DNA from: Chlorobiota bacterium
Lineage (GTDB): Bacteria > Bacteroidota > Bacteroidia > Bacteroidales > JAADJA01
Assembly: GCA_013151015.1 (NCBI GenBank)
Contig: JAADJA010000117.1
Location: 3,510-67,509 of the forward strand
DNA: 64,000 nucleotides
Reading direction: 5' to 3'
The position numbers and the translations under genes are program-made. Numbering within the stretch: the first letter of the stretch is position 1; every line of letters begins with the position of its first letter. The notes under the pieces were generated by a model, which was not told the origin of the DNA, searched no databases, and saw only the letters and a list, made by a program, of their open reading frames with translations. Shown here piece by piece: positions 1-64,000 of this stretch.

Positions 1-691
1 GATCCTGCAAGGCAATATGCCCACTCTTTGCCAATCCATATCCAGGCATGTCCTTCCACTTGCCTTTCTGAACCCGGGTTTTCCAATCATCCGACCACAG
101 CTCATATTCAAGGATTTTCTTCCCATTAAGCCAATGTTCGACATGCGCATCCACGACCTTTATCCTGCTTGAGTTAAACTCCCCAACGGGTTTCAGCACT
201 TTGTTTGAGGCATTGTGCATGGCATAGTTTGCCCCGGCCTGTTGCCATTTTTCCAAATTTCCCTTATAACCAACATCATCAATTACCTGGTATTCCGGGC
301 CAGATGCGTAAACCGTTGGGTAATCGCCTTCGAGGACATGAAAGAAGATACCGCTGTTCCCTCCCGGGGATATTGCCCAATCAAGGCTGAGCTCAAAATC
401 CTCAAACTGGTCAACGCTTATGATGTCACCACCCAAATCACCTCCTTTGCCAAGCGCCATCAGGCTCCCATCCGTAGCCTGCCATCCATCATTCACTTCT
501 TCTTCCTTGAAATTCCGCCAGCCATTGGTTGATTTTCCATCAAACAACAATACCCATCCATCGGCAATTTCTTCTTCGGTTAATTCATTTATTGAGTTGG
601 GCTTTACGGGTTCGGCTTTCTGAGGTGGGTTGTTACAACTGTTTAAAATAAACAAGGATATGAGGAGGATGAAAGCTAATTGTCTTTTCAT
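1..691 (-). CDS. DUF1080 (3-keto-disaccharide hydrolase-like) lipoprotein, C-terminus outside the window
   Basis: Absent from the ORF track because there is no stop in the window. My translation of the minus strand from the ATG at 691-689 reads MKRQLAFILLISLFILNSCNNPPQKAEPVKPNSINELTEEEIADGWVLLFDGKSTNGWRNFKEEEVNDGWQATDGSL... It has a lipobox-like LNSC and an LFDGKSxxGW signature that I recall for DUF1080. The + strand ORFs at 205-623 are antisense shadows. Confidence 0.75.
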   Translation of the reverse strand, partial: MKRQLAFILLISLFILNSCNNPPQKAEPVKPNSINELTEEEIADGWVLLFDGKSTNGWRNFKEEEVNDGWQATDGSLMALGKGGDLGGDIISVDQFEDFELSLDWAISPGGNSGIFFHVLEGDYPTVYASGPEYQVIDDVGYKGNLEKWQQAGANYAMHNASNKVLKPVGEFNSSRIKVVDAHVEHWLNGKKILEYELWSDDWKTRVQKGKWKDMPGYGLAKSGHIALQD

Positions 692-798
692 AATCATGGT
701 ATCTTGAAGAACTTTTGCGGCATTAAAAGTAATCAATGTTGATTTAATATGGCAACTTATATTCAAATTAAATTCTTCTTTCAAACATATTTTTATGA

Positions 799-815
799 TG
801 GGTGTACGACAAATT
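799..815 (-). promoter_or_regulatory. Copy 1 of the recurrent motif TGGGTGTACGACAA(ATT); read on the minus strand it lies 108 nt upstream of the DUF1080 start
   Basis: The same 14-mer occurs at 25777-25790 and, as reverse complement, at 34442-34455. On the minus strand it reads AATTTGTCGTACACCCA, followed 12 nt later by TATGTTTG (a TAnnTTTG match, 789-782). Confidence 0.45.
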
Positions 816-926
816 TCCTTTAATAATGCTTATGCGGCATTTTTCGTTGTCGTTGTTTAGTTCAACCCGGGATATGCAATAGAAAATTTATGATGAATAT
901 AAGTTGCCGAAAAACATGCTACTTCG

Positions 927-1265
927 TTAGTGGTCACATAGGTTTTCGCCACTTTCCAATTGTTCAGCAAGGTATTTTTCAACCAGGGTTTTCGGCTCAT
1001 CGGAATCAATTCCCATAAATACTTCGATATTGTTCATGGCAAAAAGCTCCTGGGCTTTCATTCCCATACCACCCGAAATAATTGTGCTGACCCCTTTTCC
1101 AGATAAAAACCGTGGATATGTGCCTGGTTCATGAACTGGCGGGTTCAGGAATTCAACCCCTATTACTTTGTTATCTTCTGTTTCTACAATGGCGAATTTC
1201 TCACAATGACCGAAATGGGCACATAACTTTTTGTTGATTGTTGGTATTGCAAATAATTTCTTCAT
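927..1265 (-). CDS. NifX/NifB-type dinitrogenase FeMo-cofactor-binding domain protein (PF02579-like)
   Basis: 112-aa ORF reading MKKLFAIPT..KLCAHFGHCEKFAIVE...GVSTIISGGMGMKAQELF. The AHFGHC and GGMG motifs are typical of this family, from memory. Confidence 0.8.
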   Translation of the reverse strand: MKKLFAIPTINKKLCAHFGHCEKFAIVETEDNKVIGVEFLNPPVHEPGTYPRFLSGKGVSTIISGGMGMKAQELFAMNNIEVFMGIDSDEPKTLVEKYLAEQLESGENLCDH

Positions 1266-1368
1266 AATTTCTTTCGTTTTGATTCACCAAACGACTTGAA
1301 GCCACTCAGTGATTATTATTACCTGCTATTAAAACCCAAACGTGTTCCTATTCATGGCAGTTCGTTGC

Positions 1369-1434
1369 TTCCAAGTGCCATGCACAAGTTTTCCAAGTTC
1401 TGAGCACGACTCTTCCAGGTGCTATGCACGCTGG
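1369..1434. repeat. Three head-to-tail 22-bp repeats in the intercistronic gap of the DUF134 operon
   Basis: Units start at 1369, 1391 and 1413: ttccaagtgccatgcacaagtt / ttccaagttctgagcacgactc / ttccaggtgctatgcacgctgg. The last unit forms a 7-bp stem, CTTCCAG(1412-1418)/CTGGAAG(1431-1437). Confidence 0.8.
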
Positions 1435-1449
1435 AAGGTCTTTTCCGGT

Positions 1450-1671
1450 TTACTTTTTTAGCAACTCTTCCCTGATCATTGTATGCCCACAAGTTGGACA
1501 CTTTTGGGTTGTACATTTTACTCCTTGCTGATGGGGTATTTTTTCACCACATTTTGCACAAACACAAAATCCACCTGTACCAAATCCACCACCATTGTTA
1601 CGACCTCTTCCGCCACCACGGCCCAGGCCTTTGCCTTGGCCTATGTTTAATCCTTTTCCTGTGTTTTTCAT
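1450..1671 (-). CDS. Small Gly-rich / Cys-rich (zinc-ribbon-like) protein of unknown function
   Basis: 73-aa ORF with a G/R-rich N-terminus (GQGKGLGRGGGRGRNNGGGFGTGG) followed by CVCAKCG...C...CPTCGH. It lies in an operon with the DUF5320 and DUF134 genes. Confidence 0.6.
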   Translation of the reverse strand: MKNTGKGLNIGQGKGLGRGGGRGRNNGGGFGTGGFCVCAKCGEKIPHQQGVKCTTQKCPTCGHTMIREELLKK

Positions 1672-1739
1672 TTTTTTAAATTTTTAGTGTTCCAATAATC
1701 ACGGGATGATTTTAAATCACCCCGTGAACTTTCAATAAA

Positions 1740-2063
1740 TCAATCCGTTCCCTTATCAATTTCAGAGAGCTGTTTTTCAATTGACGCTAATTGTTCCTTA
1801 AGGATTCGTGCATCATTTTCAAGCAAAGTTTTTTGTGAAACGCCATGCACTTCATCCTCCAAAAAACGGCCATGGGCATGTCTTTGGCCATAACCCATTT
1901 GCCCACGCCATCTATTTCCATGGCCAAAACCCTGACCATATCCATGTCCATAGCTCCTGGATTCAATATCAAATCCCGAGCTGTCGTTTCCCACACAAAA
2001 ACCTAAGCGCCTTCCTGTCATCGGACCAACTCCCCGTGGCCCTGTTCTGTCACCTCGTGGCAT
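1740..2063 (-). CDS. DUF5320 family protein
   Basis: The N-terminus MPRGDRTGPRGVGPMTGRRLGFC matches the MPRGDGTGPxGxGPMTGRGxGxC signature I recall for DUF5320. The C-terminus looks coiled-coil (LKEQLASIEKQLSEI). Confidence 0.75.
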   Translation of the reverse strand: MPRGDRTGPRGVGPMTGRRLGFCVGNDSSGFDIESRSYGHGYGQGFGHGNRWRGQMGYGQRHAHGRFLEDEVHGVSQKTLLENDARILKEQLASIEKQLSEIDKGTD

Positions 2064-2082
2064 AATTTTCCTCCTTTCGTTT

Positions 2083-2535
2083 TTAGTTATTACTCAATTT
2101 GTTATTTGTACAGCATTTACCATGTCCAAATCCTCCAGCCAGGTTCAACAAATTGGTTGAACGACATTCCGGACATTCCGTAAACGTAGATTGAATTCCC
2201 ATATCAAACATATGTCCACAACCCATGCACTTAATAATATTTTTCCGAAAATGAATATTTCCCCCTTCTATCGACAACAAATGACCATTGATAATAAGTT
2301 GTGCCACTTTTTTCCGTGCCTGTTCTATCAAGCGTGAGAAAGTGGGGCGGGAAATCCCCATCTCATCAGCAGCCTCAGCATGAGACAACCCAACGTGGTC
2401 AGCCAAACGAAATGCTTCATATTCATCTAATGAAAATGAAGTCTTGTTCAATAACCTTGCGGCAATACCCATTGGTTTAAACTCCGTGAAAATTGGAGGC
2501 GTATGTACTATTCGTTCACTTTTTGGACGCGGCAT
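2083..2535 (-). CDS. DUF134 (UPF0251) predicted DNA-binding protein with a C-terminal zinc ribbon
   Basis: I trimmed the ORF track entry to the internal ATG at 2535. The product MPRPKSERIVHTPPIFTEFKPMGI...LDEYEAFRLADHVGLSHAEAADEMGISRPTFSRLIEQARKKVAQLIINGHLLSIEGG is a classic DUF134 pattern, and the C-terminus carries CMGCGH...CPECRS. The upstream part of the 210-aa ORF is translated repeat DNA. Confidence 0.85.
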   Translation of the reverse strand: MPRPKSERIVHTPPIFTEFKPMGIAARLLNKTSFSLDEYEAFRLADHVGLSHAEAADEMGISRPTFSRLIEQARKKVAQLIINGHLLSIEGGNIHFRKNIIKCMGCGHMFDMGIQSTFTECPECRSTNLLNLAGGFGHGKCCTNNKLSNN

Positions 2536-2622
2536 TCTATATGTTTTATATATTTCAGCTGCAAAGTTAATGAGCATATGTTCATAATGCAAGTTTTTTT
2601 TGATTTTTTTTAGATTAAAGAT

Positions 2623-2800
2623 GCGAGACTTTGAGAAACAAGACTTTGAGAGATAAGAACCAAGATTTAGAGAAACAAGACTTTGAGAAGCAAGACTTTG
2701 AGAGATAAGAACCAAGATTTAGAGAAACAAGACTTTGGGAAACAAGGCTTAGGGAATCAAGACTTAGAGAACCTGGATTTATTGAACCAAGGTTCAAAGG
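2623..2800. repeat. Array of about 11 degenerate 15-16 bp units (consensus caagactttgagaaa) with a 52-bp higher-order period
   Basis: Units start at about 2623, 2639, 2660, 2676, 2691, 2712, 2728, 2743, 2758, 2773 and 2788. The 52-bp block starting at 2639 is repeated exactly from 2691. The array lies 88-265 bp upstream of the DUF134 start. Confidence 0.85.
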
Positions 2801-2886
2801 TTTTAATGAAAAAGGGATTAGAAAGTGGTAGGCACAAAAAAAGAGCTGCCAAAACTGACAGCCCATAGAATAAAGTCTAACTATTT

Positions 2887-4386
2887 TTAAAACTGGAACC
2901 CAATCTCGAATTCCCATTGGTTCATTGTAATCTCAATTTCCTGGGCAGGATCAAATGGATTTATCCCCTTTACCGAATTTTCCAGGGCGTGGGTCACTGC
3001 AAAATTCAGTGCATGTTCACCCATCATCCGTGTAAATCCCAATGAAATATGGCTTTCATTTACGGCAGGCGCAATTATATTGAACATGACTTCACTCTCA
3101 GGTATGGGTTGTTTCCCGTAGGAATAACCAAGCCTGAACTGCCAGTTTTCAATTTGCCTGAATTCAGCACCAAATTTAAAGATCATCATATCTTCCCATC
3201 CAAAACCGGCTCCGTTTTCATCTCCAAGAGGGACAAAATTCGGATTGGGCATCATCACATTGGGATCATTCGGCCCTTGCCAATCAGGATTCGGGACAAA
3301 TGGTATAATCTGTTGAGGATCCATAGGGTTACTGATTGACTTAACTCCACTGTACATAATTTGCTTCACATCTGCCATCAACGTAAAATCCTCCGAAATG
3401 TCATAGGAAAGACCTGCCTGCCAATTGGCTGGAATGTCGAACCCACCTTCTTCGGCAAATAAGCCTTTATATTCCTCGAATTTACTCATTTTGATTTTTG
3501 GCTGGTATGATCCACCTAACCTTAGGCCTTCGATCAATTCCCCCTGGTATCCAATCTTGAACCCATAACCAGTTGCACTGCTTATACCATTATTGGTTAC
3601 ATATTGGCTACGGTCAACCGGCATACCCGGTATTCCGGCCGCACCCATATCACGAAAAGCCTGCATCCCTTTTACCTCTACAGTTTGATATGCGAATATC
3701 GGTGAAATACCAATGCTGTGTTTCCCAAACTGGCGGGCATAAGTCAAAGCCATGAACATTTGTGTCAAGTTTACGCCGGTCGGAGCCTCAACATTTGCCA
3801 TGGGGTTTGGATTGCCATCCGGCAAGGGATTGCCAAAACTGTCAATAATAGCACTGTAATAAGTCTTTGCATCATAATCGGTATTCATACCACCGTTTCC
3901 ATAAAAATTAAACCCGATGGCATTCTTCTCACCAAGTTTCATGGTAAATGCGATGGCCGGTATAATAAAAGTAGTTGAACCACTTTCAACTTTTCCTTCG
4001 GTCAATCCAAATGCAGAATACCTCGGGTCATTTACAAAGTTCCCGTTTGCATCAAAATAGCCCCATTTGTCAGGAGTTGTGGGAGCACCAATGATATTGT
4101 AATTCCTGCTTGGGCTGAACAAACCCACAGATGCCTCAATGCTCCACTGGTTTTTGAGGAAAGCAATTCCCGCAGGATTTATGGCGGCCGAATATGGAGA
4201 ATGCATAAACGCAATCCCGGCTCCCGCCATTCCTTTATTCCGGGTCCCTTGACCTGTACTGAAATAGCCATCCGTCGCGAAGGCATTCATATTGGACATT
4301 GTAACCGACAGCATAAACGCCATCACAAAACTTAGATTCTTTTTGGATAATTTTAAATTCATCTTTTGTGTTTTAATAAAGTTCAT
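2887..4386 (-). CDS. Outer-membrane transport protein of the FadL/OmpP1/TodX family
   Basis: 499-aa ORF with a signal peptide (..MSNMNAFA). It has GAGIAF...SAAINPAGIAFL near the N-terminus and a terminal aromatic residue (..EIGFQF), typical of FadL-like barrels. The start may instead be the ATG at 4362. Confidence 0.8.
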   Translation of the reverse strand: MNFIKTQKMNLKLSKKNLSFVMAFMLSVTMSNMNAFATDGYFSTGQGTRNKGMAGAGIAFMHSPYSAAINPAGIAFLKNQWSIEASVGLFSPSRNYNIIGAPTTPDKWGYFDANGNFVNDPRYSAFGLTEGKVESGSTTFIIPAIAFTMKLGEKNAIGFNFYGNGGMNTDYDAKTYYSAIIDSFGNPLPDGNPNPMANVEAPTGVNLTQMFMALTYARQFGKHSIGISPIFAYQTVEVKGMQAFRDMGAAGIPGMPVDRSQYVTNNGISSATGYGFKIGYQGELIEGLRLGGSYQPKIKMSKFEEYKGLFAEEGGFDIPANWQAGLSYDISEDFTLMADVKQIMYSGVKSISNPMDPQQIIPFVPNPDWQGPNDPNVMMPNPNFVPLGDENGAGFGWEDMMIFKFGAEFRQIENWQFRLGYSYGKQPIPESEVMFNIIAPAVNESHISLGFTRMMGEHALNFAVTHALENSVKGINPFDPAQEIEITMNQWEFEIGFQF

Positions 4387-4407
4387 AAATATAAATGATA
4401 TTCGGTA

Positions 4408-5307
4408 TTATTCGGTAAGTGCTTCCAGCATATCCTCGACATCGCCGGGGGTATTGGAAATTTTCATAAACTGGCTCATGGTCAATTCAGGCCAATGGAT
4501 GGCAAAACGGTATTTCCCATGTAACATAGTGGCCTCATTTCCCTGGAGGATGATTTCGTAAGGCATGGCCGCCACATGGTCTTCGCCAATGATAGGAAGG
4601 AAATGGGCCTCCCCTTCTTCAGCATCGAGGAGCCCAATCCCGAAAACAGCAATTTTTTGGGATTTAAAAACAAGTTCATACACTTTCACCGTGTTTCCTT
4701 TTTTTGCATTCAGGTTTTTACGGATAGTCGAAAGCCCTTCTTCAAAGGAACCAAACTCTTCCAGTTCAATCGGATCGTTGAAATAGGGCATCATCATCAT
4801 ATAATGATAATCTTTCAGGTCATCGGTTTCCACTTTCCCCCCAAATGGCGTAAAATCCGTACCGACAGCTTTAAGTGCATCTTTTGCATCGATAGTAACC
4901 TTCTTCAATTCCGTCGTATATTTATCGGCATCATCCATCAGGTAAGCATAAAAAATATACTCGGGGTTTAACATAGAAACATCCACTTTGCCATCTTTCA
5001 CGACAAAACCAATTTTCAGGACACTGGCCAAGGCGCCCCTGTCCTTCACCTTCAAACATGTTTTTTGCAAATCATCGCGCGTGTAAGCTACCACGTACAA
5101 CTTTTCGTTTTTGCCGGGATGATATTCTCCGATAACTTCAAAACCCTTTGTGCCAAGGGCATCTTTCACCTGAACAATGGCATCATTTAGTGAAACTCCA
5201 AGGCTTGCTACCCTGTAATACGATGTCAGGCCTTCATCGGCCCGGCCATTTGTCACGATTAACATAACAAATACGGCCATTAACAAACTTCTAATTGTTT
5301 TTTTCAT
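4408..5307 (-). CDS. Secreted hypothetical protein (possibly a DUF302-like fold)
   Basis: 299-aa ORF with a clear signal peptide (MKKTIRSLLMAVFVMLIVTNGRA). The segment VKDALGTKGFEVIGEYH weakly recalls DUF302. Function is unknown. Confidence 0.55.
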   Translation of the reverse strand: MKKTIRSLLMAVFVMLIVTNGRADEGLTSYYRVASLGVSLNDAIVQVKDALGTKGFEVIGEYHPGKNEKLYVVAYTRDDLQKTCLKVKDRGALASVLKIGFVVKDGKVDVSMLNPEYIFYAYLMDDADKYTTELKKVTIDAKDALKAVGTDFTPFGGKVETDDLKDYHYMMMMPYFNDPIELEEFGSFEEGLSTIRKNLNAKKGNTVKVYELVFKSQKIAVFGIGLLDAEEGEAHFLPIIGEDHVAAMPYEIILQGNEATMLHGKYRFAIHWPELTMSQFMKISNTPGDVEDMLEALTE

Positions 5308-5564
5308 TTTCGATTCAAATTTAGATTTGTGAATTAATTAACAGATTAAATATGGACAAAAGTAAATTACTCCATATGAAATAAAAAATGGAAAGGTCAA
5401 TTTATATTGATTTCAAATTAGGTGGTACATTGGCTTCTTGGAAATGAACATGAACAACTATGAATTAGCTTAAACAATCCCTTTGGATTTATGTTATATT
5501 CGTTGCACGAATCCAGGGATTGAAATTAACACAGTTCCGGTTATTGCAAATAAATGATTATATC

Positions 5565-5572
5565 TACTTTTG
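5565..5572 (+). promoter_or_regulatory. Candidate Bacteroidota -7 promoter box (TAnnTTTG)
   Basis: TACTTTTG lies 36 nt upstream of the ATG at 5608. Confidence 0.45.
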
Positions 5573-5607
5573 TAGAACAATAAAACAACAATTCATAGAT
5601 TCATAAA

Positions 5608-7434
5608 ATGACAAAAGCGCATTCATTCCATATACCCGTTATGGGTACTTCATTTTCGGTTGATACACCTCTTAAAGTTTCTCACCTCGGAATTGACTCC
5701 GTAATTTCCATAGTTGACGACTTTCTTCTCGAAAAACTAAGAAAGATGTACTGTGGGAAGTTTGAAATCCCATATGAGGAGATTTCTGAAAAAATCGATG
5801 ATTTCAGGGCCAAACGGATTACATCATATTTAAACTTGATAAATAAACTGGCCGAAGAAAAATTTGAGAAATTCAAGAATACGATTTCCGAAAAAGGCAC
5901 AGAAATAAAAAGCGAATATTTCCATCTGTTGCCCGATACTTCTTCCGTAAAAGAGGAATTCAATCATTTAACAGGGAAATATTTCAACTTTGAAGATATT
6001 AAAGCCTGGATAAAGGACCACCTTTCAATGGGCAGTATCGATGTGAACATCATGACCAAAGTTGACAAGGACAATTACAGGAACGGTGAAAAACTACCAC
6101 CGGAATACAACGATGCACTTGCTGCCTTCAGGGGTTTTGCAAATAGTGATTTGCAATCTTCCGTGATCCTTTCGGCGGGGATGAACCCAAGACTGTATGC
6201 GTATATGGAACAATTCAAAGATTTTTATCCCGATGAAAACGGGGAAATAAAAAAGAAGATTGTTTTAAAAGTGAGCGATTACAGGTCGGCAATGATACAA
6301 GGCAAGTTCCTGGCTAAAAAAGGGCTGTGGGTTTCGGAATACCGGATCGAGTCGGGACTTAATTGTGGAGGACATGCATTTGCTACTGATGGAATCCTCT
6401 TGGGTCCGGTGCTTGCCGAATTCAGGGATAACAGAAAGGAACTCTCTGCCGCAATCCATGAAGTTCTTGTCCAGACCCTTTCACGCAAAGGCCATCTTGT
6501 CCCAAAAAAAGAGATCCCTTTAAAAATCACGGCACAGGGAGGTGTGGGAACGGCTGAAGAACATCAATTCCTTATCGACCATTATGAAATTGATTCTGTG
6601 GGCTGGGGAACACCATTTCTTTTGGTCCCGGAAGCCACAACCGTTGATGAAGTCACATTACAGAAACTGGCAGATGCAAAGGAGGAGGATCTATACCTTA
6701 GTTATGTTTCCCCTCTTGGTGTCCCTTTCAATAACCTGCGGGGAAATACGAGGGACGAATACAAATACGATATGATCGAAAAAGGGAAACCGGGAAGTTA
6801 TTGCCCGAAAAAGTTGCTCGTTTCCAATAAAGAATTTACTGAAAAAGCGATTTGTACCGCCTCGATGCAATACCAGCGGATCAAATTGAAAGAGCTGAAA
6901 AACGAGGGTTTGCCCCTGGAAAAATATCAAACAAGGTTCAACAAAATTGTTGAGAAAACCTGTCTCTGCCTTGGATTGGCGGCACCCGGCCTATTGGTCA
7001 ACGATGTTGAAATAAGAAAAGGCGACGAGGGGGCATTGATTTGCCCAGGCCCAAACCTCGCATATTTCTCAAAAATATTGAGCTTGAAAGAAATGGTGGA
7101 CCACATTTACGGGAGGGCAAATGTGATTTCAAGGACTGACCGCCCTCATATGTTCGTCAAAGAACTTTATCTTTACATTGATTTCCTGAAAACCAAAATT
7201 GAGGAAACCAAAGAGTCCATGACAATTAAACAGGAAAAGTATTTATTCACTTTTATAAAAAACCTAAGGGAAGGGATAGCTTATTATCACGGCTTATTTG
7301 AAAGTTTGAAGGATAAATTTGAGGAATCAAAATCTAATATTATACATGAACTGGAAGATGGGAAAGAAGCTTTGTTCCGGCTTTTTGTGGAAATAGAAGA
7401 CCTGCAAATTGCAAAGAAATTGCAGGAGGTTTAA
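5608..7434 (+). CDS. Uncharacterised 608-aa protein with a central FMN-type TIM-barrel-like segment
   Basis: Long uninterrupted ORF. The segments ESGLNCGGHAF and ITAQGGVGTAEEHQFLIDHYEIDSVGWGTPFLLVPE resemble the GG...GADGVxMGTxFLxxxE phosphate-binding end of nitronate monooxygenase/FabK-type barrels, from memory. The N- and C-terminal thirds are not recognisable. Confidence 0.5.
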   Translation: MTKAHSFHIPVMGTSFSVDTPLKVSHLGIDSVISIVDDFLLEKLRKMYCGKFEIPYEEISEKIDDFRAKRITSYLNLINKLAEEKFEKFKNTISEKGTEIKSEYFHLLPDTSSVKEEFNHLTGKYFNFEDIKAWIKDHLSMGSIDVNIMTKVDKDNYRNGEKLPPEYNDALAAFRGFANSDLQSSVILSAGMNPRLYAYMEQFKDFYPDENGEIKKKIVLKVSDYRSAMIQGKFLAKKGLWVSEYRIESGLNCGGHAFATDGILLGPVLAEFRDNRKELSAAIHEVLVQTLSRKGHLVPKKEIPLKITAQGGVGTAEEHQFLIDHYEIDSVGWGTPFLLVPEATTVDEVTLQKLADAKEEDLYLSYVSPLGVPFNNLRGNTRDEYKYDMIEKGKPGSYCPKKLLVSNKEFTEKAICTASMQYQRIKLKELKNEGLPLEKYQTRFNKIVEKTCLCLGLAAPGLLVNDVEIRKGDEGALICPGPNLAYFSKILSLKEMVDHIYGRANVISRTDRPHMFVKELYLYIDFLKTKIEETKESMTIKQEKYLFTFIKNLREGIAYYHGLFESLKDKFEESKSNIIHELEDGKEALFRLFVEIEDLQIAKKLQEV

Positions 7435-7527
7435 ACAATGTACCGAAATATCCCTGACGCTTTGAAACACAACCTATGTGAATTAAGCACTAAGACAATC
7501 AAGCACAAGGGCATGAATAAAACAAAA

Positions 7528-7565
7528 GCCGATGTGCACTAATATCAATTAGCGCGTTAGCGGCC
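7528..7565. repeat. REP-like imperfect inverted repeat, same family as 37932-37969
   Basis: gccgatgtgcactaatatcaattagcgcgttagcggcc shares the core tgcactaata-N3-attagc-N-c-N-ttagcggc with the element at 37932. Confidence 0.6.
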
Positions 7566-7615
7566 ACATAATAAATACGTTTCAAGCGAACAAGTAAAGT
7601 TTATATAGTTGAAAA

Positions 7616-7650
7616 AAATGGGTGCTATTCGTTTTGAATACCACCCATTT
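7616..7650. terminator. Bidirectional intrinsic terminator between convergent genes
   Basis: 9-bp stem AAATGGGTG/CACCCATTT with a 17-nt loop. An A-run lies upstream and a T-run downstream. Confidence 0.65.
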
Positions 7651-7663
7651 TCAATTAAATCCA

Positions 7664-8167
7664 CTATGTGAAGATTATATGGCTTCCTTCGCCACCGGCT
7701 TTTTCGTAAAACTCCCCAATGGTGATAATGTCTGATACATATTCGTTCAGGTCTTCTTTTTTCACCTTGAACATATCAATGGCCAATTTGCAGGCATAGA
7801 TTTTTCCGCCACCGGCATCTATCAGTTCCAAAAATTCGCTCACACCGGGAATATCCAGTTCGTCCATCCCTTTTCGCATCATTTTAGAAACCATGCTTTC
7901 CATTCCCGGCAGCCCCCCCAACATTGTTGGAAGCCGGGCACCGCCCGGTAAACGCATGGCTGGGTTACCGACCGTGCCGGTATGTAAATGATCCTGGTAT
8001 TTGGTCATAATGGCCTCCAGTCCAAAAAAGGTAAAGAACAGATTGGTCTCAATCCCTTCCATAACTGCTCCGTTGCCCATTACCAGTGCGGCATAAACAT
8101 CTTCCAATGCACCTTTTGCGCAAATGATACTTACTTTCTTAACGGGATAATCGTTTTTTTCTGACAT
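7664..8167 (-). CDS. DsrE/DsrF-like (DsrE2-type) sulfur-transfer family protein
   Basis: 167-aa ORF. The sequence KVSIICAKGALEDVYAALVMGNGAVMEG...FFTFFGL and the C-terminal YACKLAIDMF fit the DsrE/F-like family as I recall it. Confidence 0.75.
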   Translation of the reverse strand: MSEKNDYPVKKVSIICAKGALEDVYAALVMGNGAVMEGIETNLFFTFFGLEAIMTKYQDHLHTGTVGNPAMRLPGGARLPTMLGGLPGMESMVSKMMRKGMDELDIPGVSEFLELIDAGGGKIYACKLAIDMFKVKKEDLNEYVSDIITIGEFYEKAGGEGSHIIFT

Positions 8168-8185
8168 AACTTTTTATATTTGAAA

Positions 8186-8211
8186 CCTGACAGGCTTCAA
8201 AACCTGTCAGG
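8186..8211. repeat. Intercistronic 9-bp stem hairpin (CCTGACAGG / CCTGTCAGG)
   Basis: Perfect arms at 8186-8194 and 8203-8211 with an 8-nt loop, between the tusE-like and dsrE-like genes. Confidence 0.7.
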
Positions 8212-8220
8212 CTAAGGTTT

Positions 8221-8532
8221 TTAAACGCAACTTGAAGGTTTGGGGATACCGGCAATCTTCGTTGATTTTTTCAAAGGTGCCCCGGGGAACATCCCGTAAA
8301 ATGTTTTCACGTCCACAATCCCGGATTTATTGATTCCACGGATCGATAATGCATCACCGCTATTGAATTTATTCCTCAAATACTCAAGCATCTCAAAATG
8401 CTTATCGGTAAGTTCAACGCCTTCCTCGGCGGCAATTTCTTTCGCAATTTCGGGTGTCCATTGTGAAGGATCGGTAAAATATCCCTCTTCATTTACTTCT
8501 ACAGTTACTCCTGCATATGTTTTTTGTGCCAT
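8221..8532 (-). CDS. TusE/DsrC/DsvC family sulfur relay protein
   Basis: 103-aa ORF ending ..IAGIPKPSSCV, the family-typical C-terminal arm with the penultimate Cys. Only that one Cys is present, which is TusE-like. Confidence 0.85.
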   Translation of the reverse strand: MAQKTYAGVTVEVNEEGYFTDPSQWTPEIAKEIAAEEGVELTDKHFEMLEYLRNKFNSGDALSIRGINKSGIVDVKTFYGMFPGAPLKKSTKIAGIPKPSSCV

Positions 8533-8593
8533 TGTTTATTGTTTTTTTATGATTATTGATTTATTAAATTATTGAATTATTTGCTATGATTAT

Positions 8594-8663
8594 CAGACAC
8601 ACGTCCACAGGAAAGTTGAGACACACGTCCACAGGAAAGTTGAGACACACGGCCGTGTGTCTT
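8594..8663. repeat. Two 24-bp copies of a hairpin arm plus spacer, followed by a complete 20-nt palindrome
   Basis: Sequence is (c/g)agacacacgtccacaggaaagtt at 8594-8617 and 8618-8641, then gAGACACACGGCCGTGTGTCTt (palindrome 8643-8662). Confidence 0.85.
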
Positions 8664-8673
8664 TACATCCCTT

Positions 8674-9372
8674 CTAATCTTTTGGTTTAAGCTGCTGTGC
8701 GGTTAAATTTTTCAGGAACGACATCATGAAACCCATCCCTTTTTTCATTTCCGGGCTGTTCATTTCCCTCAACACTTTCCAGATGGAATATTCAGGGATA
8801 TTGTCGGTTTCCAGGTTTTTGTAAACCACCACGGCATTATGAACAGATTCGAGCATATCGGGCTGGGTAATTTCTTTCACCATTTCCAGGATCGGCACAA
8901 TCTTATCGGCCAATTCCCTCACATCTTCCAAAGTGAAATGTGTAATGATATTATCACCAACCTTTGCCATTTCCTTAAAGAAGTCGATATAGCCTTTCTG
9001 GTCCAGTTCGTTCACTTTCTCGATAGCCGTAAGCCCTACCTGATGGGCAATAGGAGATACATCTTTCACGAAATCGTTCATGCTTTCCATCATTTCAAGC
9101 ATGTTGTTGATGTTCTCAAGATTTGCCAACAAACGGATGCCAATGGATGCAAGCGTATCGGCATCCAGTTCCACCCCTTCCTTATCAAGCCTTTGAACAG
9201 TAGTCTGAAAAACGTCCTTGCCCACTATTGACAAGTCATCCACAAGGTCGGTCATCGTTTCGCGCGATTGTTTCTGGGCGTAAACCTCTTCCAACACCAA
9301 ATCAAGCTTCCTGTTGATCTCATTGATTTGCTCTTGCATGTTTACTTCTGTTGTTATTTTATTTTCTGACAT
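8674..9372 (-). CDS. DUF1641 domain protein
   Basis: 232-aa helical ORF directly downstream of the SQR-like flavoprotein. That pairing and the general sequence character fit DUF1641, from memory. Confidence 0.65.
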   Translation of the reverse strand: MSENKITTEVNMQEQINEINRKLDLVLEEVYAQKQSRETMTDLVDDLSIVGKDVFQTTVQRLDKEGVELDADTLASIGIRLLANLENINNMLEMMESMNDFVKDVSPIAHQVGLTAIEKVNELDQKGYIDFFKEMAKVGDNIITHFTLEDVRELADKIVPILEMVKEITQPDMLESVHNAVVVYKNLETDNIPEYSIWKVLREMNSPEMKKGMGFMMSFLKNLTAQQLKPKD

Positions 9373-9383
9373 GATAAAGCTCT

Positions 9384-10619
9384 TTAGTTTAATTTTTTAC
9401 CGGCCATTGTCATTTTCGTATCGATCGGCATCTCTTTGCCTTTAAGCAAAATATGCCAATAAATCCAGCGGAACATCAACTTACCGTAATGGTTCATCCG
9501 TGTTTCCTTTAACAATCCAAAAGGCCCAATCCCGGGGAAGGGAAATGATCCGGGCAATGGCTCCGTATCATAGTTAAAGTCGATGAGCGCACCTTTACCG
9601 TGGCCCGTTTCGATATAACAGTTTGAATGACCGTCGAACTCAGCAGTAAATGGTCTTCCTTCGATGTAGCATTGTAAGTTTTCAAACAAAACGTCAGCTT
9701 CAAAATGGACAACGGAACCCGCTTTGGATGTTGGGAAGTTCCCCGCATCGCCTATCACAAAAATATTCTCGAACTTATTGGACTGAAGGGTGTTTTTATC
9801 CGTTTGGACAAAACCAAAGTCATCGCCCAGGCCACTTCTTTCGACCATCGAATCACCACCATGAAGCGGGATGCTTATCAGGCAATCGAAAGGGATTTCC
9901 TGCCCGCTGTAATCCTTGATGGTCTTTTTCCCATTGTCCACCTCGGCAAGTACAAAATCGGTAACGATGTTGATATTTTTATCTTTTAACAAACCACCAA
10001 GCATATTCGAAGCACGCGGTTTTGTAAATGCCCCCGAAAGGGGTGTAACGTATGTGATGTTCACTTTGTCGCGCATTCCCCTTTCCAAAAAGAAAGCATC
10101 CGCAAAAAACGTAAACTCAAGTGGTGCGACCGGGCATTTAATCGGCATATCGGCAATATTGATTACAAGATCGCCACCTTCCCAGGTCTTGAAAAACCTT
10201 GCAAGTGCTTTTGCCCCTTCGATGGTGTAAAAGTCAAAAACGCTTTTATGCCATAACTCCCCTTTCAAGCCAGGCGTTTCTTCCGGCATTATTTTGGTCC
10301 CGGTGGCGATAATCAAAATATCATATTGCAACACCTCGCCATCTTTCAGGAAGACTTTGTTGTTTTCCCCGTCCACCTTATCGATTTCAGAATAAACAAG
10401 GTTTACCCCAACCGGGACAAAACTGCTTTTGGGTTTGATTACATCGGCTTCCTTATAATATCCAAAAGGGATAAACAAAAAACCTGGTTGATAATAGTGG
10501 GTCTTGTATTGGTCCACAATTGTAATATCCCACTCACTACGGGAGAGGTCTTTTCTCATTTTATTAGCCATGATCGTACCTCCGGTACCTGCGCCAAGTA
10601 TTAATAGTTTCTTTGTCAT
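9384..10619 (-). CDS. Sulfide:quinone oxidoreductase-like FAD-dependent pyridine nucleotide-disulfide oxidoreductase
   Basis: It has an N-terminal Rossmann motif LLILGAGTGG. The cysteines in IKCPVAPLEF and HSNCYIETG sit in contexts reminiscent of the SQR redox cysteines. The neighbours are DUF1641, TusE and DsrE genes. Confidence 0.75.
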   Translation of the reverse strand: MTKKLLILGAGTGGTIMANKMRKDLSRSEWDITIVDQYKTHYYQPGFLFIPFGYYKEADVIKPKSSFVPVGVNLVYSEIDKVDGENNKVFLKDGEVLQYDILIIATGTKIMPEETPGLKGELWHKSVFDFYTIEGAKALARFFKTWEGGDLVINIADMPIKCPVAPLEFTFFADAFFLERGMRDKVNITYVTPLSGAFTKPRASNMLGGLLKDKNINIVTDFVLAEVDNGKKTIKDYSGQEIPFDCLISIPLHGGDSMVERSGLGDDFGFVQTDKNTLQSNKFENIFVIGDAGNFPTSKAGSVVHFEADVLFENLQCYIEGRPFTAEFDGHSNCYIETGHGKGALIDFNYDTEPLPGSFPFPGIGPFGLLKETRMNHYGKLMFRWIYWHILLKGKEMPIDTKMTMAGKKLN

Positions 10620-10652
10620 TAGTTAAATTTTTTTTATAAAAAATCGATTCTA

Positions 10653-10670
10653 TTGTTATTTTATTAACAA
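10653..10670. promoter_or_regulatory. Palindrome TTGTTA-N6-TAACAA in the leader of the SQR-like operon
   Basis: Perfect 6-bp arms. It lies between the candidate -7 box (10673-10680, minus) and the start codon at 10619. Confidence 0.4.
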
Positions 10671-10672
10671 TG

Positions 10673-10680
10673 CAAAAGTA
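10673..10680 (-). promoter_or_regulatory. Candidate -7 box (TACTTTTG on the minus strand) for the SQR-like operon
   Basis: The plus strand caaaagta reads TACTTTTG on the minus strand, 54 nt upstream of the start at 10619. Confidence 0.45.
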
Positions 10681-10713
10681 GTCCGACATATCTATATATG
10701 CAAATTATTAGAT

Positions 10714-10727
10714 ATGATAATTATCAT
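10714..10727. promoter_or_regulatory. Perfect 14-bp palindrome ATGATAATTATCAT (TGAT-N4-ATCA core, FNR/CRP-like box)
   Basis: Seen directly in the sequence. It is centred between the divergent candidate promoters of the SQR-like operon and the crp/fnr gene. Confidence 0.45.
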
Positions 10728-10745
10728 AACATTGAAAAAAAGTTT

Positions 10746-10753
10746 TACCTTTG
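10746..10753 (+). promoter_or_regulatory. Candidate -7 box TACCTTTG for the crp/fnr gene
   Basis: A TAnnTTTG match 26 nt upstream of the ATG at 10779. Confidence 0.45.
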
Positions 10754-10778
10754 GGTTTTTATTTCAAAAAACGTGAAT

Positions 10779-11474
10779 ATGGAAATCATGGGATTAAAAT
10801 CGAGCTGCAAGAACTGTCCTTATAAAACCTTGGTTTTTGATGCTTTGGACAATGAAGAACTCGACTTTATCGACAATTCGAGAAAAGAAATTTTGTACAA
10901 AAGAGGGGAAGTAATTGCCGAAGAAGGGAATCTAATCAAAGAATTCCTTTATTTGAAAACAGGCTTGTTGAAAGTTTATCGAAAAGGGAGGGGCAATAAA
11001 AATCAGATTATCCGAATTGCAGGCGCATCGGATTTTGTGAGCCTGTTGAGCATGTTTTCCAATGAAAAATACAAATATTCCCTGTCGGCACTTGAGGATA
11101 CGGTTGTTTGCGTTGTGGATGCCGAAAAGATAAAAAACCTGGTGAAGACCAATGGCGAATTTGCCCTTGACGTGATCGGGCGCATGAGCTACACCTACGA
11201 TGAAATCATTGATTCGACCTACCGCATAAGGCAAAAACAATTGCGCGGACGTATTGCCCACATCCTGCTCTATTTCTCAAAGACGGTATATAAGAAAAAA
11301 CGCTTTGAGCTCCCGCTTTCACGAAGGGAAATTGCGGAGTTGATAAACATGACCACCGAAAACGTCATTCGGATTTTATCGGAATTCAGGAAAGACAAGA
11401 TTATCCAAATCGAGAAGAAAACGATTATCATCATTGATAAAGGAAGGCTTGAGAAAATAAATAAAACGGGATAG
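10779..11474 (+). CDS. Crp/Fnr family transcriptional regulator
   Basis: I trimmed the ORF to the ATG at 10779. It has a cNMP-binding-like N-terminal domain and a C-terminal HTH (LSRREIAELINMTTENVIRILSEFRKDKII). The N-terminal CKNC pair is noted. Confidence 0.85.
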   Translation: MEIMGLKSSCKNCPYKTLVFDALDNEELDFIDNSRKEILYKRGEVIAEEGNLIKEFLYLKTGLLKVYRKGRGNKNQIIRIAGASDFVSLLSMFSNEKYKYSLSALEDTVVCVVDAEKIKNLVKTNGEFALDVIGRMSYTYDEIIDSTYRIRQKQLRGRIAHILLYFSKTVYKKKRFELPLSRREIAELINMTTENVIRILSEFRKDKIIQIEKKTIIIIDKGRLEKINKTG

Positions 11475-11558
11475 CCGTTTTTATCGTGACGGAGACTGAT
11501 AGAATTATCATCATTTTTGGCAAATCTGGTTACAGACCAAAAGTGTCGAAATTGTCAT

Positions 11559-11601
11559 GCAGGGCTTCACCCTGCGTTTATGCTTTTGCCCCTTTGGGGG
11601 C
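11559..11601. terminator. Two GC-rich stem-loops between convergent genes, homologous to 29370-29408
   Basis: GCAGGGcttcaCCCTGC (11559-11575) and GCCCCtttGGGGgC (11588-11601). About 50 nt are roughly 80 percent identical by eye to the segment at 29370-29408. Confidence 0.55.
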
Positions 11602-11659
11602 TTACTGCCAATTTCAAAAGCAATAATTCAATTTGCCAGAGGATGAAATCAGTACTATA

Positions 11660-14428
11660 TCAATTTACCCAATCAGGCAGAACACACTCTTTGCCAATAG
11701 TCTTCAAATAAGCTTCAAAATCAATTTTAAGGCTTTTGTGCATCACTTTGGAATTCCCTTCATGGCAGTTTAAACAAGCACCGACTGTCAATATCCTTTT
11801 TTGTTCCTGAACATCGAAAGCCCGAAAATCCATCCTTGTTGAATGCCCTTGTTTTTCTGAATCCTGTGACAACAAATCATTGTTGAAAGGAAACTGTATC
11901 CAGGCATCTTCGGGCAATCCATCGTATTTGTTCAACTCATATTGAGGGGTAAATTCCCAACTTCCATGGCCATTTTCGATTATGTAATCCAAATCGCCCC
12001 TGCCATAGCCCAAAGCCACCGGATTATTATGACATGATTTGCAGCTCCTCCCCTCACCAACTATGGTATGAGGGGCAGCCGGGGCATACAAACGGTGGAA
12101 AACCAAGGGTTCACCGGAAGATGAATAACTCCCTTTATCAATGGTCATGATCATACCGGGAATGGCACATTCAACTTTCGAGTTTTTACCGGATCTGCCA
12201 TAACGCACACCCAATGCGGGAGGCTCGGCCAAAAACCCGCCCACAAATTCAACCCACTCCCCTTCTTTAAATTTGTTCTCCAAAAGGTCGTAACCTTCCA
12301 CCTCTTTATCATAGGCATTGTGGCAGCCTATACACTGCGGTGCCCAAGAAGTGTGGCAAGCCGAACATGAAACATTATCATGTGCATTTCCCCTGGTACA
12401 TGATTCACCAGGTGGTTTTAAAGGGAAAATCGCACCATCCCCTTTCCCAATAAGAAAAGCATTTTTGGATTCATCCATAAAAGTATTCACCAATGGAAAA
12501 GCAGATTCAGAAGTCAATAATATAGGTTTATCCGAATGGGTGAACTTTTTCAAATCAAACACTTTCTTTGATTCGGGATCCAGATCAGAATAATGAATTG
12601 TTTTGGGAACATCATCAAAATGACAATCCGCACATTGGATCTTGACTGCCGATTCTTCGTGCAGATAGATGTTTCCATCTCCCATTACTTCATAGGAGCC
12701 ATGGCAATCAACGCAAAGCAAACCTGCCTTATGGTGAACGTCTTCCTCCTGAAAGCGATAAACCCTTTTATCTTCCATCACTTTATATTCAGGCTTGCCT
12801 GCTACATCCTTCTCTTCAAAAAGGGTCTCGTGCCAGCCTTCATAATTGGTCGAAATCCTTCCCGAACGGCTATGACAACCAAAACAATGTCCGTTGGAGA
12901 TATTCAAATCCAGCGAAGGATGCCCAATGGGGAAAAGGCTATCCGGTTTTTCCGCTCCCTTATAAGCAAGGTGTTCTTTCAGGGTTTGTGAACTATAATT
13001 CAAATGACAAGCATTGCAGCCACCTCCCCTTGACAATTGGTTGATGGGACCGGTTTCAAACTTTTTATTTCCAAGATGGCAATTGGCGCACAAATCCCGG
13101 AGATGTCCTTCTGCCGCCGTATGTCCGATGCTTTCGATATGAAAAAGGGAATCAAGGTTATCCGATTCTCCAAAAACAAATTTATCAACACTCACAATCC
13201 CGCTGTTGGTGGCCATTAAAGAATGGTTCACCCGGTCAGGGATTCCGGGATGGCAATCCATTGTGCAGCATGTATATTTTGCATCGGAAAGGTTGCCGGG
13301 AACAAGCAACATATGTTTATGGGCCTTTTTTTTATCCAAAGTAAAAGGATTTCCCAAATGGCAACTCGTACATCCAATGACTTGTGGATCGTGGGCAGGA
13401 CTAAACCCATGCATTTCATTGTGGCAAACAAGGCAAGCCTCCCTCCTTCCGCTAATTAACGGGACTTCATTTTCGGAAACCTCATTGGAAAGATGATTGA
13501 AAAGCCCTGTTCCCATTGTAAAAACAGATGTTTCTGGTATTCCGTTATCCTGAAAAGGGGATTGCCATTTCCAGTTTTCGCCCCTGAAAAAGAAACCGAT
13601 GATTGTCAGGAGCATATAAATCCAGAAAAGATAAAACAGGCTTTTCTTTGTGATTTGGGCAGCTTTATCTTTCATAATCCGCAACACCCAAACAAAACCA
13701 ATCAACAGGATAACAAACCAAACAACAAATGAAGGATTGGAGAACCAATGCAATATTTCCTGAAATCCCACAAAATACCAAGGCCCTTTCACGACCGGGC
13801 TCAAATTATCATGCAATGGGGCGTTCAGGGCAAAACTTAAAATGGCGATGATGAAAAGGTTGATGAAAAACGTGGACGCCTTGACCCACAATGTCCGGGC
13901 ATGTTCAAGGATAATGATTACCAAAAAAATGGTGGCCGTGGCAACATGATGGACATAAACCAACTGCAAACTCTCACCGTTCCCAAACAGGGCCTTTGAT
14001 AATAGCGAGCCTGCCAGAGGGATTTTTTCCAATAAAGCTGTCAGTATCCTACTGGCCTGTTCACTATCGGGATCCCCTTTCAGGATAAAGCCCGAAATCA
14101 TTACGAACATAACAAAAAGGATACTGATGCTTAGCCGGAACCAGACACCGGAGCTAACCTTCTTTTCTGATTTTATTTTGAAATGCTCCCAAATATGCAG
14201 GAACACAAAAACCAAAAATATCTGTGCGCTCCAATAATGCACATTCCTGAAAAACGCTGCCCCCGGATTGGCAATTATCATTAAACTTATTGAATCATAG
14301 GCAGCGTTCACATCAAACGGAACAGCCAGCACAACCCCGGAAATCGCACATATGAGGAAACTTGCGGTTGCGATGGCACCGTAGGTATCAATGGTTAGTT
14401 GGCTTTTTATTTTGTTTGGCAGTTCCAC
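11660..14428 (-). CDS. Cytochrome b (b6-like, about 7 TM) fused to a multihaem c-type cytochrome domain (11 CXXCH plus 1 CX3CH)
   Basis: 922-aa ORF. Helix B has H-x13-H (NVHYWSAQIFLVFVFLHIWEH) and helix D has H-x14-H (VHHVATATIFLVIIILEH). GPWYFVGFQEIL sits in place of the PEWY Qo motif. Haem-binding sites are CLVCH, CTSCH, CTMDCH, CANCH, CNACH, CFGCH, CVDCH, CADCH, CSACH, CIGCH, CKSCH and CLNCH. Confidence 0.85.
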   Translation of the reverse strand: MELPNKIKSQLTIDTYGAIATASFLICAISGVVLAVPFDVNAAYDSISLMIIANPGAAFFRNVHYWSAQIFLVFVFLHIWEHFKIKSEKKVSSGVWFRLSISILFVMFVMISGFILKGDPDSEQASRILTALLEKIPLAGSLLSKALFGNGESLQLVYVHHVATATIFLVIIILEHARTLWVKASTFFINLFIIAILSFALNAPLHDNLSPVVKGPWYFVGFQEILHWFSNPSFVVWFVILLIGFVWVLRIMKDKAAQITKKSLFYLFWIYMLLTIIGFFFRGENWKWQSPFQDNGIPETSVFTMGTGLFNHLSNEVSENEVPLISGRREACLVCHNEMHGFSPAHDPQVIGCTSCHLGNPFTLDKKKAHKHMLLVPGNLSDAKYTCCTMDCHPGIPDRVNHSLMATNSGIVSVDKFVFGESDNLDSLFHIESIGHTAAEGHLRDLCANCHLGNKKFETGPINQLSRGGGCNACHLNYSSQTLKEHLAYKGAEKPDSLFPIGHPSLDLNISNGHCFGCHSRSGRISTNYEGWHETLFEEKDVAGKPEYKVMEDKRVYRFQEEDVHHKAGLLCVDCHGSYEVMGDGNIYLHEESAVKIQCADCHFDDVPKTIHYSDLDPESKKVFDLKKFTHSDKPILLTSESAFPLVNTFMDESKNAFLIGKGDGAIFPLKPPGESCTRGNAHDNVSCSACHTSWAPQCIGCHNAYDKEVEGYDLLENKFKEGEWVEFVGGFLAEPPALGVRYGRSGKNSKVECAIPGMIMTIDKGSYSSSGEPLVFHRLYAPAAPHTIVGEGRSCKSCHNNPVALGYGRGDLDYIIENGHGSWEFTPQYELNKYDGLPEDAWIQFPFNNDLLSQDSEKQGHSTRMDFRAFDVQEQKRILTVGACLNCHEGNSKVMHKSLKIDFEAYLKTIGKECVLPDWVN

Positions 14429-14451
14429 AAATTATTCTTGTTTGAGCAGGA

Positions 14452-15185
14452 TTAGCGATAAAATTTATCATCTATCCAATTCCGGGGATTATTCTGAATA
14501 TATTTCTTAATTTTCCAATATTCTTTTTGGTCGCGGATAATATGGTCGTGATAATTAATTTGCCAAAATCTGTTTGTCCTGTTAAATTTTTCAATTGGCA
14601 AATCGTGCAAATCAATGAAATCATCAATTTTTGTTGTCACCGATGATTTATATCCGGCAATAAATGACGAAATGGATTTTGGTTGTCGTTTAAATTGTTT
14701 GTGGCCATCGTCGGAATGTAGGGACGCACGGCCATCGTCGGAATGTAGGGACGCACGGCCATCGTCGGAACGTAGGGACGCACGGCCATCGTCGGAACGT
14801 AGGGACGCACGGCCATCGTCGGAACGTAGGGACGCACGGCCATCGGTAGGGACGCACGGCCGTGCGTCTCTACGTACCCACTGTGCGCGTCAACCTGTTT
14901 ATCCGTACGGTTTCTGTTTTTCAAAACAATTATCGCATGGATATGATTTGGCATTAATTGATATTCATCCAAAAATAATTCATGTCGTATTTTAAACGAT
15001 TCAAACCATTCATGATCTGCAATTTTACCAAAATCGGAAAAAATCATTTTCTCATTCTTAATTTCCCCCAATAAATATGCAAAACCTTGGGTGATAAATG
15101 TAATAAAATAATATCCGTTTCGAGAATAATCCCAACCGGGCATCCTGTTTGATTCTATCCGATATTTGTTTTTATATTTATCCAT
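14452..15185 (-). pseudogene. REP-associated tyrosine transposase (RAYT / IS200-like Y1 HUH transposase), frameshifted by an internal repeat expansion
   Basis: The N-terminal ORF (15185-14637) carries the HUH motif (LMPNHIHAII). The C-terminal part continues in another frame as HKQFKRQPKSISSFIAGYKSSVTTKIDD...WQINYHDHIIRDQKEYWKIKKYIQNNPRNW (track ORF 14452-14640). The two halves are separated by the array at 14701-14870. Confidence 0.8.
14701..14870. repeat. Tandem array: six copies of gggacgcacggcc (four full 27-bp units, one 20-bp unit, one leading partial), ending in a near-perfect hairpin
   Basis: The 27-bp units start at 14721, 14748, 14775 and 14802. The 20-bp unit is 14829-14848. The terminal GGGACGCACGGCCGTGCGTCTC is at 14849-14870. 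The units carry a T/C polymorphism (gaaTgta versus gaaCgta). Confidence 0.9.
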
Positions 15186-15210
15186 TTATCAGGTTTGACA
15201 AACATTCAAA

Positions 15211-15612
15211 TCATCCCAATTTCACAACGTATTCCCCATTCCCTTCATCAATTGAAAAATCCAAAATAGCCAATGCACTATCCGCAGGACCTTTTATATT
15301 GTTACCGTTCAAACTAAAAGAAGAGCCATGACAGGGACAGGTTAGTTTGTTGTTTTCAATGGAATTGATCTGGCATCCAAGATGGGTACATTTTGAGGAC
15401 AAAAAACGGATATCGGATTTTTCCTTTACGATGATTATTTCACCATGAAAGCTAACCCCTTCCTGGATTTCCGGGGGAATACGGATAAAGCCGGGTTTTG
15501 TCAGTTCCGCCCCCCTTTTAACCGCCATTGCCCCGATTAACACAAAAGGCAGCATCAGCAACCAACTGAGCGACTTCAAAAAATCCTTTCTGCTTATCTT
15601 GTTGTTTGTCAA
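15211..15612 (-). CDS. Rieske [2Fe-2S] protein
   Basis: 133-aa ORF with an N-terminal anchor (SRKDFLKSLSWLLMLPFVLIGAMAV) and both cluster-binding boxes, CTHLGC and CPCHGS. Confidence 0.85.
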   Translation of the reverse strand: MTNNKISRKDFLKSLSWLLMLPFVLIGAMAVKRGAELTKPGFIRIPPEIQEGVSFHGEIIIVKEKSDIRFLSSKCTHLGCQINSIENNKLTCPCHGSSFSLNGNNIKGPADSALAILDFSIDEGNGEYVVKLG

Positions 15613-15627
15613 TACAAATTGCCCTTC

Positions 15628-17106
15628 CTATTGTTTGATCCATTTCCCTGTTTGCAGGACTTCCCTTCCTTTTGATATTTTATAAAAGTACATTCCCAAG
15701 GGCAATCTATTGGTGCTGATTTCAGCCGTTTCATCAAAGCCAATATCCATGACAACTTTGGAGTTAACATCGATCAACCGAAAATGCAACCCTTTTCCAA
15801 CTGCCTTTACCTGAATAAAAGAGTTGCCGGGATTTGGATACAGTTGAAAGTTGTCATTAGGGAAAGCATTATTTGGTTTCCCCGTTATCGGGTTTCCATA
15901 ATTCTCCGTAATCAACCGGATGTCCCGGGTTTTTCCATTTGGGAAATTCAGGTAATCCCAGCGGGTTATGGCCAGTAAGAATCCGCCAGCGGGAAGTGCA
16001 GTCAAATCCGAAAAAGCATATTGGCCGCCGCCACCCCAAAACCGGTGTTCAAGAACCTCCCCATCGAGGTTTGTGGTGAACAACGAAACCCATGAATCCT
16101 GCACGGGATTACTGCTCAGGTTCCGTGTCCCGCCAAAATAGATCGTATCCGTGTTTACAAAATCAAGTTTTCCGGGCGTATCGATGGAATCGGGAATACC
16201 AAAAGTGTAAGTATCTGTCACGTTTGCATTTTCATCCATAACATTAAAAGCCATGTCCATCTCCCAAGGGGAACCCGGGATGGGAGCAGATATGTACAAA
16301 CCCATTTTTATGTAATCAAAATCATCGATCAATTTATTTTGATCTTGTGGATGGATATTAATGTTCGCAGGAAAATCGTACACTATTTCAAAATTGAATT
16401 CACTATCAAATTGAAAGGTTTCAAAACCCGCACATAGATGGAATTTGCCGGTTCCAGGAATTTCAATAATTGTTGGGGGATAAGCCACGGTTTCCTCAAA
16501 AATCAGTTTCTTAACCTCATTGATGTTTTCATCAAACTCCCAAAGAATATAGTTTCCCTGAAGGGCCTCATAGCTCGTAGAACCAACAAACAACAGATTG
16601 CCATTGGAACGGACAATGGCATCCGAAATAACTTCCATGGTTTCAGCAGAGCCCAGGATCATTGAATTGACAAGGTTCAGGCTTTCATCGAACCATAGCA
16701 GGCATAATTGCTCGTCCTGGGTGTTTTTTTCCATCGCCTTGGCCCAAAAAAGCAAACCTGTTGGATCCACTTTCAAGAAGCCCTTTACAAGCACATCATA
16801 GTCCCCCACCTCATCCAGGTATAGACTGTCACTGAATTCAAGGTTGAAATCCGATTTATAAACCATATTGGAATAATTGGTGAATTTTTCCTGGTAATTT
16901 CCTGTAATTTCCCCACGGTGAACGGTCAGGAAAAGGATATCAAAATAGAGGTAATCCATGCTTTCGACATACTCATCCTCGGGTGTGGCAACCCATTTTT
17001 CAATTTGATTTTGTGAGGAAACAGCAATTGCCCCCATCATTAGCAAAAAAGTGAAAATTATTTTCCTGAATAGTATAGTTCGTATCATAATTGGCAAAAA
17101 TAGCAA
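15628..17106 (-). CDS. Hypothetical secreted protein with a type IX secretion C-terminal sorting domain
   Basis: 492-aa ORF with an N-terminal signal/anchor. The C-terminus LYPNPGNSFIQVKA...GMYFYKISKGREVLQTGKWIKQ is typical of T9SS CTDs. Confidence 0.7.
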   Translation of the reverse strand: MLFLPIMIRTILFRKIIFTFLLMMGAIAVSSQNQIEKWVATPEDEYVESMDYLYFDILFLTVHRGEITGNYQEKFTNYSNMVYKSDFNLEFSDSLYLDEVGDYDVLVKGFLKVDPTGLLFWAKAMEKNTQDEQLCLLWFDESLNLVNSMILGSAETMEVISDAIVRSNGNLLFVGSTSYEALQGNYILWEFDENINEVKKLIFEETVAYPPTIIEIPGTGKFHLCAGFETFQFDSEFNFEIVYDFPANINIHPQDQNKLIDDFDYIKMGLYISAPIPGSPWEMDMAFNVMDENANVTDTYTFGIPDSIDTPGKLDFVNTDTIYFGGTRNLSSNPVQDSWVSLFTTNLDGEVLEHRFWGGGGQYAFSDLTALPAGGFLLAITRWDYLNFPNGKTRDIRLITENYGNPITGKPNNAFPNDNFQLYPNPGNSFIQVKAVGKGLHFRLIDVNSKVVMDIGFDETAEISTNRLPLGMYFYKISKGREVLQTGKWIKQ

Positions 17107-17114
17107 AGTTTGGA

Positions 17115-18341
17115 TTAACTAAACCGGATCGCCTTCACCGGCGAAATCTTTGTGATAATATAAGTGGGTATCAATAGCATGAGGGTGCATAAAAGCAAGG
17201 TCCCGCCATTAATGTAGAGCAAGGGCATTAAATTGAGGTTGATGGGGATTTGTGAAACATAATAGGATTCCTGGTTGAGCTTAAAGATACCAAATTGTGC
17301 CTGGGCAATGCAAAGGCCGACACCGATGATGTTTCCCCAGAGCAATCCTTTCCCGATGATATAAACCGCATTGTAAATAAAAATCTTGCGGATGCTCATG
17401 TTTTTTGTCCCAAGGGCTTTTAAAACCCCGATCATATTTGTCCGTTCCAGTATAAGGATAAGCAAGGTTGAAACCATTGTTATCCCGGCCACCAGTACCA
17501 TCAGGGCAAGGATGATAATCACGTTCATGTCTTGGAGCTGCAGCCATTCAAAAATTTCAGGATAAAGTTGCTTAATGGTTTTGGAGTTGATTTTGTAGCC
17601 AATGGTTTCATAAACCAATTTCCCCATTTTATCCAGGTCATCAAAATCATCAATAAAAACCTCAAAGCCCCCGACCTGGTCTTTGTCCCATTTGTTCAGT
17701 TTCTGGATATGGGCTATATCACACAGCACATAAAGTTTGTCAAACTCCTCAAGGCCAGTTTCATAAATCCCGCTGATGTTGAATTTCCGCCCCCGGGGCT
17801 GCATTTCACTTTTTACCACAAAATACATCCGCAGCGGATCATCAACTTTGAGATTCAAGCGTGTGGCAAGGCTCCTGGAAATAATCACATCATCGGTCCG
17901 CACAGTATCGCTCACTTTGAAAGTTTTCCCCTTTCTCATTTTACTTTTAAAATACGACCAATCGAAATCGCTGCCTATACCTTTTAGAATAACCCCTTCA
18001 ATCTGGTCGGCGGTTTTAATGATGCCCGCTTTTTGGGCAAAAACCTGGATATGCCTGATTCCCTCCACTGTATCGAGAGAGGGGTAAAACGGCTGGTTTT
18101 TGTCGATGGGCGTTGCTTCGTAAGATGAGTTCACCTCAAAGTTCCCGATTTGTATATCGGCCCCAAAACCAACAACCTTTCGCCTAATTTGCTTCTGAAA
18201 TCCGGTAACAATGGCCACGGAAACTATCATCACCGCAAGGCCAAGCGCAACACTGATAATCCCGAGCCGCACAATAGGCCTGGAAAAACCGCCCTTGCTT
18301 TTCGAGAAAATCCGGTTTGCTATAAAAAGTTCGAAATTCAA
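17115..18341 (-). CDS. FtsX-like ABC transporter permease of the LolC/LolE family
   Basis: 408-aa ORF with N-terminus MNFELFIANRIFSKSKGGFSRPIVRLGIISVALGLAVMIV, a large periplasmic loop and a C-terminal 3-TM FtsX domain. Confidence 0.85.
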   Translation of the reverse strand: MNFELFIANRIFSKSKGGFSRPIVRLGIISVALGLAVMIVSVAIVTGFQKQIRRKVVGFGADIQIGNFEVNSSYEATPIDKNQPFYPSLDTVEGIRHIQVFAQKAGIIKTADQIEGVILKGIGSDFDWSYFKSKMRKGKTFKVSDTVRTDDVIISRSLATRLNLKVDDPLRMYFVVKSEMQPRGRKFNISGIYETGLEEFDKLYVLCDIAHIQKLNKWDKDQVGGFEVFIDDFDDLDKMGKLVYETIGYKINSKTIKQLYPEIFEWLQLQDMNVIIILALMVLVAGITMVSTLLILILERTNMIGVLKALGTKNMSIRKIFIYNAVYIIGKGLLWGNIIGVGLCIAQAQFGIFKLNQESYYVSQIPINLNLMPLLYINGGTLLLCTLMLLIPTYIITKISPVKAIRFS

Positions 18342-18399
18342 ATTACTGATTTTAAAGCAAAATTATTAAAATCCCATCAGCAGACTAATTTTAATTTCA

Positions 18400-18407
18400 T
18401 AAATTTG
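18400..18407 (+). promoter_or_regulatory. Candidate -7 box TAAATTTG
   Basis: A TAnnTTTG match 22 nt upstream of the ATG at 18429. Confidence 0.4.
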
Positions 18408-18428
18408 GCTTTTCAAAACTGAAACTTT

Positions 18429-19025
18429 ATGAATCGACAACAACAAGTACAAATCTGTAAGCTTTGCGAAGATCAAAAATTCGATGCAAGCCAGGGAATC
18501 ATTTGCGGTGTAACCAATGCTGTTCCCACATTCTCGGAAACTTGTGAAATTTTTAAGCCCCTTAACAATTCCAACATTGAGGAAATAAAAAAAACACAGG
18601 AAATCAATAATGCCATAGCCAAAAACGATACTGTTGCCCACGTAAAAAAAGGAGCCAATTGGTTTTACTGGATTGCCGCATTTTCAATAATCAACTCATT
18701 GATTATTTATTTTGGAGGAAATGTAAGCTTCATCGTTGGTCTTGGAGCTACCCAATTAGTTGATGGGATTATATTTGGAATGACAGGTGAATATAGTCTT
18801 ATAGGCCTTATTCCCAACATTCTCATTGCCGGTGTATTTGTGGTTTTTGGGTATTATTCAGGAAAACTGCATAAATGGGCATTCCTTACCGGAATTATTA
18901 TTTATTCAATTGATGCGCTTATTTTTCTCCTTGTTCCAGATTGGCTTTCAATAGGGTTTCATGTTTTCGCAATTGCAATGATTGTACGTGGTTATGTAAA
19001 GATAAATGAAATAGAAACCTTATGA
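18429..19025 (+). CDS. Hypothetical membrane protein with an N-terminal CxxC...C motif
   Basis: 198-aa ORF with CKLCEDQKFDASQGIICG followed by about four hydrophobic segments. Its stop overlaps the next start (ATGA), suggesting translational coupling with the DUF1343 gene. Confidence 0.6.
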   Translation: MNRQQQVQICKLCEDQKFDASQGIICGVTNAVPTFSETCEIFKPLNNSNIEEIKKTQEINNAIAKNDTVAHVKKGANWFYWIAAFSIINSLIIYFGGNVSFIVGLGATQLVDGIIFGMTGEYSLIGLIPNILIAGVFVVFGYYSGKLHKWAFLTGIIIYSIDALIFLLVPDWLSIGFHVFAIAMIVRGYVKINEIETL

Positions 19026-20221
19026 AAATCCCTCTTTCCGTCTTTTTAACATTTTTTATCCTCAGTACATTTTCCTGTTCACAGGCAAATCAAAATCAAG
19101 AAGGAGAAAAAATTATCCTTACGGGAGCCGATCAAACGAATCTTTATCTTCCTTTACTCAGTGGTAAAAAGGTGGCCATTGTCGCCAACCAAACTTCCAT
19201 AATCGGGAACACACATCTTGTTGATAGTTTGTTGTCACTTGGTGTTGACATTGTGAAAGTTTTCGGGCCGGAACACGGTTTGAGGGGAAATGCCGGCGCA
19301 GGTGAAAAAGTGAAAAGCGCAACCGATGATAAAACCGGTTTGCCCTTGATTTCCCTTTACGGAAAACACAAAAAGCCCACACCGGATGATTTGACCGGAA
19401 TCGACATGGTTGTTTTCGATATTCAGGATGTGGGCGTACGGTTTTACACGTATATCTCCACAATGAGTTATGTGATGGAAGCTTGTGCCGAAAACGATGT
19501 GGAAATGTTAGTCCTTGACCGGCCCAACCCAAACGGGTTTTATGTGGACGGGCCATTATTGGAACCAGAGTTCAGTTCCTTTGTGGGGATGCACCCTGTT
19601 CCGGTGGTTTACGGAATGACCATGGGCGAATATGCCCAAATGGTACACGGTGAGATGTGGTTGGAAAATGGGGCAAAATGTGATTTAAAAATAATCCCCC
19701 TTAAAAATTACACACACGATTCACTTTATGAACTTCCTGTCAGGCCATCTCCCAATTTGCCCAATATGGATGCGATTTACCTTTATCCTTCCCTGTGTTT
19801 TTTTGAAGGGACCATCATCAGTGTGGGACGCGGCACGGAAATACCGTTCCAGATTATCGGCCATCCCGAATATCGTGACGGGAAAACGGTTTTCACCCCA
19901 AAATCCATCATTGGTGTTGCACCCCATCCAAAATATGAAGGCGAGGTGTGTTACGGTTTTATTTTGAAAGATTCGGTGGAAAATCCAATTTTAACAGAAA
20001 AGAAACTTCATCTTTCCTGGTTGATCGAAATGCACAAATATTTTAAAGGCAATGATGACTTCTTCAATATTTTTTTCGATAAATTGGCCGGAACGGATAA
20101 ACTAAGAAATCAAATCCTCGAAGGGAAAACCGAAAAAGAAATAAGGGCAAGCTGGAAAGCGGATTTGGAAAGTTTTAAAAAGATCAGGGAGAAGTATTTG
20201 CTTTATGGGGATTTTGAATAA
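19022..20221 (+). CDS. DUF1343 family protein (exo-beta-N-acetylmuramidase NamZ-like)
   Basis: 399-aa ORF. The sequence VAIVANQTSIIG..HLVDSL...VKVFGPEHGLRG and DIQDVGVRFYTYIST match my memory of DUF1343. Confidence 0.75.
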   Translation: MKIPLSVFLTFFILSTFSCSQANQNQEGEKIILTGADQTNLYLPLLSGKKVAIVANQTSIIGNTHLVDSLLSLGVDIVKVFGPEHGLRGNAGAGEKVKSATDDKTGLPLISLYGKHKKPTPDDLTGIDMVVFDIQDVGVRFYTYISTMSYVMEACAENDVEMLVLDRPNPNGFYVDGPLLEPEFSSFVGMHPVPVVYGMTMGEYAQMVHGEMWLENGAKCDLKIIPLKNYTHDSLYELPVRPSPNLPNMDAIYLYPSLCFFEGTIISVGRGTEIPFQIIGHPEYRDGKTVFTPKSIIGVAPHPKYEGEVCYGFILKDSVENPILTEKKLHLSWLIEMHKYFKGNDDFFNIFFDKLAGTDKLRNQILEGKTEKEIRASWKADLESFKKIREKYLLYGDFE

Positions 20222-20288
20222 TGAGTTTCACAATGAGAACATTGATAATCACAAATGAATTATTATCTTTTTGACAAATAAAACAACA

Positions 20289-23018
20289 ATGAAACAATTT
20301 ATTATCATATTGACAGTCATTTGTATGCAATTTGGATTCATCCATGCACAAAACACAATTCAAATAGAATTTGAAAAAAACGGGGAAATCTATTTTCAAT
20401 TCAATGTTGAATCGCAAAAGGAAACCGATTGGTTCGGCAAAATTGTTTCCATTGATAATTTACAAAATGAAATTGTCACAGCCTATGCCAATGAAAATGA
20501 ATTCAATAGTTTTTTGAAATCGGGAAAAGATTACAAACTTCTCCCGCATCCCAATGAAAATTTCAATCCAAAAATGGTCACCTATGATGAATTGAAAAAT
20601 ACAAATGCCTGGGATGTTTACCCCACTTATGATGCCTATGTGGCCATGATGTACCAGTTTGAAACAGATTACCCGGCAATTTGTGATGTTTTCAGTATCG
20701 GGCAAACGGTGAATGGAAGGGAGCTTTTGGTGGCCAAAATTTCCGACAATATAAATACCGATGAAGATGAACCTGAATTTCTTTACACTTCTTCAATGCA
20801 TGGTGATGAAATTGCCGGATATGTTTTTATGCTAAGGTTAATCGATTCACTTTTGACAAACTACGGGAGTGTGCAAAGGATTACCGATTTGATAAATAAT
20901 ATGGAAATCTATATCAATCCGCTGGCAAACCCTGATGGGACATACAATGGTGGAAATTCCACTGTGAGTGGTGCAAAGCGAACAAACGGGAACAACGTTG
21001 ATTTCAACCGGAATTTCCCCGACCCGGAAGATGGCCCACATCCCGATGGAAATGCGTACCAACCAGAAACCCTCGCCTTTATGGCATTTGCAGAGAGCCA
21101 TCATTTTGTGATGTCGTGCAATATGCACGGTGGTGCCGAAGTCTGTAATTATCCCTGGGATACGTGGTATGCTTCACAAACCCTTGCTGTTGACAATGAC
21201 TGGTGGATCCATGTTTGCCGGGAATATGCAGATACTGTCCACGACAATGCACCTGCAAGCTATATGGATGGATGGGACAATGGGATTACACATGGTGCAA
21301 CCTGGTATTCCATTTCCGGCGGGAGACAGGATTTCATGAATTATTTTCAGCAATGCCGGGAATTTACGCTGGAACTCTCGAACACAAAACTATTGCCCGA
21401 ATACCAACTGAACACATATTGGGGTTACAACCGCCGATCATTCCTCAATTATATGGAACAGTCACTTTACGGTTTTCGAGGGATCGTTACAGATGCAAAT
21501 ACCGGCCAACCAATCAAAGCAGAAATTTATATCCTAAACCATGAACTCGACAGCTCGTGGGTTTATTCAAGTTTGCCGGTTGGGGATTACCACCGTCCTG
21601 TTTTAGCAGGAATTTACGATGTCAGGTATTCGGCACCGGGATATATCGCTGATACGGTTTTTAATCTCAATATCATAAATGAAACTACGGTAGTCCTGGA
21701 TGTACAACTCTTCCCGGTAGGATTGATGGCCGAATTTTCAGCCAATACAACAAGCATAACCCCAGGCGAAACCATCAATTTCACTGACCTGTCTTTTGGC
21801 AACCCAACAAGCTGGCAATGGACTTTTGAAGGGGGAACGCCCTCATTCTCGTCAATACAAAACCCACCAGGGATACTTTACAACGCACCCGGAATTTATT
21901 CAGTCACCCTTATGGTTTCGGATGGAAGCGAAAACGACACCTTGATAAAAACGGATTATATTTCCGTTGGGAACGAATATTTAATGGGAAACTCGACAAT
22001 CACAACCTGTTCCGGAACATTTTTCGATTCAGGTGGTGACAGCGGATATTACTCAAACAATGAAAATTACACAATGACTTTTTTTCCGGCAGCGCAAAAC
22101 GGAAAAACCAAAATGGATTTTACGGAATTTGATGTGGAATACCAGTCCAATTGCGGTTATGATATTTTGGTGGTTTATGATGGACCCGACAATACCGCCC
22201 CTGTCCTTGGGTTTTATTGCGGAACCAATTCGCCCGGAATGCTTATTTCGACCCATGTAACGGGTGCGCTTACTTTTCTGTTCTTTTCGGATGGCTCTGT
22301 AACCCGCACCGGATGGAAAGCCACTATTTCCTGCGAACTGCAACCCATTGTCCTCGATCTAAAAGTTTTTCTGGAAGGGCCTTTCAACGAGACCAATATG
22401 GGAACGGTTTTAAATACCGGCAATCAAATTGCCATTTCCCAACCTTATTCCGGTTCTCCCTGGAATTACACCGGAACCGAAAATGTGGTTTCCATCCCGA
22501 ACACAAATATTGTTGATTGGGTTTTGGTCGAACTCCGGGATGCGACAAATGCCGTTTCGGCCACTTCGGGAACGATGATTGCCCGGCAAGCTGCTTTTCT
22601 GTTGAATGACGGCTCCGTTGTTGGTTTGGATGGGTTTTCCAACCTATCGGTCAATCAGGCATTCTCAAATTCATTGTTTGCCATAATATATCACCGCAAC
22701 CATCTCGGGATTATGTCAGCCAACCCATTGACCGAATCGGGAGGGGTTTACGCATATGATTTCACAAACCCGGCAGATCAAGCGTTTGGAACAGATGCAC
22801 AAAAGAACCTGGGAAGCAATTTTTACGGGATGTTTGCCGGGGATGCCAATGCAGACAAAACGATTGACGATCTGGATAAATCGGGTTCATGGGACTTTGA
22901 AAGCGGTCTTTCCGGTTACCTTTCCTCTGACCTTAACCTGGATGGAGAATCAAATAATTTAGATAAAAATGATTTTTGGTTGCCAAATTATGGGGAAGTT
23001 GGAAATGTGCCGGATTAG
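20289..23018 (+). CDS. M14 zinc carboxypeptidase with PKD, CUB-like and C-terminal dockerin/EF-hand-like repeat regions
   Basis: I trimmed the ORF to MKQFIIILTVICMQFGFIHAQ. It has the HGDE zinc motif, NPDG and NMHGG. The PKD-like segment is FSANTTSITPGETINFTDLS...YSVTLMVSDG. The CUB-like segment is CSGTFFDSGG...YDILVVYDG...GWKATISC. Near the C-terminus is DANADKTIDDLD...DLNLDGESNNLD. Confidence 0.8.
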   Translation: MKQFIIILTVICMQFGFIHAQNTIQIEFEKNGEIYFQFNVESQKETDWFGKIVSIDNLQNEIVTAYANENEFNSFLKSGKDYKLLPHPNENFNPKMVTYDELKNTNAWDVYPTYDAYVAMMYQFETDYPAICDVFSIGQTVNGRELLVAKISDNINTDEDEPEFLYTSSMHGDEIAGYVFMLRLIDSLLTNYGSVQRITDLINNMEIYINPLANPDGTYNGGNSTVSGAKRTNGNNVDFNRNFPDPEDGPHPDGNAYQPETLAFMAFAESHHFVMSCNMHGGAEVCNYPWDTWYASQTLAVDNDWWIHVCREYADTVHDNAPASYMDGWDNGITHGATWYSISGGRQDFMNYFQQCREFTLELSNTKLLPEYQLNTYWGYNRRSFLNYMEQSLYGFRGIVTDANTGQPIKAEIYILNHELDSSWVYSSLPVGDYHRPVLAGIYDVRYSAPGYIADTVFNLNIINETTVVLDVQLFPVGLMAEFSANTTSITPGETINFTDLSFGNPTSWQWTFEGGTPSFSSIQNPPGILYNAPGIYSVTLMVSDGSENDTLIKTDYISVGNEYLMGNSTITTCSGTFFDSGGDSGYYSNNENYTMTFFPAAQNGKTKMDFTEFDVEYQSNCGYDILVVYDGPDNTAPVLGFYCGTNSPGMLISTHVTGALTFLFFSDGSVTRTGWKATISCELQPIVLDLKVFLEGPFNETNMGTVLNTGNQIAISQPYSGSPWNYTGTENVVSIPNTNIVDWVLVELRDATNAVSATSGTMIARQAAFLLNDGSVVGLDGFSNLSVNQAFSNSLFAIIYHRNHLGIMSANPLTESGGVYAYDFTNPADQAFGTDAQKNLGSNFYGMFAGDANADKTIDDLDKSGSWDFESGLSGYLSSDLNLDGESNNLDKNDFWLPNYGEVGNVPD

Positions 23019-23029
23019 TGGGATACATG

Positions 23030-23076
23030 AACCTTTTGAGTCGAAGACGGCCAAAGCGTTGGAGACCCGAAAGGTT
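23030..23076. terminator. Stem-loop downstream of the M14 peptidase gene
   Basis: 7-bp stem AACCTTT(23030-23036)/AAAGGTT(23070-23076), 12 nt after the stop at 23018. Confidence 0.4.
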
Positions 23077-23114
23077 GAATATCTTTATTGGCTTAATTAA
23101 TAGGTCTAAAACCA

Positions 23115-23687
23115 ATGACTACAAACTACACAGAAGACAAAACCTTCAAAAATAAAAACTATTCTGAAACGGGGTTTCCTAAAGGAGAATATGAGAACTG
23201 TTCATTTTCCAATTGTGTTTTTTCAAATACCGATTTGTCGGAAATAAAGTTTGTTGAATGTAATTTTGAAAATTGTGATTTGAGCAATGCCAAATTAATT
23301 GGGACGGCCTTTCAGGAGGTAAATTTCAAAAACTGTAAGCTCCTTGGCCTGCATTTCGATGATTGCAATACATTCCTTCTCTCATTCCGGTTTGAGGATT
23401 GTACCCTTAATTTTTCTTCTTTCTTTAAGTTGAAACTGAAAAGTACATTCTTGAAAAATTGCAAATTGGAAGAAGTTGAATTTATCGAATCCGACCTAAC
23501 AAATTCTGTTTTCGATAATTGCGACCTGAACCGGGCAGTTTTCGGGAACACTATCCTTGAGAAAACCGATTTCCGCACTTCCTTTAATTTCTCAATCGAC
23601 CCCGAAACGAACAGGGTCAAGAAAGCAAAATTCCCGGTTCAGGGGATTGTCGGGCTATTGGATAAATACGATATTGTAATCGAATGA
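23115..23687 (+). CDS. Pentapeptide repeat protein
   Basis: 190-aa ORF with obvious A(D/N)LxX-type repeats (NCSFSNCVFSNTDLSEIKFVECNFENCDLSNAKLIG...). Confidence 0.85.
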   Translation: MTTNYTEDKTFKNKNYSETGFPKGEYENCSFSNCVFSNTDLSEIKFVECNFENCDLSNAKLIGTAFQEVNFKNCKLLGLHFDDCNTFLLSFRFEDCTLNFSSFFKLKLKSTFLKNCKLEEVEFIESDLTNSVFDNCDLNRAVFGNTILEKTDFRTSFNFSIDPETNRVKKAKFPVQGIVGLLDKYDIVIE

Positions 23688-23697
23688 TCAAAAACCT

Positions 23698-24600
23698 TTA
23701 TTGAACCGTTAGTTTCACCCTCTCAACAAAACGAACTCCATCATACAATAAAACAATATAAACCCCGGGTTTAAAACCACCCTTTTGGATAGGAATACTT
23801 TCCCTGCCGGAAACCGCTATTTCCTTGATAGTTTTCCCAAACACATCCACAATAATGATCCGGCCATTTTTCAATTGTTTATTTATCCCTATTACTGAAT
23901 TGCTGACAAGTGGCATCGGGAAAATAGTAATCCCTTGTTTGTTTTCAGGAGTTTCAGGGGTTGAAACAGTTGTCATAAAGCAATAGGGCCAGTCAGGGTT
24001 CGAAAAAACTTTTGTGCCATCCTGCCATTCACAAAGCATGTCGTACCAACTTCCTGTTAAGGGTACGGCTTGAAATCCACTGTTCAGGATACCTGCCATG
24101 CTCCCAATCCCTTCAATCCATGATTCTTCAGTAGCCCAACCAACTTCAGGGGCTGTAAGAACAATGCGCTTTCTGTATTGCCCCAAGGGTGAAACAAACA
24201 CAGAATCAACGGATAAAACCTCCACCTGAAATTGCCATGAACTTGGGTTGTAAATGGTAAATGTATCCCCTACCTGAACATCAAACCTATAAATTAAACC
24301 TCCATAAAAATTATTGGAGAGACAATACACATCCCCGTTTTCATCTGAACGGATATATCCGTTTGGTGTCCATGACTGGTAATTTTCATCTTCCGATTGC
24401 CAAACTTTCACGTATGTCAATTGATCGATAACCGTATCGCCCATGAATTTATGGTAGTAAGTCTTTTTATACCAGGGCGGGAAATTCGTATATTCCATGT
24501 AACTCCACATTTTCCCGGGATCAACAATTTGCAAACCATCTTGTGCATTGGCAGAAAAGAAGAGTCCTGCAAGGACGAAAATAAACACTGCTTTTTTCAT
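23698..24600 (-). CDS. Hypothetical secreted protein with a T9SS C-terminal sorting domain
   Basis: I trimmed the ORF to MKKAVFIFVLAGLFFSANAQ (ATG at 24600). The C-terminus IFPMPLVSNSVIGI...GVYIVLLYDGVRFVERVKLTVQ is CTD-like. Confidence 0.7.
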   Translation of the reverse strand: MKKAVFIFVLAGLFFSANAQDGLQIVDPGKMWSYMEYTNFPPWYKKTYYHKFMGDTVIDQLTYVKVWQSEDENYQSWTPNGYIRSDENGDVYCLSNNFYGGLIYRFDVQVGDTFTIYNPSSWQFQVEVLSVDSVFVSPLGQYRKRIVLTAPEVGWATEESWIEGIGSMAGILNSGFQAVPLTGSWYDMLCEWQDGTKVFSNPDWPYCFMTTVSTPETPENKQGITIFPMPLVSNSVIGINKQLKNGRIIIVDVFGKTIKEIAVSGRESIPIQKGGFKPGVYIVLLYDGVRFVERVKLTVQ

Positions 24601-24689
24601 AACGATATTTTTGGTTTGTACTTCGGCTGAACAGGATTGCGAAAAAAGCAAACTTGTTCACTCTTTATGGCTGGTTATTAATCAGACAA

Positions 24690-25694
24690 TCAATTATTAA
24701 AAACTGTTGCACCGCACTTCCCACAACTACCATCTTCATCAAGGCCCGTTTTGTCAACAGAATACCCCAAACGTTCCACAAGCAAATGCCCACATTCCGG
24801 GCAATAGGTATTTTGGCCTTCCTTTGTAAGCACATTCCCCACATAAACAAAATCCAGCTTTTCCTTCGCAATACGGAAAAAATCCATCAGTTTATGGACA
24901 GAGGTGGCCGGATTGGTCATTTTGTACATGGGATGATAGCGCGAGATATGCAATACCGTTTCTTTTCCCAGTTCACCAGAAATCCATTTGACCATATCTG
25001 CAAATTCCTTCTCATTGTCATTTTCGGCCGTTATCACCAAATTGGTTATCTCAAAATGTTTATCGTACCGTCTCAGGGTATTCAGGGTTTCAAGGACCGG
25101 TGCTAAACGCGACGAAGTGATTTTCCTGTAAAAACCATCATCGAAAGCTTTCAGGTCAACACTAAAGGCATCCATCAGGGGCATCAGTTCCTTCAGCGGC
25201 CCGGGATTGATAAAACCATTGGTGACCATCACGTTTTTCAAGCCATCATTCTGCGCAAGCTTAGCAACATCCAACATAAACTCATACCAAACGATAGGCT
25301 CGTTGTAGGTATATGCAATCCCGATATTGTCTTTTCGTTGCATGGCCAGACGTACAATTTCACTGGCAGGGTATTCTTTTAAAAAAGGGAAATCCCCCAC
25401 ACTTGTCTGTGAGATTTCACAATTCTGACAAAAACGGCAATGCAGGTTACAGCCCACACTTCCCACGGAAAAAACAGTGCTTCCTGGATAAAAATGATAC
25501 AAGGGTTTTTTCTCGATTGGATCGAAATGGAGTGAACAGACCTGTCCGTAATTCTCCGAAACAAGCTTCCCTTCCACATTTTTTCGAACATGGCAAATCC
25601 CCCTTTTGCCCACATTGATTTTACATTCATGCGGACAAAGGAGGCATTGGGTTTTCCCGCTATCAAGTTTTATGTAAAAAGCAGCTTCTTTCAT
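24690..25694 (-). CDS. AmmeMemoRadiSam-system-type radical SAM enzyme (PflA-like activase fold)
   Basis: I trimmed the ORF to MKEAAFY (ATG at 25694). It has CLLCPHECKI...GICHVR near the N-terminus, the CNLHCRFC (CX3CX2C) cluster motif and a C-terminal CPECGH...CGKCG. Confidence 0.75.
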   Translation of the reverse strand: MKEAAFYIKLDSGKTQCLLCPHECKINVGKRGICHVRKNVEGKLVSENYGQVCSLHFDPIEKKPLYHFYPGSTVFSVGSVGCNLHCRFCQNCEISQTSVGDFPFLKEYPASEIVRLAMQRKDNIGIAYTYNEPIVWYEFMLDVAKLAQNDGLKNVMVTNGFINPGPLKELMPLMDAFSVDLKAFDDGFYRKITSSRLAPVLETLNTLRRYDKHFEITNLVITAENDNEKEFADMVKWISGELGKETVLHISRYHPMYKMTNPATSVHKLMDFFRIAKEKLDFVYVGNVLTKEGQNTYCPECGHLLVERLGYSVDKTGLDEDGSCGKCGATVFNN

Positions 25695-25776
25695 TTTTAG
25701 TCCGGAAAAAATCAAAGTTTTATCGTCTCTTCAAAGATACAAAAAAAACAGATTGGATTATTGAACACCTTCGGCG

Positions 25777-25797
25777 TGGGTGTACGACAAGGTACAC
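25777..25797 (-). promoter_or_regulatory. Copy 2 of the TGGGTGTACGACAA motif, here extended to the inverted repeat GTGTAC-N6-GTACAC
   Basis: It lies 83 nt upstream of the radical SAM start (25694) in the same orientation as copies 1 and 3. The palindrome arms are 25780-25785 and 25792-25797. Confidence 0.45.
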
Positions 25798-25999
25798 ACA
25801 TTCAAATTTTTCTCTTTTCGTGGTTTCCCCAACAAGCTGTTGCCGTTTGAAGTTTACCTGCCCGACTTTGGCGGGAATCTACAAGCATTCAGGCATAAGA
25901 AAGTTTCCAACTTTCACCTAAGATAAAACACAAGGCCCCCACCCTAAGGTTAAGGTTTTTATTCTTTGCAATTAATCCTGGCAAAGCTTCTTTCTTTGA

Positions 26000-26554
26000 T
26001 GCTATTTAATTGATAAAAAACCAATTTCGGCAAATCCCATCACAGTTACAAACTATGAAGGGCATCCAGATAAAACAGCATTCAAAATGTCAAACCCCTA
26101 TTTTCCTTATATGTCGTTTGATTTGCCCGGCTTCCCGTTTCCCTATCCAGATGTTACCTCTTTTTGCAATGGGACACGCCGCGGCGGAATGGAAACGCCC
26201 ATGATGGCCAACGATGGTATCCCGAAAGAATTTGGCAGCCTGGCAGGTTTGGTTTTCCATGAGATATCACACAACTACTTCCCTTTCTTCATGGGGCCCA
26301 ACGAACGCAAATATGCTTTTATGGACGAAGGATGGGCCGCCTTTTTGCCGGGTGATATTATTGAAGAATACAAGCCCGGTTCCGATTATTTCAGCAGACA
26401 AGTGCAAGGTTATGCACATATGGCCGGACAAGAAGTCGAACTTCCTTTGATGATACCCACTTTTCAGCACAATAACTGGTCAAGCTCCCGGACTGCTGCC
26501 TACACCCGTCCGGCAGTTGCCTATCATGGACGCCCTTGCATATCCCCAATTTAA
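26000..26554 (+). pseudogene. Remnant of an M1-family zinc metallopeptidase (catalytic core only)
   Basis: The frame is open only from 26000 to 26554. It contains GGMETP (a GAMEN-like motif), HEISHNY (HExxH) and the downstream MDEGWA glutamate. About 250 aa on each side that M1 enzymes normally have are missing, and the flanking genes leave no room for them. Confidence 0.6.
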
Positions 26555-26560
26555 CAAACC

Positions 26561-27214
26561 TTAAACAAAATAATATATCGAAAGAAAATGGCTTGCACTC
26601 CCCAGCAAAACCAACAAATGGAAAATCGCATGGTTATAAGGAATTTTGGGGATCATATAAAGAGCTGCGCCAATGGAATAAAAAACCCCACCCAAAGCCA
26701 GCAGCCATAGGCCATCCGCCGCAAGGTTATTCAATAAGGGCTTGATGGCAACAATAATCACCCAGCCCATCAACAAATACATAATGGTGGAGGCCAATCG
26801 GAAACGGCCCGTGTAAAAAATCTTTAAAACAACACCGACAATCGCAATTCCCCAGACCACCCCGAACAAACTCCAGCCCCATGCTCCATTGAGGGTCACC
26901 ATAAGGTAAGGAGTGTAAGTCCCGGCAATAAGAATAAAAATGGAAGCATGATCGAAAATATTCAACCTTCTTCTTCGTACGGGATTGCGGGCTGCATGAA
27001 AAAGCGTGGAGGCAAGGTACAACACAATCATGCTCACACCATAAATACCAAAGCTTACGATATGCCAGGCATCACCGTATTGAACGGCACGCAAAATCAA
27101 TAATACAAGTGCCACAATACTCAAAACAAAACCCAATCCGTGACTATAAACATTCAGGGATTCTTCTTTGGCGGAATAAGATTTTGGGATATATTTAGAA
27201 TCGGATGCATTCAT
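26561..27214 (-). CDS. Hemolysin III / PAQR family membrane protein
   Basis: 217-aa ORF with 7 TM and conserved His residues in LASTLFHA, IFDHASIFILIAGTYTPY and HAIFHLLVLLGSASHF. Confidence 0.85.
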   Translation of the reverse strand: MNASDSKYIPKSYSAKEESLNVYSHGLGFVLSIVALVLLILRAVQYGDAWHIVSFGIYGVSMIVLYLASTLFHAARNPVRRRRLNIFDHASIFILIAGTYTPYLMVTLNGAWGWSLFGVVWGIAIVGVVLKIFYTGRFRLASTIMYLLMGWVIIVAIKPLLNNLAADGLWLLALGGVFYSIGAALYMIPKIPYNHAIFHLLVLLGSASHFLSIYYFV

Positions 27215-27409
27215 TCTCCTGAAACTATTAGTACATTAATCCGGTACAAACACATAACCATACAATCAATATTTTATTGCAATAATCGTAAAAATTATAA
27301 TGTTTATTTTTGATGCCGATAATCTATACTAAATGAATAAACCTGAAATGACAAAACACATATTTCAAGCAAATGCCAAATCTCAAAACAACAAGCCTGG
27401 AACCTGTTT

Positions 27410-27521
27410 TGGGTTTTGATTTTATCTTTTGGGATTTATCCGCCTGCACTGCCCGTTCCGGCAGGCGGGCGGCAAGGACAGGTTTGTTTTTTGTCCCGAA
27501 GCTTCGGGATTGGGTTTTGTA
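27410..27521. repeat. Composite hairpin element bounded by direct repeats TGGGTTTTG(A/T)
   Basis: It holds CCGCCTGC(27440-27447)/GCAGGCGG(27461-27468) and the perfect 16-nt palindrome TCCCGAAGCTTCGGGA (27494-27509). The tgggttttg repeat occurs at 27410 and 27511. Confidence 0.7.
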
Positions 27522-27565
27522 ATTTTCTAAAACAAGAATAATAGAAATAAGTTATTGAATTTTTC

Positions 27566-28126
27566 ATGCATTCCATAAACGATAATATATCAGGACTTCA
27601 AAAACAGGATTTCAGAAAACTGTATGAAGATCACTATGCCGACCTTTGCCGGTATGGCCGGAAGTATATCCGGGAAATGGAAAAAGTGGAAGACATCGTG
27701 CATGAAGTGTTCATCAACCTTTGGGACAAACGAACAACGATAGATACATCCAAGCCGGTAAAGTCCTACCTTTACAGATCGGTGGGCAACCGTTGCCTGA
27801 ACCATATCAGAGACCATAAAAAGTTTGCCGCCGGTTCGGAACTATTGGACTTTGGAAATGAAAACGCAGGGACTGAAAGTATGATGGAAGCCGTGGAACT
27901 TGAATTAAAAATTTCGGATATTATTGAATCACTTCCTGACAGATGCCGGGAAATTTTTAAATTGAACCGTTTTGAAGAATTGAAATATAAAGAGATTGCA
28001 GGTAAATTGGGGATTTCCGTAAAAACCGTGGAAGTCCAAATGTCGAAAGCCTTGAAAACATTAAGATTGGGATTAAAAGATTATTTGAAATTGATAATCT
28101 TTGTTTTGTTTAATATTTGGAGATAA
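27566..28126 (+). CDS. ECF-type RNA polymerase sigma-70 family factor
   Basis: 186-aa ORF with a region 2 pattern (DIVHEVFINLWDKR) and a region 4 HTH (LKYKEIAGKLGISVKTVEVQMSKAL). Confidence 0.9.
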   Translation: MHSINDNISGLQKQDFRKLYEDHYADLCRYGRKYIREMEKVEDIVHEVFINLWDKRTTIDTSKPVKSYLYRSVGNRCLNHIRDHKKFAAGSELLDFGNENAGTESMMEAVELELKISDIIESLPDRCREIFKLNRFEELKYKEIAGKLGISVKTVEVQMSKALKTLRLGLKDYLKLIIFVLFNIWR

Positions 28127-28137
28127 GTAATAATTGG

Positions 28138-28181
28138 CTTGTTGGTGATAACATATACTTGTTGGTGACAACACCAACAAG
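28138..28181. repeat. Partial arm copy plus complete hairpin of the TGTTGGTG-ACAA-CACCAACA family
   Basis: The partial copy is cttgttggtgataacatata (28138-28157). The perfect 10-bp stem hairpin CTTGTTGGTGacaaCACCAACAAG follows at 28158-28181. The same family occurs at 38947, 40238 and 40365. Confidence 0.85.
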
Positions 28182-28284
28182 GGGCAGGACAAGATAATTT
28201 AGTGGGGATATTCATGACAACAAATCCGCAAATTGCAAAAACGAACAATAAGGGTAAAATTAAATTGATGTGTAATAAAACCAA

Positions 28285-29304
28285 ATGAACACAAATAATT
28301 TATATAAGGACATTGAAGGGCTGATTGCCAAACATCTTTCGGGTGAGATACAAATGAAGGAGCAGGACACTTTGGATACTTGGTTGTCGGAAAATGCTGA
28401 AAACTGGAAAACATTTGAAGAATACAGGATGGTTTGGGAGAAGTCCAAAAATGCACAATCGCTGGAACAAGTGAACGTAAATGCCGCCTGGAGACGGTTT
28501 GAAAATGCCATTGCAGAAAAAGAAAAAAAGAAAATCGAAGAAGGTGGAAAAACAATCAGCTTGTTCACACGAAAGGTTTCACGTATTGCGGCAGTTATCG
28601 TTTTACTGATTGCCACCGGACTTGCTTATTACCTTTACGATCACCTTTCAAATCCTGAAATCCACTTCGCAACAACATCCACGGAAATAAAGATTATCGA
28701 GTTGTCCGATGGGACAAAAGTGACCCTGAACGGTAATTCCACATTTGATTACAGGAAAAAACTGGGCAAGGGAAAAAGGAAAGTCCGCCTCGACGGGGAA
28801 GCCTATTTTGAAGTGGCCCGCGACGAAACCCGGCCTTTCATCATTGAAACCGAGGAGACATCGGTTACGGTATTGGGGACAAAATTCAACGTGAACACAC
28901 ATACGAAAAACGAATCGGTTGAAGTTGTCGTTAATTCAGGGAAAGTGGCATTTGAAGCCCGGATGGGAAACCAGCGGGTCATCCTCGAAAAAGGGGAAAA
29001 GGGGAACTATTCCAAAATGGCGAAAACCATTGCCAAATCAACAAACAACGATCCCAATTTCATCGCATGGAAAACAAAGAAACTCGTTTTTGAGGACAGG
29101 ACACTAACTTATATTGTCTCTGTATTAAATCATGTTTACCATATCAATATCAAGATCGAAAACCAGGGGACAGCCCTTTGCCGGATGACGGCCACCTTTA
29201 ACAACCAGCCTCTTGATGAAGTCCTTGAGGTAATAAGCCTTGCACTTGATTTAACAAAAACCGAAACGAACGAAGGGATTGTTTTAACTGGTGATGGATG
29301 TTAA
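28285..29304 (+). CDS. FecR-family anti-sigma factor / transmembrane sensor
   Basis: 339-aa ORF with a single central TM (AAVIVLLIATGLAYYLY) and a FecR-like periplasmic domain (GEAYFEVARDETRPFIIET..VTVLGTKFNV). It follows an ECF sigma gene. Confidence 0.85.
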   Translation: MNTNNLYKDIEGLIAKHLSGEIQMKEQDTLDTWLSENAENWKTFEEYRMVWEKSKNAQSLEQVNVNAAWRRFENAIAEKEKKKIEEGGKTISLFTRKVSRIAAVIVLLIATGLAYYLYDHLSNPEIHFATTSTEIKIIELSDGTKVTLNGNSTFDYRKKLGKGKRKVRLDGEAYFEVARDETRPFIIETEETSVTVLGTKFNVNTHTKNESVEVVVNSGKVAFEARMGNQRVILEKGEKGNYSKMAKTIAKSTNNDPNFIAWKTKKLVFEDRTLTYIVSVLNHVYHINIKIENQGTALCRMTATFNNQPLDEVLEVISLALDLTKTETNEGIVLTGDGC

Positions 29305-29324
29305 GAATAATTGAGACAGATATA

Positions 29325-29714
29325 AGCTTACGCCCTTTCAGGGCTTTATGGCGAAAGCTTATTTATATCGGGCTTCGCCCAATGTTAGTGCTTTTGCCCC
29401 TTTGGGGCTTTATCACAAAAAAAGAATACTTTGCAACAAACACAGAAAGAAAAAAGTTTAAACCCAACGGACTTCAAACAATAGCAATGGCAACGCATCA
29501 GCCTGCAACCGCTATAGCCTTTGCCAAGCTACAACGGAGCAAGGTAAAGCTTTTGCGAACGCGGTAAAGCTATGGCAACTAGCGAAATGCCCTTTGCTTA
29601 AGCAGGAATAAACCCTTAGGGTTTTTAAGCAGTACAAGAAAAGAACCAATGGGAAAAAACAACACCGAAAAAAGCCCAACGGGCTTATAGCAATAGTAAG
29701 GGGCAATACCCCTT
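29325..29714. repeat. Cluster of at least 8 short GC-rich stem-loops in a 464-bp intergenic region
   Basis: The hairpins are at 29325-29360 (nested), 29370-29380, 29396-29408, 29488-29526, 29555-29562, 29610-29624 (flanked by the direct repeat ttaagcag), 29673-29685 and 29698-29714. Confidence 0.7.
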
Positions 29715-29768
29715 GCCAATAAAAAAACAAACCAGTCCTGAAAGGGCACAAGCAAGTAAAGTTCAACA

Positions 29769-32420
29769 ATGCAAATGACAAAGCAAAGTATCTTCAGGAT
29801 TCTTTTTGTTACCCTGGTACCCTTATCCATATTCAATCAGGAAAACTTTGCCCAATCCCAACTTGATCAGAAAATAAATATCCAATTAAAAAATGCCACC
29901 CTTGAAGAAGCGCTTGAAGAAATCGCATCCAAATCCGATATTGAATTTGCCTACAATCAAAAGCTCCTAAAAAATACCGAAAAATCAAATCTCAATTTCA
30001 AAAACACCTCCGTTAAGGATATTTTGGATAGCCTGTTTCAGGATTTGGACATTGATTACGTCCAACGCGGACAGCAAATCATTTTGAAAAAGAAACCTAA
30101 AAAACAGAATAATCAGGAAACCACCTTTACCCTTTCGGGCACACTAACCGACAAAGCCACGGGGGAATTCCTGATAGGGGTAAACATTTATTTTCCATCG
30201 TTGAAAACCGGGACTGTCACAAATGAATACGGGTACTATTCCATGAGCCTCCCCCTGGGAAAGTACAAGGTGGAGTTTTCATATACCGGTTTCCAAAAAA
30301 CCACAAGAGAAACCTACCTAAAGCAAAACCAGCTATTGAACATTGATTTGCAATTTGATGAATCCCTTTTGTCAGAAGTGACAATTACCCCGGAGGATGA
30401 CTTTAAAGACTTGCACTTTGCGGATTTGGGAAAAGTAAACATCTCTCCATATACGGTCCAAAAAGTGCCCAATGTGTTTGGCGAACCCGATGTGGTGAAG
30501 ACTTTGCAGATGTTGCCCGGGGTCACCTCTTTGTACGAAGGGGCTTCATCATTTTATGTTCGTGGCGGAAACCGCGACCAGAACCTTGTGCTTGTCGATG
30601 ATGCACCTGTTTATAACCCATCCCACTTTTTTGGCTTGTTGAGTGCTTTCGACCAATATGCCCTCAAGGACATCCAGGTTTACAAAAGCGGGATACCGGC
30701 ACGCTTTGGGGGAAGGTTGTCATCGGTTGTGGACATCAGGATGAACGATGGGAACCTGGAAAAATTCAAGGCATCAGGGGGTATTGGCCTCATTTCGGCA
30801 AGGTTGACAGCCGAAGGCCCATTGAAGAAAAACAAAAGTTCCTTTATGTTTTCGGCCCGGCGATCACTTCTCGATATTTACCTGAACAATACAAACGCCG
30901 AGCAATTCAACACCTTGATTTTCTACGACATCTCCACCAAACTCAATGTAAAGATCAATAAAAACAACCGGGTATTCTTTTCCCTTTATGCCGGGAAAGA
31001 TGTTTTCAACGAGAATGACAAAAGTGATTTTGGTGGGATTACCTGGTTCAACACGGCCTCTTCGCTTCGCTGGAACCACATTTTCAATTCCCGTCTGTTT
31101 TTGAATACCACATTGCTTTACAGTACCTATAATTATTATTTGGGAAATCCTTCGGGAAACAAACAAGTCTGGCACTCCCATATCACCGATATCGGGATCA
31201 AGGCCGATTTTTCCTATTTTACCAACCCATCCAATACCGTCCGTTTTGGTTATCAGGTGATAAACCATGAGATCAACCCCGGGCGCCTCGAAAGAAAAGG
31301 GGAAATCGAACCTGCATATTATATTCCTGAAAGATATGCCACCGAGCATGGCTTTTATGGTGGGAACAACAAAAAAATATCTGACAAATTTTCATTGTAT
31401 TATGGATTTCGGATTCCCGTGTTTTACAATACCGGGAAAAGCACGGTTTTCCTTTTGGATGAAAATTATGTTGTTGCTGACACTTTACGTTTCGACAAAG
31501 GACAGACTTTTGGCACAAAAGCAGGTTTTGAGCCCCGCCTTGTTTTTCGCTATTTCCCCAATAAGAAAAATGCTTTTAGTTTATCCTATGAAAGGCACTA
31601 TCAATTCCTGCAATTGGTCACGAATCTCACAGGTTCCCTTACATCTGTTGAAGTATGGCTTCCGGCAGGCCCCAATATCAAGCCCCAGGTTTCCGATCAG
31701 GTTTCGGCAGGGTATTTTACGAATGTGTTAAAAGGACGGGTAAAACTATCAACGGAAGTTTACTATAAATACATGAAAAACCTTGTGGATTACCGCGATC
31801 ATGCCTTATTGTTCCTCAATCCGCAAATCGAAAGCCAGTTGCGTTTTGGCAAGGGCCGTGCTTACGGGCTTGAAATTTCCTTCCGAAAAGAAACGGGAAA
31901 GCTCACGGGCATGATGGGATATTCACTTTCAAAAACGGAAAAACAAATCGACGATGTGAACAACGACAGGGTTTATCCGGCCAATTATGACAGGCCTCAT
32001 GAGTTTTCGGTTTTTTTGTCCTATAAAATATCAAGGCATTGGAGATTGGCAACAAATTGGACATATGCAACCGGCAACCCTACCACTTCCCCCTCCGGTT
32101 TTATTTTGATCGAAGGGAAATACGTCCCCATTTATAACGAAAGAAACAACTCCCGTTTCCCTGATTACCATCGTCTGGATATTTCGGCAAGCGTGGGTTC
32201 CGATCCTGCAAAAAACAAGCGTTTCCAACATCAACTGACCTTGGGGATATACAATTTATACGGGCGCAAAAACCCGATTTCTTTTAACTTCAACAAAATT
32301 GAAGAAGGGAACGGAAACCTGAATATCTCGAACGACCAACTCGATATGCGGGAAATTTTCCCCACGCAAACATATTTGTTCAACGTAGTGCCCACTCTCA
32401 CTTATAATTTTAAATTCTGA
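29769..32420 (+). CDS. TonB-dependent receptor with N-terminal STN signalling and carboxypeptidase-regulatory-like domains
   Basis: 883-aa ORF. The STN-like segment is INIQLKNATLEEALEEIASKSDIEFAY and the CarbopepD_reg-like segment is LSGTLTDKATGEFLIGVNIY. The plug region is typical and the barrel ends with a terminal Phe (TYNFKF). Confidence 0.85.
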   Translation: MQMTKQSIFRILFVTLVPLSIFNQENFAQSQLDQKINIQLKNATLEEALEEIASKSDIEFAYNQKLLKNTEKSNLNFKNTSVKDILDSLFQDLDIDYVQRGQQIILKKKPKKQNNQETTFTLSGTLTDKATGEFLIGVNIYFPSLKTGTVTNEYGYYSMSLPLGKYKVEFSYTGFQKTTRETYLKQNQLLNIDLQFDESLLSEVTITPEDDFKDLHFADLGKVNISPYTVQKVPNVFGEPDVVKTLQMLPGVTSLYEGASSFYVRGGNRDQNLVLVDDAPVYNPSHFFGLLSAFDQYALKDIQVYKSGIPARFGGRLSSVVDIRMNDGNLEKFKASGGIGLISARLTAEGPLKKNKSSFMFSARRSLLDIYLNNTNAEQFNTLIFYDISTKLNVKINKNNRVFFSLYAGKDVFNENDKSDFGGITWFNTASSLRWNHIFNSRLFLNTTLLYSTYNYYLGNPSGNKQVWHSHITDIGIKADFSYFTNPSNTVRFGYQVINHEINPGRLERKGEIEPAYYIPERYATEHGFYGGNNKKISDKFSLYYGFRIPVFYNTGKSTVFLLDENYVVADTLRFDKGQTFGTKAGFEPRLVFRYFPNKKNAFSLSYERHYQFLQLVTNLTGSLTSVEVWLPAGPNIKPQVSDQVSAGYFTNVLKGRVKLSTEVYYKYMKNLVDYRDHALLFLNPQIESQLRFGKGRAYGLEISFRKETGKLTGMMGYSLSKTEKQIDDVNNDRVYPANYDRPHEFSVFLSYKISRHWRLATNWTYATGNPTTSPSGFILIEGKYVPIYNERNNSRFPDYHRLDISASVGSDPAKNKRFQHQLTLGIYNLYGRKNPISFNFNKIEEGNGNLNISNDQLDMREIFPTQTYLFNVVPTLTYNFKF

Positions 32421-33253
32421 TGCGAAAAATTGCTTTCATATTGATATTGGCTTTTGCCCTCACCTCTTGCGAGGAAGTCATTGATTGGGGTTACAATGAA
32501 AACCCACCTTTGGTTTTGGTGGTGGATGGCAGGATTACCGATCAGCAAATGGCCCATGAAATCCGTTTGACGAAACCGGTATCGGAATTAAACCATATCC
32601 CCGAACCCGTTTCAGGTGCGGAAGTTTCCATTTTGTTCAAACAGGGAAACGATACGGTTTCGGCCCAACTTACGGAATCGGTCGATAAACCCGGCAGCTA
32701 TTATACCGACAATGGTTTTCAGGGGATCAGCTTTAAATATTATGCGCTTGAAATTAAATATGAAGGCTATGAATTCCTGGCAATTGACAGAATGCGCGAA
32801 TCCACCCCCTTTGAGCCCAACAACATATATCAACAAGCGGACAATGGCCTGTACAAGGTCGATTTTAACTTTGGCGGCTTTGCCAATTCCGATGCCGCCA
32901 TCTGGTATTACAACCTGGACTGGTCCCATCTTCCCGATTCCGTTTTTGCGCCCAATGGCACGAAAAAAGCCCGTCTTGCCTTTTACTCCCTTCCTTCCAT
33001 TGATGTGAACGGTTTGTTTTTATCGGGATATGAAACGGTTTACTTTCCTGCTGGAACACAAATCGTATTGGAGAAATATTCCATCTCCGAACAATATGCA
33101 GAATTTCTTCGGACCATGTTGGCCGAAACCGATTGGCGTGGCGGGGTTTTCGATACGTACCGGGCCAACACCTATACCAATCTAAGCGAAGGGGCAACCG
33201 GCTTCTTTGGAGCCTGTGGATATCTGTCGGATACGGTTGTTGTCCAACCCTGA
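32420..33253 (+). CDS. DUF4249 family lipoprotein
   Basis: 277-aa ORF with lipobox LTSC. The start overlaps the receptor stop (TGATG). The pairing with this receptor subtype fits DUF4249, from memory. Confidence 0.7.
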   Translation: MRKIAFILILAFALTSCEEVIDWGYNENPPLVLVVDGRITDQQMAHEIRLTKPVSELNHIPEPVSGAEVSILFKQGNDTVSAQLTESVDKPGSYYTDNGFQGISFKYYALEIKYEGYEFLAIDRMRESTPFEPNNIYQQADNGLYKVDFNFGGFANSDAAIWYYNLDWSHLPDSVFAPNGTKKARLAFYSLPSIDVNGLFLSGYETVYFPAGTQIVLEKYSISEQYAEFLRTMLAETDWRGGVFDTYRANTYTNLSEGATGFFGACGYLSDTVVVQP

Positions 33254-33456
33254 TTTCCCAATTCATAACTCGAAAAGGCAACAATTGAAATCACTTTTAA
33301 AAACAAGCATTTCATTTGCTCCAATTGCTGGAATTTCAAAATACCTTTCACACGTCCACTTTTTGTCCACCCCTGACAGTACGGATTTCCGAAACCCAAC
33401 AGCCATATTGCAGTAAAAGCTTACCGAATTACGATCGAGAATTATGTACTTTTTCT

Positions 33457-34248
33457 ATGCTGATGAAAACAAATAAAACCCATATTGCTTTTTTCCAATT
33501 TCAAAAATCCATTTCCGTATCCAAAGCCATATTTTTAGTATTATTGATGACAAGCATTTCGTTATCCGTCTTTGCAGGCCCTAAAAATTTCCCGCCAAAA
33601 AACGAAAAAGACACTTTAACATCCGGTAAATCACAAACAGGGACCAATAAAGACTGCGATGGAAGAGTTATTGTTCACAAAGGCTTGATCTATAAAACCG
33701 TTTACTATGAAAAAAGGTGCTGGCTCGATAGGAACCTGGGTGCTGTTGAAGTACCAAAATCATTGAACGACAGATTGGGATATGGCATGTATTTTCAATG
33801 GGGCCGCACGATGGACGGACATGAAGATTACGGGAGCCAGGTTTCCTTTTTGGTTTCAGGAATCGACAATCCGGGAATAGGCAGTTTTACGACAAGTAAC
33901 AATCCCCCCTATGACTGGCGGGCACCTCAAAACGACAGCCTTTGGCAAAACAATCCTTGCCCCGAAGGATGGCGCATACCAACTTTGAATGAATGGGGCG
34001 AAGTAATATCGAACCTGGGTTCCTTATGGGAAGCATTCAATTCACCGCTAAAAATCCCGGCCTCAGGGTTTCGCAATTTCTCTGATGGCTCATACCAACA
34101 AGCGGGAAAGAGAAGCCTGATATGGACTTCAACTTCAAACGAAGACAAAGCATATAGTGTATTTTTTAGTAGTGATGAAGCTATTCCCCGTTTACAGGAA
34201 CGTGCCATGGGATTGCCCGTAAGATGTATCAAACAACAAAGAGAATAA
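33457..34248 (+). CDS. Fibrobacter succinogenes major paralogous (FISUMP) domain protein
   Basis: I trimmed the ORF to MLMKTNK. The elements WLDRNLGA, YFQWGR, CPEGWRIPTLNEW, PASGFR and GLPVRCIK are hallmark features of the TIGR02145-type domain as I recall it. Confidence 0.75.
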   Translation: MLMKTNKTHIAFFQFQKSISVSKAIFLVLLMTSISLSVFAGPKNFPPKNEKDTLTSGKSQTGTNKDCDGRVIVHKGLIYKTVYYEKRCWLDRNLGAVEVPKSLNDRLGYGMYFQWGRTMDGHEDYGSQVSFLVSGIDNPGIGSFTTSNNPPYDWRAPQNDSLWQNNPCPEGWRIPTLNEWGEVISNLGSLWEAFNSPLKIPASGFRNFSDGSYQQAGKRSLIWTSTSNEDKAYSVFFSSDEAIPRLQERAMGLPVRCIKQQRE

Positions 34249-34438
34249 ACAACTTCATATTTCAATTTTCTCATCTACAACCTTTGTATGCAAGGCCGGG
34301 GCGCCATTCCTAACCAGCGCCCCTCCTGCACTTTCTTTCCACAGTGTTTTCATGGTTTCCGTCTTTCATTTATCAGTTTACATATAAGGTATAACAATTC
34401 AAAATCCCATTTAGGGACTTTAGGGGCTACAAAAAGGG

Positions 34439-34455
34439 AATTTGTCGTACACCCA
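34439..34455 (+). promoter_or_regulatory. Copy 3 of the recurrent motif (AATTTGTCGTACACCCA), 59 nt upstream of the DUF308 gene
   Basis: It is the exact reverse complement of 799-815, and about 30 nt of flanking similarity with copy 1 is visible. Confidence 0.45.
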
Positions 34456-34513
34456 ATAACTATTTGCAAAATTCCATGTTCAATAATTTCATTAATTTTA
34501 CAGAAAAATCACC

Positions 34514-35068
34514 ATGAACACAACGATTATTTTTTCCTGGCCCCAAATCGCACTGAACGGGGCAATTGCAATACTTTACGGGATACTGGCACTGTTCGTG
34601 CCCGGTGCTGCAATCATTGGTATCCTTACCTATATCGGGATATTTATCCTTGTTGTCGGGGCGGGAATGCTTATAGCATCTATTCAGAAAATCGGGAAAA
34701 AACTCCCCTATTTTGGGGATTTGATTTGGGCGTTGCTAATGCTTATTGTTGGCGGGTTGATTACGTTCAACACACAGGCAACCCTTGAGGTGTTTGTGAT
34801 CATCGTTGGTGTTTGGGCCATTATCCTTGGGATCTCACAGTTCCTTATTGTGGCCAAAGTCAAATTATCACCTTACCAAAAAAACATCACCATCATAAAT
34901 GCCATCATTTCATTGATATTTGGATTTGTCCTTTTTTACAATCCTTACCAATCGGCCAAGTTCATTGTTGTAATATCCGGGATTTTAGCCTTGATTGTCG
35001 GGACGCTGCTACTTGTCCTGGCATTTAAAGTAAAGAAAATCAGTGATGATATCGGACTTGAGGAATAG
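34514..35068 (+). CDS. DUF308 / HdeD-like membrane protein
   Basis: 184-aa ORF with six hydrophobic segments and repeated GxxxxxxG(I/V) patterns typical of DUF308. Confidence 0.7.
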   Translation: MNTTIIFSWPQIALNGAIAILYGILALFVPGAAIIGILTYIGIFILVVGAGMLIASIQKIGKKLPYFGDLIWALLMLIVGGLITFNTQATLEVFVIIVGVWAIILGISQFLIVAKVKLSPYQKNITIINAIISLIFGFVLFYNPYQSAKFIVVISGILALIVGTLLLVLAFKVKKISDDIGLEE

Positions 35069-35089
35069 GAAAATATTTATGGCCCTCGG

Positions 35090-36865
35090 TTAATGCTCTG
35101 AAATATCCTTTAGCAATTCCCGGTATTTTGAAAAGACATTGGCCCTGGATACAAAACCAAGGTATTTCCCATCCTTCAAAACCACAAGGTTATATTTTCC
35201 CGAATGTTGGAATTTATGGGCGACCTCCTCCATTTTGTCCTCATAATTCACGATAGTGGTCGGCATGAACATCAGGTTTTTCACGAGCACTTTGCCGTAC
35301 ATTTCATGGTTGAACATAATGTGCCTCACCCTATCAAGGAATATCAGTCCCTTTAAGTTTTGGTCCTTGTCGATTACGGGATAAATATTTCGTGTGGAAT
35401 CGGCGATTACCTTCACCAAATCGCCAAGGGTGGCATTGGGGTTTATGGTCATGAAATTCGTTTCGATCAAAGAATCGATATTCATAAGCGACAAAACCGC
35501 TTTGTCTTTATGATGTGTGATCAAATCAATTTTCTTGGCAAGCTGGATGGTATAAACAGAATCGGTCTCAAATAACTTGCTGCTTGCATACGAAATTGTG
35601 GAAACTATCATAAGGGGCATGATCAGTTCATAGCCCCCAGAGATTTCAGCGATAAGGAAAATGGCAGTCAATGGCCCACGGATCACCCCAGCGATCATCC
35701 CGGCCATACCCACCAAAGCAAAATTGGTAACGGGGATATCGGCCAGATGAAAGTGGTTCATGAAAAGGGCAAAGAAAAGCCCGAAATTGGCGCCCGTAAA
35801 AAGTGTTGGGGCAAAAATACCACCAACACCACCACTGCCAAAGGTTGCAGAAGCCGCAACTGCTTTCAGCAAACTGATTACGAGCAACAGCCCAATGGCA
35901 ATAAGGAAATTGTCGCGGTAGTCGTAAAAAATACTTTGTTCAAAGATATATTGGTAATCACCGTGAAGGGCCAGGTTTATTGACCGGTAGCCCTCACCGT
36001 ATAAGGACGGGAACAAAAACAACAGCAAACCCAAAACCGAAGCGCCCAAGGCCAACCGGACCCACCAACTGGCTAACCCCTCAAAGAATTTACCGAAATA
36101 ATCCATGATCCGTATGAAATATACGGAAACAAAACCGGTGAAAACGCCCAAAAGTATATACATCAACACATGGGACAGCTTAAACGATTCGGTTACCTCA
36201 AACGGGTACAGCACATTTTGCCCGAGGAAAAAATAAGATGTGAGCGCAGCAGTAACCGAGGCAAGGAGCAAAGGTACCAGCGAAGCCATTGTAAGGTCGA
36301 GCATGATGACCTCAAGGGCAAAAACAATGGCCGCAATCGGTGCTTTGAAAATGGCTGCCATGGCGCCGGCACTGGCAAAACCCAGCAAGGAAACAATTTG
36401 CTTGTAATTCAGATGGAGCACCCGGCCTGTATTGGAACCAATGGCGGCCCCGGTGGCAACAGTCGGGCCTTCAAGTCCCACCGAACCGCCAAAACCCACA
36501 GTGATGGCACTGGCAATTACGGACGAATAAATATTATGGGGTTTCATCAATCCGCTGGTCTTTGAAATGGAATACAAAACATTGGGCACACCATCGCCTA
36601 TCCCCTGCTTTAGAATGAATTTTATGAAAATCATCACCAAGAGGATACCTATCCCCGGCAATGCAATATATAAATAATTATAGGCATCGTCGTTCGTCCA
36701 CCCGGTGAGGAAATGCTGGATGAAATGAACGGAATTTTTAATAAAAACTGCCGCCATCCCGCTCATGAAGCCAATTACAACACTCAACAGCATAATGAAC
36801 TGCTTGTCGGTAATGTGTTTGATCCTCCAGGAATAAAACCGTTCGATAAAAGAATGCTTTTCCAT
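35090..36865 (-). CDS. ClC-family chloride channel / H+-Cl- exchanger with C-terminal CBS pair
   Basis: 591-aa ORF with the selectivity motifs GSVGLEGP and GGVGGIFAP. The C-terminal region is CBS-like. Confidence 0.9.
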   Translation of the reverse strand: MEKHSFIERFYSWRIKHITDKQFIMLLSVVIGFMSGMAAVFIKNSVHFIQHFLTGWTNDDAYNYLYIALPGIGILLVMIFIKFILKQGIGDGVPNVLYSISKTSGLMKPHNIYSSVIASAITVGFGGSVGLEGPTVATGAAIGSNTGRVLHLNYKQIVSLLGFASAGAMAAIFKAPIAAIVFALEVIMLDLTMASLVPLLLASVTAALTSYFFLGQNVLYPFEVTESFKLSHVLMYILLGVFTGFVSVYFIRIMDYFGKFFEGLASWWVRLALGASVLGLLLFLFPSLYGEGYRSINLALHGDYQYIFEQSIFYDYRDNFLIAIGLLLVISLLKAVAASATFGSGGVGGIFAPTLFTGANFGLFFALFMNHFHLADIPVTNFALVGMAGMIAGVIRGPLTAIFLIAEISGGYELIMPLMIVSTISYASSKLFETDSVYTIQLAKKIDLITHHKDKAVLSLMNIDSLIETNFMTINPNATLGDLVKVIADSTRNIYPVIDKDQNLKGLIFLDRVRHIMFNHEMYGKVLVKNLMFMPTTIVNYEDKMEEVAHKFQHSGKYNLVVLKDGKYLGFVSRANVFSKYRELLKDISEH

Positions 36866-36978
36866 AATCGGCGGCGAAATTACTTTAAAATTAGGATTAA
36901 GCGAAGAATAAGTTCATTTATTAATTATTGGCTAAATGCGTTAAATCACATACAAGCCAATTGCGGACAAACACCTAT

Positions 36979-37035
36979 TTATTCGCAATAAACTGCGGAT
37001 AAAAACTAAATTATCCGTAGTGGAATTGCGAATAA
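36979..37035. promoter_or_regulatory. Nested inverted repeat in the divergent clc/xth promoter region
   Basis: The outer arms are TTATTCGCAAT(36979-36989)/ATTGCGAATAA(37025-37035). The inner arms are CGGATAA(36996-37002)/TTATCCG(37011-37017). Confidence 0.5.
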
Positions 37036-37038
37036 TCC

Positions 37039-37046
37039 TACATTTG
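37039..37046 (+). promoter_or_regulatory. Candidate -7 box TACATTTG for xth
   Basis: A TAnnTTTG match 17 nt upstream of the ATG at 37063. Confidence 0.4.
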
Positions 37047-37062
37047 CAATAAATACCCATTC

Positions 37063-37830
37063 ATGAAAAAAATAATATCATACAATGTGAACGGCATAAG
37101 GGCTGCCGTGCGAAAAGGCTTCCTGGATTGGATGAAGGCCGCGGATGCCGACATCATTTGCATTCAGGAAACCAAGGCCCAGCCCGATCAAATCCCTGTT
37201 TTTGAATTTGCAGAACTGGGTTATAAAACATTTGTTTATTCTGCACAGAAAAAGGGGTACAGTGGTGTGGCCATCCTTTCGAAAACAGAACCCGACCATG
37301 TGGAATACGGCATGGGCATTAATAAATACGATGATGAAGGGAGGATGATCCGGGCAGATTATGGCGATGTTTCGGTAATCAGTGTTTACCATCCTTCGGG
37401 TTCCAGCGGTGATTTGCGGCAGGCTTTCAAAATGCAGTGGTTGGAAGATTTCCAAAATTACATCAACGAACTGAAAAAGGAAAGGCCCAAGCTCATAATT
37501 TCGGGTGATTATAATATCTGCCACAAGCCCATTGATATTCACGACCCAATCCGTAACGCCAAAAATTCAGGTTTTTTGCCCGAGGAAAGGGAATGGATTT
37601 CAGGATTCATAGGTTCCGGTTTTATCGATTCGTTCCGCTATTTTAACGATGAACCCCACAATTACACATGGTGGAGCTACCGTGCCAATGCCCGTGCGAA
37701 AAACCTCGGTTGGCGCATTGACTATCATATGGTATCAAAACCAATGGAAAGCAAAATGACAAGGGCTTTGATATTGCCCGATGCCATGCACTCCGACCAT
37801 TGTCCCTTGGTCGTGGAAATGGAATTTTAA
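37063..37830 (+). CDS. xth: Exodeoxyribonuclease III
   Basis: 255-aa ORF with SYNVNGIRAA, the ICIQETK motif and C-terminal SDHCP, the classic EEP-fold ExoIII pattern. Confidence 0.9.
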   Translation: MKKIISYNVNGIRAAVRKGFLDWMKAADADIICIQETKAQPDQIPVFEFAELGYKTFVYSAQKKGYSGVAILSKTEPDHVEYGMGINKYDDEGRMIRADYGDVSVISVYHPSGSSGDLRQAFKMQWLEDFQNYINELKKERPKLIISGDYNICHKPIDIHDPIRNAKNSGFLPEEREWISGFIGSGFIDSFRYFNDEPHNYTWWSYRANARAKNLGWRIDYHMVSKPMESKMTRALILPDAMHSDHCPLVVEMEF

Positions 37831-37931
37831 TTATCTGTTATCAAAAAAAACTTATCTTTGGTTTTAAATCTTAAAAAAAATGAAACACCCATGTCAAAAC
37901 AATCCCGCACGTGCCGGAGATACGCAAGGAT

Positions 37932-37969
37932 GCCGCTAATGCACTAATAGTTATTAGCACATTAGCGGC
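37932..37969. repeat. REP-like imperfect hairpin, same family as 7528-7565
   Basis: GCCGCTAATGCACTAATagttATTAGCACATTAGCGGC has 17-nt arms with 2 mismatches. Confidence 0.65.
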
Positions 37970-37991
37970 GATTAGACAAGAAATAAACTAA

Positions 37992-38639
37992 TTGGAAAAA
38001 CAAAAGCAGATGAAAACATACCACAAAATACCAACCGTATATGCAAGGGACCCGCAAACGAACTACAAATCCTTGCTCATTGGGCAATTTGCCACGCCCG
38101 AGCTGGATTACCTGCAACATAACACCTGGGTTTTTACCGAAAAGGTGGATGGAACCAACATCCGTGTAATGTTTGAAAACGGGCAAATAACATTTGGGGG
38201 CAAAACCGACAAGGCCCTGATCCAGGCATCGCTTGTAAATAAACTGAACGAAATCTTCCTTCCTCAAATAGAAACATTCAAAGAGCTGTTCAATGATGCT
38301 GAAGTTTGTATGTATGGCGAAGGTTACGGCCCTAAAATCCAAAAAGGCGGAGGAAATTACCGAAAAGACCAAAGCTTTGTTCTGTTCGACATCCGTATTG
38401 GCGAATGGTGGCTTAAACGGGAAGATATTGAAGACATTGCCAAAAAATTTGGTTTGGATGTAGTTCCGATTATTGGCGAAGGAACTCTCAAGGAAATGGT
38501 CAATAAAGCCAAAAAAGGCTTTAATTCGATTTGGGGTGATTTTGCCGCCGAAGGGATCGTGGCCCGCCCAAAAACCGAGTTGATTGCCCGAAACGGATTG
38601 CGGATCATTACAAAGATCAAGTTCAAGGACTTTATTTAG
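37992..38639 (+). CDS. Minimal ATP-dependent RNA ligase-like nucleotidyltransferase
   Basis: 215-aa ORF carrying covalent nucleotidyltransferase motifs in the correct order: I EKVDGTN, III YGEGYG, IIIa VLFDI, IV AEGIVARP, V ITKIKFKDF. The overlapping minus-strand ORF 37962-38753 is judged a shadow. Confidence 0.65.
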   Translation: MEKQKQMKTYHKIPTVYARDPQTNYKSLLIGQFATPELDYLQHNTWVFTEKVDGTNIRVMFENGQITFGGKTDKALIQASLVNKLNEIFLPQIETFKELFNDAEVCMYGEGYGPKIQKGGGNYRKDQSFVLFDIRIGEWWLKREDIEDIAKKFGLDVVPIIGEGTLKEMVNKAKKGFNSIWGDFAAEGIVARPKTELIARNGLRIITKIKFKDFI

Positions 38640-38644
38640 GATGA

Positions 38645-38743
38645 AACAAGCGTCCTTGTTAGAGTATGGCATTAAATTATCGCAAGCGTGAACGCTTGCT
38701 ACATCCTGATTTTGTTTAAAATGAGACAAGCGTCCATGCTTGT
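38645..38743. repeat. Three hairpins sharing a CAAGCG core
   Basis: AACAAGcgtcCTTGTT (38645-38660), GCAAGCGTgaACGCTTGC (38682-38699) and ACAAGCgtccatGCTTGT (38726-38743). Confidence 0.7.
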
Positions 38744-38888
38744 TTGTGAGCATAGAAAGGGGCCAACATTGCGAACTGGTTTTAGAACCGGATGACGGAC
38801 AATAGTCTTTATCTTTCTCCTTTTTCCTTCTGGTTGTTTAACATTATTCAAAATTAATACTTTTGTTTTATTTGAAAATGCAAACATA

Positions 38889-38932
38889 GGATGACGGGGC
38901 AGTTAATTGGTTTTTGACCGCTATCGTTATTT
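38889..38932 (+). repeat. Left copy of an approximately 45-nt direct repeat bracketing the ATPase cassette
   Basis: gatgacggggcagttaattggtttttgaccgctatcgttatt compared with 40494-40538 is about three quarters identical by eye, with one 3-nt indel. Confidence 0.55.
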
Positions 38933-38946
38933 TACTGTTTATACTT

Positions 38947-38974
38947 CTCCTGTTGGTGACAACACCAACAGGAG
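38947..38974. repeat. Perfect 12-bp stem hairpin of the TGTTGGTG family (loop ACAA)
   Basis: The sequence is CTCCTGTTGGTGacaaCACCAACAGGAG. Confidence 0.85.
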
Positions 38975-39015
38975 TTGATCAAACAAAAAATATAAATATA
39001 TTTGAAATTATTTTG

Positions 39016-39075
39016 AAATTTGTCAGGTTAACTCGACATATTTTATTAAATTTGTCAGGTTTATCTGACAAATTT
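39016..39075. promoter_or_regulatory. Operator-like repeats: AAATTTGTCAGGTT twice, the second forming an 11-bp-arm perfect palindrome
   Basis: Direct copies lie at 39016-39029 and 39048-39061. The palindrome is AAATTTGTCAG(39048-39058) gtttat CTGACAAATTT(39065-39075) and ends 7 nt before the ATG at 39083. Confidence 0.6.
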
Positions 39076-39082
39076 GTATATT

Positions 39083-40216
39083 ATGGACAAGGCTTTTTAT
39101 AAGCGCACTTTACTTGATAAGATACAAGCCTGGTTATTTCAAGGGAAAGTTATTATTCTGTATGGCCCGAGGCAAGTTGGGAAAACAACCCTGGTAAATG
39201 AAATAGTCAAGCTTAATCCGGGTGCAAAATACCTGAACTGCGAAAGGCAAAATGTAAATGAATTGATTTCATCACTCAATCTGGAAAGGATTAACAAGAT
39301 TATTGGTAATGCCCGGCTTGTTGTTTTTGATGAAGCTCAGAAAGTGAGGCAAATTGGTGAAATGTTAAAGCTATTGGTTGATACTTACCCTGAAAGGCAA
39401 TATATTGCGACCGGTTCGAGCAGCTTTGAACTTTCTAATAAAATAAGCGAACCTTTAACCGGAAGAAATGTAAAATTCCTGATGTTGCCCCTTTCACTAT
39501 TGGAATTGTCGGACAAACATGATCTTTTATCCCTTGATGAAAGATTACCCGATTTTCTTAGGTTTGGGACTTATCCCGATATTGTTGACAGGAATGAAGA
39601 CCAGCAAATCCAATTACTTGACGAACTTAGCAGTGATTATCTATTTCGTGATATCTTGCAATTTGAAAATATCCGGCGTTCCGATACTTTGGTAAAAATG
39701 CTTAAGGCAATAGCACTTCAACTTGGGAATGAGCTTTCGTATAGAGAACTCAGCAATCTGCTAAAGGTTTCTGTTGAAACGGTACAAAGATATTTAATGC
39801 TCCTCGAAAAATCATTTGTTTTGTTTTCATTGCCTTCTTTTAGCCGTAACCTACGTAAAGAAATTGCAAGAAGTAGAAAATATTATTTTTTTGATCTTGG
39901 GATTCGCAATAGTCTGATACAAAACTATGCACATATTGAAAACCGTACCGATATAGGAGCGCTGTGGGAAAATTATTGCCTGATCAGCCGAATGAATTAT
40001 CATCAGGCAAAAGGCAAAAAAGTGAATATGTATTTCTGGAGGACCTATCAACAAAAAGAAATTGACCTGATAGAGGAATATGATGGCAAACTCTATGCAT
40101 TCGAATTCAAATGGAGGAAAGGCAATGTAAAACCACCGGCTGATTTTATCAAAGCTTACCCCGGATCTTCATTTTCAATAATTAACAATAAAAACTATTT
40201 TGATTATCTGTTGTAA
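39083..40216 (+). CDS. AAA-type ATPase with a DUF4143 C-terminal domain
   Basis: I trimmed the ORF to the ATG at 39083. It has Walker A GPRQVGKTT and Walker B LVVFDEAQ. The C-terminal half fits the AAA_14 + DUF4143 architecture as I recall it. Confidence 0.8.
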   Translation: MDKAFYKRTLLDKIQAWLFQGKVIILYGPRQVGKTTLVNEIVKLNPGAKYLNCERQNVNELISSLNLERINKIIGNARLVVFDEAQKVRQIGEMLKLLVDTYPERQYIATGSSSFELSNKISEPLTGRNVKFLMLPLSLLELSDKHDLLSLDERLPDFLRFGTYPDIVDRNEDQQIQLLDELSSDYLFRDILQFENIRRSDTLVKMLKAIALQLGNELSYRELSNLLKVSVETVQRYLMLLEKSFVLFSLPSFSRNLRKEIARSRKYYFFDLGIRNSLIQNYAHIENRTDIGALWENYCLISRMNYHQAKGKKVNMYFWRTYQQKEIDLIEEYDGKLYAFEFKWRKGNVKPPADFIKAYPGSSFSIINNKNYFDYLL

Positions 40217-40237
40217 TTAATAGAAGTCCCCCTGCCC

Positions 40238-40261
40238 CCTGTTGGTGTTGTCACCAACAGG
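40238..40261. repeat. Perfect 10-bp stem hairpin of the TGTTGGTG family with an inverted loop (TTGT)
   Basis: The sequence is CCTGTTGGTGttgtCACCAACAGG, 22 nt after the ATPase stop. The left flank ccccctgcccc is the complement of the ggggcagg flank at 28182. Confidence 0.85.
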
Positions 40262-40364
40262 CGTCGATCAAATCATAACGCATGCACAATTCCCACTTAA
40301 ATATATAGTGGATAAATTTTAACTGATTGTAAATATGCAGTATAATTGCAAAAAGGAAGGGGTC

Positions 40365-40386
40365 AAGTTGGTGACAACATCAACTT
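40365..40386. repeat. Degenerate member of the TGTTGGTG hairpin family
   Basis: AAGTTGGTGacaaCATCAACTT has one mismatch in a 9-bp stem. Confidence 0.6.
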
Positions 40387-40493
40387 AAAGCAGTGGTTTG
40401 AAATGAAAGGCAACCAACATTTATTTGCAAATGGCTGCCGTAACTTCCGATGGATTGCGATGCGCCAACACACATCCCAACCCACTTGCCCGC

Positions 40494-40538
40494 AATGACG
40501 GAACGATTGATTGGGTTTTGGCCGCTATCATCGTATTA
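40494..40538 (+). repeat. Right copy of the approximately 45-nt direct repeat bracketing the ATPase cassette
   Basis: The sequence is aatgacggaacgattgattgggttttggccgctatcatcgtatt. It overlaps the last 3 nt (stop codon) of the hydrolase gene on the opposite strand. Confidence 0.55.
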
Positions 40539-41546
40539 TTGTTGTTGCTCCCCAACCACCTTCATCCCCAAAACCTTCTCGGCAAATTCAAAGGTTTTTT
40601 CTTCAACGGTTTTAACATCTTTTGACAGGATTCCTGATGGGATGGGATGGACACCTGCATTGGGGAAGGCTATTTTCCATTTTTCGTTTTCCGGGGTCGA
40701 AACCTGGTCGAACATTTCCAACATGCGATCAATGGAAACGGTGGGGTCTTTTTCTTTTTCGTTTTTGTAGTAATAACCAAGAAACAATGGCTGCTCCACT
40801 TTTGAAAAAGTTTCTTCGGTCATGGTTGCATCCACCAGGCCTTTCATTGCCTGCACCGCTTCCAGGCGGTATTTCGACTGCCAGTACTTTTGCACTTCGG
40901 GCGGGTCGTCATATTCATTGTATTTCCCTTTTATCAACCTTGCAATCTGCATTCCCCAGGGTTTGGAAAATATATTGGCGGATTTATCTGCCACATCAAT
41001 ATTTGGTGAATAAAGTATCAGGGAATGGATCCAGGGGTTTTCGGCAGCAATGGCCAATGACAGTGTCCCTCCGGTTGATGTGCTCATCAGGATTACCTTA
41101 TCCCCCAATTTTCTTCCAATGGCCACGGCATGTTTGGCCGATTCCAAATAGTTTTCAGGAGTAAGGTCAACCAAGGCCTCTTTATCGCTCAGTCCATGGC
41201 CAAACAACCGTGCACCGTACATATTGCAACCATACCTTTTTGCAAAATCCTCATTTACCGGGAAACCTTCTTTGAAACTTGCCGAAAACCCATGCAGATA
41301 AACCACGACAAATTCTGTCTTTTCTTTCTTTTCGGGATTGGCCCAGATTATCCTTGCCTCGTTGTCTTCTTTCAGGTTTGGGGTTGCCTTTTCGGATTGG
41401 ATGATTTCCTGCTCCAGCTTTTCCAGATCGGATGTGATGTTTTCACTAATTTTCGCATTCAAATTTGGTTTTGCAGGTTTTGGGCCAAGAAAGTAAACAA
41501 TGGCCAAAATAATGATAATTGCTGTAATCCAGATGATAGTTTTCAT
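40536..41546 (-). CDS. Alpha/beta hydrolase (esterase/lipase-like) with an N-terminal membrane anchor
   Basis: I trimmed the ORF to MKTIIWITAIIIILAIVYFLG (ATG at 41546). It has an HGFSAS oxyanion region and the nucleophile-elbow-like LMSTSTGG. Confidence 0.75.
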   Translation of the reverse strand: MKTIIWITAIIIILAIVYFLGPKPAKPNLNAKISENITSDLEKLEQEIIQSEKATPNLKEDNEARIIWANPEKKEKTEFVVVYLHGFSASFKEGFPVNEDFAKRYGCNMYGARLFGHGLSDKEALVDLTPENYLESAKHAVAIGRKLGDKVILMSTSTGGTLSLAIAAENPWIHSLILYSPNIDVADKSANIFSKPWGMQIARLIKGKYNEYDDPPEVQKYWQSKYRLEAVQAMKGLVDATMTEETFSKVEQPLFLGYYYKNEKEKDPTVSIDRMLEMFDQVSTPENEKWKIAFPNAGVHPIPSGILSKDVKTVEEKTFEFAEKVLGMKVVGEQQQ

Positions 41547-41705
41547 GAGTAAATGATTTTCTGCAAAGTTAAGGAATCTATTTTGCCACAAAAACTCAAA
41601 AACACGAAATCCCACAAAACAAATTTCACAAAACTGAACAATATTATTATATCACCAAAAAAAACATTTTAAATATTTGATTTGCTTTGGTTTTTCAAAT
41701 TTCCC

Positions 41706-41713
41706 TATTTTTG
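41706..41713 (+). promoter_or_regulatory. Candidate -7 box TATTTTTG
   Basis: A TAnnTTTG match 21 nt upstream of the ATG at 41734. Confidence 0.4.
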
Positions 41714-41733
41714 GGAAAAATTAGAATCTACAC

Positions 41734-43164
41734 ATGCGCATATTACTTGTTGGAAATCCACGGACTGTAATGGGCTTCAACCGCCTGACAAAAATACCCA
41801 GTCTCAATCTCGCTTCACTTGCGGCCAACCTGGACGAAGGATTGGCCGAAATCAAAATTGCCGACCTTGTCGTAAAGGACAGGAACCCCCAAAAAGCTTT
41901 GCAAAAAATCCTTGAGGATTACAGGCCCGATGTGGTGGGCTTCACTTCGATGAGTTTTCAATATCATACTGCCCTTGGCCTTGCAAAACTTACCAGGAAA
42001 CTTTTGCCCAATGCAATCAATATCCTTGGGGGTTACCATGCTACTGCGGATAGCGAAAATATCGTTTTGGGCAATGACATGGATTATTTCGATTTCCTGA
42101 TCAACGGCGAAGGCGAAGTCCCTTTTAATGAATTGATAAAAGCTTTGAACAATGGGCATGATTTCACAAAAGTCCCTGGCATTACTTATAAATCCAACGG
42201 AAAAGTTTTTGATAACCCACGACCTGAAAAACTCCTGGATGTGGAAGATATCAAGATTCCTTTGAGAAGTGCACGGATATTCCAGAAAGGCTTTCATATC
42301 CTTGGCAAACCGGGAGATGTGATCGAAACCTCAAGGGGCTGTGTGTATAGTTGCAATTTTTGCAGCATCAGGAACATGTATGGCAAATCTTTCCGAAAGT
42401 TTTCCATCGATAGGATTATCATGGATTTGGAAGATACTAAACGCCATGGCACCGAAGCCATTTTCATCACCGATGACAATATCACCATCGACCCAAAAAG
42501 GCTTGTGGAGCTCAGCAACGAAATAACCCGGGCAAAACTGAACATGACTTTTGCCGTGCAGGCCAATGTGAGGGGATTTCGCAGAAGCCCAGACCTGGCG
42601 CCCGCAATGGCCCGCGCCGGGACAAAAATCGTTTTTCTCGGTATTGAAAACGCTTCGGACGACAACCTGGAATTCATGCACAAAAGCAACCAGCTCACAA
42701 CGACTGATACTGAAATTGTGGTGAAGCAACTCAAGGAAAACAAAATACTGGTCGTGGGAGGTTTCATTTTTGGCAACCCCGATGACAAGAAGGAAGACCT
42801 CGTAAGGAATTTTGATTATGCCAAAAAAATCGGGGTCGATATCCAATTGTTCAATATCCTGACGCCTCATTTGAAAACCGAGCTCCGGGATGAACTGTTG
42901 AAAGAGGGACTCGTAACCAATATTGATGATTACTCGAAATACAACCATTATGCGGCCAATGTAAAAACCAGGCATTTGTCCACCGGGGAATTATTCAAGA
43001 TCAGGAACAGACTGGATGCGCGCTATACGGTCGAATCAGGGGCAATCTTTAGATTGTTCAGGGAATACCCGTGGTTTTTTACCAAATTAATGTTTTGGAT
43101 GATGAAGCACGAGCCCCAAAACTGGTATAATTTATCAACAGGGTTTTTAAGAAAAAAACTCTAA
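41734..43164 (+). CDS. B12-binding-domain radical SAM protein
   Basis: 476-aa ORF with an N-terminal cobalamin-binding-like Rossmann region (VVGFTSMSFQY...) and the cluster motif CVYSCNFC. Confidence 0.8.
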   Translation: MRILLVGNPRTVMGFNRLTKIPSLNLASLAANLDEGLAEIKIADLVVKDRNPQKALQKILEDYRPDVVGFTSMSFQYHTALGLAKLTRKLLPNAINILGGYHATADSENIVLGNDMDYFDFLINGEGEVPFNELIKALNNGHDFTKVPGITYKSNGKVFDNPRPEKLLDVEDIKIPLRSARIFQKGFHILGKPGDVIETSRGCVYSCNFCSIRNMYGKSFRKFSIDRIIMDLEDTKRHGTEAIFITDDNITIDPKRLVELSNEITRAKLNMTFAVQANVRGFRRSPDLAPAMARAGTKIVFLGIENASDDNLEFMHKSNQLTTTDTEIVVKQLKENKILVVGGFIFGNPDDKKEDLVRNFDYAKKIGVDIQLFNILTPHLKTELRDELLKEGLVTNIDDYSKYNHYAANVKTRHLSTGELFKIRNRLDARYTVESGAIFRLFREYPWFFTKLMFWMMKHEPQNWYNLSTGFLRKKL

Positions 43165-43178
43165 TTAAATCAAGCATT

Positions 43179-44003
43179 ATGAAAACTTTACAAAACGGAT
43201 TACTATTGCTTTTTGCACTTGGCTTTATCATTGTTTCCTGCAAAAAGGAGGAGGAAGAAACCTGTGACGGCGTTACTTCCGTGAATATTGGCAGCGACAA
43301 AACCCTGACCTATGGCGACAGCTTAATCGCAGATGCGGGCAATGCGGGCGCTACATATCTTTGGTCAACCGGAGAAACCACCCAAACCATCACCATTGAT
43401 ACGGTTGGGACATACTGGGTGAGGGTAGAAAAATGTGAATCATCCAAGTCGGATACCATCCATATCAGTATGGTTTACCCAACAATAAAAGTGGAGACCG
43501 ATTTTGGCGATTTCCGTATTTGGCTGTATGCCCAAACCTTTTTGCACCGTCAAAATTTCCTGGGCCTTACAGAAGAAGGATTTTATGACAGCCTTACGTT
43601 TCACCGTGTGGTTTACGATTTTGTTATCCAGGGAGGCGATCCACAGGGAGATGGTTTTGGAGGCCCCGGCTACACACTTCCTGCCGAAATTATCCCGGGA
43701 TTAAACCATGTCTATGGCGCTGTTGGGGCAGCCCGTATGTCGGATGCAATAAACCCTGACAGGGATTCGAACGGTTCGCAATTTTATATCGTTTCCGACC
43801 CTAATGGTGAAGAAGATATTCTTGATGGGAAATATTCGGTTTTTGGATTTGTTTTTTCCGGGATGGATGTGATTTTTGAAATTTCACAGGTTGAAGTCGA
43901 TTCCCTTTCACATCCTTTGGAAACGGTTTACATGAACAAGGTAACTATTGAAGAATTATCGGCACAACAGCTTCAGGATAATTTCGATTTCTTGATCCCT
44001 TAA
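43179..44003 (+). CDS. Cyclophilin-type peptidyl-prolyl isomerase lipoprotein with an N-terminal extension
   Basis: It has the lipobox IVSC and the cyclophilin core FHRVVYDFVIQGGDPQGDGFGGPGY...SNGSQFYIV. Confidence 0.85.
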   Translation: MKTLQNGLLLLFALGFIIVSCKKEEEETCDGVTSVNIGSDKTLTYGDSLIADAGNAGATYLWSTGETTQTITIDTVGTYWVRVEKCESSKSDTIHISMVYPTIKVETDFGDFRIWLYAQTFLHRQNFLGLTEEGFYDSLTFHRVVYDFVIQGGDPQGDGFGGPGYTLPAEIIPGLNHVYGAVGAARMSDAINPDRDSNGSQFYIVSDPNGEEDILDGKYSVFGFVFSGMDVIFEISQVEVDSLSHPLETVYMNKVTIEELSAQQLQDNFDFLIP

Positions 44004-44048
44004 AACAATTCCTGACCGGTTTCGTTTCACCAATTAAACTTTAAAACA

Positions 44049-44321
44049 ATGAGCGATTCTATTCAGCACGAAAACAATAAATTCTTCAAAATAGTCGATG
44101 GGCTTGAATGCCGTTTGGAATATATGGTACAGGATGAAGACAGTATGGTTTTTTACCACACTTACGTTCCGCCCGAATTAAGGGGAAGGGGCTTGGCCAT
44201 GGAAATTATCCGTGAAGGTCTCGACTATGCCGTTTCAAACAATAAAAAGATTGTCCCGACATGTTCTGCCGTACAGCTTTTTGTGGAGCGGAACAAGGAA
44301 TACCAGGAGCATCTTAAATAG
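44049..44321 (+). CDS. Small GNAT-like N-acetyltransferase (YjdJ-type)
   Basis: 90-aa ORF. The sequence HTYVPPELRGRGLA...CSAV fits the short acetyltransferase family, from memory. Confidence 0.7.
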   Translation: MSDSIQHENNKFFKIVDGLECRLEYMVQDEDSMVFYHTYVPPELRGRGLAMEIIREGLDYAVSNNKKIVPTCSAVQLFVERNKEYQEHLK

Positions 44322-44424
44322 TGCTTGCACGAAAATCCCAAATAGCTAATTACAAATAAACCTCAATTCTTAACATTTCAAACACCAAGCTTGCTTTTGC
44401 TCTTGAACCATATCAAATCAATAA

Positions 44425-44655
44425 AGGGACAATGCGCGAAATTTTCTTTCAGTCAAATGGCAAGCATCAGCGATGTGACTTTTCCCGAGACCAGGGACTT
44501 TACGTTGAACAACAAATATATTGTAGAAGTTGGGGAGGGAAAACAAAAGCATTGATCAAATCGAGGAAACCGAAAATGCGTTCCTTGCTGTTGGTGACAT
44601 TGAGGTGGGCATTTTCAATAAAATCCCACTTTGGCTTTTTGGGTTTTTATACTAA
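44425..44655 (+). pseudogene. Frameshifted C-terminal remnant of an ATPase-family gene
   Basis: Three frames together read REIFFQS.. / ASISDVTFPETRDFTLNNKYIVEVG / ENKSIDQIEETENAFLAVGDIEVGIFNKIPLWLFGFLY*. The IPLWLFGFLY tail and EVGGKNK-like core recall the C-terminus of a common Bacteroidota ATP-binding protein family. No N-terminal part is present. Confidence 0.5.
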
Positions 44656-46016
44656 CCAAACAACTTTCCAAGCACCTCTTCGATTTTCCCCACGGGGATT
44701 ACTTCGATATTGAGTTTTTTCAGGTCGATCCCTTTTAGGGAATATTTGGAGATGAATATTTTCTCGAACCCCAGTTTATCGGCTTCGGCAATGCGCTGTT
44801 CAATGCGGTTCACCGAACGTATCTCGCCCGACAGGCCCACTTCCCCGGCAAAGCAAATGTTCTGGTCGATCGAAATATCTTCGGAGGAAGAGAGGATGGC
44901 AGCGACCACCGCCAAATCAATGGCCGGGTCGTCCACACGGATTCCCCCGGCAATATTTAGAAAAACATCTTTTGTGCCCATCCTGAAACCGCTCCTTTTT
45001 TCCAAAACTGCCAACAACATATTCAATCGGCGGGCATCAAAACCGGTGGAAGAACGCTGAGGCGTTCCATAAGCCGCAGAACTCACTAACGCCTGGGTTT
45101 CTATCATCATGGGCCGCATCCCCTCTACCATGGCGGCAATTGCTATTCCACTCAAATTATCTTCACGGTGTGACAAAAGGATTTCGGAAGGATTTGCAAC
45201 TTCGCGTAAACCATTGCTTTGCATTTCAAATATGCCCAACTCGGATGTGGAGCCAAAACGGTTTTTCACCGCCCGCAAAATCCGATAGCCATAGTTTCGT
45301 TCCCCTTCAAAATGGAGTACCGTGTCCACCATATGTTCCAGGATTTTAGGCCCGGCAAGGCCTCCGTCTTTTGTAATATGCCCAATCAGAATAACCGGTA
45401 CATCCGTTAGTTTTGAAAACTTCTGGAACTCGGCTGCACATTCCCTTATCTGGGATATACTCCCGGCAGATGATTCAATAATATCTGTATGTAATGTTTG
45501 AATAGAATCAATAATAACCAATCCCGGTGTCAGGTTTTCGATATGTTGAAAAATACTTTGTGTGTGGGTTTCCGTCAAAATATAACAATCAGGGTTTTGG
45601 GAACCGACCCTTTCCGATCGCATCTTTATTTGCTGTTCGCTCTCCTCGCCCGTAACATAAAGTACTTTCAGGTTTTTAAAATTGAGGGCGACCTGCAACA
45701 TCAACGTGGACTTTCCAATTCCAGGCTCCCCTCCTATCAATACAAGGGATCCAAGTACAAGTCCACCACCAAGAACACGGTTGAACTCAGCATTATTTGT
45801 ATCAATGCGTACTTCTGATCCTTGTTCTATTTCAGTAATTTTTTTCGGCAATGAAGCCGATGCTTTTCGAACTGGTAGCTGGTTTTTACCTGTTTCCTTT
45901 TTTACTACTTCCTCCACATAGGTGTTCCATTCCCCACAAGACGGGCAATTGCCTATCCACCTTGCCGATTGGGCACCGCAATTCTGACAGAAAAAAGTAG
46001 TCTTCGTTTTAGCCAT
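44652..46016 (-). CDS. radA: DNA repair protein RadA/Sms
   Basis: 454-aa ORF with an N-terminal zinc ribbon (CQNCGAQSARWIGNCPSCGEW), Walker A GEPGIGKST, the KNRFG motif and a Lon-like C-terminal domain. Confidence 0.95.
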   Translation of the reverse strand: MAKTKTTFFCQNCGAQSARWIGNCPSCGEWNTYVEEVVKKETGKNQLPVRKASASLPKKITEIEQGSEVRIDTNNAEFNRVLGGGLVLGSLVLIGGEPGIGKSTLMLQVALNFKNLKVLYVTGEESEQQIKMRSERVGSQNPDCYILTETHTQSIFQHIENLTPGLVIIDSIQTLHTDIIESSAGSISQIRECAAEFQKFSKLTDVPVILIGHITKDGGLAGPKILEHMVDTVLHFEGERNYGYRILRAVKNRFGSTSELGIFEMQSNGLREVANPSEILLSHREDNLSGIAIAAMVEGMRPMMIETQALVSSAAYGTPQRSSTGFDARRLNMLLAVLEKRSGFRMGTKDVFLNIAGGIRVDDPAIDLAVVAAILSSSEDISIDQNICFAGEVGLSGEIRSVNRIEQRIAEADKLGFEKIFISKYSLKGIDLKKLNIEVIPVGKIEEVLGKLFG

Positions 46017-46509
46017 TTTTCAGTTTTTCAATAATTGAACTCGTGGAATATCCTTTCAAAAAATCAAGGGTTTTGATACTACCGCCATTGGCTTTCACAA
46101 TATCATAACCCACAATATCCTCCTCCTCATAATCACTGCCTTTCACCAAAACAGAAGGCTGCACGGTTTTTATCAATTCGTAAGGAGTATCTTCGTCAAA
46201 AAGGACAATCGCATCCACAAAAAACAGGGAAGCCAGCAATTTTGCCCGGGCTTGTTCATTTACCACTGGGCGGCTCTCCCCTTTCAACCTCCTTACCGAA
46301 GAATCCGTATTTAAGCCAATTAAAAGTACATCCCCAAGGTCTTTTGCCTTCGACAAATAATCAATATGTCCAAGATGGAGAATATCGAAACATCCATTTG
46401 TGAAAACCACTTTTTTCCCTTTGAATTTCCAAACGGCAAGGAGCGAAGAAAGCGTTTTCCTGTCAAGGATTTTCTTTTCGATAAATTCAAGATTTTTCAT
46501 ATGTGTCAC
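46009..46509 (-). CDS. D-glycero-beta-D-manno-heptose 1-phosphate adenylyltransferase-like cytidylyltransferase (RfaE domain II type)
   Basis: 166-aa ORF with TNGCFDILHLGHIDYL, the HxGH nucleotidyltransferase motif, and RLKGESRPV. Confidence 0.8.
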   Translation of the reverse strand: MTHMKNLEFIEKKILDRKTLSSLLAVWKFKGKKVVFTNGCFDILHLGHIDYLSKAKDLGDVLLIGLNTDSSVRRLKGESRPVVNEQARAKLLASLFFVDAIVLFDEDTPYELIKTVQPSVLVKGSDYEEEDIVGYDIVKANGGSIKTLDFLKGYSTSSIIEKLKNG

Positions 46510-47503
46510 GATTTAAAATTGGAAGAAGGATCATCGAAACAATCCCGGCAATAATAATCATCAGGGTTTGACCTGTCCACAACAACCAGCCCATAGCATA
46601 TCCGGTGGTCTGGGAAATTGCGAACAAAGCCAGTATTTCAGCAACAATCCAGGGATAAATCCCAATTCCGCCCTGAATAATTATTATCCCGACAGAACCA
46701 AATACCATAACTGCCAATGCCACATCCAGGCCCAAATGACTTGTTTCGGGAAGACTGAAAAACACGAGCCAAGTCATCCCAAGGTACATGCACCATATAA
46801 ACACCGAATGAAATATAAACCAAAATGGCCTTTTGATCTTCATCAATGATTTTATCCCCTCATAAAATCCCAGAACAATTCTTTTAAGCTTTTTGTAGAA
46901 ATTTGTGTGTGATATTTTCTTGCCAATAAAATAAAGCAAAGCAATCACAACAGCCAAAATCAGGAAACTGATCACATAAAACCAAATGGGATTATCAATA
47001 CTTTCATACCTTTCAACGACCTTATGATACATTTTCGTTCTTTTGAAAATCTTTAATTTATCCAGATGTAATGCAAAAGTGATCAGGAATGCAATGAAAA
47101 GGCTCAATAAATCCACGGCCCTTTCGGTCACAACGGTACCGAATGATTTTTGCAGGGGGATTTTTTCATATTTCGTCAGGATACCGCAACGGCTGACCTC
47201 GCCAAGCCTTGGCAGGGCAAGATTTGCAAAATAACCGATCATCACGGCCAAAAAGGAATTCTTGAACCGGGGTTCGTAACCCATGGTCTCCAACAGCATC
47301 GACCATCGGATAGTACGACTGATATGGCTCAGCAGGGCAAGGAAAATCGAAGCAACTATCCACCAATAATTTGCCCCGGTAAACGAATCCAAAATCTCTT
47401 TTCTTTCATTGGCAGTAAGATTATGCAAAAAGAGCCAGATAAGAAAAATACCCAGCCCCAAAAAAAATCCTACTTTAAAAAAGTTTAAGAGTTTCTTTTT
47501 CAA
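46487..47503 (-). CDS. Flippase-like (UPF0104 / lysylphosphatidylglycerol-synthase TM region) membrane protein
   Basis: 338-aa polytopic ORF. The motif RTIRWSMLL and the overall topology fit this family, from memory. Confidence 0.7.
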   Translation of the reverse strand: MKKKLLNFFKVGFFLGLGIFLIWLFLHNLTANERKEILDSFTGANYWWIVASIFLALLSHISRTIRWSMLLETMGYEPRFKNSFLAVMIGYFANLALPRLGEVSRCGILTKYEKIPLQKSFGTVVTERAVDLLSLFIAFLITFALHLDKLKIFKRTKMYHKVVERYESIDNPIWFYVISFLILAVVIALLYFIGKKISHTNFYKKLKRIVLGFYEGIKSLMKIKRPFWFIFHSVFIWCMYLGMTWLVFFSLPETSHLGLDVALAVMVFGSVGIIIIQGGIGIYPWIVAEILALFAISQTTGYAMGWLLWTGQTLMIIIAGIVSMILLPILNRDTYEKS

Positions 47504-47506
47504 AAA

Positions 47507-47854
47507 TTATCTCAGTTTGTTATCATCATCAGGAAAAATGATAATGGGTTTAAATTGTTTGGCTTTTTCAAAATCCATGGAAGCGTAAGAAACAATGATT
47601 ATCTTATCTCCTATGGCCACTTTTCGGGCTGCGGCACCGTTTAGGGAAATAATCCCAGAGCCCCTTTCACCAAGTATTATATATGTATCAAACCGCTCCC
47701 CATTCGTGATATTGTATATGTGCACCCGCTCATTCTCGATGAGGTTGGCCGCATCCATCAAAACCTCGTCTATCGCAATGCTTCCGATGTAATTAAGGTC
47801 GGATTGCGTGATGGTGGCCTTGTGTATCTTCGATTTTAGTACTTCTATTTGCAT
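47507..47854 (-). CDS. panD: Aspartate 1-decarboxylase
   Basis: 115-aa ORF reading [29 protein letters not shown], with the self-processing G-S site. Confidence 0.95.
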
Positions 47855-47866
47855 CGTGCGGCAAAA

Positions 47867-48712
47867 TTACGAAAATAATATCATATTGTCTATTAACCTC
47901 ACTTCTCCAACATGAACTGCAATGCAAGCAATGATATTGTTGCTTTCGGCCCAGGCATTCAGTATCTTAAGGGAATACATATCCACTATCTCAAAATACT
48001 CGAGTTGCATCATTTTGCTCTTGTTGATCTTTCGTTCGACGGTATCCTTCATTTCCAAAATAGGCATAAACCCCGATTGGATTTTCACCATTTTCAAAGT
48101 CTTGTAAATCAATGCAGCTTCCTTCCTTTGTTGCTCTGTAAGCCTTTCGTTGCGGGAGCTCATGGCCAATTGGTTTTCCTCCCTGACAATTGGGCAGGGG
48201 ACAATCTCCACAGGCAAATTGTGATCTTTGGTAAGTTTATGGATGATAACCATTTGTTGATAATCCTTCATCCCAAAGAAAGCCTTTTGCGGTTCAACAA
48301 TATCAAACAACCTCTTCACAACTTTTGCAACGCCCTGAAAATGACCCGGGCGGAACTTCCCTTCCATTACTTTGTCAAGGTTCCCAAATTCAAATACGGT
48401 TTCATCTTCCGTTGGGTAAATTTCCTCAACGGAAGGATAAAACAAAACATCGCATTCCGCTTCTTCAAGCTTGGTAATATCCGCATTTTTTGTACGGGGA
48501 TATTTTTCAAGGTCTTCCTTGTTATTAAATTGTTCCGGGTTCACAAAAATACTTGCTACCACATAATCGGAATCCTGTTGGGCCTCCCTAATGAGTGACA
48601 AATGCCCTTCATGAAGTGCGCCCATTGTTGGGACAAAACCAATCGTTTTACCCTTGTCCCTCATTGTCTTAAGATGGGGTCTTATTTCATCAACGGTAGT
48701 AAAAATTTTCAT
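47867..48712 (-). CDS. panC: Pantoate-beta-alanine ligase
   Basis: 281-aa ORF with the FVPTMGALHEGHLSL and SIFVNPEQF motifs. Confidence 0.95.
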   Translation of the reverse strand: MKIFTTVDEIRPHLKTMRDKGKTIGFVPTMGALHEGHLSLIREAQQDSDYVVASIFVNPEQFNNKEDLEKYPRTKNADITKLEEAECDVLFYPSVEEIYPTEDETVFEFGNLDKVMEGKFRPGHFQGVAKVVKRLFDIVEPQKAFFGMKDYQQMVIIHKLTKDHNLPVEIVPCPIVREENQLAMSSRNERLTEQQRKEAALIYKTLKMVKIQSGFMPILEMKDTVERKINKSKMMQLEYFEIVDMYSLKILNAWAESNNIIACIAVHVGEVRLIDNMILFS

Positions 48713-48762
48713 TGTCCAATCTTCTTTTGAGGTATTTTTTGAGAACTCAGCGATAGGGAAAG

Positions 48763-49272
48763 TTATTTGGAAAGAATTTTCAACATATCGTTTTCAAGGG
48801 AATGTTCCGGCGTTTCAACAATCCTGCCAACCTCATTTCCATCTTCATAAAAAATAAAAGTCGGAACCCTTTCAATATTCAAATCGGAAACATCGGTATC
48901 ACATCCGGTTTTTTCTTTATCTACACATATAAGCCGGATCAAAGAAGTGTTATAATCCATTTTATCCAAAACCTTGTACATCCGAGGGACTTGTTCCTGG
49001 CTATCTTGGCACCATGTCCCCAAAACAACCGTAAGCGTATGCGAAAACAAATCCTTTTTCAACTTGTTCAAAATATCCTGGTCGGGTTTGTAATTTGCGT
49101 ATTCCCCAAAAAACAAATCCCCAAAATCGCCGGTCTGCAAAGCATTTCTTTCAACAGTACCACACAAATAAGCAGGCTCGGCATTATCGGCGACAATGCT
49201 ATCATTTTGGGCAAAACTCATTGAGGAAACAATCAACAAGCCCAAAAGAGAAGAAAAAAACTTCAACTTCAT
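48763..49272 (-). CDS. Thioredoxin-fold family protein (single-Cys WCxDS variant), secreted
   Basis: I trimmed the ORF to MKLKFFSSLLGLLIVSSMSFAQ (ATG at 49272). It carries LGTWCQDSQEQVPR. Confidence 0.65.
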   Translation of the reverse strand: MKLKFFSSLLGLLIVSSMSFAQNDSIVADNAEPAYLCGTVERNALQTGDFGDLFFGEYANYKPDQDILNKLKKDLFSHTLTVVLGTWCQDSQEQVPRMYKVLDKMDYNTSLIRLICVDKEKTGCDTDVSDLNIERVPTFIFYEDGNEVGRIVETPEHSLENDMLKILSK

Positions 49273-49297
49273 CTTAACACAATTTATCAAAACTGAC

Positions 49298-49642
49298 CTA
49301 TTTTAACTCTATTATTATCTGCTGCTTGGTCACTTTATCACCAACCTTGACATTTACGCTCTCGACGACCCCATCCACAGGGGAAAGGATATCGTTGTTC
49401 ATTTTCATGGCTTCAAAAACAAGCAAACGTTCCCCTTCGTTTACCTTTTTCCCTTTCTTTACAAATATCTTCACTATCGTTCCCGGAATAAAAACATGGA
49501 TCATCTTTTCGTCAACAGGCTTATAGAGTGAACGGTTTATGTACTTCTTGGTAAGATGGGTACGGTATTTAATGTTCTCAACGAGTAAACTTTTATATGA
49601 ATGTCGTTTTGTTTCCACAGGTTTCTCTTTTATATTTTCCAT
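49298..49642 (-). CDS. Biotin carboxyl carrier (biotin/lipoyl attachment domain) protein
   Basis: The C-terminus LVFEAMKMNNDILSPVDGVV contains the AMKM biotinylation motif. Confidence 0.8.
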   Translation of the reverse strand: MENIKEKPVETKRHSYKSLLVENIKYRTHLTKKYINRSLYKPVDEKMIHVFIPGTIVKIFVKKGKKVNEGERLLVFEAMKMNNDILSPVDGVVESVNVKVGDKVTKQQIIIELK

Positions 49643-49688
49643 AAAAAAAAGTTAGGATTTGTTAATAAAAAGTTCTGTTTTCAAGTTT

Positions 49689-51236
49689 CTAAAATGGGGG
49701 AATACCATGCTTCTTTTTGGGTCCTATAATATCCTTATGGTCGGAAACCTCAAGTGCATGCACGATAAACTTCCTCGTTTCATAAGGTTCGATAACCGCA
49801 TCAACATATCCATATGCCGCTGCCACATAGGGGTTGGCAAATTTGTTCTTGTACTCTTTCACTTTTTGCTTCCTCATTTCTTCAGGATTCTCGGCATTTT
49901 TGATTTCGTTCCTGAAAATAATATTTGCGGCACCTTCGGGACCCATAACGGCAATCTCTGCGGTAGGCCATGCGCAAACAAAATCGGCGCGCAAATGTGC
50001 GGAACACATGGCTATATAACCACCACCATAGGCTTTCCGCATAATTACGGTAATCTTTGGAACTGTGGCTTCGGAATATGCATACAGCAATTTGGCCCCG
50101 TGACGGATAACACCTGCATGTTCCTGATCAACTCCAGGTAAATATCCTGGAAGGTCAACCAAGGTAACAAGGGGAATGTTGAACGAATCGCAATAGCGGA
50201 TAAAACGTGCTGCCTTATCGGATGAATCCACATCGAGGACACCGGCAAGTACCAGCGGTTGATTGGCCACAAAGCCAACAGTTTGTCCAGAGATACGCCC
50301 AAAACCGATAACAATATTGGCCGCAAACAATTCCTGGATTTCAAAAAACTCGGAATCGTCCGTTATTGCTTTGACAATATGCCTTACATCATAAGGTTGA
50401 CGCGGGTCGGCAGGGATAATATCGGGTATGTTGAATTTTCTGGTCTTTGGTGATTTCTTTGGGTAAGGGGTCGCCTTGATCTCATTGTTCCAGGGAATAA
50501 AGCTAACCAGTTCCTTTATCTGATAAAAACACTCTTCTTCGCTTTCAGCATAGAAATGTGCATTTCCGGTAATTTCGGAATGGACTTTTGCCCCACCAAG
50601 GTCTTCCATGGAGATTTCCTCGCCCAAAACCGTTTTGATGACCTCGGGACCGGTAATGAACATTTTTGAAACACCGTCCACCACAAAAACAAAATCGGTA
50701 AGTGCCGGCGAATAAACCGCACCACCTGCACAAGGCCCGAGGATAACCGAAATTTGTGGTATTACACCTGATGCCTGGGTATTCCTATAAAAAATTTCAC
50801 CATAACCGGCGAGGGCATTTACCCCTTCCTGGATACGGGCTCCTCCTGAATCGTTGATCCCGATAATAGGAATTTTCAATTTCATGGCGTGATCCATGAT
50901 CTTGGTTATTTTTTTTGCATGTGCCCAACCAAGGGAGCCCCCGGCCACTGTAAAATCCTGTGCATAGATACATACGGGATGGCCACTGATGGTGCCCGTT
51001 CCGGTAATAACGCCATCACCTGGCAGGAACTTTTTGTCCATGTTGAAATCGGTTCCAGCATGTTTTACAAACATATCGTATTCGTGAAACGACTTGGGAT
51101 CAAGGATAGCAAGGATCCTTTCGCGGGCAGTCTTTTTACCAATTGCTTTCTGTTTCTCAATAGCTTTTGTCCCACCACCTTTTACCGCTTCGCGCATACG
51201 CTTTTTGAGATCGGCTGTTTTTTGTTTCAGACCCAT
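49689..51236 (-). CDS. Acyl-CoA carboxyltransferase (methylmalonyl-CoA decarboxylase alpha / propionyl-CoA carboxylase beta type)
   Basis: 515-aa ORF with a typical two-domain crotonase-like carboxyltransferase sequence (GGSLG, ITGPEVI, GGAYVAM-like motifs). Confidence 0.9.
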   Translation of the reverse strand: MGLKQKTADLKKRMREAVKGGGTKAIEKQKAIGKKTARERILAILDPKSFHEYDMFVKHAGTDFNMDKKFLPGDGVITGTGTISGHPVCIYAQDFTVAGGSLGWAHAKKITKIMDHAMKLKIPIIGINDSGGARIQEGVNALAGYGEIFYRNTQASGVIPQISVILGPCAGGAVYSPALTDFVFVVDGVSKMFITGPEVIKTVLGEEISMEDLGGAKVHSEITGNAHFYAESEEECFYQIKELVSFIPWNNEIKATPYPKKSPKTRKFNIPDIIPADPRQPYDVRHIVKAITDDSEFFEIQELFAANIVIGFGRISGQTVGFVANQPLVLAGVLDVDSSDKAARFIRYCDSFNIPLVTLVDLPGYLPGVDQEHAGVIRHGAKLLYAYSEATVPKITVIMRKAYGGGYIAMCSAHLRADFVCAWPTAEIAVMGPEGAANIIFRNEIKNAENPEEMRKQKVKEYKNKFANPYVAAAYGYVDAVIEPYETRKFIVHALEVSDHKDIIGPKKKHGIPPF

Positions 51237-51558
51237 AAATTTTGTTTTTTTGGTTGCTTAAATGTGACTAATCAAACTGAAATCCAGGTTTTGTTGAATG
51301 GGTTTTAAAGAACGGAGAAACGGGTTCAACAAAACATATAACCTGATAAACTAAAAAAAACATTCCCCAACTTAATGCAAAATTAGTCTAAATAAATATT
51401 AATATCAATTTTTTTTATCAACTCATTTTTAAAAGAATTGACTTTTTTCGACCTAAAAACGGGGCGCAAATGTACTTTAAAAATCAAACTACGACCCAAA
51501 TCGCGAAAAATATAAACCACCAAAACCAATAATTGTTAAATTAGCCCTCAAAAAAACC

Positions 51559-51912
51559 ATGAACATTGAAGAACTAAGGAATTATTGCCTTTCAAAAAAA
51601 GGGGTGACCGAAGATTTTCCATTTGATGAAACCACACTTGTTTTCAAGGTCTTGGGAAAAATGTTTGCCCTGATGCCCACTGATAGCGATTTCAGTATCA
51701 ACCTGAAATGCGAACCTCACAAAGCGATTGAACTCCGCGAACATTATCCAGCCGTGAAGCCCGGATACCATATGAGCAAAAAGCATTGGAACACAGTAAG
51801 CCCGGATGAATTATTAGACGATCCATTGGTTTATTCCTGGATAGATGACTCCTATGATTTGGTGGTTTCGAAACTAACGAAAGCCCAAAAGGAGTTGTTG
51901 GAAAAGGGATAA
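51559..51912 (+). CDS. MmcQ/YjbR family protein
   Basis: 117-aa ORF. The sequence LRNYCLSKKGVTEDFPFDETTLVFKVLGKMFALM is characteristic. Confidence 0.8.
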   Translation: MNIEELRNYCLSKKGVTEDFPFDETTLVFKVLGKMFALMPTDSDFSINLKCEPHKAIELREHYPAVKPGYHMSKKHWNTVSPDELLDDPLVYSWIDDSYDLVVSKLTKAQKELLEKG

Positions 51913-51952
51913 GCGTCAATTGTTATTTTGTTATCAAGGAAATTTTTCCTGA

Positions 51953-52192
51953 TTAAGAATTTTCCTTTTTATCCTTTTTCTTCCCCCTGAACATATCAAA
52001 AACGAGGTATCCCATTGCGCCTCCCCAACCCATGCTCATGTATGGATTGGAAGTTATGGCACAGGTCCCCGAATTGCAACCTATTTGTGAATAATATAAA
52101 TACCCGCCAATAACCCCAACTACGATCCCGATTACGGTCAGGTAAGGGATTTTACCAAATAATTTGCCTTTTTTGTTCTCCTTTTCTTCCAT
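51953..52192 (-). CDS. Small membrane protein of unknown function
   Basis: 79-aa ORF with two hydrophobic segments separated by CNSGTC and charged Lys-rich termini. Confidence 0.55.
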   Translation of the reverse strand: MEEKENKKGKLFGKIPYLTVIGIVVGVIGGYLYYSQIGCNSGTCAITSNPYMSMGWGGAMGYLVFDMFRGKKKDKKENS

Positions 52193-52196
52193 AGTT

Positions 52197-52631
52197 CTAC
52201 AGTTGTGCGGTAACCGCTTTTAATAATTGCCCCTTTGGCTTTACGCCCACGAATTTTTGGACCACTTTCCCATTTTTGAAAAGCATCAGCGTCGGGATAC
52301 TTTGTATCCCCAGCATTTGTGCTGTTTTCTTGTTATGGTCGATGTCAAGTTTGCTGATGTTTGCCTTATCGCCAATTTCATCGGCCAGTTCATCGATAAT
52401 TGGCCCCTGAACCCTGCAAGGGGCACACCATTGCGCCCAAAAATCAACCAACGTGACACCGGAATTAATGGTCTGTTTGAAATTGTCATCGGTAAGTATT
52501 TTCACGTTCTCCGAAGGCGGGGCACTCATCCTTTTTCTTGTTTTCAAAAAATTATAAAAAATAAAACCAATAACCAGTACCGCTATTGCTATGGCTACCG
52601 TATTTCCAAATTCTGCCGTTTGTAATTCCAT
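52197..52631 (-). CDS. Membrane-anchored thioredoxin
   Basis: It has an N-terminal TM segment and the WAQWCAPC active site. Confidence 0.85.
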   Translation of the reverse strand: MELQTAEFGNTVAIAIAVLVIGFIFYNFLKTRKRMSAPPSENVKILTDDNFKQTINSGVTLVDFWAQWCAPCRVQGPIIDELADEIGDKANISKLDIDHNKKTAQMLGIQSIPTLMLFKNGKVVQKFVGVKPKGQLLKAVTAQL

Positions 52632-52633
52632 TT

Positions 52634-53008
52634 CTAAATATGCTTATTTATTAAACTTAAAATTCGATCTTTAGGATGAAGGCCGGTGATCTGTTCGAGC
52701 CTTTTTCCGTTTTTAAACAAAATCAGGGTTGGGATGTTCATCACTCCGTATTTTGTTGCCAACGCCCGGTTATCGTCCACGTTTACTTTCCCGATTTTCA
52801 GGTTCCCTTCAAACCCATATGCTATGTCAGACAGGATCGGTTCCAAAACCTTACATGGCTGGCACCATTCTGCCCAAAAGTCAACAAGGATAAAAGAGTT
52901 GGCCACAACCTCATCAAAATTGGGGTAATTTAAAACGATATGTGGTGTTTCATTTGCCATAAAGGCGACCGGTTTATCAAAATTAGTGCCAATGGAAGTT
53001 GTTTTCAT
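52634..53008 (-). CDS. trxA: Thioredoxin
   Basis: 124-aa ORF with the WAEWCQPCK active site. Confidence 0.8.
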   Translation of the reverse strand: MKTTSIGTNFDKPVAFMANETPHIVLNYPNFDEVVANSFILVDFWAEWCQPCKVLEPILSDIAYGFEGNLKIGKVNVDDNRALATKYGVMNIPTLILFKNGKRLEQITGLHPKDRILSLINKHI

Positions 53009-53136
53009 AAAGTTCCATGAGCGAAAACTTTAACGACATTGTATTATTGTCATCTTCAGGTTCATAGTTAGCAGTTTGCAATGGGCATTAGCAAATGATC
53101 TGTCAAATCCTTTGAAAATCAACCAATGATTAATAC

Positions 53137-55563
53137 TTAACGAAATTTCACCATGGTAATCCCATTCCCTCCCCGCTCAATATGTTCATCACCAAATGAT
53201 TTTATCTGGGAAACCGTTTTCAAATAATCATGTATCAGTTGCCGTAGGATGCCGTAGCCTTTGCCATGTAATATCTTCACTTCGGAAATGCCCAACAAAA
53301 TACAATCGTCGATATACTGCCTGATCTCCGACATAGCTTCTTCCCCCCTTTTGCCGCGCACATCAACCTGAAGTTTGAAATTGGCCATTTTGTCATTGAG
53401 CTGGTCCATTAATTGCCGTCCCCTCCTGTTCGATCTGGAAATCCCGGCCTTCCCGCCACTTTTGGTTTTCTCCAGTTTATCAACGGTTGTCCGCAACCTG
53501 ACCGAATTGAATTCCACAATCACATCTTCCCCTTTTCTTTCGATCACTTCGCCGCTCACTCCCTGATCCAGTATTTTCACCGTATCCCCTTTTGCAATAG
53601 GTCTGGCAATATGAAGGTCCAATGGTTTTGATTCCTTGGGTTTTAGTTTTGCAACAGATTTCTTTTCAGTCCGGGCTTTTATTTCCAACTCCTTTGACTT
53701 CTCCTCCAATTGCCTTCTCAGTTTCTTTGTCTTCTCTTTTTCTGCCCCTGCCTCTTTTATTTCCCTGATCGTGTTTTCGATCAATTTATTGGACGACTTC
53801 AACAAGCGGGCTGCCTCAATTCCCGCATTACTGATGATTTCGTTTTTTTTTGATCTTATATCTTTCAGCAATTTCTCATATTTGTCGATCATTTCACTTA
53901 GGAAATCATCTGCAATTTCATACTTCTGCTGCTTTTTGGCCAATTCCCTTTTTTCTGTTTCCAACTGCTGAAGATGTTCATCAAAATCCAATTGTTTTTT
54001 ACCGGTTTTGTCTTCGGCTTTTTTCAAAACCTGTTTTGGGAAACCAATATTTTTTGCAATTTCAAAAGCAAAGGAACTTCCCGGATTGCCCATTTTCAAC
54101 CGGTATAATGGTTTCATCGCTTTGGTGTCGAACATCATGGCCCCATTAATAATTCCATTGCCAGGTTTTGACATCAATTTCAAGTTGGAGTAATGTGTTG
54201 TGACTACCCCATAAGCTTTTTTCTCATTTAGTCTTTCCAACACCGATTCGGCGATTGCACCACCCAAGACGGGTTCAGTCCCGGTTCCAAATTCATCGAT
54301 CAGGAACAAGGTGTCATTATTTGCGTTCAATAAAAAATGTTTCATATTGAGCAAATGCGAACTATATGTGCTTAGGTCGTTTTCGAGCGATTGCTCATCG
54401 CCGATATCAATAAAAAGGTTTTTGAAAATCCCGGCTTTGGATCCTTCTTTAACAGGGATCAACAAACCACATTGCAACATATACTGCAACAAACCAATGG
54501 TTTTAAGGCAAACGGATTTACCTCCGGCATTGGGCCCGGAAATAACCAGGATACGTTGTTCTTCATCCAGTTTTACATACAGCGGGACAATTTCCTTGTT
54601 GAGGTTTTTATGTGTGAGAAACAATAAGGGATGGGTGGCATTTATCCAATCAAAGCCTTGTTTGTCCAACAACTTTGGGCGCATTGCATCAATTTCGATG
54701 GCGAACTTTGCTTTGGCCCGGATAAAATCAATCCTGCCGAGAAAGCGGTAAGCATCTATTAAATTGGCTATTTCGGGACGGACAAACGCAGTAAAAGCTT
54801 TAAGGATACGGATTATTTCCCTCCGTTCGGCACTTTCCAGTTCCCTGATTTGGTTATTTGTTTCAAAAATCTCGGCAGGTTCCACAAATACGGTTTGGCC
54901 CGTGGACGATTCATCATGGATAAAACCATTGATCTGGCGTTTATAGGCCACGCTCACCGGAATAACCGGTCTGCCATTCCGGATGGCCACTTCGGCATCT
55001 TTAGCGGCCCAGCCCTCTTTCTTTGCCATGCGCAGGGTCGCGTTCACCCTTCTGTCGATACCGGCCATTTTCGACCGTAAATCATTCCTTATCTGTTTTA
55101 AATCCGGTGATGCGGCATCCCTGATTTCACCCTTGTCATCAATGATATCACTTATGTATTTAACGATTTGCTTATCCACAAAAACCCCTTCGGTGAGTTT
55201 TTTCAGGTTTTCAAAGCGATCTGCTTCAGCTTGCCGGATAAACCGGATTACATCAGCAATCACACTTAATGAGGATTTCAAATCGAACAGCAATGCTTGC
55301 TCAATATAAGTCCCTTCGGTCTTAACCCTGTGGAGTTCAAAAGTCAGGTCGAAATAATCCTGGGATGGGAAACGGCTTTCTTCTTCCAGTAACTGCCTGA
55401 ATTCCTCAGTTTGATCCAAAAGGATGCGAAGTTGGCCAAAACTATTGGTGAAACGGATTTTGTCAACATAATATTCGCCCAAGGGGCTTAGGCAATTCTT
55501 TCGAATCATTTGCCTTACCCGGTCGAACCCGGTTTTCTCTTCAAAGTTTCGGGGATAAATCAC
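53137..55563 (-). CDS. mutS2: Endonuclease MutS2
   Basis: 808-aa ORF with Walker A GPNAGGKS, a coiled-coil linker and a C-terminal Smr domain (LHGKGYGILR). Confidence 0.9.
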   Translation of the reverse strand: MIYPRNFEEKTGFDRVRQMIRKNCLSPLGEYYVDKIRFTNSFGQLRILLDQTEEFRQLLEEESRFPSQDYFDLTFELHRVKTEGTYIEQALLFDLKSSLSVIADVIRFIRQAEADRFENLKKLTEGVFVDKQIVKYISDIIDDKGEIRDAASPDLKQIRNDLRSKMAGIDRRVNATLRMAKKEGWAAKDAEVAIRNGRPVIPVSVAYKRQINGFIHDESSTGQTVFVEPAEIFETNNQIRELESAERREIIRILKAFTAFVRPEIANLIDAYRFLGRIDFIRAKAKFAIEIDAMRPKLLDKQGFDWINATHPLLFLTHKNLNKEIVPLYVKLDEEQRILVISGPNAGGKSVCLKTIGLLQYMLQCGLLIPVKEGSKAGIFKNLFIDIGDEQSLENDLSTYSSHLLNMKHFLLNANNDTLFLIDEFGTGTEPVLGGAIAESVLERLNEKKAYGVVTTHYSNLKLMSKPGNGIINGAMMFDTKAMKPLYRLKMGNPGSSFAFEIAKNIGFPKQVLKKAEDKTGKKQLDFDEHLQQLETEKRELAKKQQKYEIADDFLSEMIDKYEKLLKDIRSKKNEIISNAGIEAARLLKSSNKLIENTIREIKEAGAEKEKTKKLRRQLEEKSKELEIKARTEKKSVAKLKPKESKPLDLHIARPIAKGDTVKILDQGVSGEVIERKGEDVIVEFNSVRLRTTVDKLEKTKSGGKAGISRSNRRGRQLMDQLNDKMANFKLQVDVRGKRGEEAMSEIRQYIDDCILLGISEVKILHGKGYGILRQLIHDYLKTVSQIKSFGDEHIERGGNGITMVKFR

Positions 55564-55588
55564 GGGGGCAAAGGTAGGAAAGCTTTAA

Positions 55589-56209
55589 TTAAAATATCCG
55601 GGGTTTGAAATCTTTCTGGTTCACAATAGCTGCACTGTTGCCAGTTGCCCTAATTATGAAAAAGCCTTTTTTCTCGGCCATCCGGTCGGCATGTCCATCC
55701 GCTGTAAGGAAGGCCATGGCGGCATAAATGGTTTTGTTGGCATACTCGGGCAGGTAAACCTTTGCTTTTTTCATGGTTTCCTGAAAGTCGGCCACATCAT
55801 CAGGGCGAAGGGTCGTCTTTACTTCCACAACCACTATTTCGTTACCATTATGGGCAATTATGTCAAACTCGAAATTCTCACCGTTTTTATTCCCTTTCCT
55901 GCGTTCGGACGTATCGGTGACGGAAATCCCCCATTTTCCCAATACATTTATCAGGTCGCCCTGCACAAGCGATTCAATAAGTTTTCCCCACTGTGAGGTG
56001 AAAAGTTGTTCGAGCTTGTTCAGTTTTTTGTCGGTCTCCTGGAACTTCTTGTCGGTTTCCTTAAACTGTTTATCGGTTTCTTGGAACTTCTTGTCGGTTT
56101 CCTTAAACTGTTTGTCAGTTTCCTGAAACATCAACCATACCTTTTCAAAACTCAAAGGTTCCCCATAATTTTCCAGGGGTTCTTCAACCCGCTTATTGTC
56201 TTTATCCAT
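55589..56209 (-). CDS. Heptad-repeat (ETDKxFx)5 protein with a C-terminal PD-(D/E)xK nuclease-like domain (DUF3782-like)
   Basis: 206-aa ORF. The N-terminus is QETDKQFKETDKKFQETDKQFKETDKKFQETDKKLNKLE. The C-terminus FEFDIIAHNGNEIVVVEVKTTL fits a D...(D/E)xK core. Confidence 0.6.
   Translation of the reverse strand: MDKDNKRVEEPLENYGEPLSFEKVWLMFQETDKQFKETDKKFQETDKQFKETDKKFQETDKKLNKLEQLFTSQWGKLIESLVQGDLINVLGKWGISVTDTSERRKGNKNGENFEFDIIAHNGNEIVVVEVKTTLRPDDVADFQETMKKAKVYLPEYANKTIYAAMAFLTADGHADRMAEKKGFFIIRATGNSAAIVNQKDFKPRIF
56025..56129. repeat. Five in-frame 21-bp tandem repeats (42-bp higher order) inside the 55589-56209 CDS
   Basis: Units start at 56025, 56046, 56067, 56088 and 56109. The units at 56046 and 56088 are identical. 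Confidence 0.85.
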
Positions 56210-56304
56210 TTTTGAATTGTTTAACCTTGATAAGCAAGGATTGCAAATTTACGAAATCTTTTTCACTTTTTTTTTACCTTCGCACTTCACAAACAGCGAG
56301 GCAA

Positions 56305-58815
56305 ATGCAACAAACCCTCAAGATATCCGCATTCATCCTTATCATCGTTTTAAGCATTTCCTGCAAAAGGGAATCACCAACACGTATCGGGATAAATAAG
56401 GATTGGCAGTTTACGCAGACAGGAAAAGAGAATGGTTTACCGGCTCAAGTCCCTGGTTTTGTACAAACCGATTTGTTTAAAAACCATATAATCCCCGATC
56501 CCTACTTTGGGGGAAATGAAAAGGAATTGCAATGGATAAGCCGATCGGAATGGGAATATAAAACCACCTTTGATATTGATAAGGGACTTTTGAAAAAGGA
56601 GCACCTTGAACTTGTTTTCGAAGGAATTGACACTTATGCACACATTTTCCTGAACGGCTCCCAGTTATTGCAAACAAATAATATGTTCAGAAAATGGGAG
56701 GTGGATTGCAAATCATTGTTAATTGAGGGAACGAATATACTTGAAGTACATTTTGCGCCTTCCGAAAAACTGGATTCCATACAGGCGGAAAATCAAAATA
56801 TTGCATTTCCTGACATGCGGTCATATACTCGAAAAGCCCCATACCAATCAGGTTGGGACTGGGCCCCACGGTTTGTCACCATGGGAATCTGGAAACCGGT
56901 TTATCTGCGATGCTGGAAAGATGCCCGCATAGAGAATATCCGAATAAAACAAGATTCCATTGTAAATGACACGGCCTGGATAACTACGGTTTTTGAAATT
57001 GAATCCTCAAAAATACAGGATTGCTTTTTGAGCATTATCGATGAAAGCACATCAGATTTGGTGAACAAAGCAAGGGTACGATTGGAAAAAGGCTTGAATT
57101 CCTTTTCAGTGGACTTTACGATTTCCAATCCTGAACTTTGGTGGACAAACGGCCTGGGGGAACCCCATTTGTATCAATTCGGTTTTATGGTGCAAACCAA
57201 TCGTTCCATTGATAAAAAGTATAAAAATATTGGAATCCGAACATTGGAATTGGTGCAGCAACCCGATTCCATCGGGGAAAGCTTTTATTTCAACCTAAAT
57301 GGCATGCCCGTTTTTATGAAAGGAGCCAATTATGTCCCGCAAGATAATTTCCCGGCAGGTATTTCAGTTTCAAGGTACAATCGTTTAATAAAATCTGCTG
57401 TGGATGCCAATATGAACATGCTCCGTGTTTGGGGAGGCGGGATTTACGAGGATGATTTGTTCTATGACCTTTGTGACAAAAACGGGATTTTGGTGTGGCA
57501 GGATTTTATGTTTGCCTGCAATTTATATCCGGGTGACAAGGATTTCACCAAAAACGTGAAACAAGAAACCATTGAACAAGTTAAGAGATTGCGCAACCAT
57601 CCCAGCATGGCTTTATGGTGCGGCAACAATGAAATCGACGAAGCCTGGCACAATTGGGGCTGGCAAAAGTCCCTGGGATATTCCGAAAAAGATTCCACCA
57701 AACTTTGGAACGAATATCTCAACTTATTTGAAAAACTGCTGCCCCATATCGTTGATTCCTTGACGGACGAAACCCCCTATGTGCCTTCTTCCCCTAAGAA
57801 CGGCTGGGGCAGAAAAGAGTCACTAACAGAAGGCGACATGCACTATTGGGGCGTTTGGTGGGGCGGAGAACCCTTTGAAATGTACGAAAAAAAAGTGGGG
57901 CGGTTTATGAGCGAATATGGTTTCCAGGGATTTCCCAACATGAAAACCTTGTTTTCCTGCCTTGATTCAACAGATTTAAAATTGGATTCCAAAGCCCTAT
58001 TGAACCACCAAAAACACCCAAAGGGAATGGAGCTTATCCGGGATTATATGGAACGGGAATATTTTGTCCCAATGAAATTTGAAGATTACAATTATGTCAG
58101 CCAGTTGGTTCAGGCCTATGGTATCAAAAAGGCCATTGAGGCACACCGGCGGGCCAAGCCTGATTGCATGGGCACGCTTTACTGGCAATTGAACGATAGC
58201 TGGCCGGGGATTTCCTGGTCGGGGATAGATTATTTTGGAAGATGGAAAGCCCTGCATTATTTTGTGAAAAAAGCCTATCAGGAATACCTTATCTCATTTG
58301 AGGAAACCAATGATTCAGTGCAAATTTTTATTGTTTCTGATAAATTAACAGATACCGATGCTGAACTCGAATTAAGTATTATCAGTTTTGATGGTGAAGA
58401 ATATTGGTCGGGAAAACAAACCGTGGATATTTTGTCCAATTCAAGTAAGGTTTATTTTGCCAAAGGTATAAATGGCTTTCCAAAAAACAATCATTTGTTA
58501 ATTGCCAACTTAATCTCCGATGAAAAAATCCTTGCATCAAATATTTATTATTTTGTGCCACCAAAGGAATTACAGCTTTCCCGTCCAAACATCCAAAAAG
58601 AAATCACAAAAACCAAAAGCGGGTACACCATTTCCCTGAAAACAGATAAACTGGCAAAAAACGTTTTCCTTTCGTTTGATGGAGACGGGTTTTTTTCTGA
58701 TAATTATTTCGATTTGTTGCCTGGAAAGGAAAAGGAGATTAATTTTATTACAAAAAAGAGCATTGAATATATTGAAATAAAAATAACAACATTATTTAGT
58801 AGTTTTGAAAAATGA
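56305..58815 (+). CDS. Glycoside hydrolase family 2 enzyme, beta-mannosidase-like
   Basis: I trimmed the ORF to MQQTLKISAFILIIVLSISC (lipobox). The motifs NGMPVFMKGANYVPQD, NMLRVWGGGIYE and WCGNNE are typical of GH2 beta-mannosidases as I recall them. Confidence 0.75.
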   Translation: MQQTLKISAFILIIVLSISCKRESPTRIGINKDWQFTQTGKENGLPAQVPGFVQTDLFKNHIIPDPYFGGNEKELQWISRSEWEYKTTFDIDKGLLKKEHLELVFEGIDTYAHIFLNGSQLLQTNNMFRKWEVDCKSLLIEGTNILEVHFAPSEKLDSIQAENQNIAFPDMRSYTRKAPYQSGWDWAPRFVTMGIWKPVYLRCWKDARIENIRIKQDSIVNDTAWITTVFEIESSKIQDCFLSIIDESTSDLVNKARVRLEKGLNSFSVDFTISNPELWWTNGLGEPHLYQFGFMVQTNRSIDKKYKNIGIRTLELVQQPDSIGESFYFNLNGMPVFMKGANYVPQDNFPAGISVSRYNRLIKSAVDANMNMLRVWGGGIYEDDLFYDLCDKNGILVWQDFMFACNLYPGDKDFTKNVKQETIEQVKRLRNHPSMALWCGNNEIDEAWHNWGWQKSLGYSEKDSTKLWNEYLNLFEKLLPHIVDSLTDETPYVPSSPKNGWGRKESLTEGDMHYWGVWWGGEPFEMYEKKVGRFMSEYGFQGFPNMKTLFSCLDSTDLKLDSKALLNHQKHPKGMELIRDYMEREYFVPMKFEDYNYVSQLVQAYGIKKAIEAHRRAKPDCMGTLYWQLNDSWPGISWSGIDYFGRWKALHYFVKKAYQEYLISFEETNDSVQIFIVSDKLTDTDAELELSIISFDGEEYWSGKQTVDILSNSSKVYFAKGINGFPKNNHLLIANLISDEKILASNIYYFVPPKELQLSRPNIQKEITKTKSGYTISLKTDKLAKNVFLSFDGDGFFSDNYFDLLPGKEKEINFITKKSIEYIEIKITTLFSSFEK

Positions 58816-59693
58816 AAAAACAAATTTTAGTCATCAGCCTATTCGTTTTATTAGCAAACGTTGGAATTTCACAAGATACAATTTACACAAATTCCGGCAA
58901 AACCATTCTGGCCAGAATACTTGAGGTTTCGACCCAAGAAATAAAGTATAAGAAGTTTGACAATCCTGACGGACCGATCTACAAAATAGGTGTTGTGGAT
59001 ATTAACAGAGTGGTTTATGAAAATGGTTCAGAAGATATTTTTTATGAACCTGCATCAGAAACTGAAAAAATAAGTTGGGGATATGGCAACTCTCATTTTA
59101 TTCTACAGGGAGGTGCAACATATTCCAATCTGAGAGGGGAATCGAGGAAAACAAAGCGTATTTTAGGGTTCTCTGCAGGAGGAACCTTTGAGCTACCAAT
59201 AAGTTTAAGCTGGAAAAACTATATTGACCTTACATTCCTTTTTGAACAGAAAGGCACTAAATATGAGGATTATCAATTTATGGTTGATGATAATATTTAT
59301 GAATCAATAGGAGAAACCGTTGTTATGGATTACATTGTCTTTTCGGCCTCTTATAAAAGATATATTGGCATCAAGCAGTTATTTTACATCAGGGCAGGTG
59401 CATTTATTGGTTATTTATATGAAGCCAATGGCAAAGGTGACATTAAAGTTTTAGAGACAGGACAGATAATTCCTTTTGATTTATCGATCAAGAATTATAT
59501 TACAGAATATGATATGGGTGGAACAATTGGACTGGGATTGAAACTACCGCTGAAGAATTTAAAATTCAAATCAGATTTTGTTTTTGATGCCAGATATAAT
59601 ATGGGTTTTAAAAACATAAACAAAAATAAAGAATCAGCTACGGCCTTGACTTCAGATTTTCTTGTATTAATCGGATTTCGGTTTCCGCTATAA
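58812..59693 (+). CDS. Outer-membrane beta-barrel (porin-family) protein
   Basis: 293-aa ORF with a signal peptide, alternating beta-strand pattern and a terminal aromatic-rich strand (LIGFRFPL). The start overlaps the GH2 stop (ATGA). Confidence 0.6.
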   Translation: MKKQILVISLFVLLANVGISQDTIYTNSGKTILARILEVSTQEIKYKKFDNPDGPIYKIGVVDINRVVYENGSEDIFYEPASETEKISWGYGNSHFILQGGATYSNLRGESRKTKRILGFSAGGTFELPISLSWKNYIDLTFLFEQKGTKYEDYQFMVDDNIYESIGETVVMDYIVFSASYKRYIGIKQLFYIRAGAFIGYLYEANGKGDIKVLETGQIIPFDLSIKNYITEYDMGGTIGLGLKLPLKNLKFKSDFVFDARYNMGFKNINKNKESATALTSDFLVLIGFRFPL

Positions 59694-59850
59694 CCGTATT
59701 TGGAATTCTATTTATTGAAGGATAAGGTATTTTTCCATATTGTAATTTTGATTTATTGCCGGGGGCAAAAAAAACAATCTAATTTAAGACAAAAGACGAA
59801 ACCATTTCCCTGGAAAAAAAGTTAAGAATAATAACTCTAACTGACACATA

Positions 59851-60447
59851 TTGAAACTCAAAATAATTATAGGGATAGTTTTATTATTAACTGCTACATT
59901 TTCCATTGCGCAAAAAAACAACATAAAAGGGATGCCTTTTTATCTTGGACCACCTTTTTTTTCTGACAGGTTCTTTACCAGTTTATCATTGGGATATGAG
60001 CATGGCTTTTCTGAATTTAATTCAATTGAGCTAAATGCCTTCTCAATAGCTTCTTATGGTTTCAATGGCGAAGGTTCAGAATTAATTTACGGGTTTGCCC
60101 CATCTTACAGACATTATTTGAAAACGTCAAGGGAGACACAGAAAACATGGATCAGCCCCTATTTTCTTTATCTATGGAGACATTCTTCCCGGGCAGGTTC
60201 AGACACTAAAGGGTACTTTATGGGACTTGGTGCCTCTGTTGGTGCCCGACTTTATTTTTCTTCAAAAACCAAGTGGTTCATTGATATAGGAGCGGGGATA
60301 GCTTATGGACAGTTCAAGTACATTTACAGCAGGGAAGAAATCCCGATTGAAGGCGATGATGGTGTTTATCCTATTGATTACACTATTCCCGAACCGGAAA
60401 TACGATGGATCCCAAGGCCAATTGTTCAGATAGGTTGTAAGTTTTAA
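59851..60447 (+). CDS. Hypothetical secreted / outer-membrane protein (TTG start as called in the track)
   Basis: 198-aa ORF with signal peptide KLKIIIGIVLLLTATFSIAQ and a beta-rich composition. No family was recognised. Confidence 0.45.
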   Translation: MKLKIIIGIVLLLTATFSIAQKNNIKGMPFYLGPPFFSDRFFTSLSLGYEHGFSEFNSIELNAFSIASYGFNGEGSELIYGFAPSYRHYLKTSRETQKTWISPYFLYLWRHSSRAGSDTKGYFMGLGASVGARLYFSSKTKWFIDIGAGIAYGQFKYIYSREEIPIEGDDGVYPIDYTIPEPEIRWIPRPIVQIGCKF

Positions 60448-60451
60448 AGTG

Positions 60452-61315
60452 CTATTCCACCAATTTCACCTCTTCGGCCTGGACAACTTCAAAGGTATCT
60501 TCGTTAAAAACAAAAGCCACGATATGGCATTGTTGGTCGTCCCATTCGGCATTAATGTCATAGTCGGGACATTGTACGGAATATTCCGACCCGGCAGTTA
60601 TGTCTTCATCTGTAATCACACTCCCCCATGTCCCATTGATATTTCCCCTGAGCATGTGCATATGCACATAATCTTCCCAATCGGGCGAAGGGCCAATACT
60701 TGGGTCATTGTTCATTTGCGGGGCAATAATACTGTCTTCGGTAATCATTGCGCAAACCCTGTATTTCCCCTGCAAATCAGTTAATAACTTAATGTCCACC
60801 AATGTACCAAGGACCCTGGTCACATCATCATAATTTCCAGTGATTTCTATTGTTGATACAGGTGCTTTGGCAATTTCGGCACCAACGGCAGATGGCCATT
60901 GGGTTTCACTCAAAACACGATCCTGGCCCTCGCCTATACGGTTGACCATCCCATTCGGGTTTGCGATTATCTGAAAGAAATCGAAATATTCATTTCCGGC
61001 ATCGGTCCTGAAATCGGCCGTATATAATCCCGTGGAATTGGGTTTGGCAAAAAACCCTGCATGAACCGCAACCACGACCAATTGTTCCTCATACTGCTCC
61101 TTGAGGTCGTGAGCTACAAGACCGGCCCCGGGGCAATTCACACATTTGTGCCCTGTGTAATCCTCCAATAAAACTTTCCTAACGGCTGTTCCTGTTGTAT
61201 CCCCCGGTTTATGTCCACCATCATTTCGCAAATAGGGTTCTTCAATTTTATCACAAGCTTGAAAAACGAAAGCCACTAAGGCAAAAATTGCTAAGATGTT
61301 TATTGTTTTCTTCAT
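60452..61315 (-). CDS. Omp28-related lipoprotein (thioredoxin-fold-like)
   Basis: It has the lipobox FQAC. The sequence LLEDYTGHKCVNCPGA resembles the EEFTGxxCxxCP motif of Omp28-related proteins, from memory. Confidence 0.6.
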   Translation of the reverse strand: MKKTINILAIFALVAFVFQACDKIEEPYLRNDGGHKPGDTTGTAVRKVLLEDYTGHKCVNCPGAGLVAHDLKEQYEEQLVVVAVHAGFFAKPNSTGLYTADFRTDAGNEYFDFFQIIANPNGMVNRIGEGQDRVLSETQWPSAVGAEIAKAPVSTIEITGNYDDVTRVLGTLVDIKLLTDLQGKYRVCAMITEDSIIAPQMNNDPSIGPSPDWEDYVHMHMLRGNINGTWGSVITDEDITAGSEYSVQCPDYDINAEWDDQQCHIVAFVFNEDTFEVVQAEEVKLVE

Positions 61316-61326
61316 GGTAATAATAT

Positions 61327-63023
61327 TTAAAAACTACTGAATACCGTTAACGTAAACCCACTGGCAGCGGGTACCGCCCGGCAAACCCCACCCACGCACA
61401 AGATACCTTCGCGTTGCAGGCCATAAGCCAATTGGATACGGTTGGGTCCTTGTGTATATCCCATGGCCACATTGTAATAATGGTAAGTATTGTCACTTTG
61501 GGGGTTGTTGAAATTAAATTCATCCCTAACGTTAAAAAACCATTTTGGTGCAATCGTGTATTCAAAAGAAGCGGCTAACCAATCCCCTGAATCCTGTCGT
61601 GTGGACAGGTACTGCATTTCAAGCCTTAAGGCATTTCTCCGGTTAAACTTATAGGTTATGTCTGCAACCCCGATGTTTGAATAATACATTTCATGGTCAT
61701 TCTCTATCCCTTCTTCAATTACATTGTAGTTATACAACAGATAGGTATATGCAAGGATCATTTTCCACTTTTTGTTCGCCTTCTTGGTTATCTCAATATT
61801 CAGGTCATCAAAGTATTTCAGGTTGCCAGCTCTAAAGAACCCGGAATTATAGCCAAGCGTACCTGTTGTCCCAATAGGAGTTGTATCGTTCAATGCTGTT
61901 TTGTGTATAGCCGTTGTTTTGGTATAATTCACTTCGATGGTAGTACCGTATTTTCCCCCCAATGCCGATTTCTTTGGAATGGTGTAAACGACCTGGCCGT
62001 TCACGGCAAATTCACCGTTGGGCTGCGTTGCATACGGGTACATGGCCTCAAGGCTGTATGTATGTACTTTTGTCAAAGGGGGAAGAAAGCTTATATCAAG
62101 TGCGTTCACCACATTGGTACGATCAGACTTATAGCTCATGTTATCGATCCATTTTGTGCCGAGGGTAATCCCCAGGCCTTTTTGGGAAAACGAACCGGAA
62201 AGGAATATGGCTTGCCCATCTTTGTATATAAAATTATTAATGGCCGAAGGGTCATTTATTTTATGGGCATATTCGCCCAAAAGGCTGAACTTGCTGACCG
62301 ATAAATTAAATCTTCCTGAAAATGCTGAAACATTTTCTGGCAATTTGTAAGGATAAAATGGATCGTCTTTTTGGTATTTGCTGACAAATGAACCACCAAG
62401 TATGATTTTTGCCTTTTTATTAGCGAGGGAAGGCACCATATCGTTCAGGAAAAACTCTGCATCGGCACCTCTCACGATCCCACGGTTTCCATCCTTGTAT
62501 TTTTCCCAAAAATTTCTTTGGACACCATAAATCCCCTTAAAAGCAATACCTTTTGAAGGATTGAATTTCACCCTGATACCGTCCACGGAATTGTCGTAAC
62601 CCAAAGTCCATTCTTCATAAGTCCGGAAAACAAGGCCATTTCCAAACTGCTCATAAAAATTACCAAGGGTAATCTCGAACTTCTCTTTTTTATAGGAAAC
62701 AAAACGGTATGGGATACCTGTTCCCTCGTATTGTTTATCAAATCCCCAAATCCCACCAAAGGTTTCAGATAGGATTCGAACCGGACGCCCGCCGTAAAAT
62801 CCTTGTTGGTATAAATGATGCTCCCAAAACCGTTCATCCCCACTTTTTCCCCATTGATATCATCTTCCGTTATCCCAATCCTGGAATTGGGCTCATAGGT
62901 CTGGACATCCATTTGGAAACTTCCCCTGACCTGCCCACCAAAACTTTGCGCATAGGAAGATGAAGGGAACAAAAGGAGAAGGGCAAATACTATAGCAAAG
63001 CTAAATCGTGTAAATATTTTCAA
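61327..63023 (-). pseudogene. DUF6029-like outer-membrane protein, interrupted by a single frameshift (or an assembly error)
   Basis: ORFs 62568-63023 and 61327-62604 belong to one gene. Frame A reads ..AGVRFESYLKPLVGFG. Frame B continues FDKQYEGTGIPYRFVSYKKEKFEITLGNFYEQFGNGLVFRTYEEWTLGYDNSVDGIRVKF. The likely shift is at the C4 run at 62744-62747. Confidence 0.6.
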
Positions 63024-63068
63024 TGCCGATATCTTTTAAGGTTTTCTAATCCGAACGACTTCCCAAGG

Positions 63069-63602
63069 CTATTCGTGTGCTTCCACATCTTTGCCTTCCT
63101 TTACCTTTGTGACAACATCAATAAGGTCGAGTTCGGAACCTTCGGAAAAAGAGGTATGCTGCCAAACAATTTCACCATCCCCGTTTATCACAAAAGTATG
63201 AGGGATAAGGTTAACGTTCATCGCCCTTTTAAAATCGCCATTGGCATCCAGCAAAACTTCATAATCCCATCCTTTGCCATTCACGAGCGGCATTACCTTG
63301 GACGAGGCCCTTGCATCGTCAATGGAAACCGCAATTAGTTTCACGTCCGTATCTTCCACCCATTCATCATAAACATCAGAAATGGTTGTCAACTCTTTGA
63401 TGCACGGCTTGCACCAGGTAGCCCAAAAACTAATGATTATGGGGTTCCCGTCATTTGAGATATCTGCGGTGTTAAATGTTTCCCCGGTAGGGGTCTTTAC
63501 CGAAACAGAAGGGATTTTCCCCAAGGTTTTCTGTTTTTCTACCTGCGAATATCCTGCGGTAAACAAAAAAACCATGATTGCAATGGCTGTTAATTTTTTC
63601 AT
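63069..63602 (-). CDS. TlpA-family thiol:disulfide oxidoreductase (redoxin)
   Basis: I trimmed the ORF to MKKLTAIAIMVFLFTAGYSQ (ATG at 63602). It has the FWATWCKPC active site. Confidence 0.85.
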   Translation of the reverse strand: MKKLTAIAIMVFLFTAGYSQVEKQKTLGKIPSVSVKTPTGETFNTADISNDGNPIIISFWATWCKPCIKELTTISDVYDEWVEDTDVKLIAVSIDDARASSKVMPLVNGKGWDYEVLLDANGDFKRAMNVNLIPHTFVINGDGEIVWQHTSFSEGSELDLIDVVTKVKEGKDVEAHE

Positions 63603-63737
63603 TCGATTTTTTTTGATGGTTTTAAAAATCAGCAAAAAACGATATCGTTTCCATACTGTTGTACTTGTTCATAAACTTTTGGAAAGACAAATGCCCTAAA
63701 AAAAAGGTTGTCCGAAAAACGGGCAAATAAGAAAAAA

Positions 63738-64000
63738 CTATTCCATAATCATATACACCTCAAGAATAGTGGTTTTGGACTTGGGGAAAATCCCGATACT
63801 TCCCGCTATTGCAGGGATTAATATAGATTCGCCCACCATCACTTCCAACTGCTCATCTTCATAGGTAAGTTTAAATGCCCCCTCGGTGCATACATAAACC
63901 ACAAAGGAATCCAATTCGGAATAATCTTTACTTATGGGTTGATCAAGTTGTAAAATATTAGTGATAAAATAAGGGCTTTCGACAAGTTTATTGGTTTGGT
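63738..64000 (-). CDS. C-terminal part of a class I mannose-6-phosphate isomerase-like cupin (N-terminus outside the window)
   Basis: My translation of the minus strand reads ..SPYFITNILQLDQPISKDYSELDSFVVYVCTEGAFKLTYEDEQLEVMVGESILIPAIAGSIGIFPKSKTTILEVYMIME*. The GESxLIPA motif recalls ManA. It is not in the ORF track because there is no start in the window. Confidence 0.55.
   Translation of the reverse strand, partial: QTNKLVESPYFITNILQLDQPISKDYSELDSFVVYVCTEGAFKLTYEDEQLEVMVGESILIPAIAGSIGIFPKSKTTILEVYMIME

Follow-up and report, generated by a model that had tools for sequence, protein, structure and literature searches.

Two genes on the minus strand of the window (the whole 64-kb stretch of DNA analyzed here) encode, with a probability of roughly 0.75, a menaquinol oxidase of the Rieske/cytochrome b type that belongs with Cbc6/ExtMOPQ (the "GPWY clade") and would pass electrons to periplasmic acceptors. 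A sediment Bacteroidota-type genome encodes here a relative of complex III that joins cytochrome b, in a single chain, to a 12-haem cytochrome predicted to face the periplasm. What the analysis establishes is the identity of the domains, the cofactor ligands, the topology, the membership of the family, and the conservation of the neighbourhood; the features concerned are as follows:

11660-14428, minus strand: fusion ORF, 922 aa, GTG start
13559..14428, minus strand: cytochrome b domain, residues 1-290, seven TM helices A-G
13775-13786, minus strand: Qo motif GPWY, residues 215-218
13451..13558, minus strand: periplasmic linker from helix G to the haem c domain, residues 291-326 (linker-region alignment and pLDDT)
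11660..13450, minus strand: ExtM-like dodecahaem cytochrome c domain, residues 327-922 (NCBIfam, motif counts, AF2)
15211..15612, minus strand: Rieske [2Fe-2S] subunit, 133 aa, TTG start (PF00355)

The 922-aa ORF runs directly from a 7-helix cytochrome b into a 12-haem c-type domain, and it is not an assembly chimera, a concern raised in the earlier note, since more than 110 full-length homologues are found on independent contigs. In the profile searches which that note had called for, residues 15-174 score 47.7 bits with Pfam Cytochrome_B (PF00033; E = 2e-12, the cut-off being 27.2), and PF13631 matches as well; NCBIfam ExtP (61 bits) is the top-scoring cytochrome b model for residues 1-290, and there is a weak match to ExtQ over residues 186-292. 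Hydropathy and AF2 alike give seven TM helices, where about seven hydrophobic segments had been reported, and the two bis-His pairs read from the sequence, H64-x13-H78 (helix B) and H161-x14-H176 (helix D), do have b6-type spacing and lie within AF2 helices spanning residues 55-85 and 155-177, respectively. These four histidines and the Qo motif KGPWY (residues 214-218), the GPWY of which had also been recognized, are invariant in the 112-118 homologues over which conservation was counted. The overall identity of these homologues is merely 49-80%, and as the cofactor motifs are all invariant nevertheless, a chance origin of these motifs would not be realistic. A helix H is absent from the domain, as is the haem-ci cysteine, with b6 C35 falling opposite T15 in the b6 alignment. 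The AF2 model of the fusion protein has a pLDDT of 87 (>90 across most of the cytochrome b domain), and Foldseek aligns its N-terminal ~310 columns with full-length bc1-complex cytochrome b (E = 5e-8, TM 0.56 on the target). A periplasmic haem c domain, as had been proposed, is supported by the cytochrome b topology, by the helices being odd in number, and by loops that follow the positive-inside rule (K/R-rich on the predicted cytoplasmic side). Helix G terminates on the p-side, and the linker that follows is variable in sequence, with a pLDDT of 59-72 over residues 291-310.

The proposal of a non-canonical Rieske/cytochrome b module is borne out by Pfam/NCBIfam domains and by invariant cofactor motifs. 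The second gene matches PF00355 (E = 7e-11). Its product carries the cluster boxes CTHLGC and CPCHGSSF, both disulfide cysteines, and, at the N-terminus, a Tat-like anchor in which SRKDFLK precedes a single TM helix; the boxes, the cysteines, and an SR[KR]xF[LI]K anchor are likewise found in the Rieske proteins of relatives. The top NCBIfam match is b6f PetC (52 bits), and the nearest solved chain is Kuenenia Kustd1480 (9rk3), which has the same Ser/Phe type of box II. Kustd1480 has a potential of +335 mV in a menaquinone organism (PMC12954380), and the Rieske types of the GPWY clade are reported to be of mid-to-high potential (Kao & Hunte 2014, PMC4122944).

The surroundings of the two genes in the window are made up of a regulator gene and a sulfur cluster:

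10698..11474, plus strand: Crp/Fnr-family regulator (PF00027, PF13545)
7664..10619, minus strand: sulfur cluster (SQR, DUF1641/HMP, TusE/DsrC-like, DsrE2-like)
9384-10619, minus strand: type III sulfide:quinone reductase (NCBIfam SQR_III, 648 bits against a cut-off of 525)
8674-9372, minus strand: DUF1641/HMP protein (Pfam DUF1641)
8221-8532, minus strand: TusE/DsrC-like sulfur carrier with a single C-terminal Cys (NCBIfam DsrC/TusE)
7664-8167, minus strand: DsrE2-like protein (NCBIfam DsrE2)

The Crp/Fnr gene, which is convergent with the fusion gene and divergent from SQR, probably starts at M28 (10779), giving 231 aa as in relatives, and its product has a CxxC near the N-terminus; an FNR-type box is not enriched in the 64-kb window. 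Orthologues of this regulator (50-99% identity) occupy the same position in five relatives and lie nearby in four others, and the SQR-DUF1641-TusE-DsrE2 cluster adjoins the Rieske/fusion pair in two relatives and is close to it in a further four. The pairing of the regulator with a type III SQR described in the earlier note is therefore real and conserved in several relatives, while the sulfide to quinone to multihaem route built on it is suggested by gene neighbourhood only. The commonest neighbour in relatives (9 of 11) is a periplasmic Psr/Phs-type molybdoenzyme cluster beside the pair, comprising a Tat-signal PhsA/PsrA-like enzyme, FeS and NrfD subunits, two YeeE-like genes, and rhodanese(s); in one relative, the Psr/Phs-type genes, YeeE-like genes, and rhodanese(s) are arranged as a single co-directional operon. 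ExtH-like rhodanese and ExtI-like porin (Porin_O_P) genes lie near the pair in 4/11 relatives. The Psr/Phs cluster, which lay outside the earlier note's view, is absent from the 64-kb window, and the sulfur link there thus comes from the SQR cluster and the relatives only.

As our preferred physiological reading, to which we give roughly one chance in three, the complex would be the quinol-oxidizing exit of a chalcogen module consisting of SQR, the Psr/Phs-like enzyme, rhodaneses, and YeeE-like transporters under Crp/Fnr-type regulation. It is gene neighbourhood that points to this link with sulfur or selenium metabolism, and, because the quinone pool is the electron-exchange partner of PsrABC and of SQR alike, adjacency may be a sign of shared regulation and not of a direct partnership.

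The haem c domain matches NCBIfam cytoc3_ExtM over model positions 17-593 of 599 (E = 4e-60), the Pfam c7 model covering just residues 562-607, and at E<=1e-30 the ExtM-like family counts 241 representative clusters, among which are fused as well as stand-alone forms. The AF2 model of the domain alone has a pLDDT of 86 and a pTM of 0.85, and a PDB fold search with the domain gave no match at E<=0.001. Of the haem motifs originally counted, the 11 CXXCH are all invariant in the family, but CX3CH is ruled out as the twelfth, its Cys388 being unique to the fusion protein of the window. As C387, C392, and H393 are invariant among homologues, and position 388 is Gly in 97% of them, the conserved twelfth motif is CX4CH (C387-X4-C392-H393). 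The domain also contains 11 conserved non-motif His and the invariant Met373, Met582, and Met759, which would apparently be sufficient for 12 six-coordinate haems.

This predicted ligation bears on whether the domain could itself be the catalyst, that is, a periplasmic selenite, tellurite, tetrathionate, sulfite, or polysulfide reductase with the Rieske/cytochrome b part as its dedicated quinol dehydrogenase, which we consider unlikely. The homologous Geobacter operon is named "selenite/tellurite reduction" in NCBIfam, and selenite/tellurite reduction has been connected with loss of ExtI, the porin encoded next to it (PMC5877670); that phenotype, however, is tied to ExtI and not to ExtM. In the domain itself, the non-haem cysteines C677 and C915 (99% conserved), the conserved CX4CH site, and a beta-rich subdomain (~residues 696-828) could be taken for catalytic features, as could the nearby clustering of rhodaneses, YedE/YeeE-like proteins, and an SQR matching a selenoprotein-subtype model for a catalytic context. 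Against this, the domain lacks CXXCK, CX15CH, and any other signature known for catalytic haems, all 12 haems could be six-coordinate, and sequence and fold comparison finds no above-chance similarity to NrfA, OTR, MccA, or HAO.

Returning to the menaquinol oxidase, subunits that are separate in Geobacter (ExtP, the three-helix subunit-IV-like ExtQ, and the 12-haem ExtM) would here act as one polypeptide. Quinol would be oxidized at the Qo site around the invariant KGPWY loop. The first electron would pass to the [2Fe-2S] cluster of the small Rieske protein, exported by Tat and anchored in the membrane, and would then enter a chain of 12 c-haems, all apparently hexacoordinate, that is attached where helix G reaches the periplasm. 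This chain would deliver it to acceptors of fairly high potential in the periplasm, and possibly in the outer membrane or outside the cell. The second electron would cross the membrane via haems bL and bH, giving Q-cycle type energy conservation. We infer the direction of electron flow, Q-cycle operation, the high Rieske potential, and the physiological partner.

The opposite direction, in which periplasmic or extracellular donors feed the quinone pool through the 12-haem domain, or a bifurcation-driven uphill reaction as proposed for anammox, seems to us quite improbable. GPWY and APWY are grouped apart from the PEWY/PDWY enzymes and APWY has been linked to reverse operation (Kao & Hunte 2014, PMC4122944), and the nearest solved Rieske comes from anammox complexes for which unusual energetics have been proposed (PMC12954380). 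However, menaquinone and a predicted high-potential Rieske would make quinol oxidation downhill, SQR and an oxidative Psr/Phs enzyme would feed the quinone pool rather than drain it, and neither a cytoplasmic NAD(P) reductase-like partner nor an FeS one is encoded next to the genes, whether in the window or in any of 12 relatives.

The Rieske gene does lie upstream of the fusion gene on the same strand, as had been stated, and a homologous gene abuts the fusion gene directly upstream in 11/11 relatives; in the window, however, the two genes are separated by a 782-nt gap on which the earlier note is silent, and which is occupied by a RAYT/REP insertion:

14429..15210, minus strand: 782-nt insertion with a decayed REP-associated tyrosine transposase (RAYT)-like gene (weak NCBIfam match, TRF, sequence)
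14637-15185, minus strand: ORF, N-terminal part of the RAYT-like gene
14455-14640, minus strand: C-terminal part of the RAYT-like gene, in another frame
14846-14873: REP-like palindrome/hairpin
14703-14845: 27-bp tandem repeat, 5.3 copies (TRF)

The NCBIfam REP_Tyr_transpos match is weak (E = 1.4e-4), the C-terminal peptide (...FWQINYHDHIIRDQKEYWKIKKYIQNNP...) lies in a different frame, as in a frameshifted gene, and the 27-bp repeat word has no other occurrence within the 64-kb window. The insertion is absent in 11/11 relatives having upstream DNA and unique to the window among the 12 genomes compared; in the nearest relative (80% identity), the contig ends 29 nt upstream of the fusion gene. 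Breaking the Rieske-fusion coupling in this way could lower or abolish co-expression. That the operon is decaying or unexpressed in this genome, the insertion having uncoupled the genes and the Psr/Phs partner cluster having been lost nearby, would fit the restriction of the insertion to this genome, the contig break in the nearest relative, and the missing Psr cluster, but is very improbable given that both ORFs are intact with all family-invariant residues kept, that a relative at 67% identity equally has no adjacent Psr cluster yet an intact and tightly coupled pair, and that the inserted element is itself decayed, which suggests that the insertion has been tolerated for some time.

The enzyme family is widespread, previously noted, and uncharacterized, and is less exotic than the earlier note implied, although its remark that no characterized Bacteroidota example was known to it holds for any group in the literature searched. 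A GPWY clade of cytochrome b that includes Ignavibacteria has been defined, and a cytochrome b fusion from Ignavibacterium album (YP_005846642) was already noted, with the fused part called a "triheme cytochrome c7 domain" (Kao & Hunte 2014, PMC4122944), whereas the fusion family carries a ~600-aa 12-haem ExtM-like domain. Our protein appears to fit this clade, the shared features being the GPWY Qo motif, a Ser-Phe/Ser-Tyr Rieske partner, a range of hosts that takes in the Ignavibacteria lineage, and the cytochrome b/c-type fusion.

Judged by profile matches, the fusion corresponds to Geobacter ExtP, ExtQ, and ExtM (Cbc6) joined in a single chain. Geobacter sulfurreducens Cbc6/ExtMNOPQS (GSU2930-2935; also CbcMNOPQR) has homologues of the four core parts, namely the 12-haem ExtM, the cytochrome b ExtP, the small membrane protein ExtQ (weak), and a ~14 kDa Rieske, and scores far below the NCBIfam equivalog cut-offs (204 vs 800, 61 vs 290, and 18 vs 150) indicate homologues of the Ext proteins rather than orthologues. 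Unlike in Cbc6, three of these parts are joined in one 922-aa chain, there are no adjacent equivalents of ExtN (10-haem), ExtS, or ExtKL, the host belongs to the FCB group, and it is usually Psr/Phs-type and SQR clusters that lie alongside the genes. No activity has been demonstrated for any family member, Cbc6 included, and reviews describe its role as unknown.

The anammox (Kuenenia) complexes Kustd1480-1485 and Kuste4569-4574 likewise combine a b6-like cytochrome b with a subunit-IV-like part, replace cytochrome f by a multihaem (hexa- or octahaem) cytochrome c, and occur in menaquinone users. Their subunits are separate, however, and include a 5-helix SUIV, NAD(P) oxidoreductase subunits on the cytoplasmic side, and, in one of the complexes, an HAO-like octahaem enzyme, none of which is encoded here. 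With Firmicutes b6c (QcrABC) and cytochrome b6f, the fusion shares the helix D H-x14-H spacing, 4+3 helices, and the lack of helix H, and QcrC, a three-helix subunit IV fused to a p-side cytochrome c, follows the same topological logic; in contrast, cytochrome b6 and subunit IV are unsplit in the fusion, the haem-ci cysteine is missing, GPWY stands in place of PEWY or PDWY, and there are 12 haems rather than one or two. Finally, Alternative complex III (ActABCDEF), which usually serves as quinol:cytochrome c oxidoreductase in Bacteroidota and Ignavibacteriota, is unrelated in evolution, having an NrfD-type quinol site and FeS subunits without cytochrome b or Rieske, but in the same phyla it too takes electrons from quinol to periplasmic haem c by way of a multihaem subunit (the pentahaem ActA).

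The fusion gene (11660-14428, minus strand) encodes a 922-residue protein that joins a cytochrome b to a 12-haem cytochrome c domain, and this architecture, observed in the earlier note, is confirmed with two corrections: the twelfth haem site is of the CX4CH type, and the gap to the Rieske gene is an insertion. The N-terminal part is a cytochrome b, matched by PF00033 over residues 15-174 at 47.7 bits (cut-off 27.2), and among the NCBIfam cytochrome b models ExtP scored highest (61 bits), followed by b6 (40 bits) and by SoxC and actinobacterial QcrB (both ~31 bits). The two histidine pairs read earlier from the sequence, H64-x13-H78 and H161-x14-H176, are present as described; these b-haem ligands are unchanged across family alignments of 112-118 homologues, and lie within helices 55-85 and 155-177, respectively, of the AF2 model of the fusion protein (pLDDT 87, pTM 0.79). 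Hydropathy and the AF2 model agree on seven transmembrane helices (16-35, 55-85, 93-115, 155-177, 184-200, 232-248 and 254-281), neither indicates an eighth in the cytochrome b domain, and the cd and ef loops carry surface helices. The Qo motif, K214-G-P-W-Y218, sits in the stretch that joins helix E (184-200) to helix F (232-248) and is likewise unvaried in the 112-118 homologues; GPWY is a variant of the PEWY-type Qo motif catalogued by Kao and Hunte (2014; PMC4122944).

In a Foldseek comparison, ~310 columns of the model aligned to full-length cytochrome b from many bc1 complexes (E = 5e-8, TM 0.56 for the target), which identifies helices E-G as the C-terminal, subunit-IV-like portion of a cytochrome b. 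A haem ci of the true b6 type was ruled out, as b6 C35 aligns with T15 in an alignment to b6 structures; the family consensus at this position is FDTYG, without Cys. The domain is b6-like in its His spacing and helix number, yet unsplit and without haem ci. The Lys/Arg-rich loops 83-98, 177-186 and 249-262 are on the cytoplasmic side and helix G terminates on the p-side, so that the haem c domain is periplasmic, which supports the topology proposed earlier from an odd number of helices (here seven). Attachment of c-type haem is itself a periplasmic process. Bis-His haem sites, a Qo motif and a Rieske partner are all found, placing the pair (the Rieske gene and the fusion gene) in the Rieske/cytochrome b (bc) superfamily.

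The Rieske gene (15211-15612, minus strand) encodes a 133-residue protein matched by PF00355 at E = 7e-11, with the boxes CTHLGC and CPCHGSSF, both disulfide cysteines included, and an N-terminus in which a Tat-like SRKDFLK is followed by one hydrophobic (transmembrane) helix. Box II reads CPCHGS-x-F/Y in all eight sequences inspected. The closest solved Rieske protein, Kuenenia Kustd1480, is likewise of the Ser/Phe type, and has a measured potential of +335 mV in a menaquinone organism (PMC12954380), while the Rieske partners of the GPWY clade are mid-to-high potential types (Kao and Hunte, 2014; PMC4122944).

In the remainder of the fusion protein, a script count gave eleven CXXCH motifs and CCTMDCH. 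The latter had been taken for a CX3CH motif, a reading that we dropped on conservation: across alignments of 112-118 homologues, all eleven CXXCH motifs and C387, C392 and H393 are invariant, while position 388, a Gly in 97% of homologues, is occupied by Cys in the window protein alone, and the twelfth site is therefore CX4CH. Cys388 (about 13265-13267) makes a CC doublet where this site begins, a feature seen only here. Outside the haem motifs, eleven His (346, 370, 442, 503, 514, 533, 565, 566, 590, 683 and 787) and Met373, Met582 and Met759 are conserved in the haem domain, and C677 and C915 are kept in 99% of homologues; these two cysteines could form a disulfide joining the beta-rich subdomain to the C-terminal helices, or could provide a haem ligand. 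The conserved His and Met residues would suffice as axial ligands for twelve six-coordinate haems. A haem c domain that is itself catalytic is in our view unlikely, as such a supply of six-coordinate ligands, with ligation predicted, would fit electron transfer better than catalysis.

A separate AF2 run on the haem domain (pLDDT 86, pTM 0.85) places the beta-rich subdomain at ~696-828. A PDB fold search with this domain returned no match at E ≤ 0.001, and a PDB sequence search with the fusion protein returned nothing outside the cytochrome b part; as the domain has no solved structural relative, a structure of it would be new. The NCBIfam ExtM model NF040943 matches residues 327-907 (E = 4e-60) over model positions 17-593 of 599 (577/599), with a score of 204 that is under the equivalog cut-off of 800, and the ExtQ model matches residues 186-292 weakly. 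With ExtM matched nearly end to end, ExtP the best of the cytochrome b models and ExtQ a weak match, the window protein is ExtP, ExtQ and ExtM in one chain. We note that NCBIfam NF040968, named "FeS_ExtO" (416 positions), matches residues 684-803 of the fusion protein, the same stretch as the ExtN cytochrome model, whereas the published ExtO is a 14-kDa Rieske protein; the Rieske protein of the window matches no Ext model in NCBIfam, and the name of NF040968 may be misassigned.

In a collection of 5.8 billion proteins, the fusion protein has 1726 matches at E ≤ 1e-5. Among the best 120 of these, which come from MAGs of Bacteroidales, "Bacteroidetes", Ignavibacteriales and Melioribacteraceae, 118 are full-length homologues of 880-970 residues at 49-100% identity. 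The earlier note had allowed for an assembly chimera of two genes; this is excluded, and the fusion upheld, by the presence of same-length fusions on independent contigs in 118 of the best 120. Searched exhaustively with HMMER, the haem domain by itself matched 911 representative clusters at E ≤ 1e-3, of which 241 reached E ≤ 1e-30. The best 150 clusters include 31 fused proteins (~900 residues) and 63 stand-alone proteins (540-680 residues, with an N-terminal signal or anchor), and most of the 150 have 12 haem sites, either as 11 CXXCH plus CX4CH or as 12 CXXCH. Some stand-alone proteins share 50% identity with the window domain, and since both forms occur among close relatives, fusion and fission have both occurred there. 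Twenty-three of the 31 fused cluster representatives carry GPWY or GPWF, and GPWY is invariant in the close family. By its Qo motif and the Ser-Phe/Ser-Tyr type of its Rieske partner, the fusion protein would fit the GPWY clade, its putative phylogenetic placement there being supported by ExtP as the best-scoring cytochrome b profile. The protein belongs to the widespread Cbc6/GPWY-clade kind of Rieske/cytochrome b, in its FCB fused form.

Downstream of the fusion gene lies a Crp/Fnr-family gene, convergent with it, and then a minus-strand sulfur cluster.

Genes surrounding the pair in the window
9384-10619, minus strand: type III SQR (NCBIfam, 648 bits, cut-off 525)
After the SQR gene, minus strand: DUF1641 protein
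8221-8532, minus strand: TusE/DsrC-like carrier ending in ...PKPSSCV, with a single C-terminal Cys
End of the sulfur cluster, minus strand: DsrE2-like protein
4408-5307, minus strand: ORF of 299 residues beside the DsrE2 gene, no family match
5608-7434, plus strand: ORF of 608 residues beside the DsrE2 gene, no family match
15628-17106, minus strand: T9SS C-terminal-sorting-domain protein of 492 residues, directly upstream of the Rieske gene

The SQR score passes the cut-off of the NCBIfam model "type III sulfide quinone reductase, selenoprotein subtype"; its ORF has no in-frame TGA, and the enzyme is therefore apparently the Cys form. A second Cys ~10 residues before the C-terminal one is missing from the 8221-8532 protein, which makes it a sulfur carrier of the TusE kind rather than a true DsrC. 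The Crp/Fnr-SQR-DUF1641-TusE-DsrE2 arrangement recurs in the related loci L001, L003, L011 and L013, and is found nearby in L002, L008 and L015. The 299-residue protein is 58% identical to a gene at the same post-DsrE2 place in L003, and may thus be part of the sulfur cluster.

On the other side of the pair, upstream of the Rieske gene, the window carries the T9SS-sorted protein and a LolE-like permease; in most relatives, the place of the T9SS protein is taken by the Psr/Phs cluster or a Crp gene, and no Psr/Phs molybdoenzyme cluster was found among the large ORFs of the 64-kb window. Although the NCBI entry identical to the fusion protein is labelled "Chlorobi bacterium", the T9SS sorting domains favour a Bacteroidota-type host. 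The window ORFs 18429-19025 and 19022-20221 were considered as counterparts of the relatives' MobA and 399-residue pair, and were rejected as alike in size but not homologous. A scan of the window for FNR boxes (TTGAT-N4-ATCAA) gave 5 matches against 7 expected, none of them near the operon, and Rfam and tRNA scans of the window were empty.

Synteny was drawn from 12 related loci, on contigs encoding homologues; a genome-collection scan gave one partial close relative, L001. The commonest neighbour is a PhsA/PsrA-like molybdoenzyme cluster, which adjoins the pair in 9 of 11 relatives and is usually divergent from the Rieske gene. The molybdoenzyme scores 505 bits to the PhsA model and has the Tat signals SRRKFLK and [TN]RRDFIK, and the cluster also encodes FeS and NrfD subunits, two YeeE/TsuA-like half-transporters and one or two anchored rhodaneses. 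In L010, from an Ignavibacteriales MAG, the genes for MobA, the Rieske protein, the fusion protein, the PhsA-like, FeS and NrfD subunits, two YeeE-like proteins and a rhodanese run co-directionally (8991-18433), and no other single observation hints as strongly at functional coupling as this one-operon order. Four of the 11 relatives additionally carry a rhodanese/Porin_O_P set 1-10 kb from the pair, and none is present in the window.

Rhodanese/Porin_O_P/rhodanese sets with weak ExtH/ExtI profile matches
L002, 18652-22567: rhodanese/Porin_O_P/rhodanese set
L008, 18825-22715: rhodanese/Porin_O_P/rhodanese set
L014, 14061-17233: rhodanese/Porin_O_P/rhodanese set
L015, 17094-22431: rhodanese/Porin_O_P/rhodanese set

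These sets recall the Geobacter extHIJKL-MNOPQS arrangement.

The cytochrome b has both haem sites and a Qo-type loop, its Rieske partner is of the bc type, and the 12-haem domain is periplasmic and tethered to helix G; by analogy with known Rieske/cytochrome b enzymes, the complex would oxidise quinol at Qo, passing one electron through the Rieske cluster and the haem chain to a periplasmic acceptor, and the other through bL and bH to Qi. A high-potential Rieske protein would fit O2-reducing chains, nitrogen oxides, Fe(III), tetrathionate or selenite as acceptors, and would argue against direct feeding of polysulfide or thiosulfate reduction. The SQR feeds the quinone pool, as could the Psr/Phs enzyme if run oxidatively, which makes the "quinol exit of a sulfur-oxidising module" a coherent, synteny-based reading; the neighbourhood is just as simply explained by co-regulation alone. 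The structural reading in the earlier note is supported, and the physiological route that it suggested, from sulfide through quinone to multihaem cytochrome, is plausible, if unproven.

We give a probability of roughly one in four to the reading in which the fusion complex is the core of a conserved supermodule for chalcogen respiration in Bacteroidota and Ignavibacteriota (with the periplasmic Psr/Phs enzyme, rhodaneses, YeeE-like proteins, SQR and TusE/DsrE2), serving either as an energy-conserving Q-cycle exit that takes sulfide or polysulfide electrons to periplasmic or extracellular acceptors, or as the electron supply for reduction of selenite, tellurite or tetrathionate in the periplasm. 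If this is true, either role would be the first physiological function for the Geobacter Cbc6/Ext system. A complex operating in reverse, counter to the sequence of steps from Qo outlined here, seems to us quite improbable.

The Rieske gene does lie upstream of the fusion gene on the same strand, as had been noted, but 782 nt off owing to an insertion. The pair is tightly coupled in all 11 relatives with upstream DNA, the Rieske end being ≤8 nt from the fusion start or overlapping it by a few bases, and the gap in the window (14429-15210) is a decayed mobile-element insertion.

Features of the insertion
14429-15210: decayed RAYT-like gene exactly at the Rieske/fusion junction, N-terminal half with an HxH motif
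14846-14873: REP-like palindrome inside the RAYT-like element

The REP-associated tyrosine transposase profile matches the RAYT-like N-terminal half weakly, the C-terminal RAYT peptide reads in a shifted frame, and a 27-bp tandem repeat, present in 5.3 copies within the gap, encodes repeats of MAVRPYVPT. In an 80%-identical relative, the contig ends 29 nt upstream of its fusion gene; were a repeat present there as well, such a break would be expected, which is not proof. Both ORFs flanking the insertion are intact and keep every family-invariant residue, and that this genome's copy is decaying is very improbable.

Alternative complex III is the usual description for Bacteroidota and Ignavibacteriota. 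According to the genome papers on Ignavibacterium and Melioribacter, Rieske/cytochrome b complexes or cytochrome bc1 genes are lacking: for Ignavibacterium album, ACIII is the one complex III listed, and for Melioribacter roseus, cytochrome bc1 genes are reported as absent. Many members of both phyla, above all uncultured lineages from sediment, nevertheless have a Rieske/cytochrome b enzyme wired to 12 haems in addition. We found no account of the Psr/Phs-rhodanese-YeeE-SQR neighbourhood or of the biochemistry of this family in the literature searched, which is not proof of absence. The near-constant Psr/Phs, rhodanese, YeeE-like and SQR neighbours provide a testable hypothesis for the function of the Cbc6/ExtM family, and the chalcogen-gene neighbourhood, together with a dodecahaem domain that has no solved structural relative, makes the family worth experimental work.

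The Geobacter sulfurreducens set comprises a 12-haem cytochrome (ExtM), a cytochrome b (ExtP), a small membrane protein (ExtQ) and a Rieske protein of 14 kDa, ExtO (PMC5877670); the cluster that encodes them also goes by the name Cbc6, and its role is reported as unknown (PMC13591261). The 12-haem ExtM-type cytochrome is found here as well, but ExtP, ExtQ and ExtM are separate in Geobacter and a single chain here. Neither the window nor the 12 related loci have ExtN-like or ExtS-like genes beside the pair, and the ExtHIJKL rhodanese/porin/selenocytochrome linkage is not encountered, those genes being absent from the window. An Ignavibacterium album protein was described as fused to a "triheme c7 domain" (Kao and Hunte, 2014; PMC4122944), whereas the fused part in this family is the 12-haem ExtM-like domain, of which the Pfam c7 model covers residues 562-607 only. 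Compared to cytochrome b6f/b6c, where b6 and subunit IV are split and a haem ci is bound to a helix-A Cys, the b chain here is unsplit and has no haem ci. Finally, the complex described here differs from canonical bc1 in the number of cytochrome b helices (seven, not eight), in the helix D spacing (H-x14-H, not H-x13-H), in the Qo motif (GPWY, not PEWY) and in its cytochrome c part, a 12-haem domain in place of the monohaem cytochrome c1.

Follow-up and report, generated by a model that had tools for sequence, protein, structure and literature searches.

Within the window, by which the whole analysed stretch of 64,000 nt is meant, a RAYT/TnpA-REP gene occupies positions 14452 to 15185 on the minus strand. 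It lies between a Rieske [2Fe-2S] gene (15211-15612, minus strand), located upstream at 25 nt from its start, and a gene for a cytochrome b/multihaem cytochrome c fusion (11660-14428, minus strand), located downstream at 23 nt after its stop, and has the same orientation as both. The N-terminal ORF of the RAYT gene (182 aa, 14637-15185, minus strand) starts with MDKYKNKYRIESNRMPGWDY, carries the HUH motif NHIH within MPNHIHAII, reads through a repeat array as PMAVRPYVPT repeats and then ends at a stop at 14637. Set back by a single base (-1 relative to that ORF), a second frame is open from just 5′ of a palindrome to the stop at 14452, and the C-terminal coding part (14452-14704, minus strand; HKQFKRQPKSISSFIAGYKSS...FWQINYHDHIIR...YIQNNPRNW) is read in this frame, the C-terminal homology (..KQFKRQPKSISSFIAGYKSS..FWQINYHDHIIRDQKEYWKIKKYIQNNPRNW) continuing in it through to 14452. 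The original prediction that the two halves of the transposase lie in different frames was therefore correct, and in the window gene the HUH motif and the catalytic Tyr motif (FWQINYHDHIIR) were not found in one polypeptide.

The palindrome is a 28-nt double-foot REP at 14846-14873, with the coding-strand sequence GTAGAGACGCACGGCCGTGCGTCCCTAC, which is divided at its apex into a left arm and a right arm (GTAGAGACGCACGG|CCGTGCGTCCCTAC). It forms a 14-bp stem with a single A.C mismatch at pair 5/24 and with GTAG...CTAC feet, and it encodes VETHGRASL; the near-palindrome described earlier was thus found as such, and was extended to 28 nt so as to include both feet. In the coding direction it is followed by a 20-nt unit (14826-14845; CGATGG + CCGTGCGTCCCTAC, that is, one arm and a 6-nt spacer), which lacks the GTTCCGA present in the longer units, and by four 27-nt units (14718-14825), each composed of a 14-nt REP arm and a 13-nt spacer. 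Three of the four have a G-type spacer (GTTCCGACGATGG+arm) and one has an A-type spacer (ATTCCGACGATGG+arm). The 3′ end of the array is formed by the ancestral 13-nt flank (14705-14717; coding strand ATTCCGACGATGG), which ends in GG|CC and is followed by CCACAAAC.... The composition given in the original prediction, namely one 20-nt unit, four 27-nt units and a partial unit with one arm plus spacer in each, was confirmed, and TRF reported a tandem repeat at 14703-14845 with a period of 27, 5.3 copies and 99% match. The arm GGGACGCACGGCC occurs six times exactly at the locus, compared with 0.5 chance matches expected in the whole window when up to two mismatches are allowed.

The array is joined to the hairpin at the apex (..GG|CC..; CACGG|CC), where GGCC constitutes a microhomology with the ancestral flank, and no CT/CA dinucleotide is present at this junction. 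When the single strand was folded, the only left arm paired with a downstream copy of the right arm, not with the neighbouring arm. The extra DNA between the two halves of the gene, one 20-nt and four 27-nt units, amounts to 128 nt, or 2 mod 3; the repeat block is not a multiple of three, and the 20-nt unit accounts for the change of frame, both as predicted. After collapse of the array to a single copy, an in-frame protein of 201 aa (..VETHGRASLHSDDGHKQFKRQPKS..) was obtained. Two other readings of the array were discarded: a CRISPR-like array, because its spacers do not differ from one another, its unit length is 27 nt and what recurs is a single arm of the adjoining palindrome; and several independent REP insertions, again because the spacers are identical.

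The reconstructed 201-aa protein, which aligns with the family over its full length, retrieved 2,337 homologues at E <= 1e-5, the best of which was 79% identical over 100% of the length. In an end-to-end alignment with 28 homologues, N80, H81 and H83 of the HUH motif and Y169 of the Tyr motif were invariant. Identity over the full length was 55-82%, so that the two halves could be assigned to one RAYT family as had been proposed. The curated cut-offs were missed both for NCBIfam NF047646 (REP_Tyr_transpos; 49.7 bits against 80, E = 3.4e-13) and for Pfam PF01797 (Y1_Tnp; 21.3 bits against 23), and these two sub-threshold matches were the specific best matches. A search of the PDB with the single sequence (phmmer) gave a chance match only, and the family profile gave a weak match to 4ER8 (E. 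coli TnpA-REP). The AlphaFold model that was compared with the PDB was that of the 79%-identical intact orthologue P0001, not that of the window protein (mean pLDDT, 79.8). The relationship was settled by the fold: the model's best Foldseek match was 4ER8, E. coli TnpA-REP bound to REP (E = 2.5e-6), followed by the structures of ISDra2 TnpA and IS608 TnpA. The REP-encoded residues 94-120 of P0001 had pLDDT < 50 and were disordered; in this model the hairpin is predicted to fall in the disordered loop that leads from the HUH strand to the helix after it. A search of Rfam gave chance sub-threshold matches only.

The TnpA-REP subclass 2.4, which corresponds to RAYT group 4 (Bertels et al. 2017), was defined by Quentin, Siguier, Chandler and Fichant (2018, BMC Genomics 19:475; PMC6006769). 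Its motifs are NH[IFV]H, WQ and YIxNNP (PMC6006769, Table 1), its REPs include double-foot forms of the type 5′ GT[AG]G ... C[TC]AC 3′, REPs are inserted in frame between HuH and Y in its genes, and short DNA repeats make the beta3-alphaC loop variable (PMC6006769). The window protein carries NHIH, FWQ and YIQNNP at the corresponding places and a long variable loop from the HUH strand to helix alphaC, and its gene contains a double-foot REP (5′ GTAG ... CTAC 3′) within the coding sequence between HuH and Y, with short DNA repeats around it; the patchy host range over several phyla is likewise shared. On these motifs the window gene is classified as a TnpA-REP/RAYT, an HUH single-tyrosine ssDNA transposase, of subclass 2.4 (RAYT group 4). 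Since the three motifs match, the proposal that the gene carries its own REP-like substrate was right and was also already known: a REP in the gene together with flanking repeat blocks is a published, normal feature of subclass 2.4. Neither the peptide VETHGRASL nor the palindrome sequence gave a match when the literature was searched. The window copy differs from the published members in that it is frameshifted, that no REP is found within 1 kb of it, unlike most subclass 2.4 genes, that it lies inside a respiratory operon, and that its repeat unit contains one complete REP arm.

With E. coli TnpA-REP/RAYT (YafM, PDB 4ER8; group 2/subclass 2.2) the family shares the HUH/Y1 fold, as judged from the orthologue model, a GTAG-footed hairpin as the presumed substrate, and a profile that aligns over the HUH and the WQxxYxxHxIR..YIxxNP regions. 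Identity is only about 17%, however, and the E. coli REP is bulged and extragenic and flanks the gene in BIMEs, whereas the gene itself has neither an intragenic REP nor a variable loop. The predicted fold is also that of the IS200/IS605 TnpA proteins (IS608, ISDra2), with which HUH and single-Tyr chemistry on hairpin ssDNA would be shared; those elements are bona fide IS with subterminal hairpins at both ends, whereas the window gene has no flanking end structures. The REP or RPE insertions known in unrelated genes (Di Nocera et al. 2013, PMC3733652; Rickettsia RPEs) resemble the present case in that a palindrome is read in frame in a permissive loop, but here the host gene is that of the REP's own presumed transposase, and the insertion is ancient and heritable, with the same position and frame across phyla.

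Conservation of the hairpin was examined in 80 metagenomic loci, which form an unbiased sample as to the hairpin because they were retrieved via peptide patterns outside it. A VETHGRASL-like stretch was present at the same place in 71 of the 80 loci, and two had no insert; the original prediction had described VETxxxASL-type insertions as frequent in Bacteroidota RAYT-like proteins, and a REP within the gene is a published trait (PMC6006769). In the 50 loci with exact VETHGRASL, 443 of 450 codons were identical (GTA GAG ACG CAC GGC CGT GCG TCT CTA), compared with background frequencies of 0.04-0.38 for these codons in the rest of the same genes, and the exact 28-mer was found in 43 of the 71 loci. 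The variants were largely compensatory: double changes that preserve pairing were observed at 8 of 12 stem pairs, a number reached in none of 500 shuffles, and 96% of the cells were paired. Moreover, the REP is read in its only other stop-free frame, as RRDARPCVST, in three loci (L105, L165 and L185), the third frame containing TAG. The codon identity, the compensatory changes and the use of a second frame indicate that the REP is constrained as a DNA hairpin, not as a peptide.

Exact copies of the 22-nt core of the REP are present on at least 120 contigs from the representative genomes of GTDB, their hosts including Bacteroidota, Spirochaetota, Desulfobacterota, Chloroflexota, Planctomycetota, Proteobacteria and others. 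Among the 288 palindromic cores in the fetched DNA, 138 were extragenic, 58 flanked RAYT genes and 92 were intragenic. Because the core is extragenic in many genomes it is a genuine dispersed REP, and with its GTAG foot, its covarying pairs and this dispersal the internal palindrome proved to be a real REP; in group 4 the REP would be bound and cleaved as folded ssDNA. Within the 64 kb of the window one further copy was found, an intergenic REP of the same family at 8595-8666 (plus strand), consisting of two 24-nt units (left arm + spacer) and then a full hairpin, GTTGAGACACACGGCCGTGTGTCTTTAC, at 8639-8666. This hairpin is a degenerate variant with a compensated change of a G-C pair to A-T, lies about 6 kb from the RAYT gene, and forms with its units an arm-only array of the same kind as that in the RAYT gene.

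Tandem arrays adjoining the hairpin were present at about half of the intragenic REPs. Arrays adjoining a foot were found at 43 of the 92 intragenic REPs and at 4 of the 138 extragenic REPs, those on the right mostly beginning CT|AC and those on the left mostly ending G|TAG. Arm-only arrays with an apex junction, in which the flank and one arm are repeated up to the apex and the other arm then follows, were observed at 15 of the 138 extragenic REPs (e.g. L033, L044, L046, L084 and L090), 6 of the 58 gene-flanking REPs and 4 of the 92 intragenic REPs. The N- and C-terminal halves were in one frame in all the other family genes, 80 of 80 metagenomic and 18 of 18 from GTDB (98 in total), one of which carries a stop; one gene (L011) has an in-frame insert of 679 nt that includes 27-nt units. 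As arrays of up to 679 nt are accommodated in frame by intact homologues, the gene is not inactivated by amplification alone. It had been proposed that duplication of the REP substrate inactivated the window copy. The gene is broken indeed, but the harmlessness of in-frame amplification assigns the lesion, on comparison of the units, to the 7-nt deficit (GTTCCGA) in one of them rather than to the amplification. In-frame repeat blocks in intact homologues, which the original prediction had regarded as evidence against itself, turned out to be normal, yet the frameshift in the window is still exceptional beside the 98 other genes in frame. Phase variation as a family-wide trait was rejected, no out-of-frame copy being present among these 98 relatives.

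Alignment with an intact homologue, which had been suggested for defining the ancestral junction, was possible with an orthologue in the same position in a related MAG (L121, GCA_024278155.1), in which the order Por_Secre_tail gene-Rieske-RAYT-cytochrome b is the same. The RAYT gene of L121, at positions 2830-3459 of that locus, is intact, encodes the 209-aa protein P0001 and contains one perfect REP followed by ATGCCGAC.., so that CTAC-ATGCCGAC.. stands at the place of the ancestral flank in the window; this single REP and its flank confirm the reconstructed ancestral junction (CTAC-ATTCCGAC). Between the window and L121, dN/dS was 0.13 for the N-terminal half and 0.02 for the C-terminal half, and no other lesion was found. 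The low values in both halves together with the lack of any other defect suggest that the inactivation was recent. Since the HUH and Tyr motifs are put out of frame by the 128 extra bases, the window gene appears to be a recent pseudogene made by an indel in the repeat array, and the window copy would have lost RAYT activity.

In L202, which is less closely related (Rieske 77% identical), the Rieske gene is followed by a 78-nt spacer and the cytochrome b gene, with neither a RAYT gene nor a REP, and this empty site contained no REP or hairpin that could explain targeting. With the RAYT gene present in L121 and absent from L202, the insertion is specific to the lineage of the window and L121, and the position between Rieske and cytochrome b, which had been called unusual, is lineage-specific. 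No intrinsic terminator was detected from the Rieske gene to the cytochrome b gene, and the operon transcript would have to read through RAYT. For promoters, the sigma-70 consensus is probably not the appropriate one in an organism of this type. The G+C content of the RAYT gene without the array is 31%, compared with 41% for the window, and the gene is compositionally foreign. Its synonymous divergence from L121 (dS 0.74 for the N-terminal half and 1.8 for the C-terminal half) is far above that of its neighbours (Rieske, 0.10; cytochrome b, 0.21; Por_Secre_tail gene, 0.41), an excess put at 4- to 15-fold, which suggests either that an allele was replaced, as by recombination, or that mutation or selection differs locally.

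The history that probably accounts for the locus is that of a subclass 2.4 RAYT gene with its own in-frame REP, in which duplication of an arm and its flank, slippage and the loss of 7 nt gave rise to a recent pseudogene. A 27-nt segment, comprising the REP's 3′ arm and the next 13 nt downstream and bounded by the apex GGCC and by a second GGCC 27 nt downstream, would have been tandemly duplicated; the GGCC at the apex and that in the flank (..GATGG|CCAC..) would together form a classic substrate for microhomology-mediated tandem duplication. Slipped-strand mispairing may then have expanded the array, the left arm being able to pair with any copy of the right arm, and the loss of GTTCCGA from one unit would finally have brought the HUH and catalytic-Tyr motifs out of frame. 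The 7-nt deletion itself has no obvious microhomology, and this counts against the explanation, as do the missed HMM cut-offs, the lack of a REP within 1 kb of the gene and the apparent origin of the contig from a metagenome assembly.

The original prediction had left the choice between cleavage at the hairpin foot by the HUH enzyme and replication slippage, and of these slippage fits the apex junction and the GGCC better than cleavage at the foot. The enzymatic alternative, according to which the array is a footprint of RAYT, formed by repeated HUH cleavage and strand transfer in cis at or near the intragenic REP, is nevertheless based on a known activity, since the characterised HUH TnpA-REP enzymes cleave ssDNA at CT/CA beside the REP hairpin and transfer strands (PMC8266576); the excess of foot-adjoining arrays at intragenic REPs and their usual CT|AC and G|TAG boundaries are in its favour. 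In the window, however, the junction is at the apex, which is not where those enzymes cut, and has no CT/CA, the GGCC microhomology alone accounts for the first duplication, and apex-type arrays are also found at extragenic REPs that have no RAYT gene anywhere near them. Hairpin-assisted slippage was preferred to cleavage and rejoining for this last reason and for the nature of the junction. The excess of foot arrays may reflect the fact that the intragenic REP is much older. The RAYTs tested biochemically belong to groups 2 and 3, not to group 4 (PMC8266576), and in group 4 cleavage might occur at unusual positions. An enzymatic origin of the array was thus considered unlikely. The frameshift might instead be an assembly or sequencing artefact, the true gene being intact with in-frame 27-nt units or a single copy. 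The source contig is apparently a metagenome assembly, and the array of near-identical 27-nt units, at about 170 nt, matches a short read in length, which leaves its copy number poorly determined; the 98 other genes in frame and the two otherwise intact halves, which are under strong purifying selection, also point in this direction. On the other hand, the junction CCCTAC|CGATGG is unique, and a de Bruijn assembler could have yielded it only if the reads contained it, and the ordered G-type and A-type spacers argue for a real, resolved path, which renders an artefact distinctly improbable.

A further proposal is that the gene is not dead, the array acting as a throttle or switch of expression through -1 frameshifting at the heptamer T_TTA_AAC (14694-14688, minus strand) or through a restoring deletion between the right arm of the hairpin and a downstream copy of the arm, by which 20+27k nt are removed. 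The heptamer is in exact register, a -1 slip there reading ..KRQPKSISSF.., the C-terminal frame; the loop in which PMAVRPYVPT repeats are encoded is disordered and tolerant of variation; and 14-nt direct repeats 20 nt apart would make a restoring deletion easy. The transposases of IS1 and IS3 use -1 frameshifting, which was also counted in its favour. No stimulatory structure was found downstream, however (RNA fold z = 0.27; nearest stable hairpin 38 nt off), TTTAAAC encodes the ancestral F-K of QFKR and also occurs in the intact L121, the OFF frame was seen in none of the 98 relatives, so that phase variation is no strategy of the family, and changes in the number of 27-nt units leave the frame unaltered. 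The register of the heptamer is probably coincidental, and such a switch is extremely doubtful. Programmed -1 frameshifting was rejected, as the heptamer, though in register, is ancestral coding sequence with nothing structured 3′ of it. Marginally more credit, although it too must be regarded as very improbable, was given to a conditionally functional copy in which rare -1 slips or restoring deletions occur and the REP and its repeats are a built-in throttle of the transposase, or, more broadly, to selection of the intragenic REP as a master or seed copy that acts in cis and is carried along with the gene from phylum to phylum, in which case the arrays anchored at the foot (CT|AC) and at the apex would be a record of RAYT processing in vivo.

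The biology of the window is that of a known family with an intragenic double-foot REP and not of a new kind of system, and as a decayed copy of a described family the locus changes little. Duplication and slippage at the REP, the preferred reading, make it a tidy natural illustration of the instability that an intragenic REP hairpin brings to the DNA around it, with an intact orthologue to fix the ancestral state. The comparative regularities refine the published picture of subclass 2.4: the 28-nt REP is near-invariant at synonymous sites and is found at the same place and usually in the same frame in several phyla, changes in its stem are compensatory, and tandem arrays are anchored at its foot (from CT|AC) or at its apex. 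They constitute testable predictions for the first biochemistry of a group-4 RAYT, and are relevant to the question of whether the REP within the gene is carried along as a passenger or has a function in cis.

The frameshifted RAYT gene (TnpA-REP subclass 2.4; window 14452-15185, minus strand) was compared with its intact counterpart at L121 (2830-3459), a locus of the same synteny in GCA_024278155.1, and dS was estimated at 0.74 for the N half and 1.8 for the C half, as against 0.10 for Rieske, 0.21 for cytochrome b and 0.41 for Por_Secre_tail, the adjoining genes. The G+C content of the window RAYT gene without its array was 31%, compared with 41% for the window. The high dS and low G+C suggest allele replacement by recombination or, alternatively, a different mutational regime. 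Directly after the array lies a T_TTA_AAC heptamer (window 14688-14694, minus strand) in the right register for a -1 ribosomal slip that would bring translation back into the C-terminal frame; the sequence downstream of it shows no stimulatory structure, and the heptamer is ancestral coding sequence. Downstream of the RAYT gene, a 922-aa fusion gene (window 11660-14428, minus strand) encodes a cytochrome b N-terminal domain and a large multihaem cytochrome c region, and its product gave sub-threshold NCBIfam matches to the ExtP/ExtM selenite/tellurite-reduction cytochromes.

Another REP belonging to the RAYT-gene REP family was located at window 8595-8666, in the intergenic region between the minus-strand ORFs 8221-8532 and 8674-9372. 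It consists of two 24-nt units (left arm plus a 14-nt spacer) followed by a complete hairpin, GTTGAGACACACGGCCGTGTGTCTTTAC, which shows, relative to the intragenic REP, a compensated change of a G-C to an A-T pair, and it shares the arm-only array layout with the window RAYT gene. Other tandem repeats in the window were a 52-nt unit (2.4 copies, with AGACTTTGAGAAACA-type sub-repeats) at 2626-2771, where stops occur in all frames, a 22-nt unit (2.9 copies) at 1368-1430, and a 21/42-nt unit (2.5-4.9 copies) at 56027-56129, within a minus-strand ORF in which it encodes (F)KETDKQ/KF repeats.

The REP palindrome ran on into the flanks far above chance at several positions of the comparison loci (L016:223, L025:2121, L029:4294, L070:4827, L074:4200, L098:2458 and L116:3196), and at least six extra complementary bases beyond the foot were present in 8 of the 94 copies with complete GTA..TAC feet (expected, about 0.02). 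This excess suggests either that REPs insert at the apices of hairpins or that template switching has extended the palindrome; at L070 the REP is located in the loop of an apparent terminator hairpin (aaaaaaaattccacccc..ggggtggaatttttt). Flanking bases were counted for 90 perfect 28-mers from L001-L120. The base next to the foot on its outer side was a purine in 79% of flanks, and in 26 of the 90 AAT came directly after the foot on one side but not the other, while a single copy had it on both, so the REP, though otherwise a perfect palindrome, is oriented (CTAC-AAT) in about one third of copies, as it is in the RAYT gene, where CTAC-AAT reads L-Q-S. A 1.2-kb stretch of a Prolixibacteraceae MAG contig (L080:6618-7816) contains six exact REP cores, spaced 309, 309, 250, 200 and 109 nt apart; together with the degenerate partner palindromes between them they form a BIME-like cluster.

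Across L122-L201 and L001-L120, tandem repeats adjoined the REP foot in 43 of 92 intragenic REPs versus 4 of 138 extragenic ones. The commonest starting point of right-hand arrays was CT|AC, which lies two bases within the palindrome, and the commonest end point of left-hand ones was G|TAG. Many of the 9-nt units on the left-hand side, GGTTCGCAC among them, are similar to the inner left REP arm (ACGCACGG). The RAYT loop, the disordered stretch between the HUH strand and the following helix, reads the same 28-nt REP in the other stop-free frame (..RRDARPCVST.. instead of VETHGRASL) at L105:1117, L165 and L185, and is without any REP insert at L190 and L195. An intact family member (L011:4865-5544) carries, 5' of the REP, an in-frame insert of 679 nt composed largely of 27-nt units of HGDDDGRGL type, which shows the extent of in-frame expansion that the RAYT loop tolerates.
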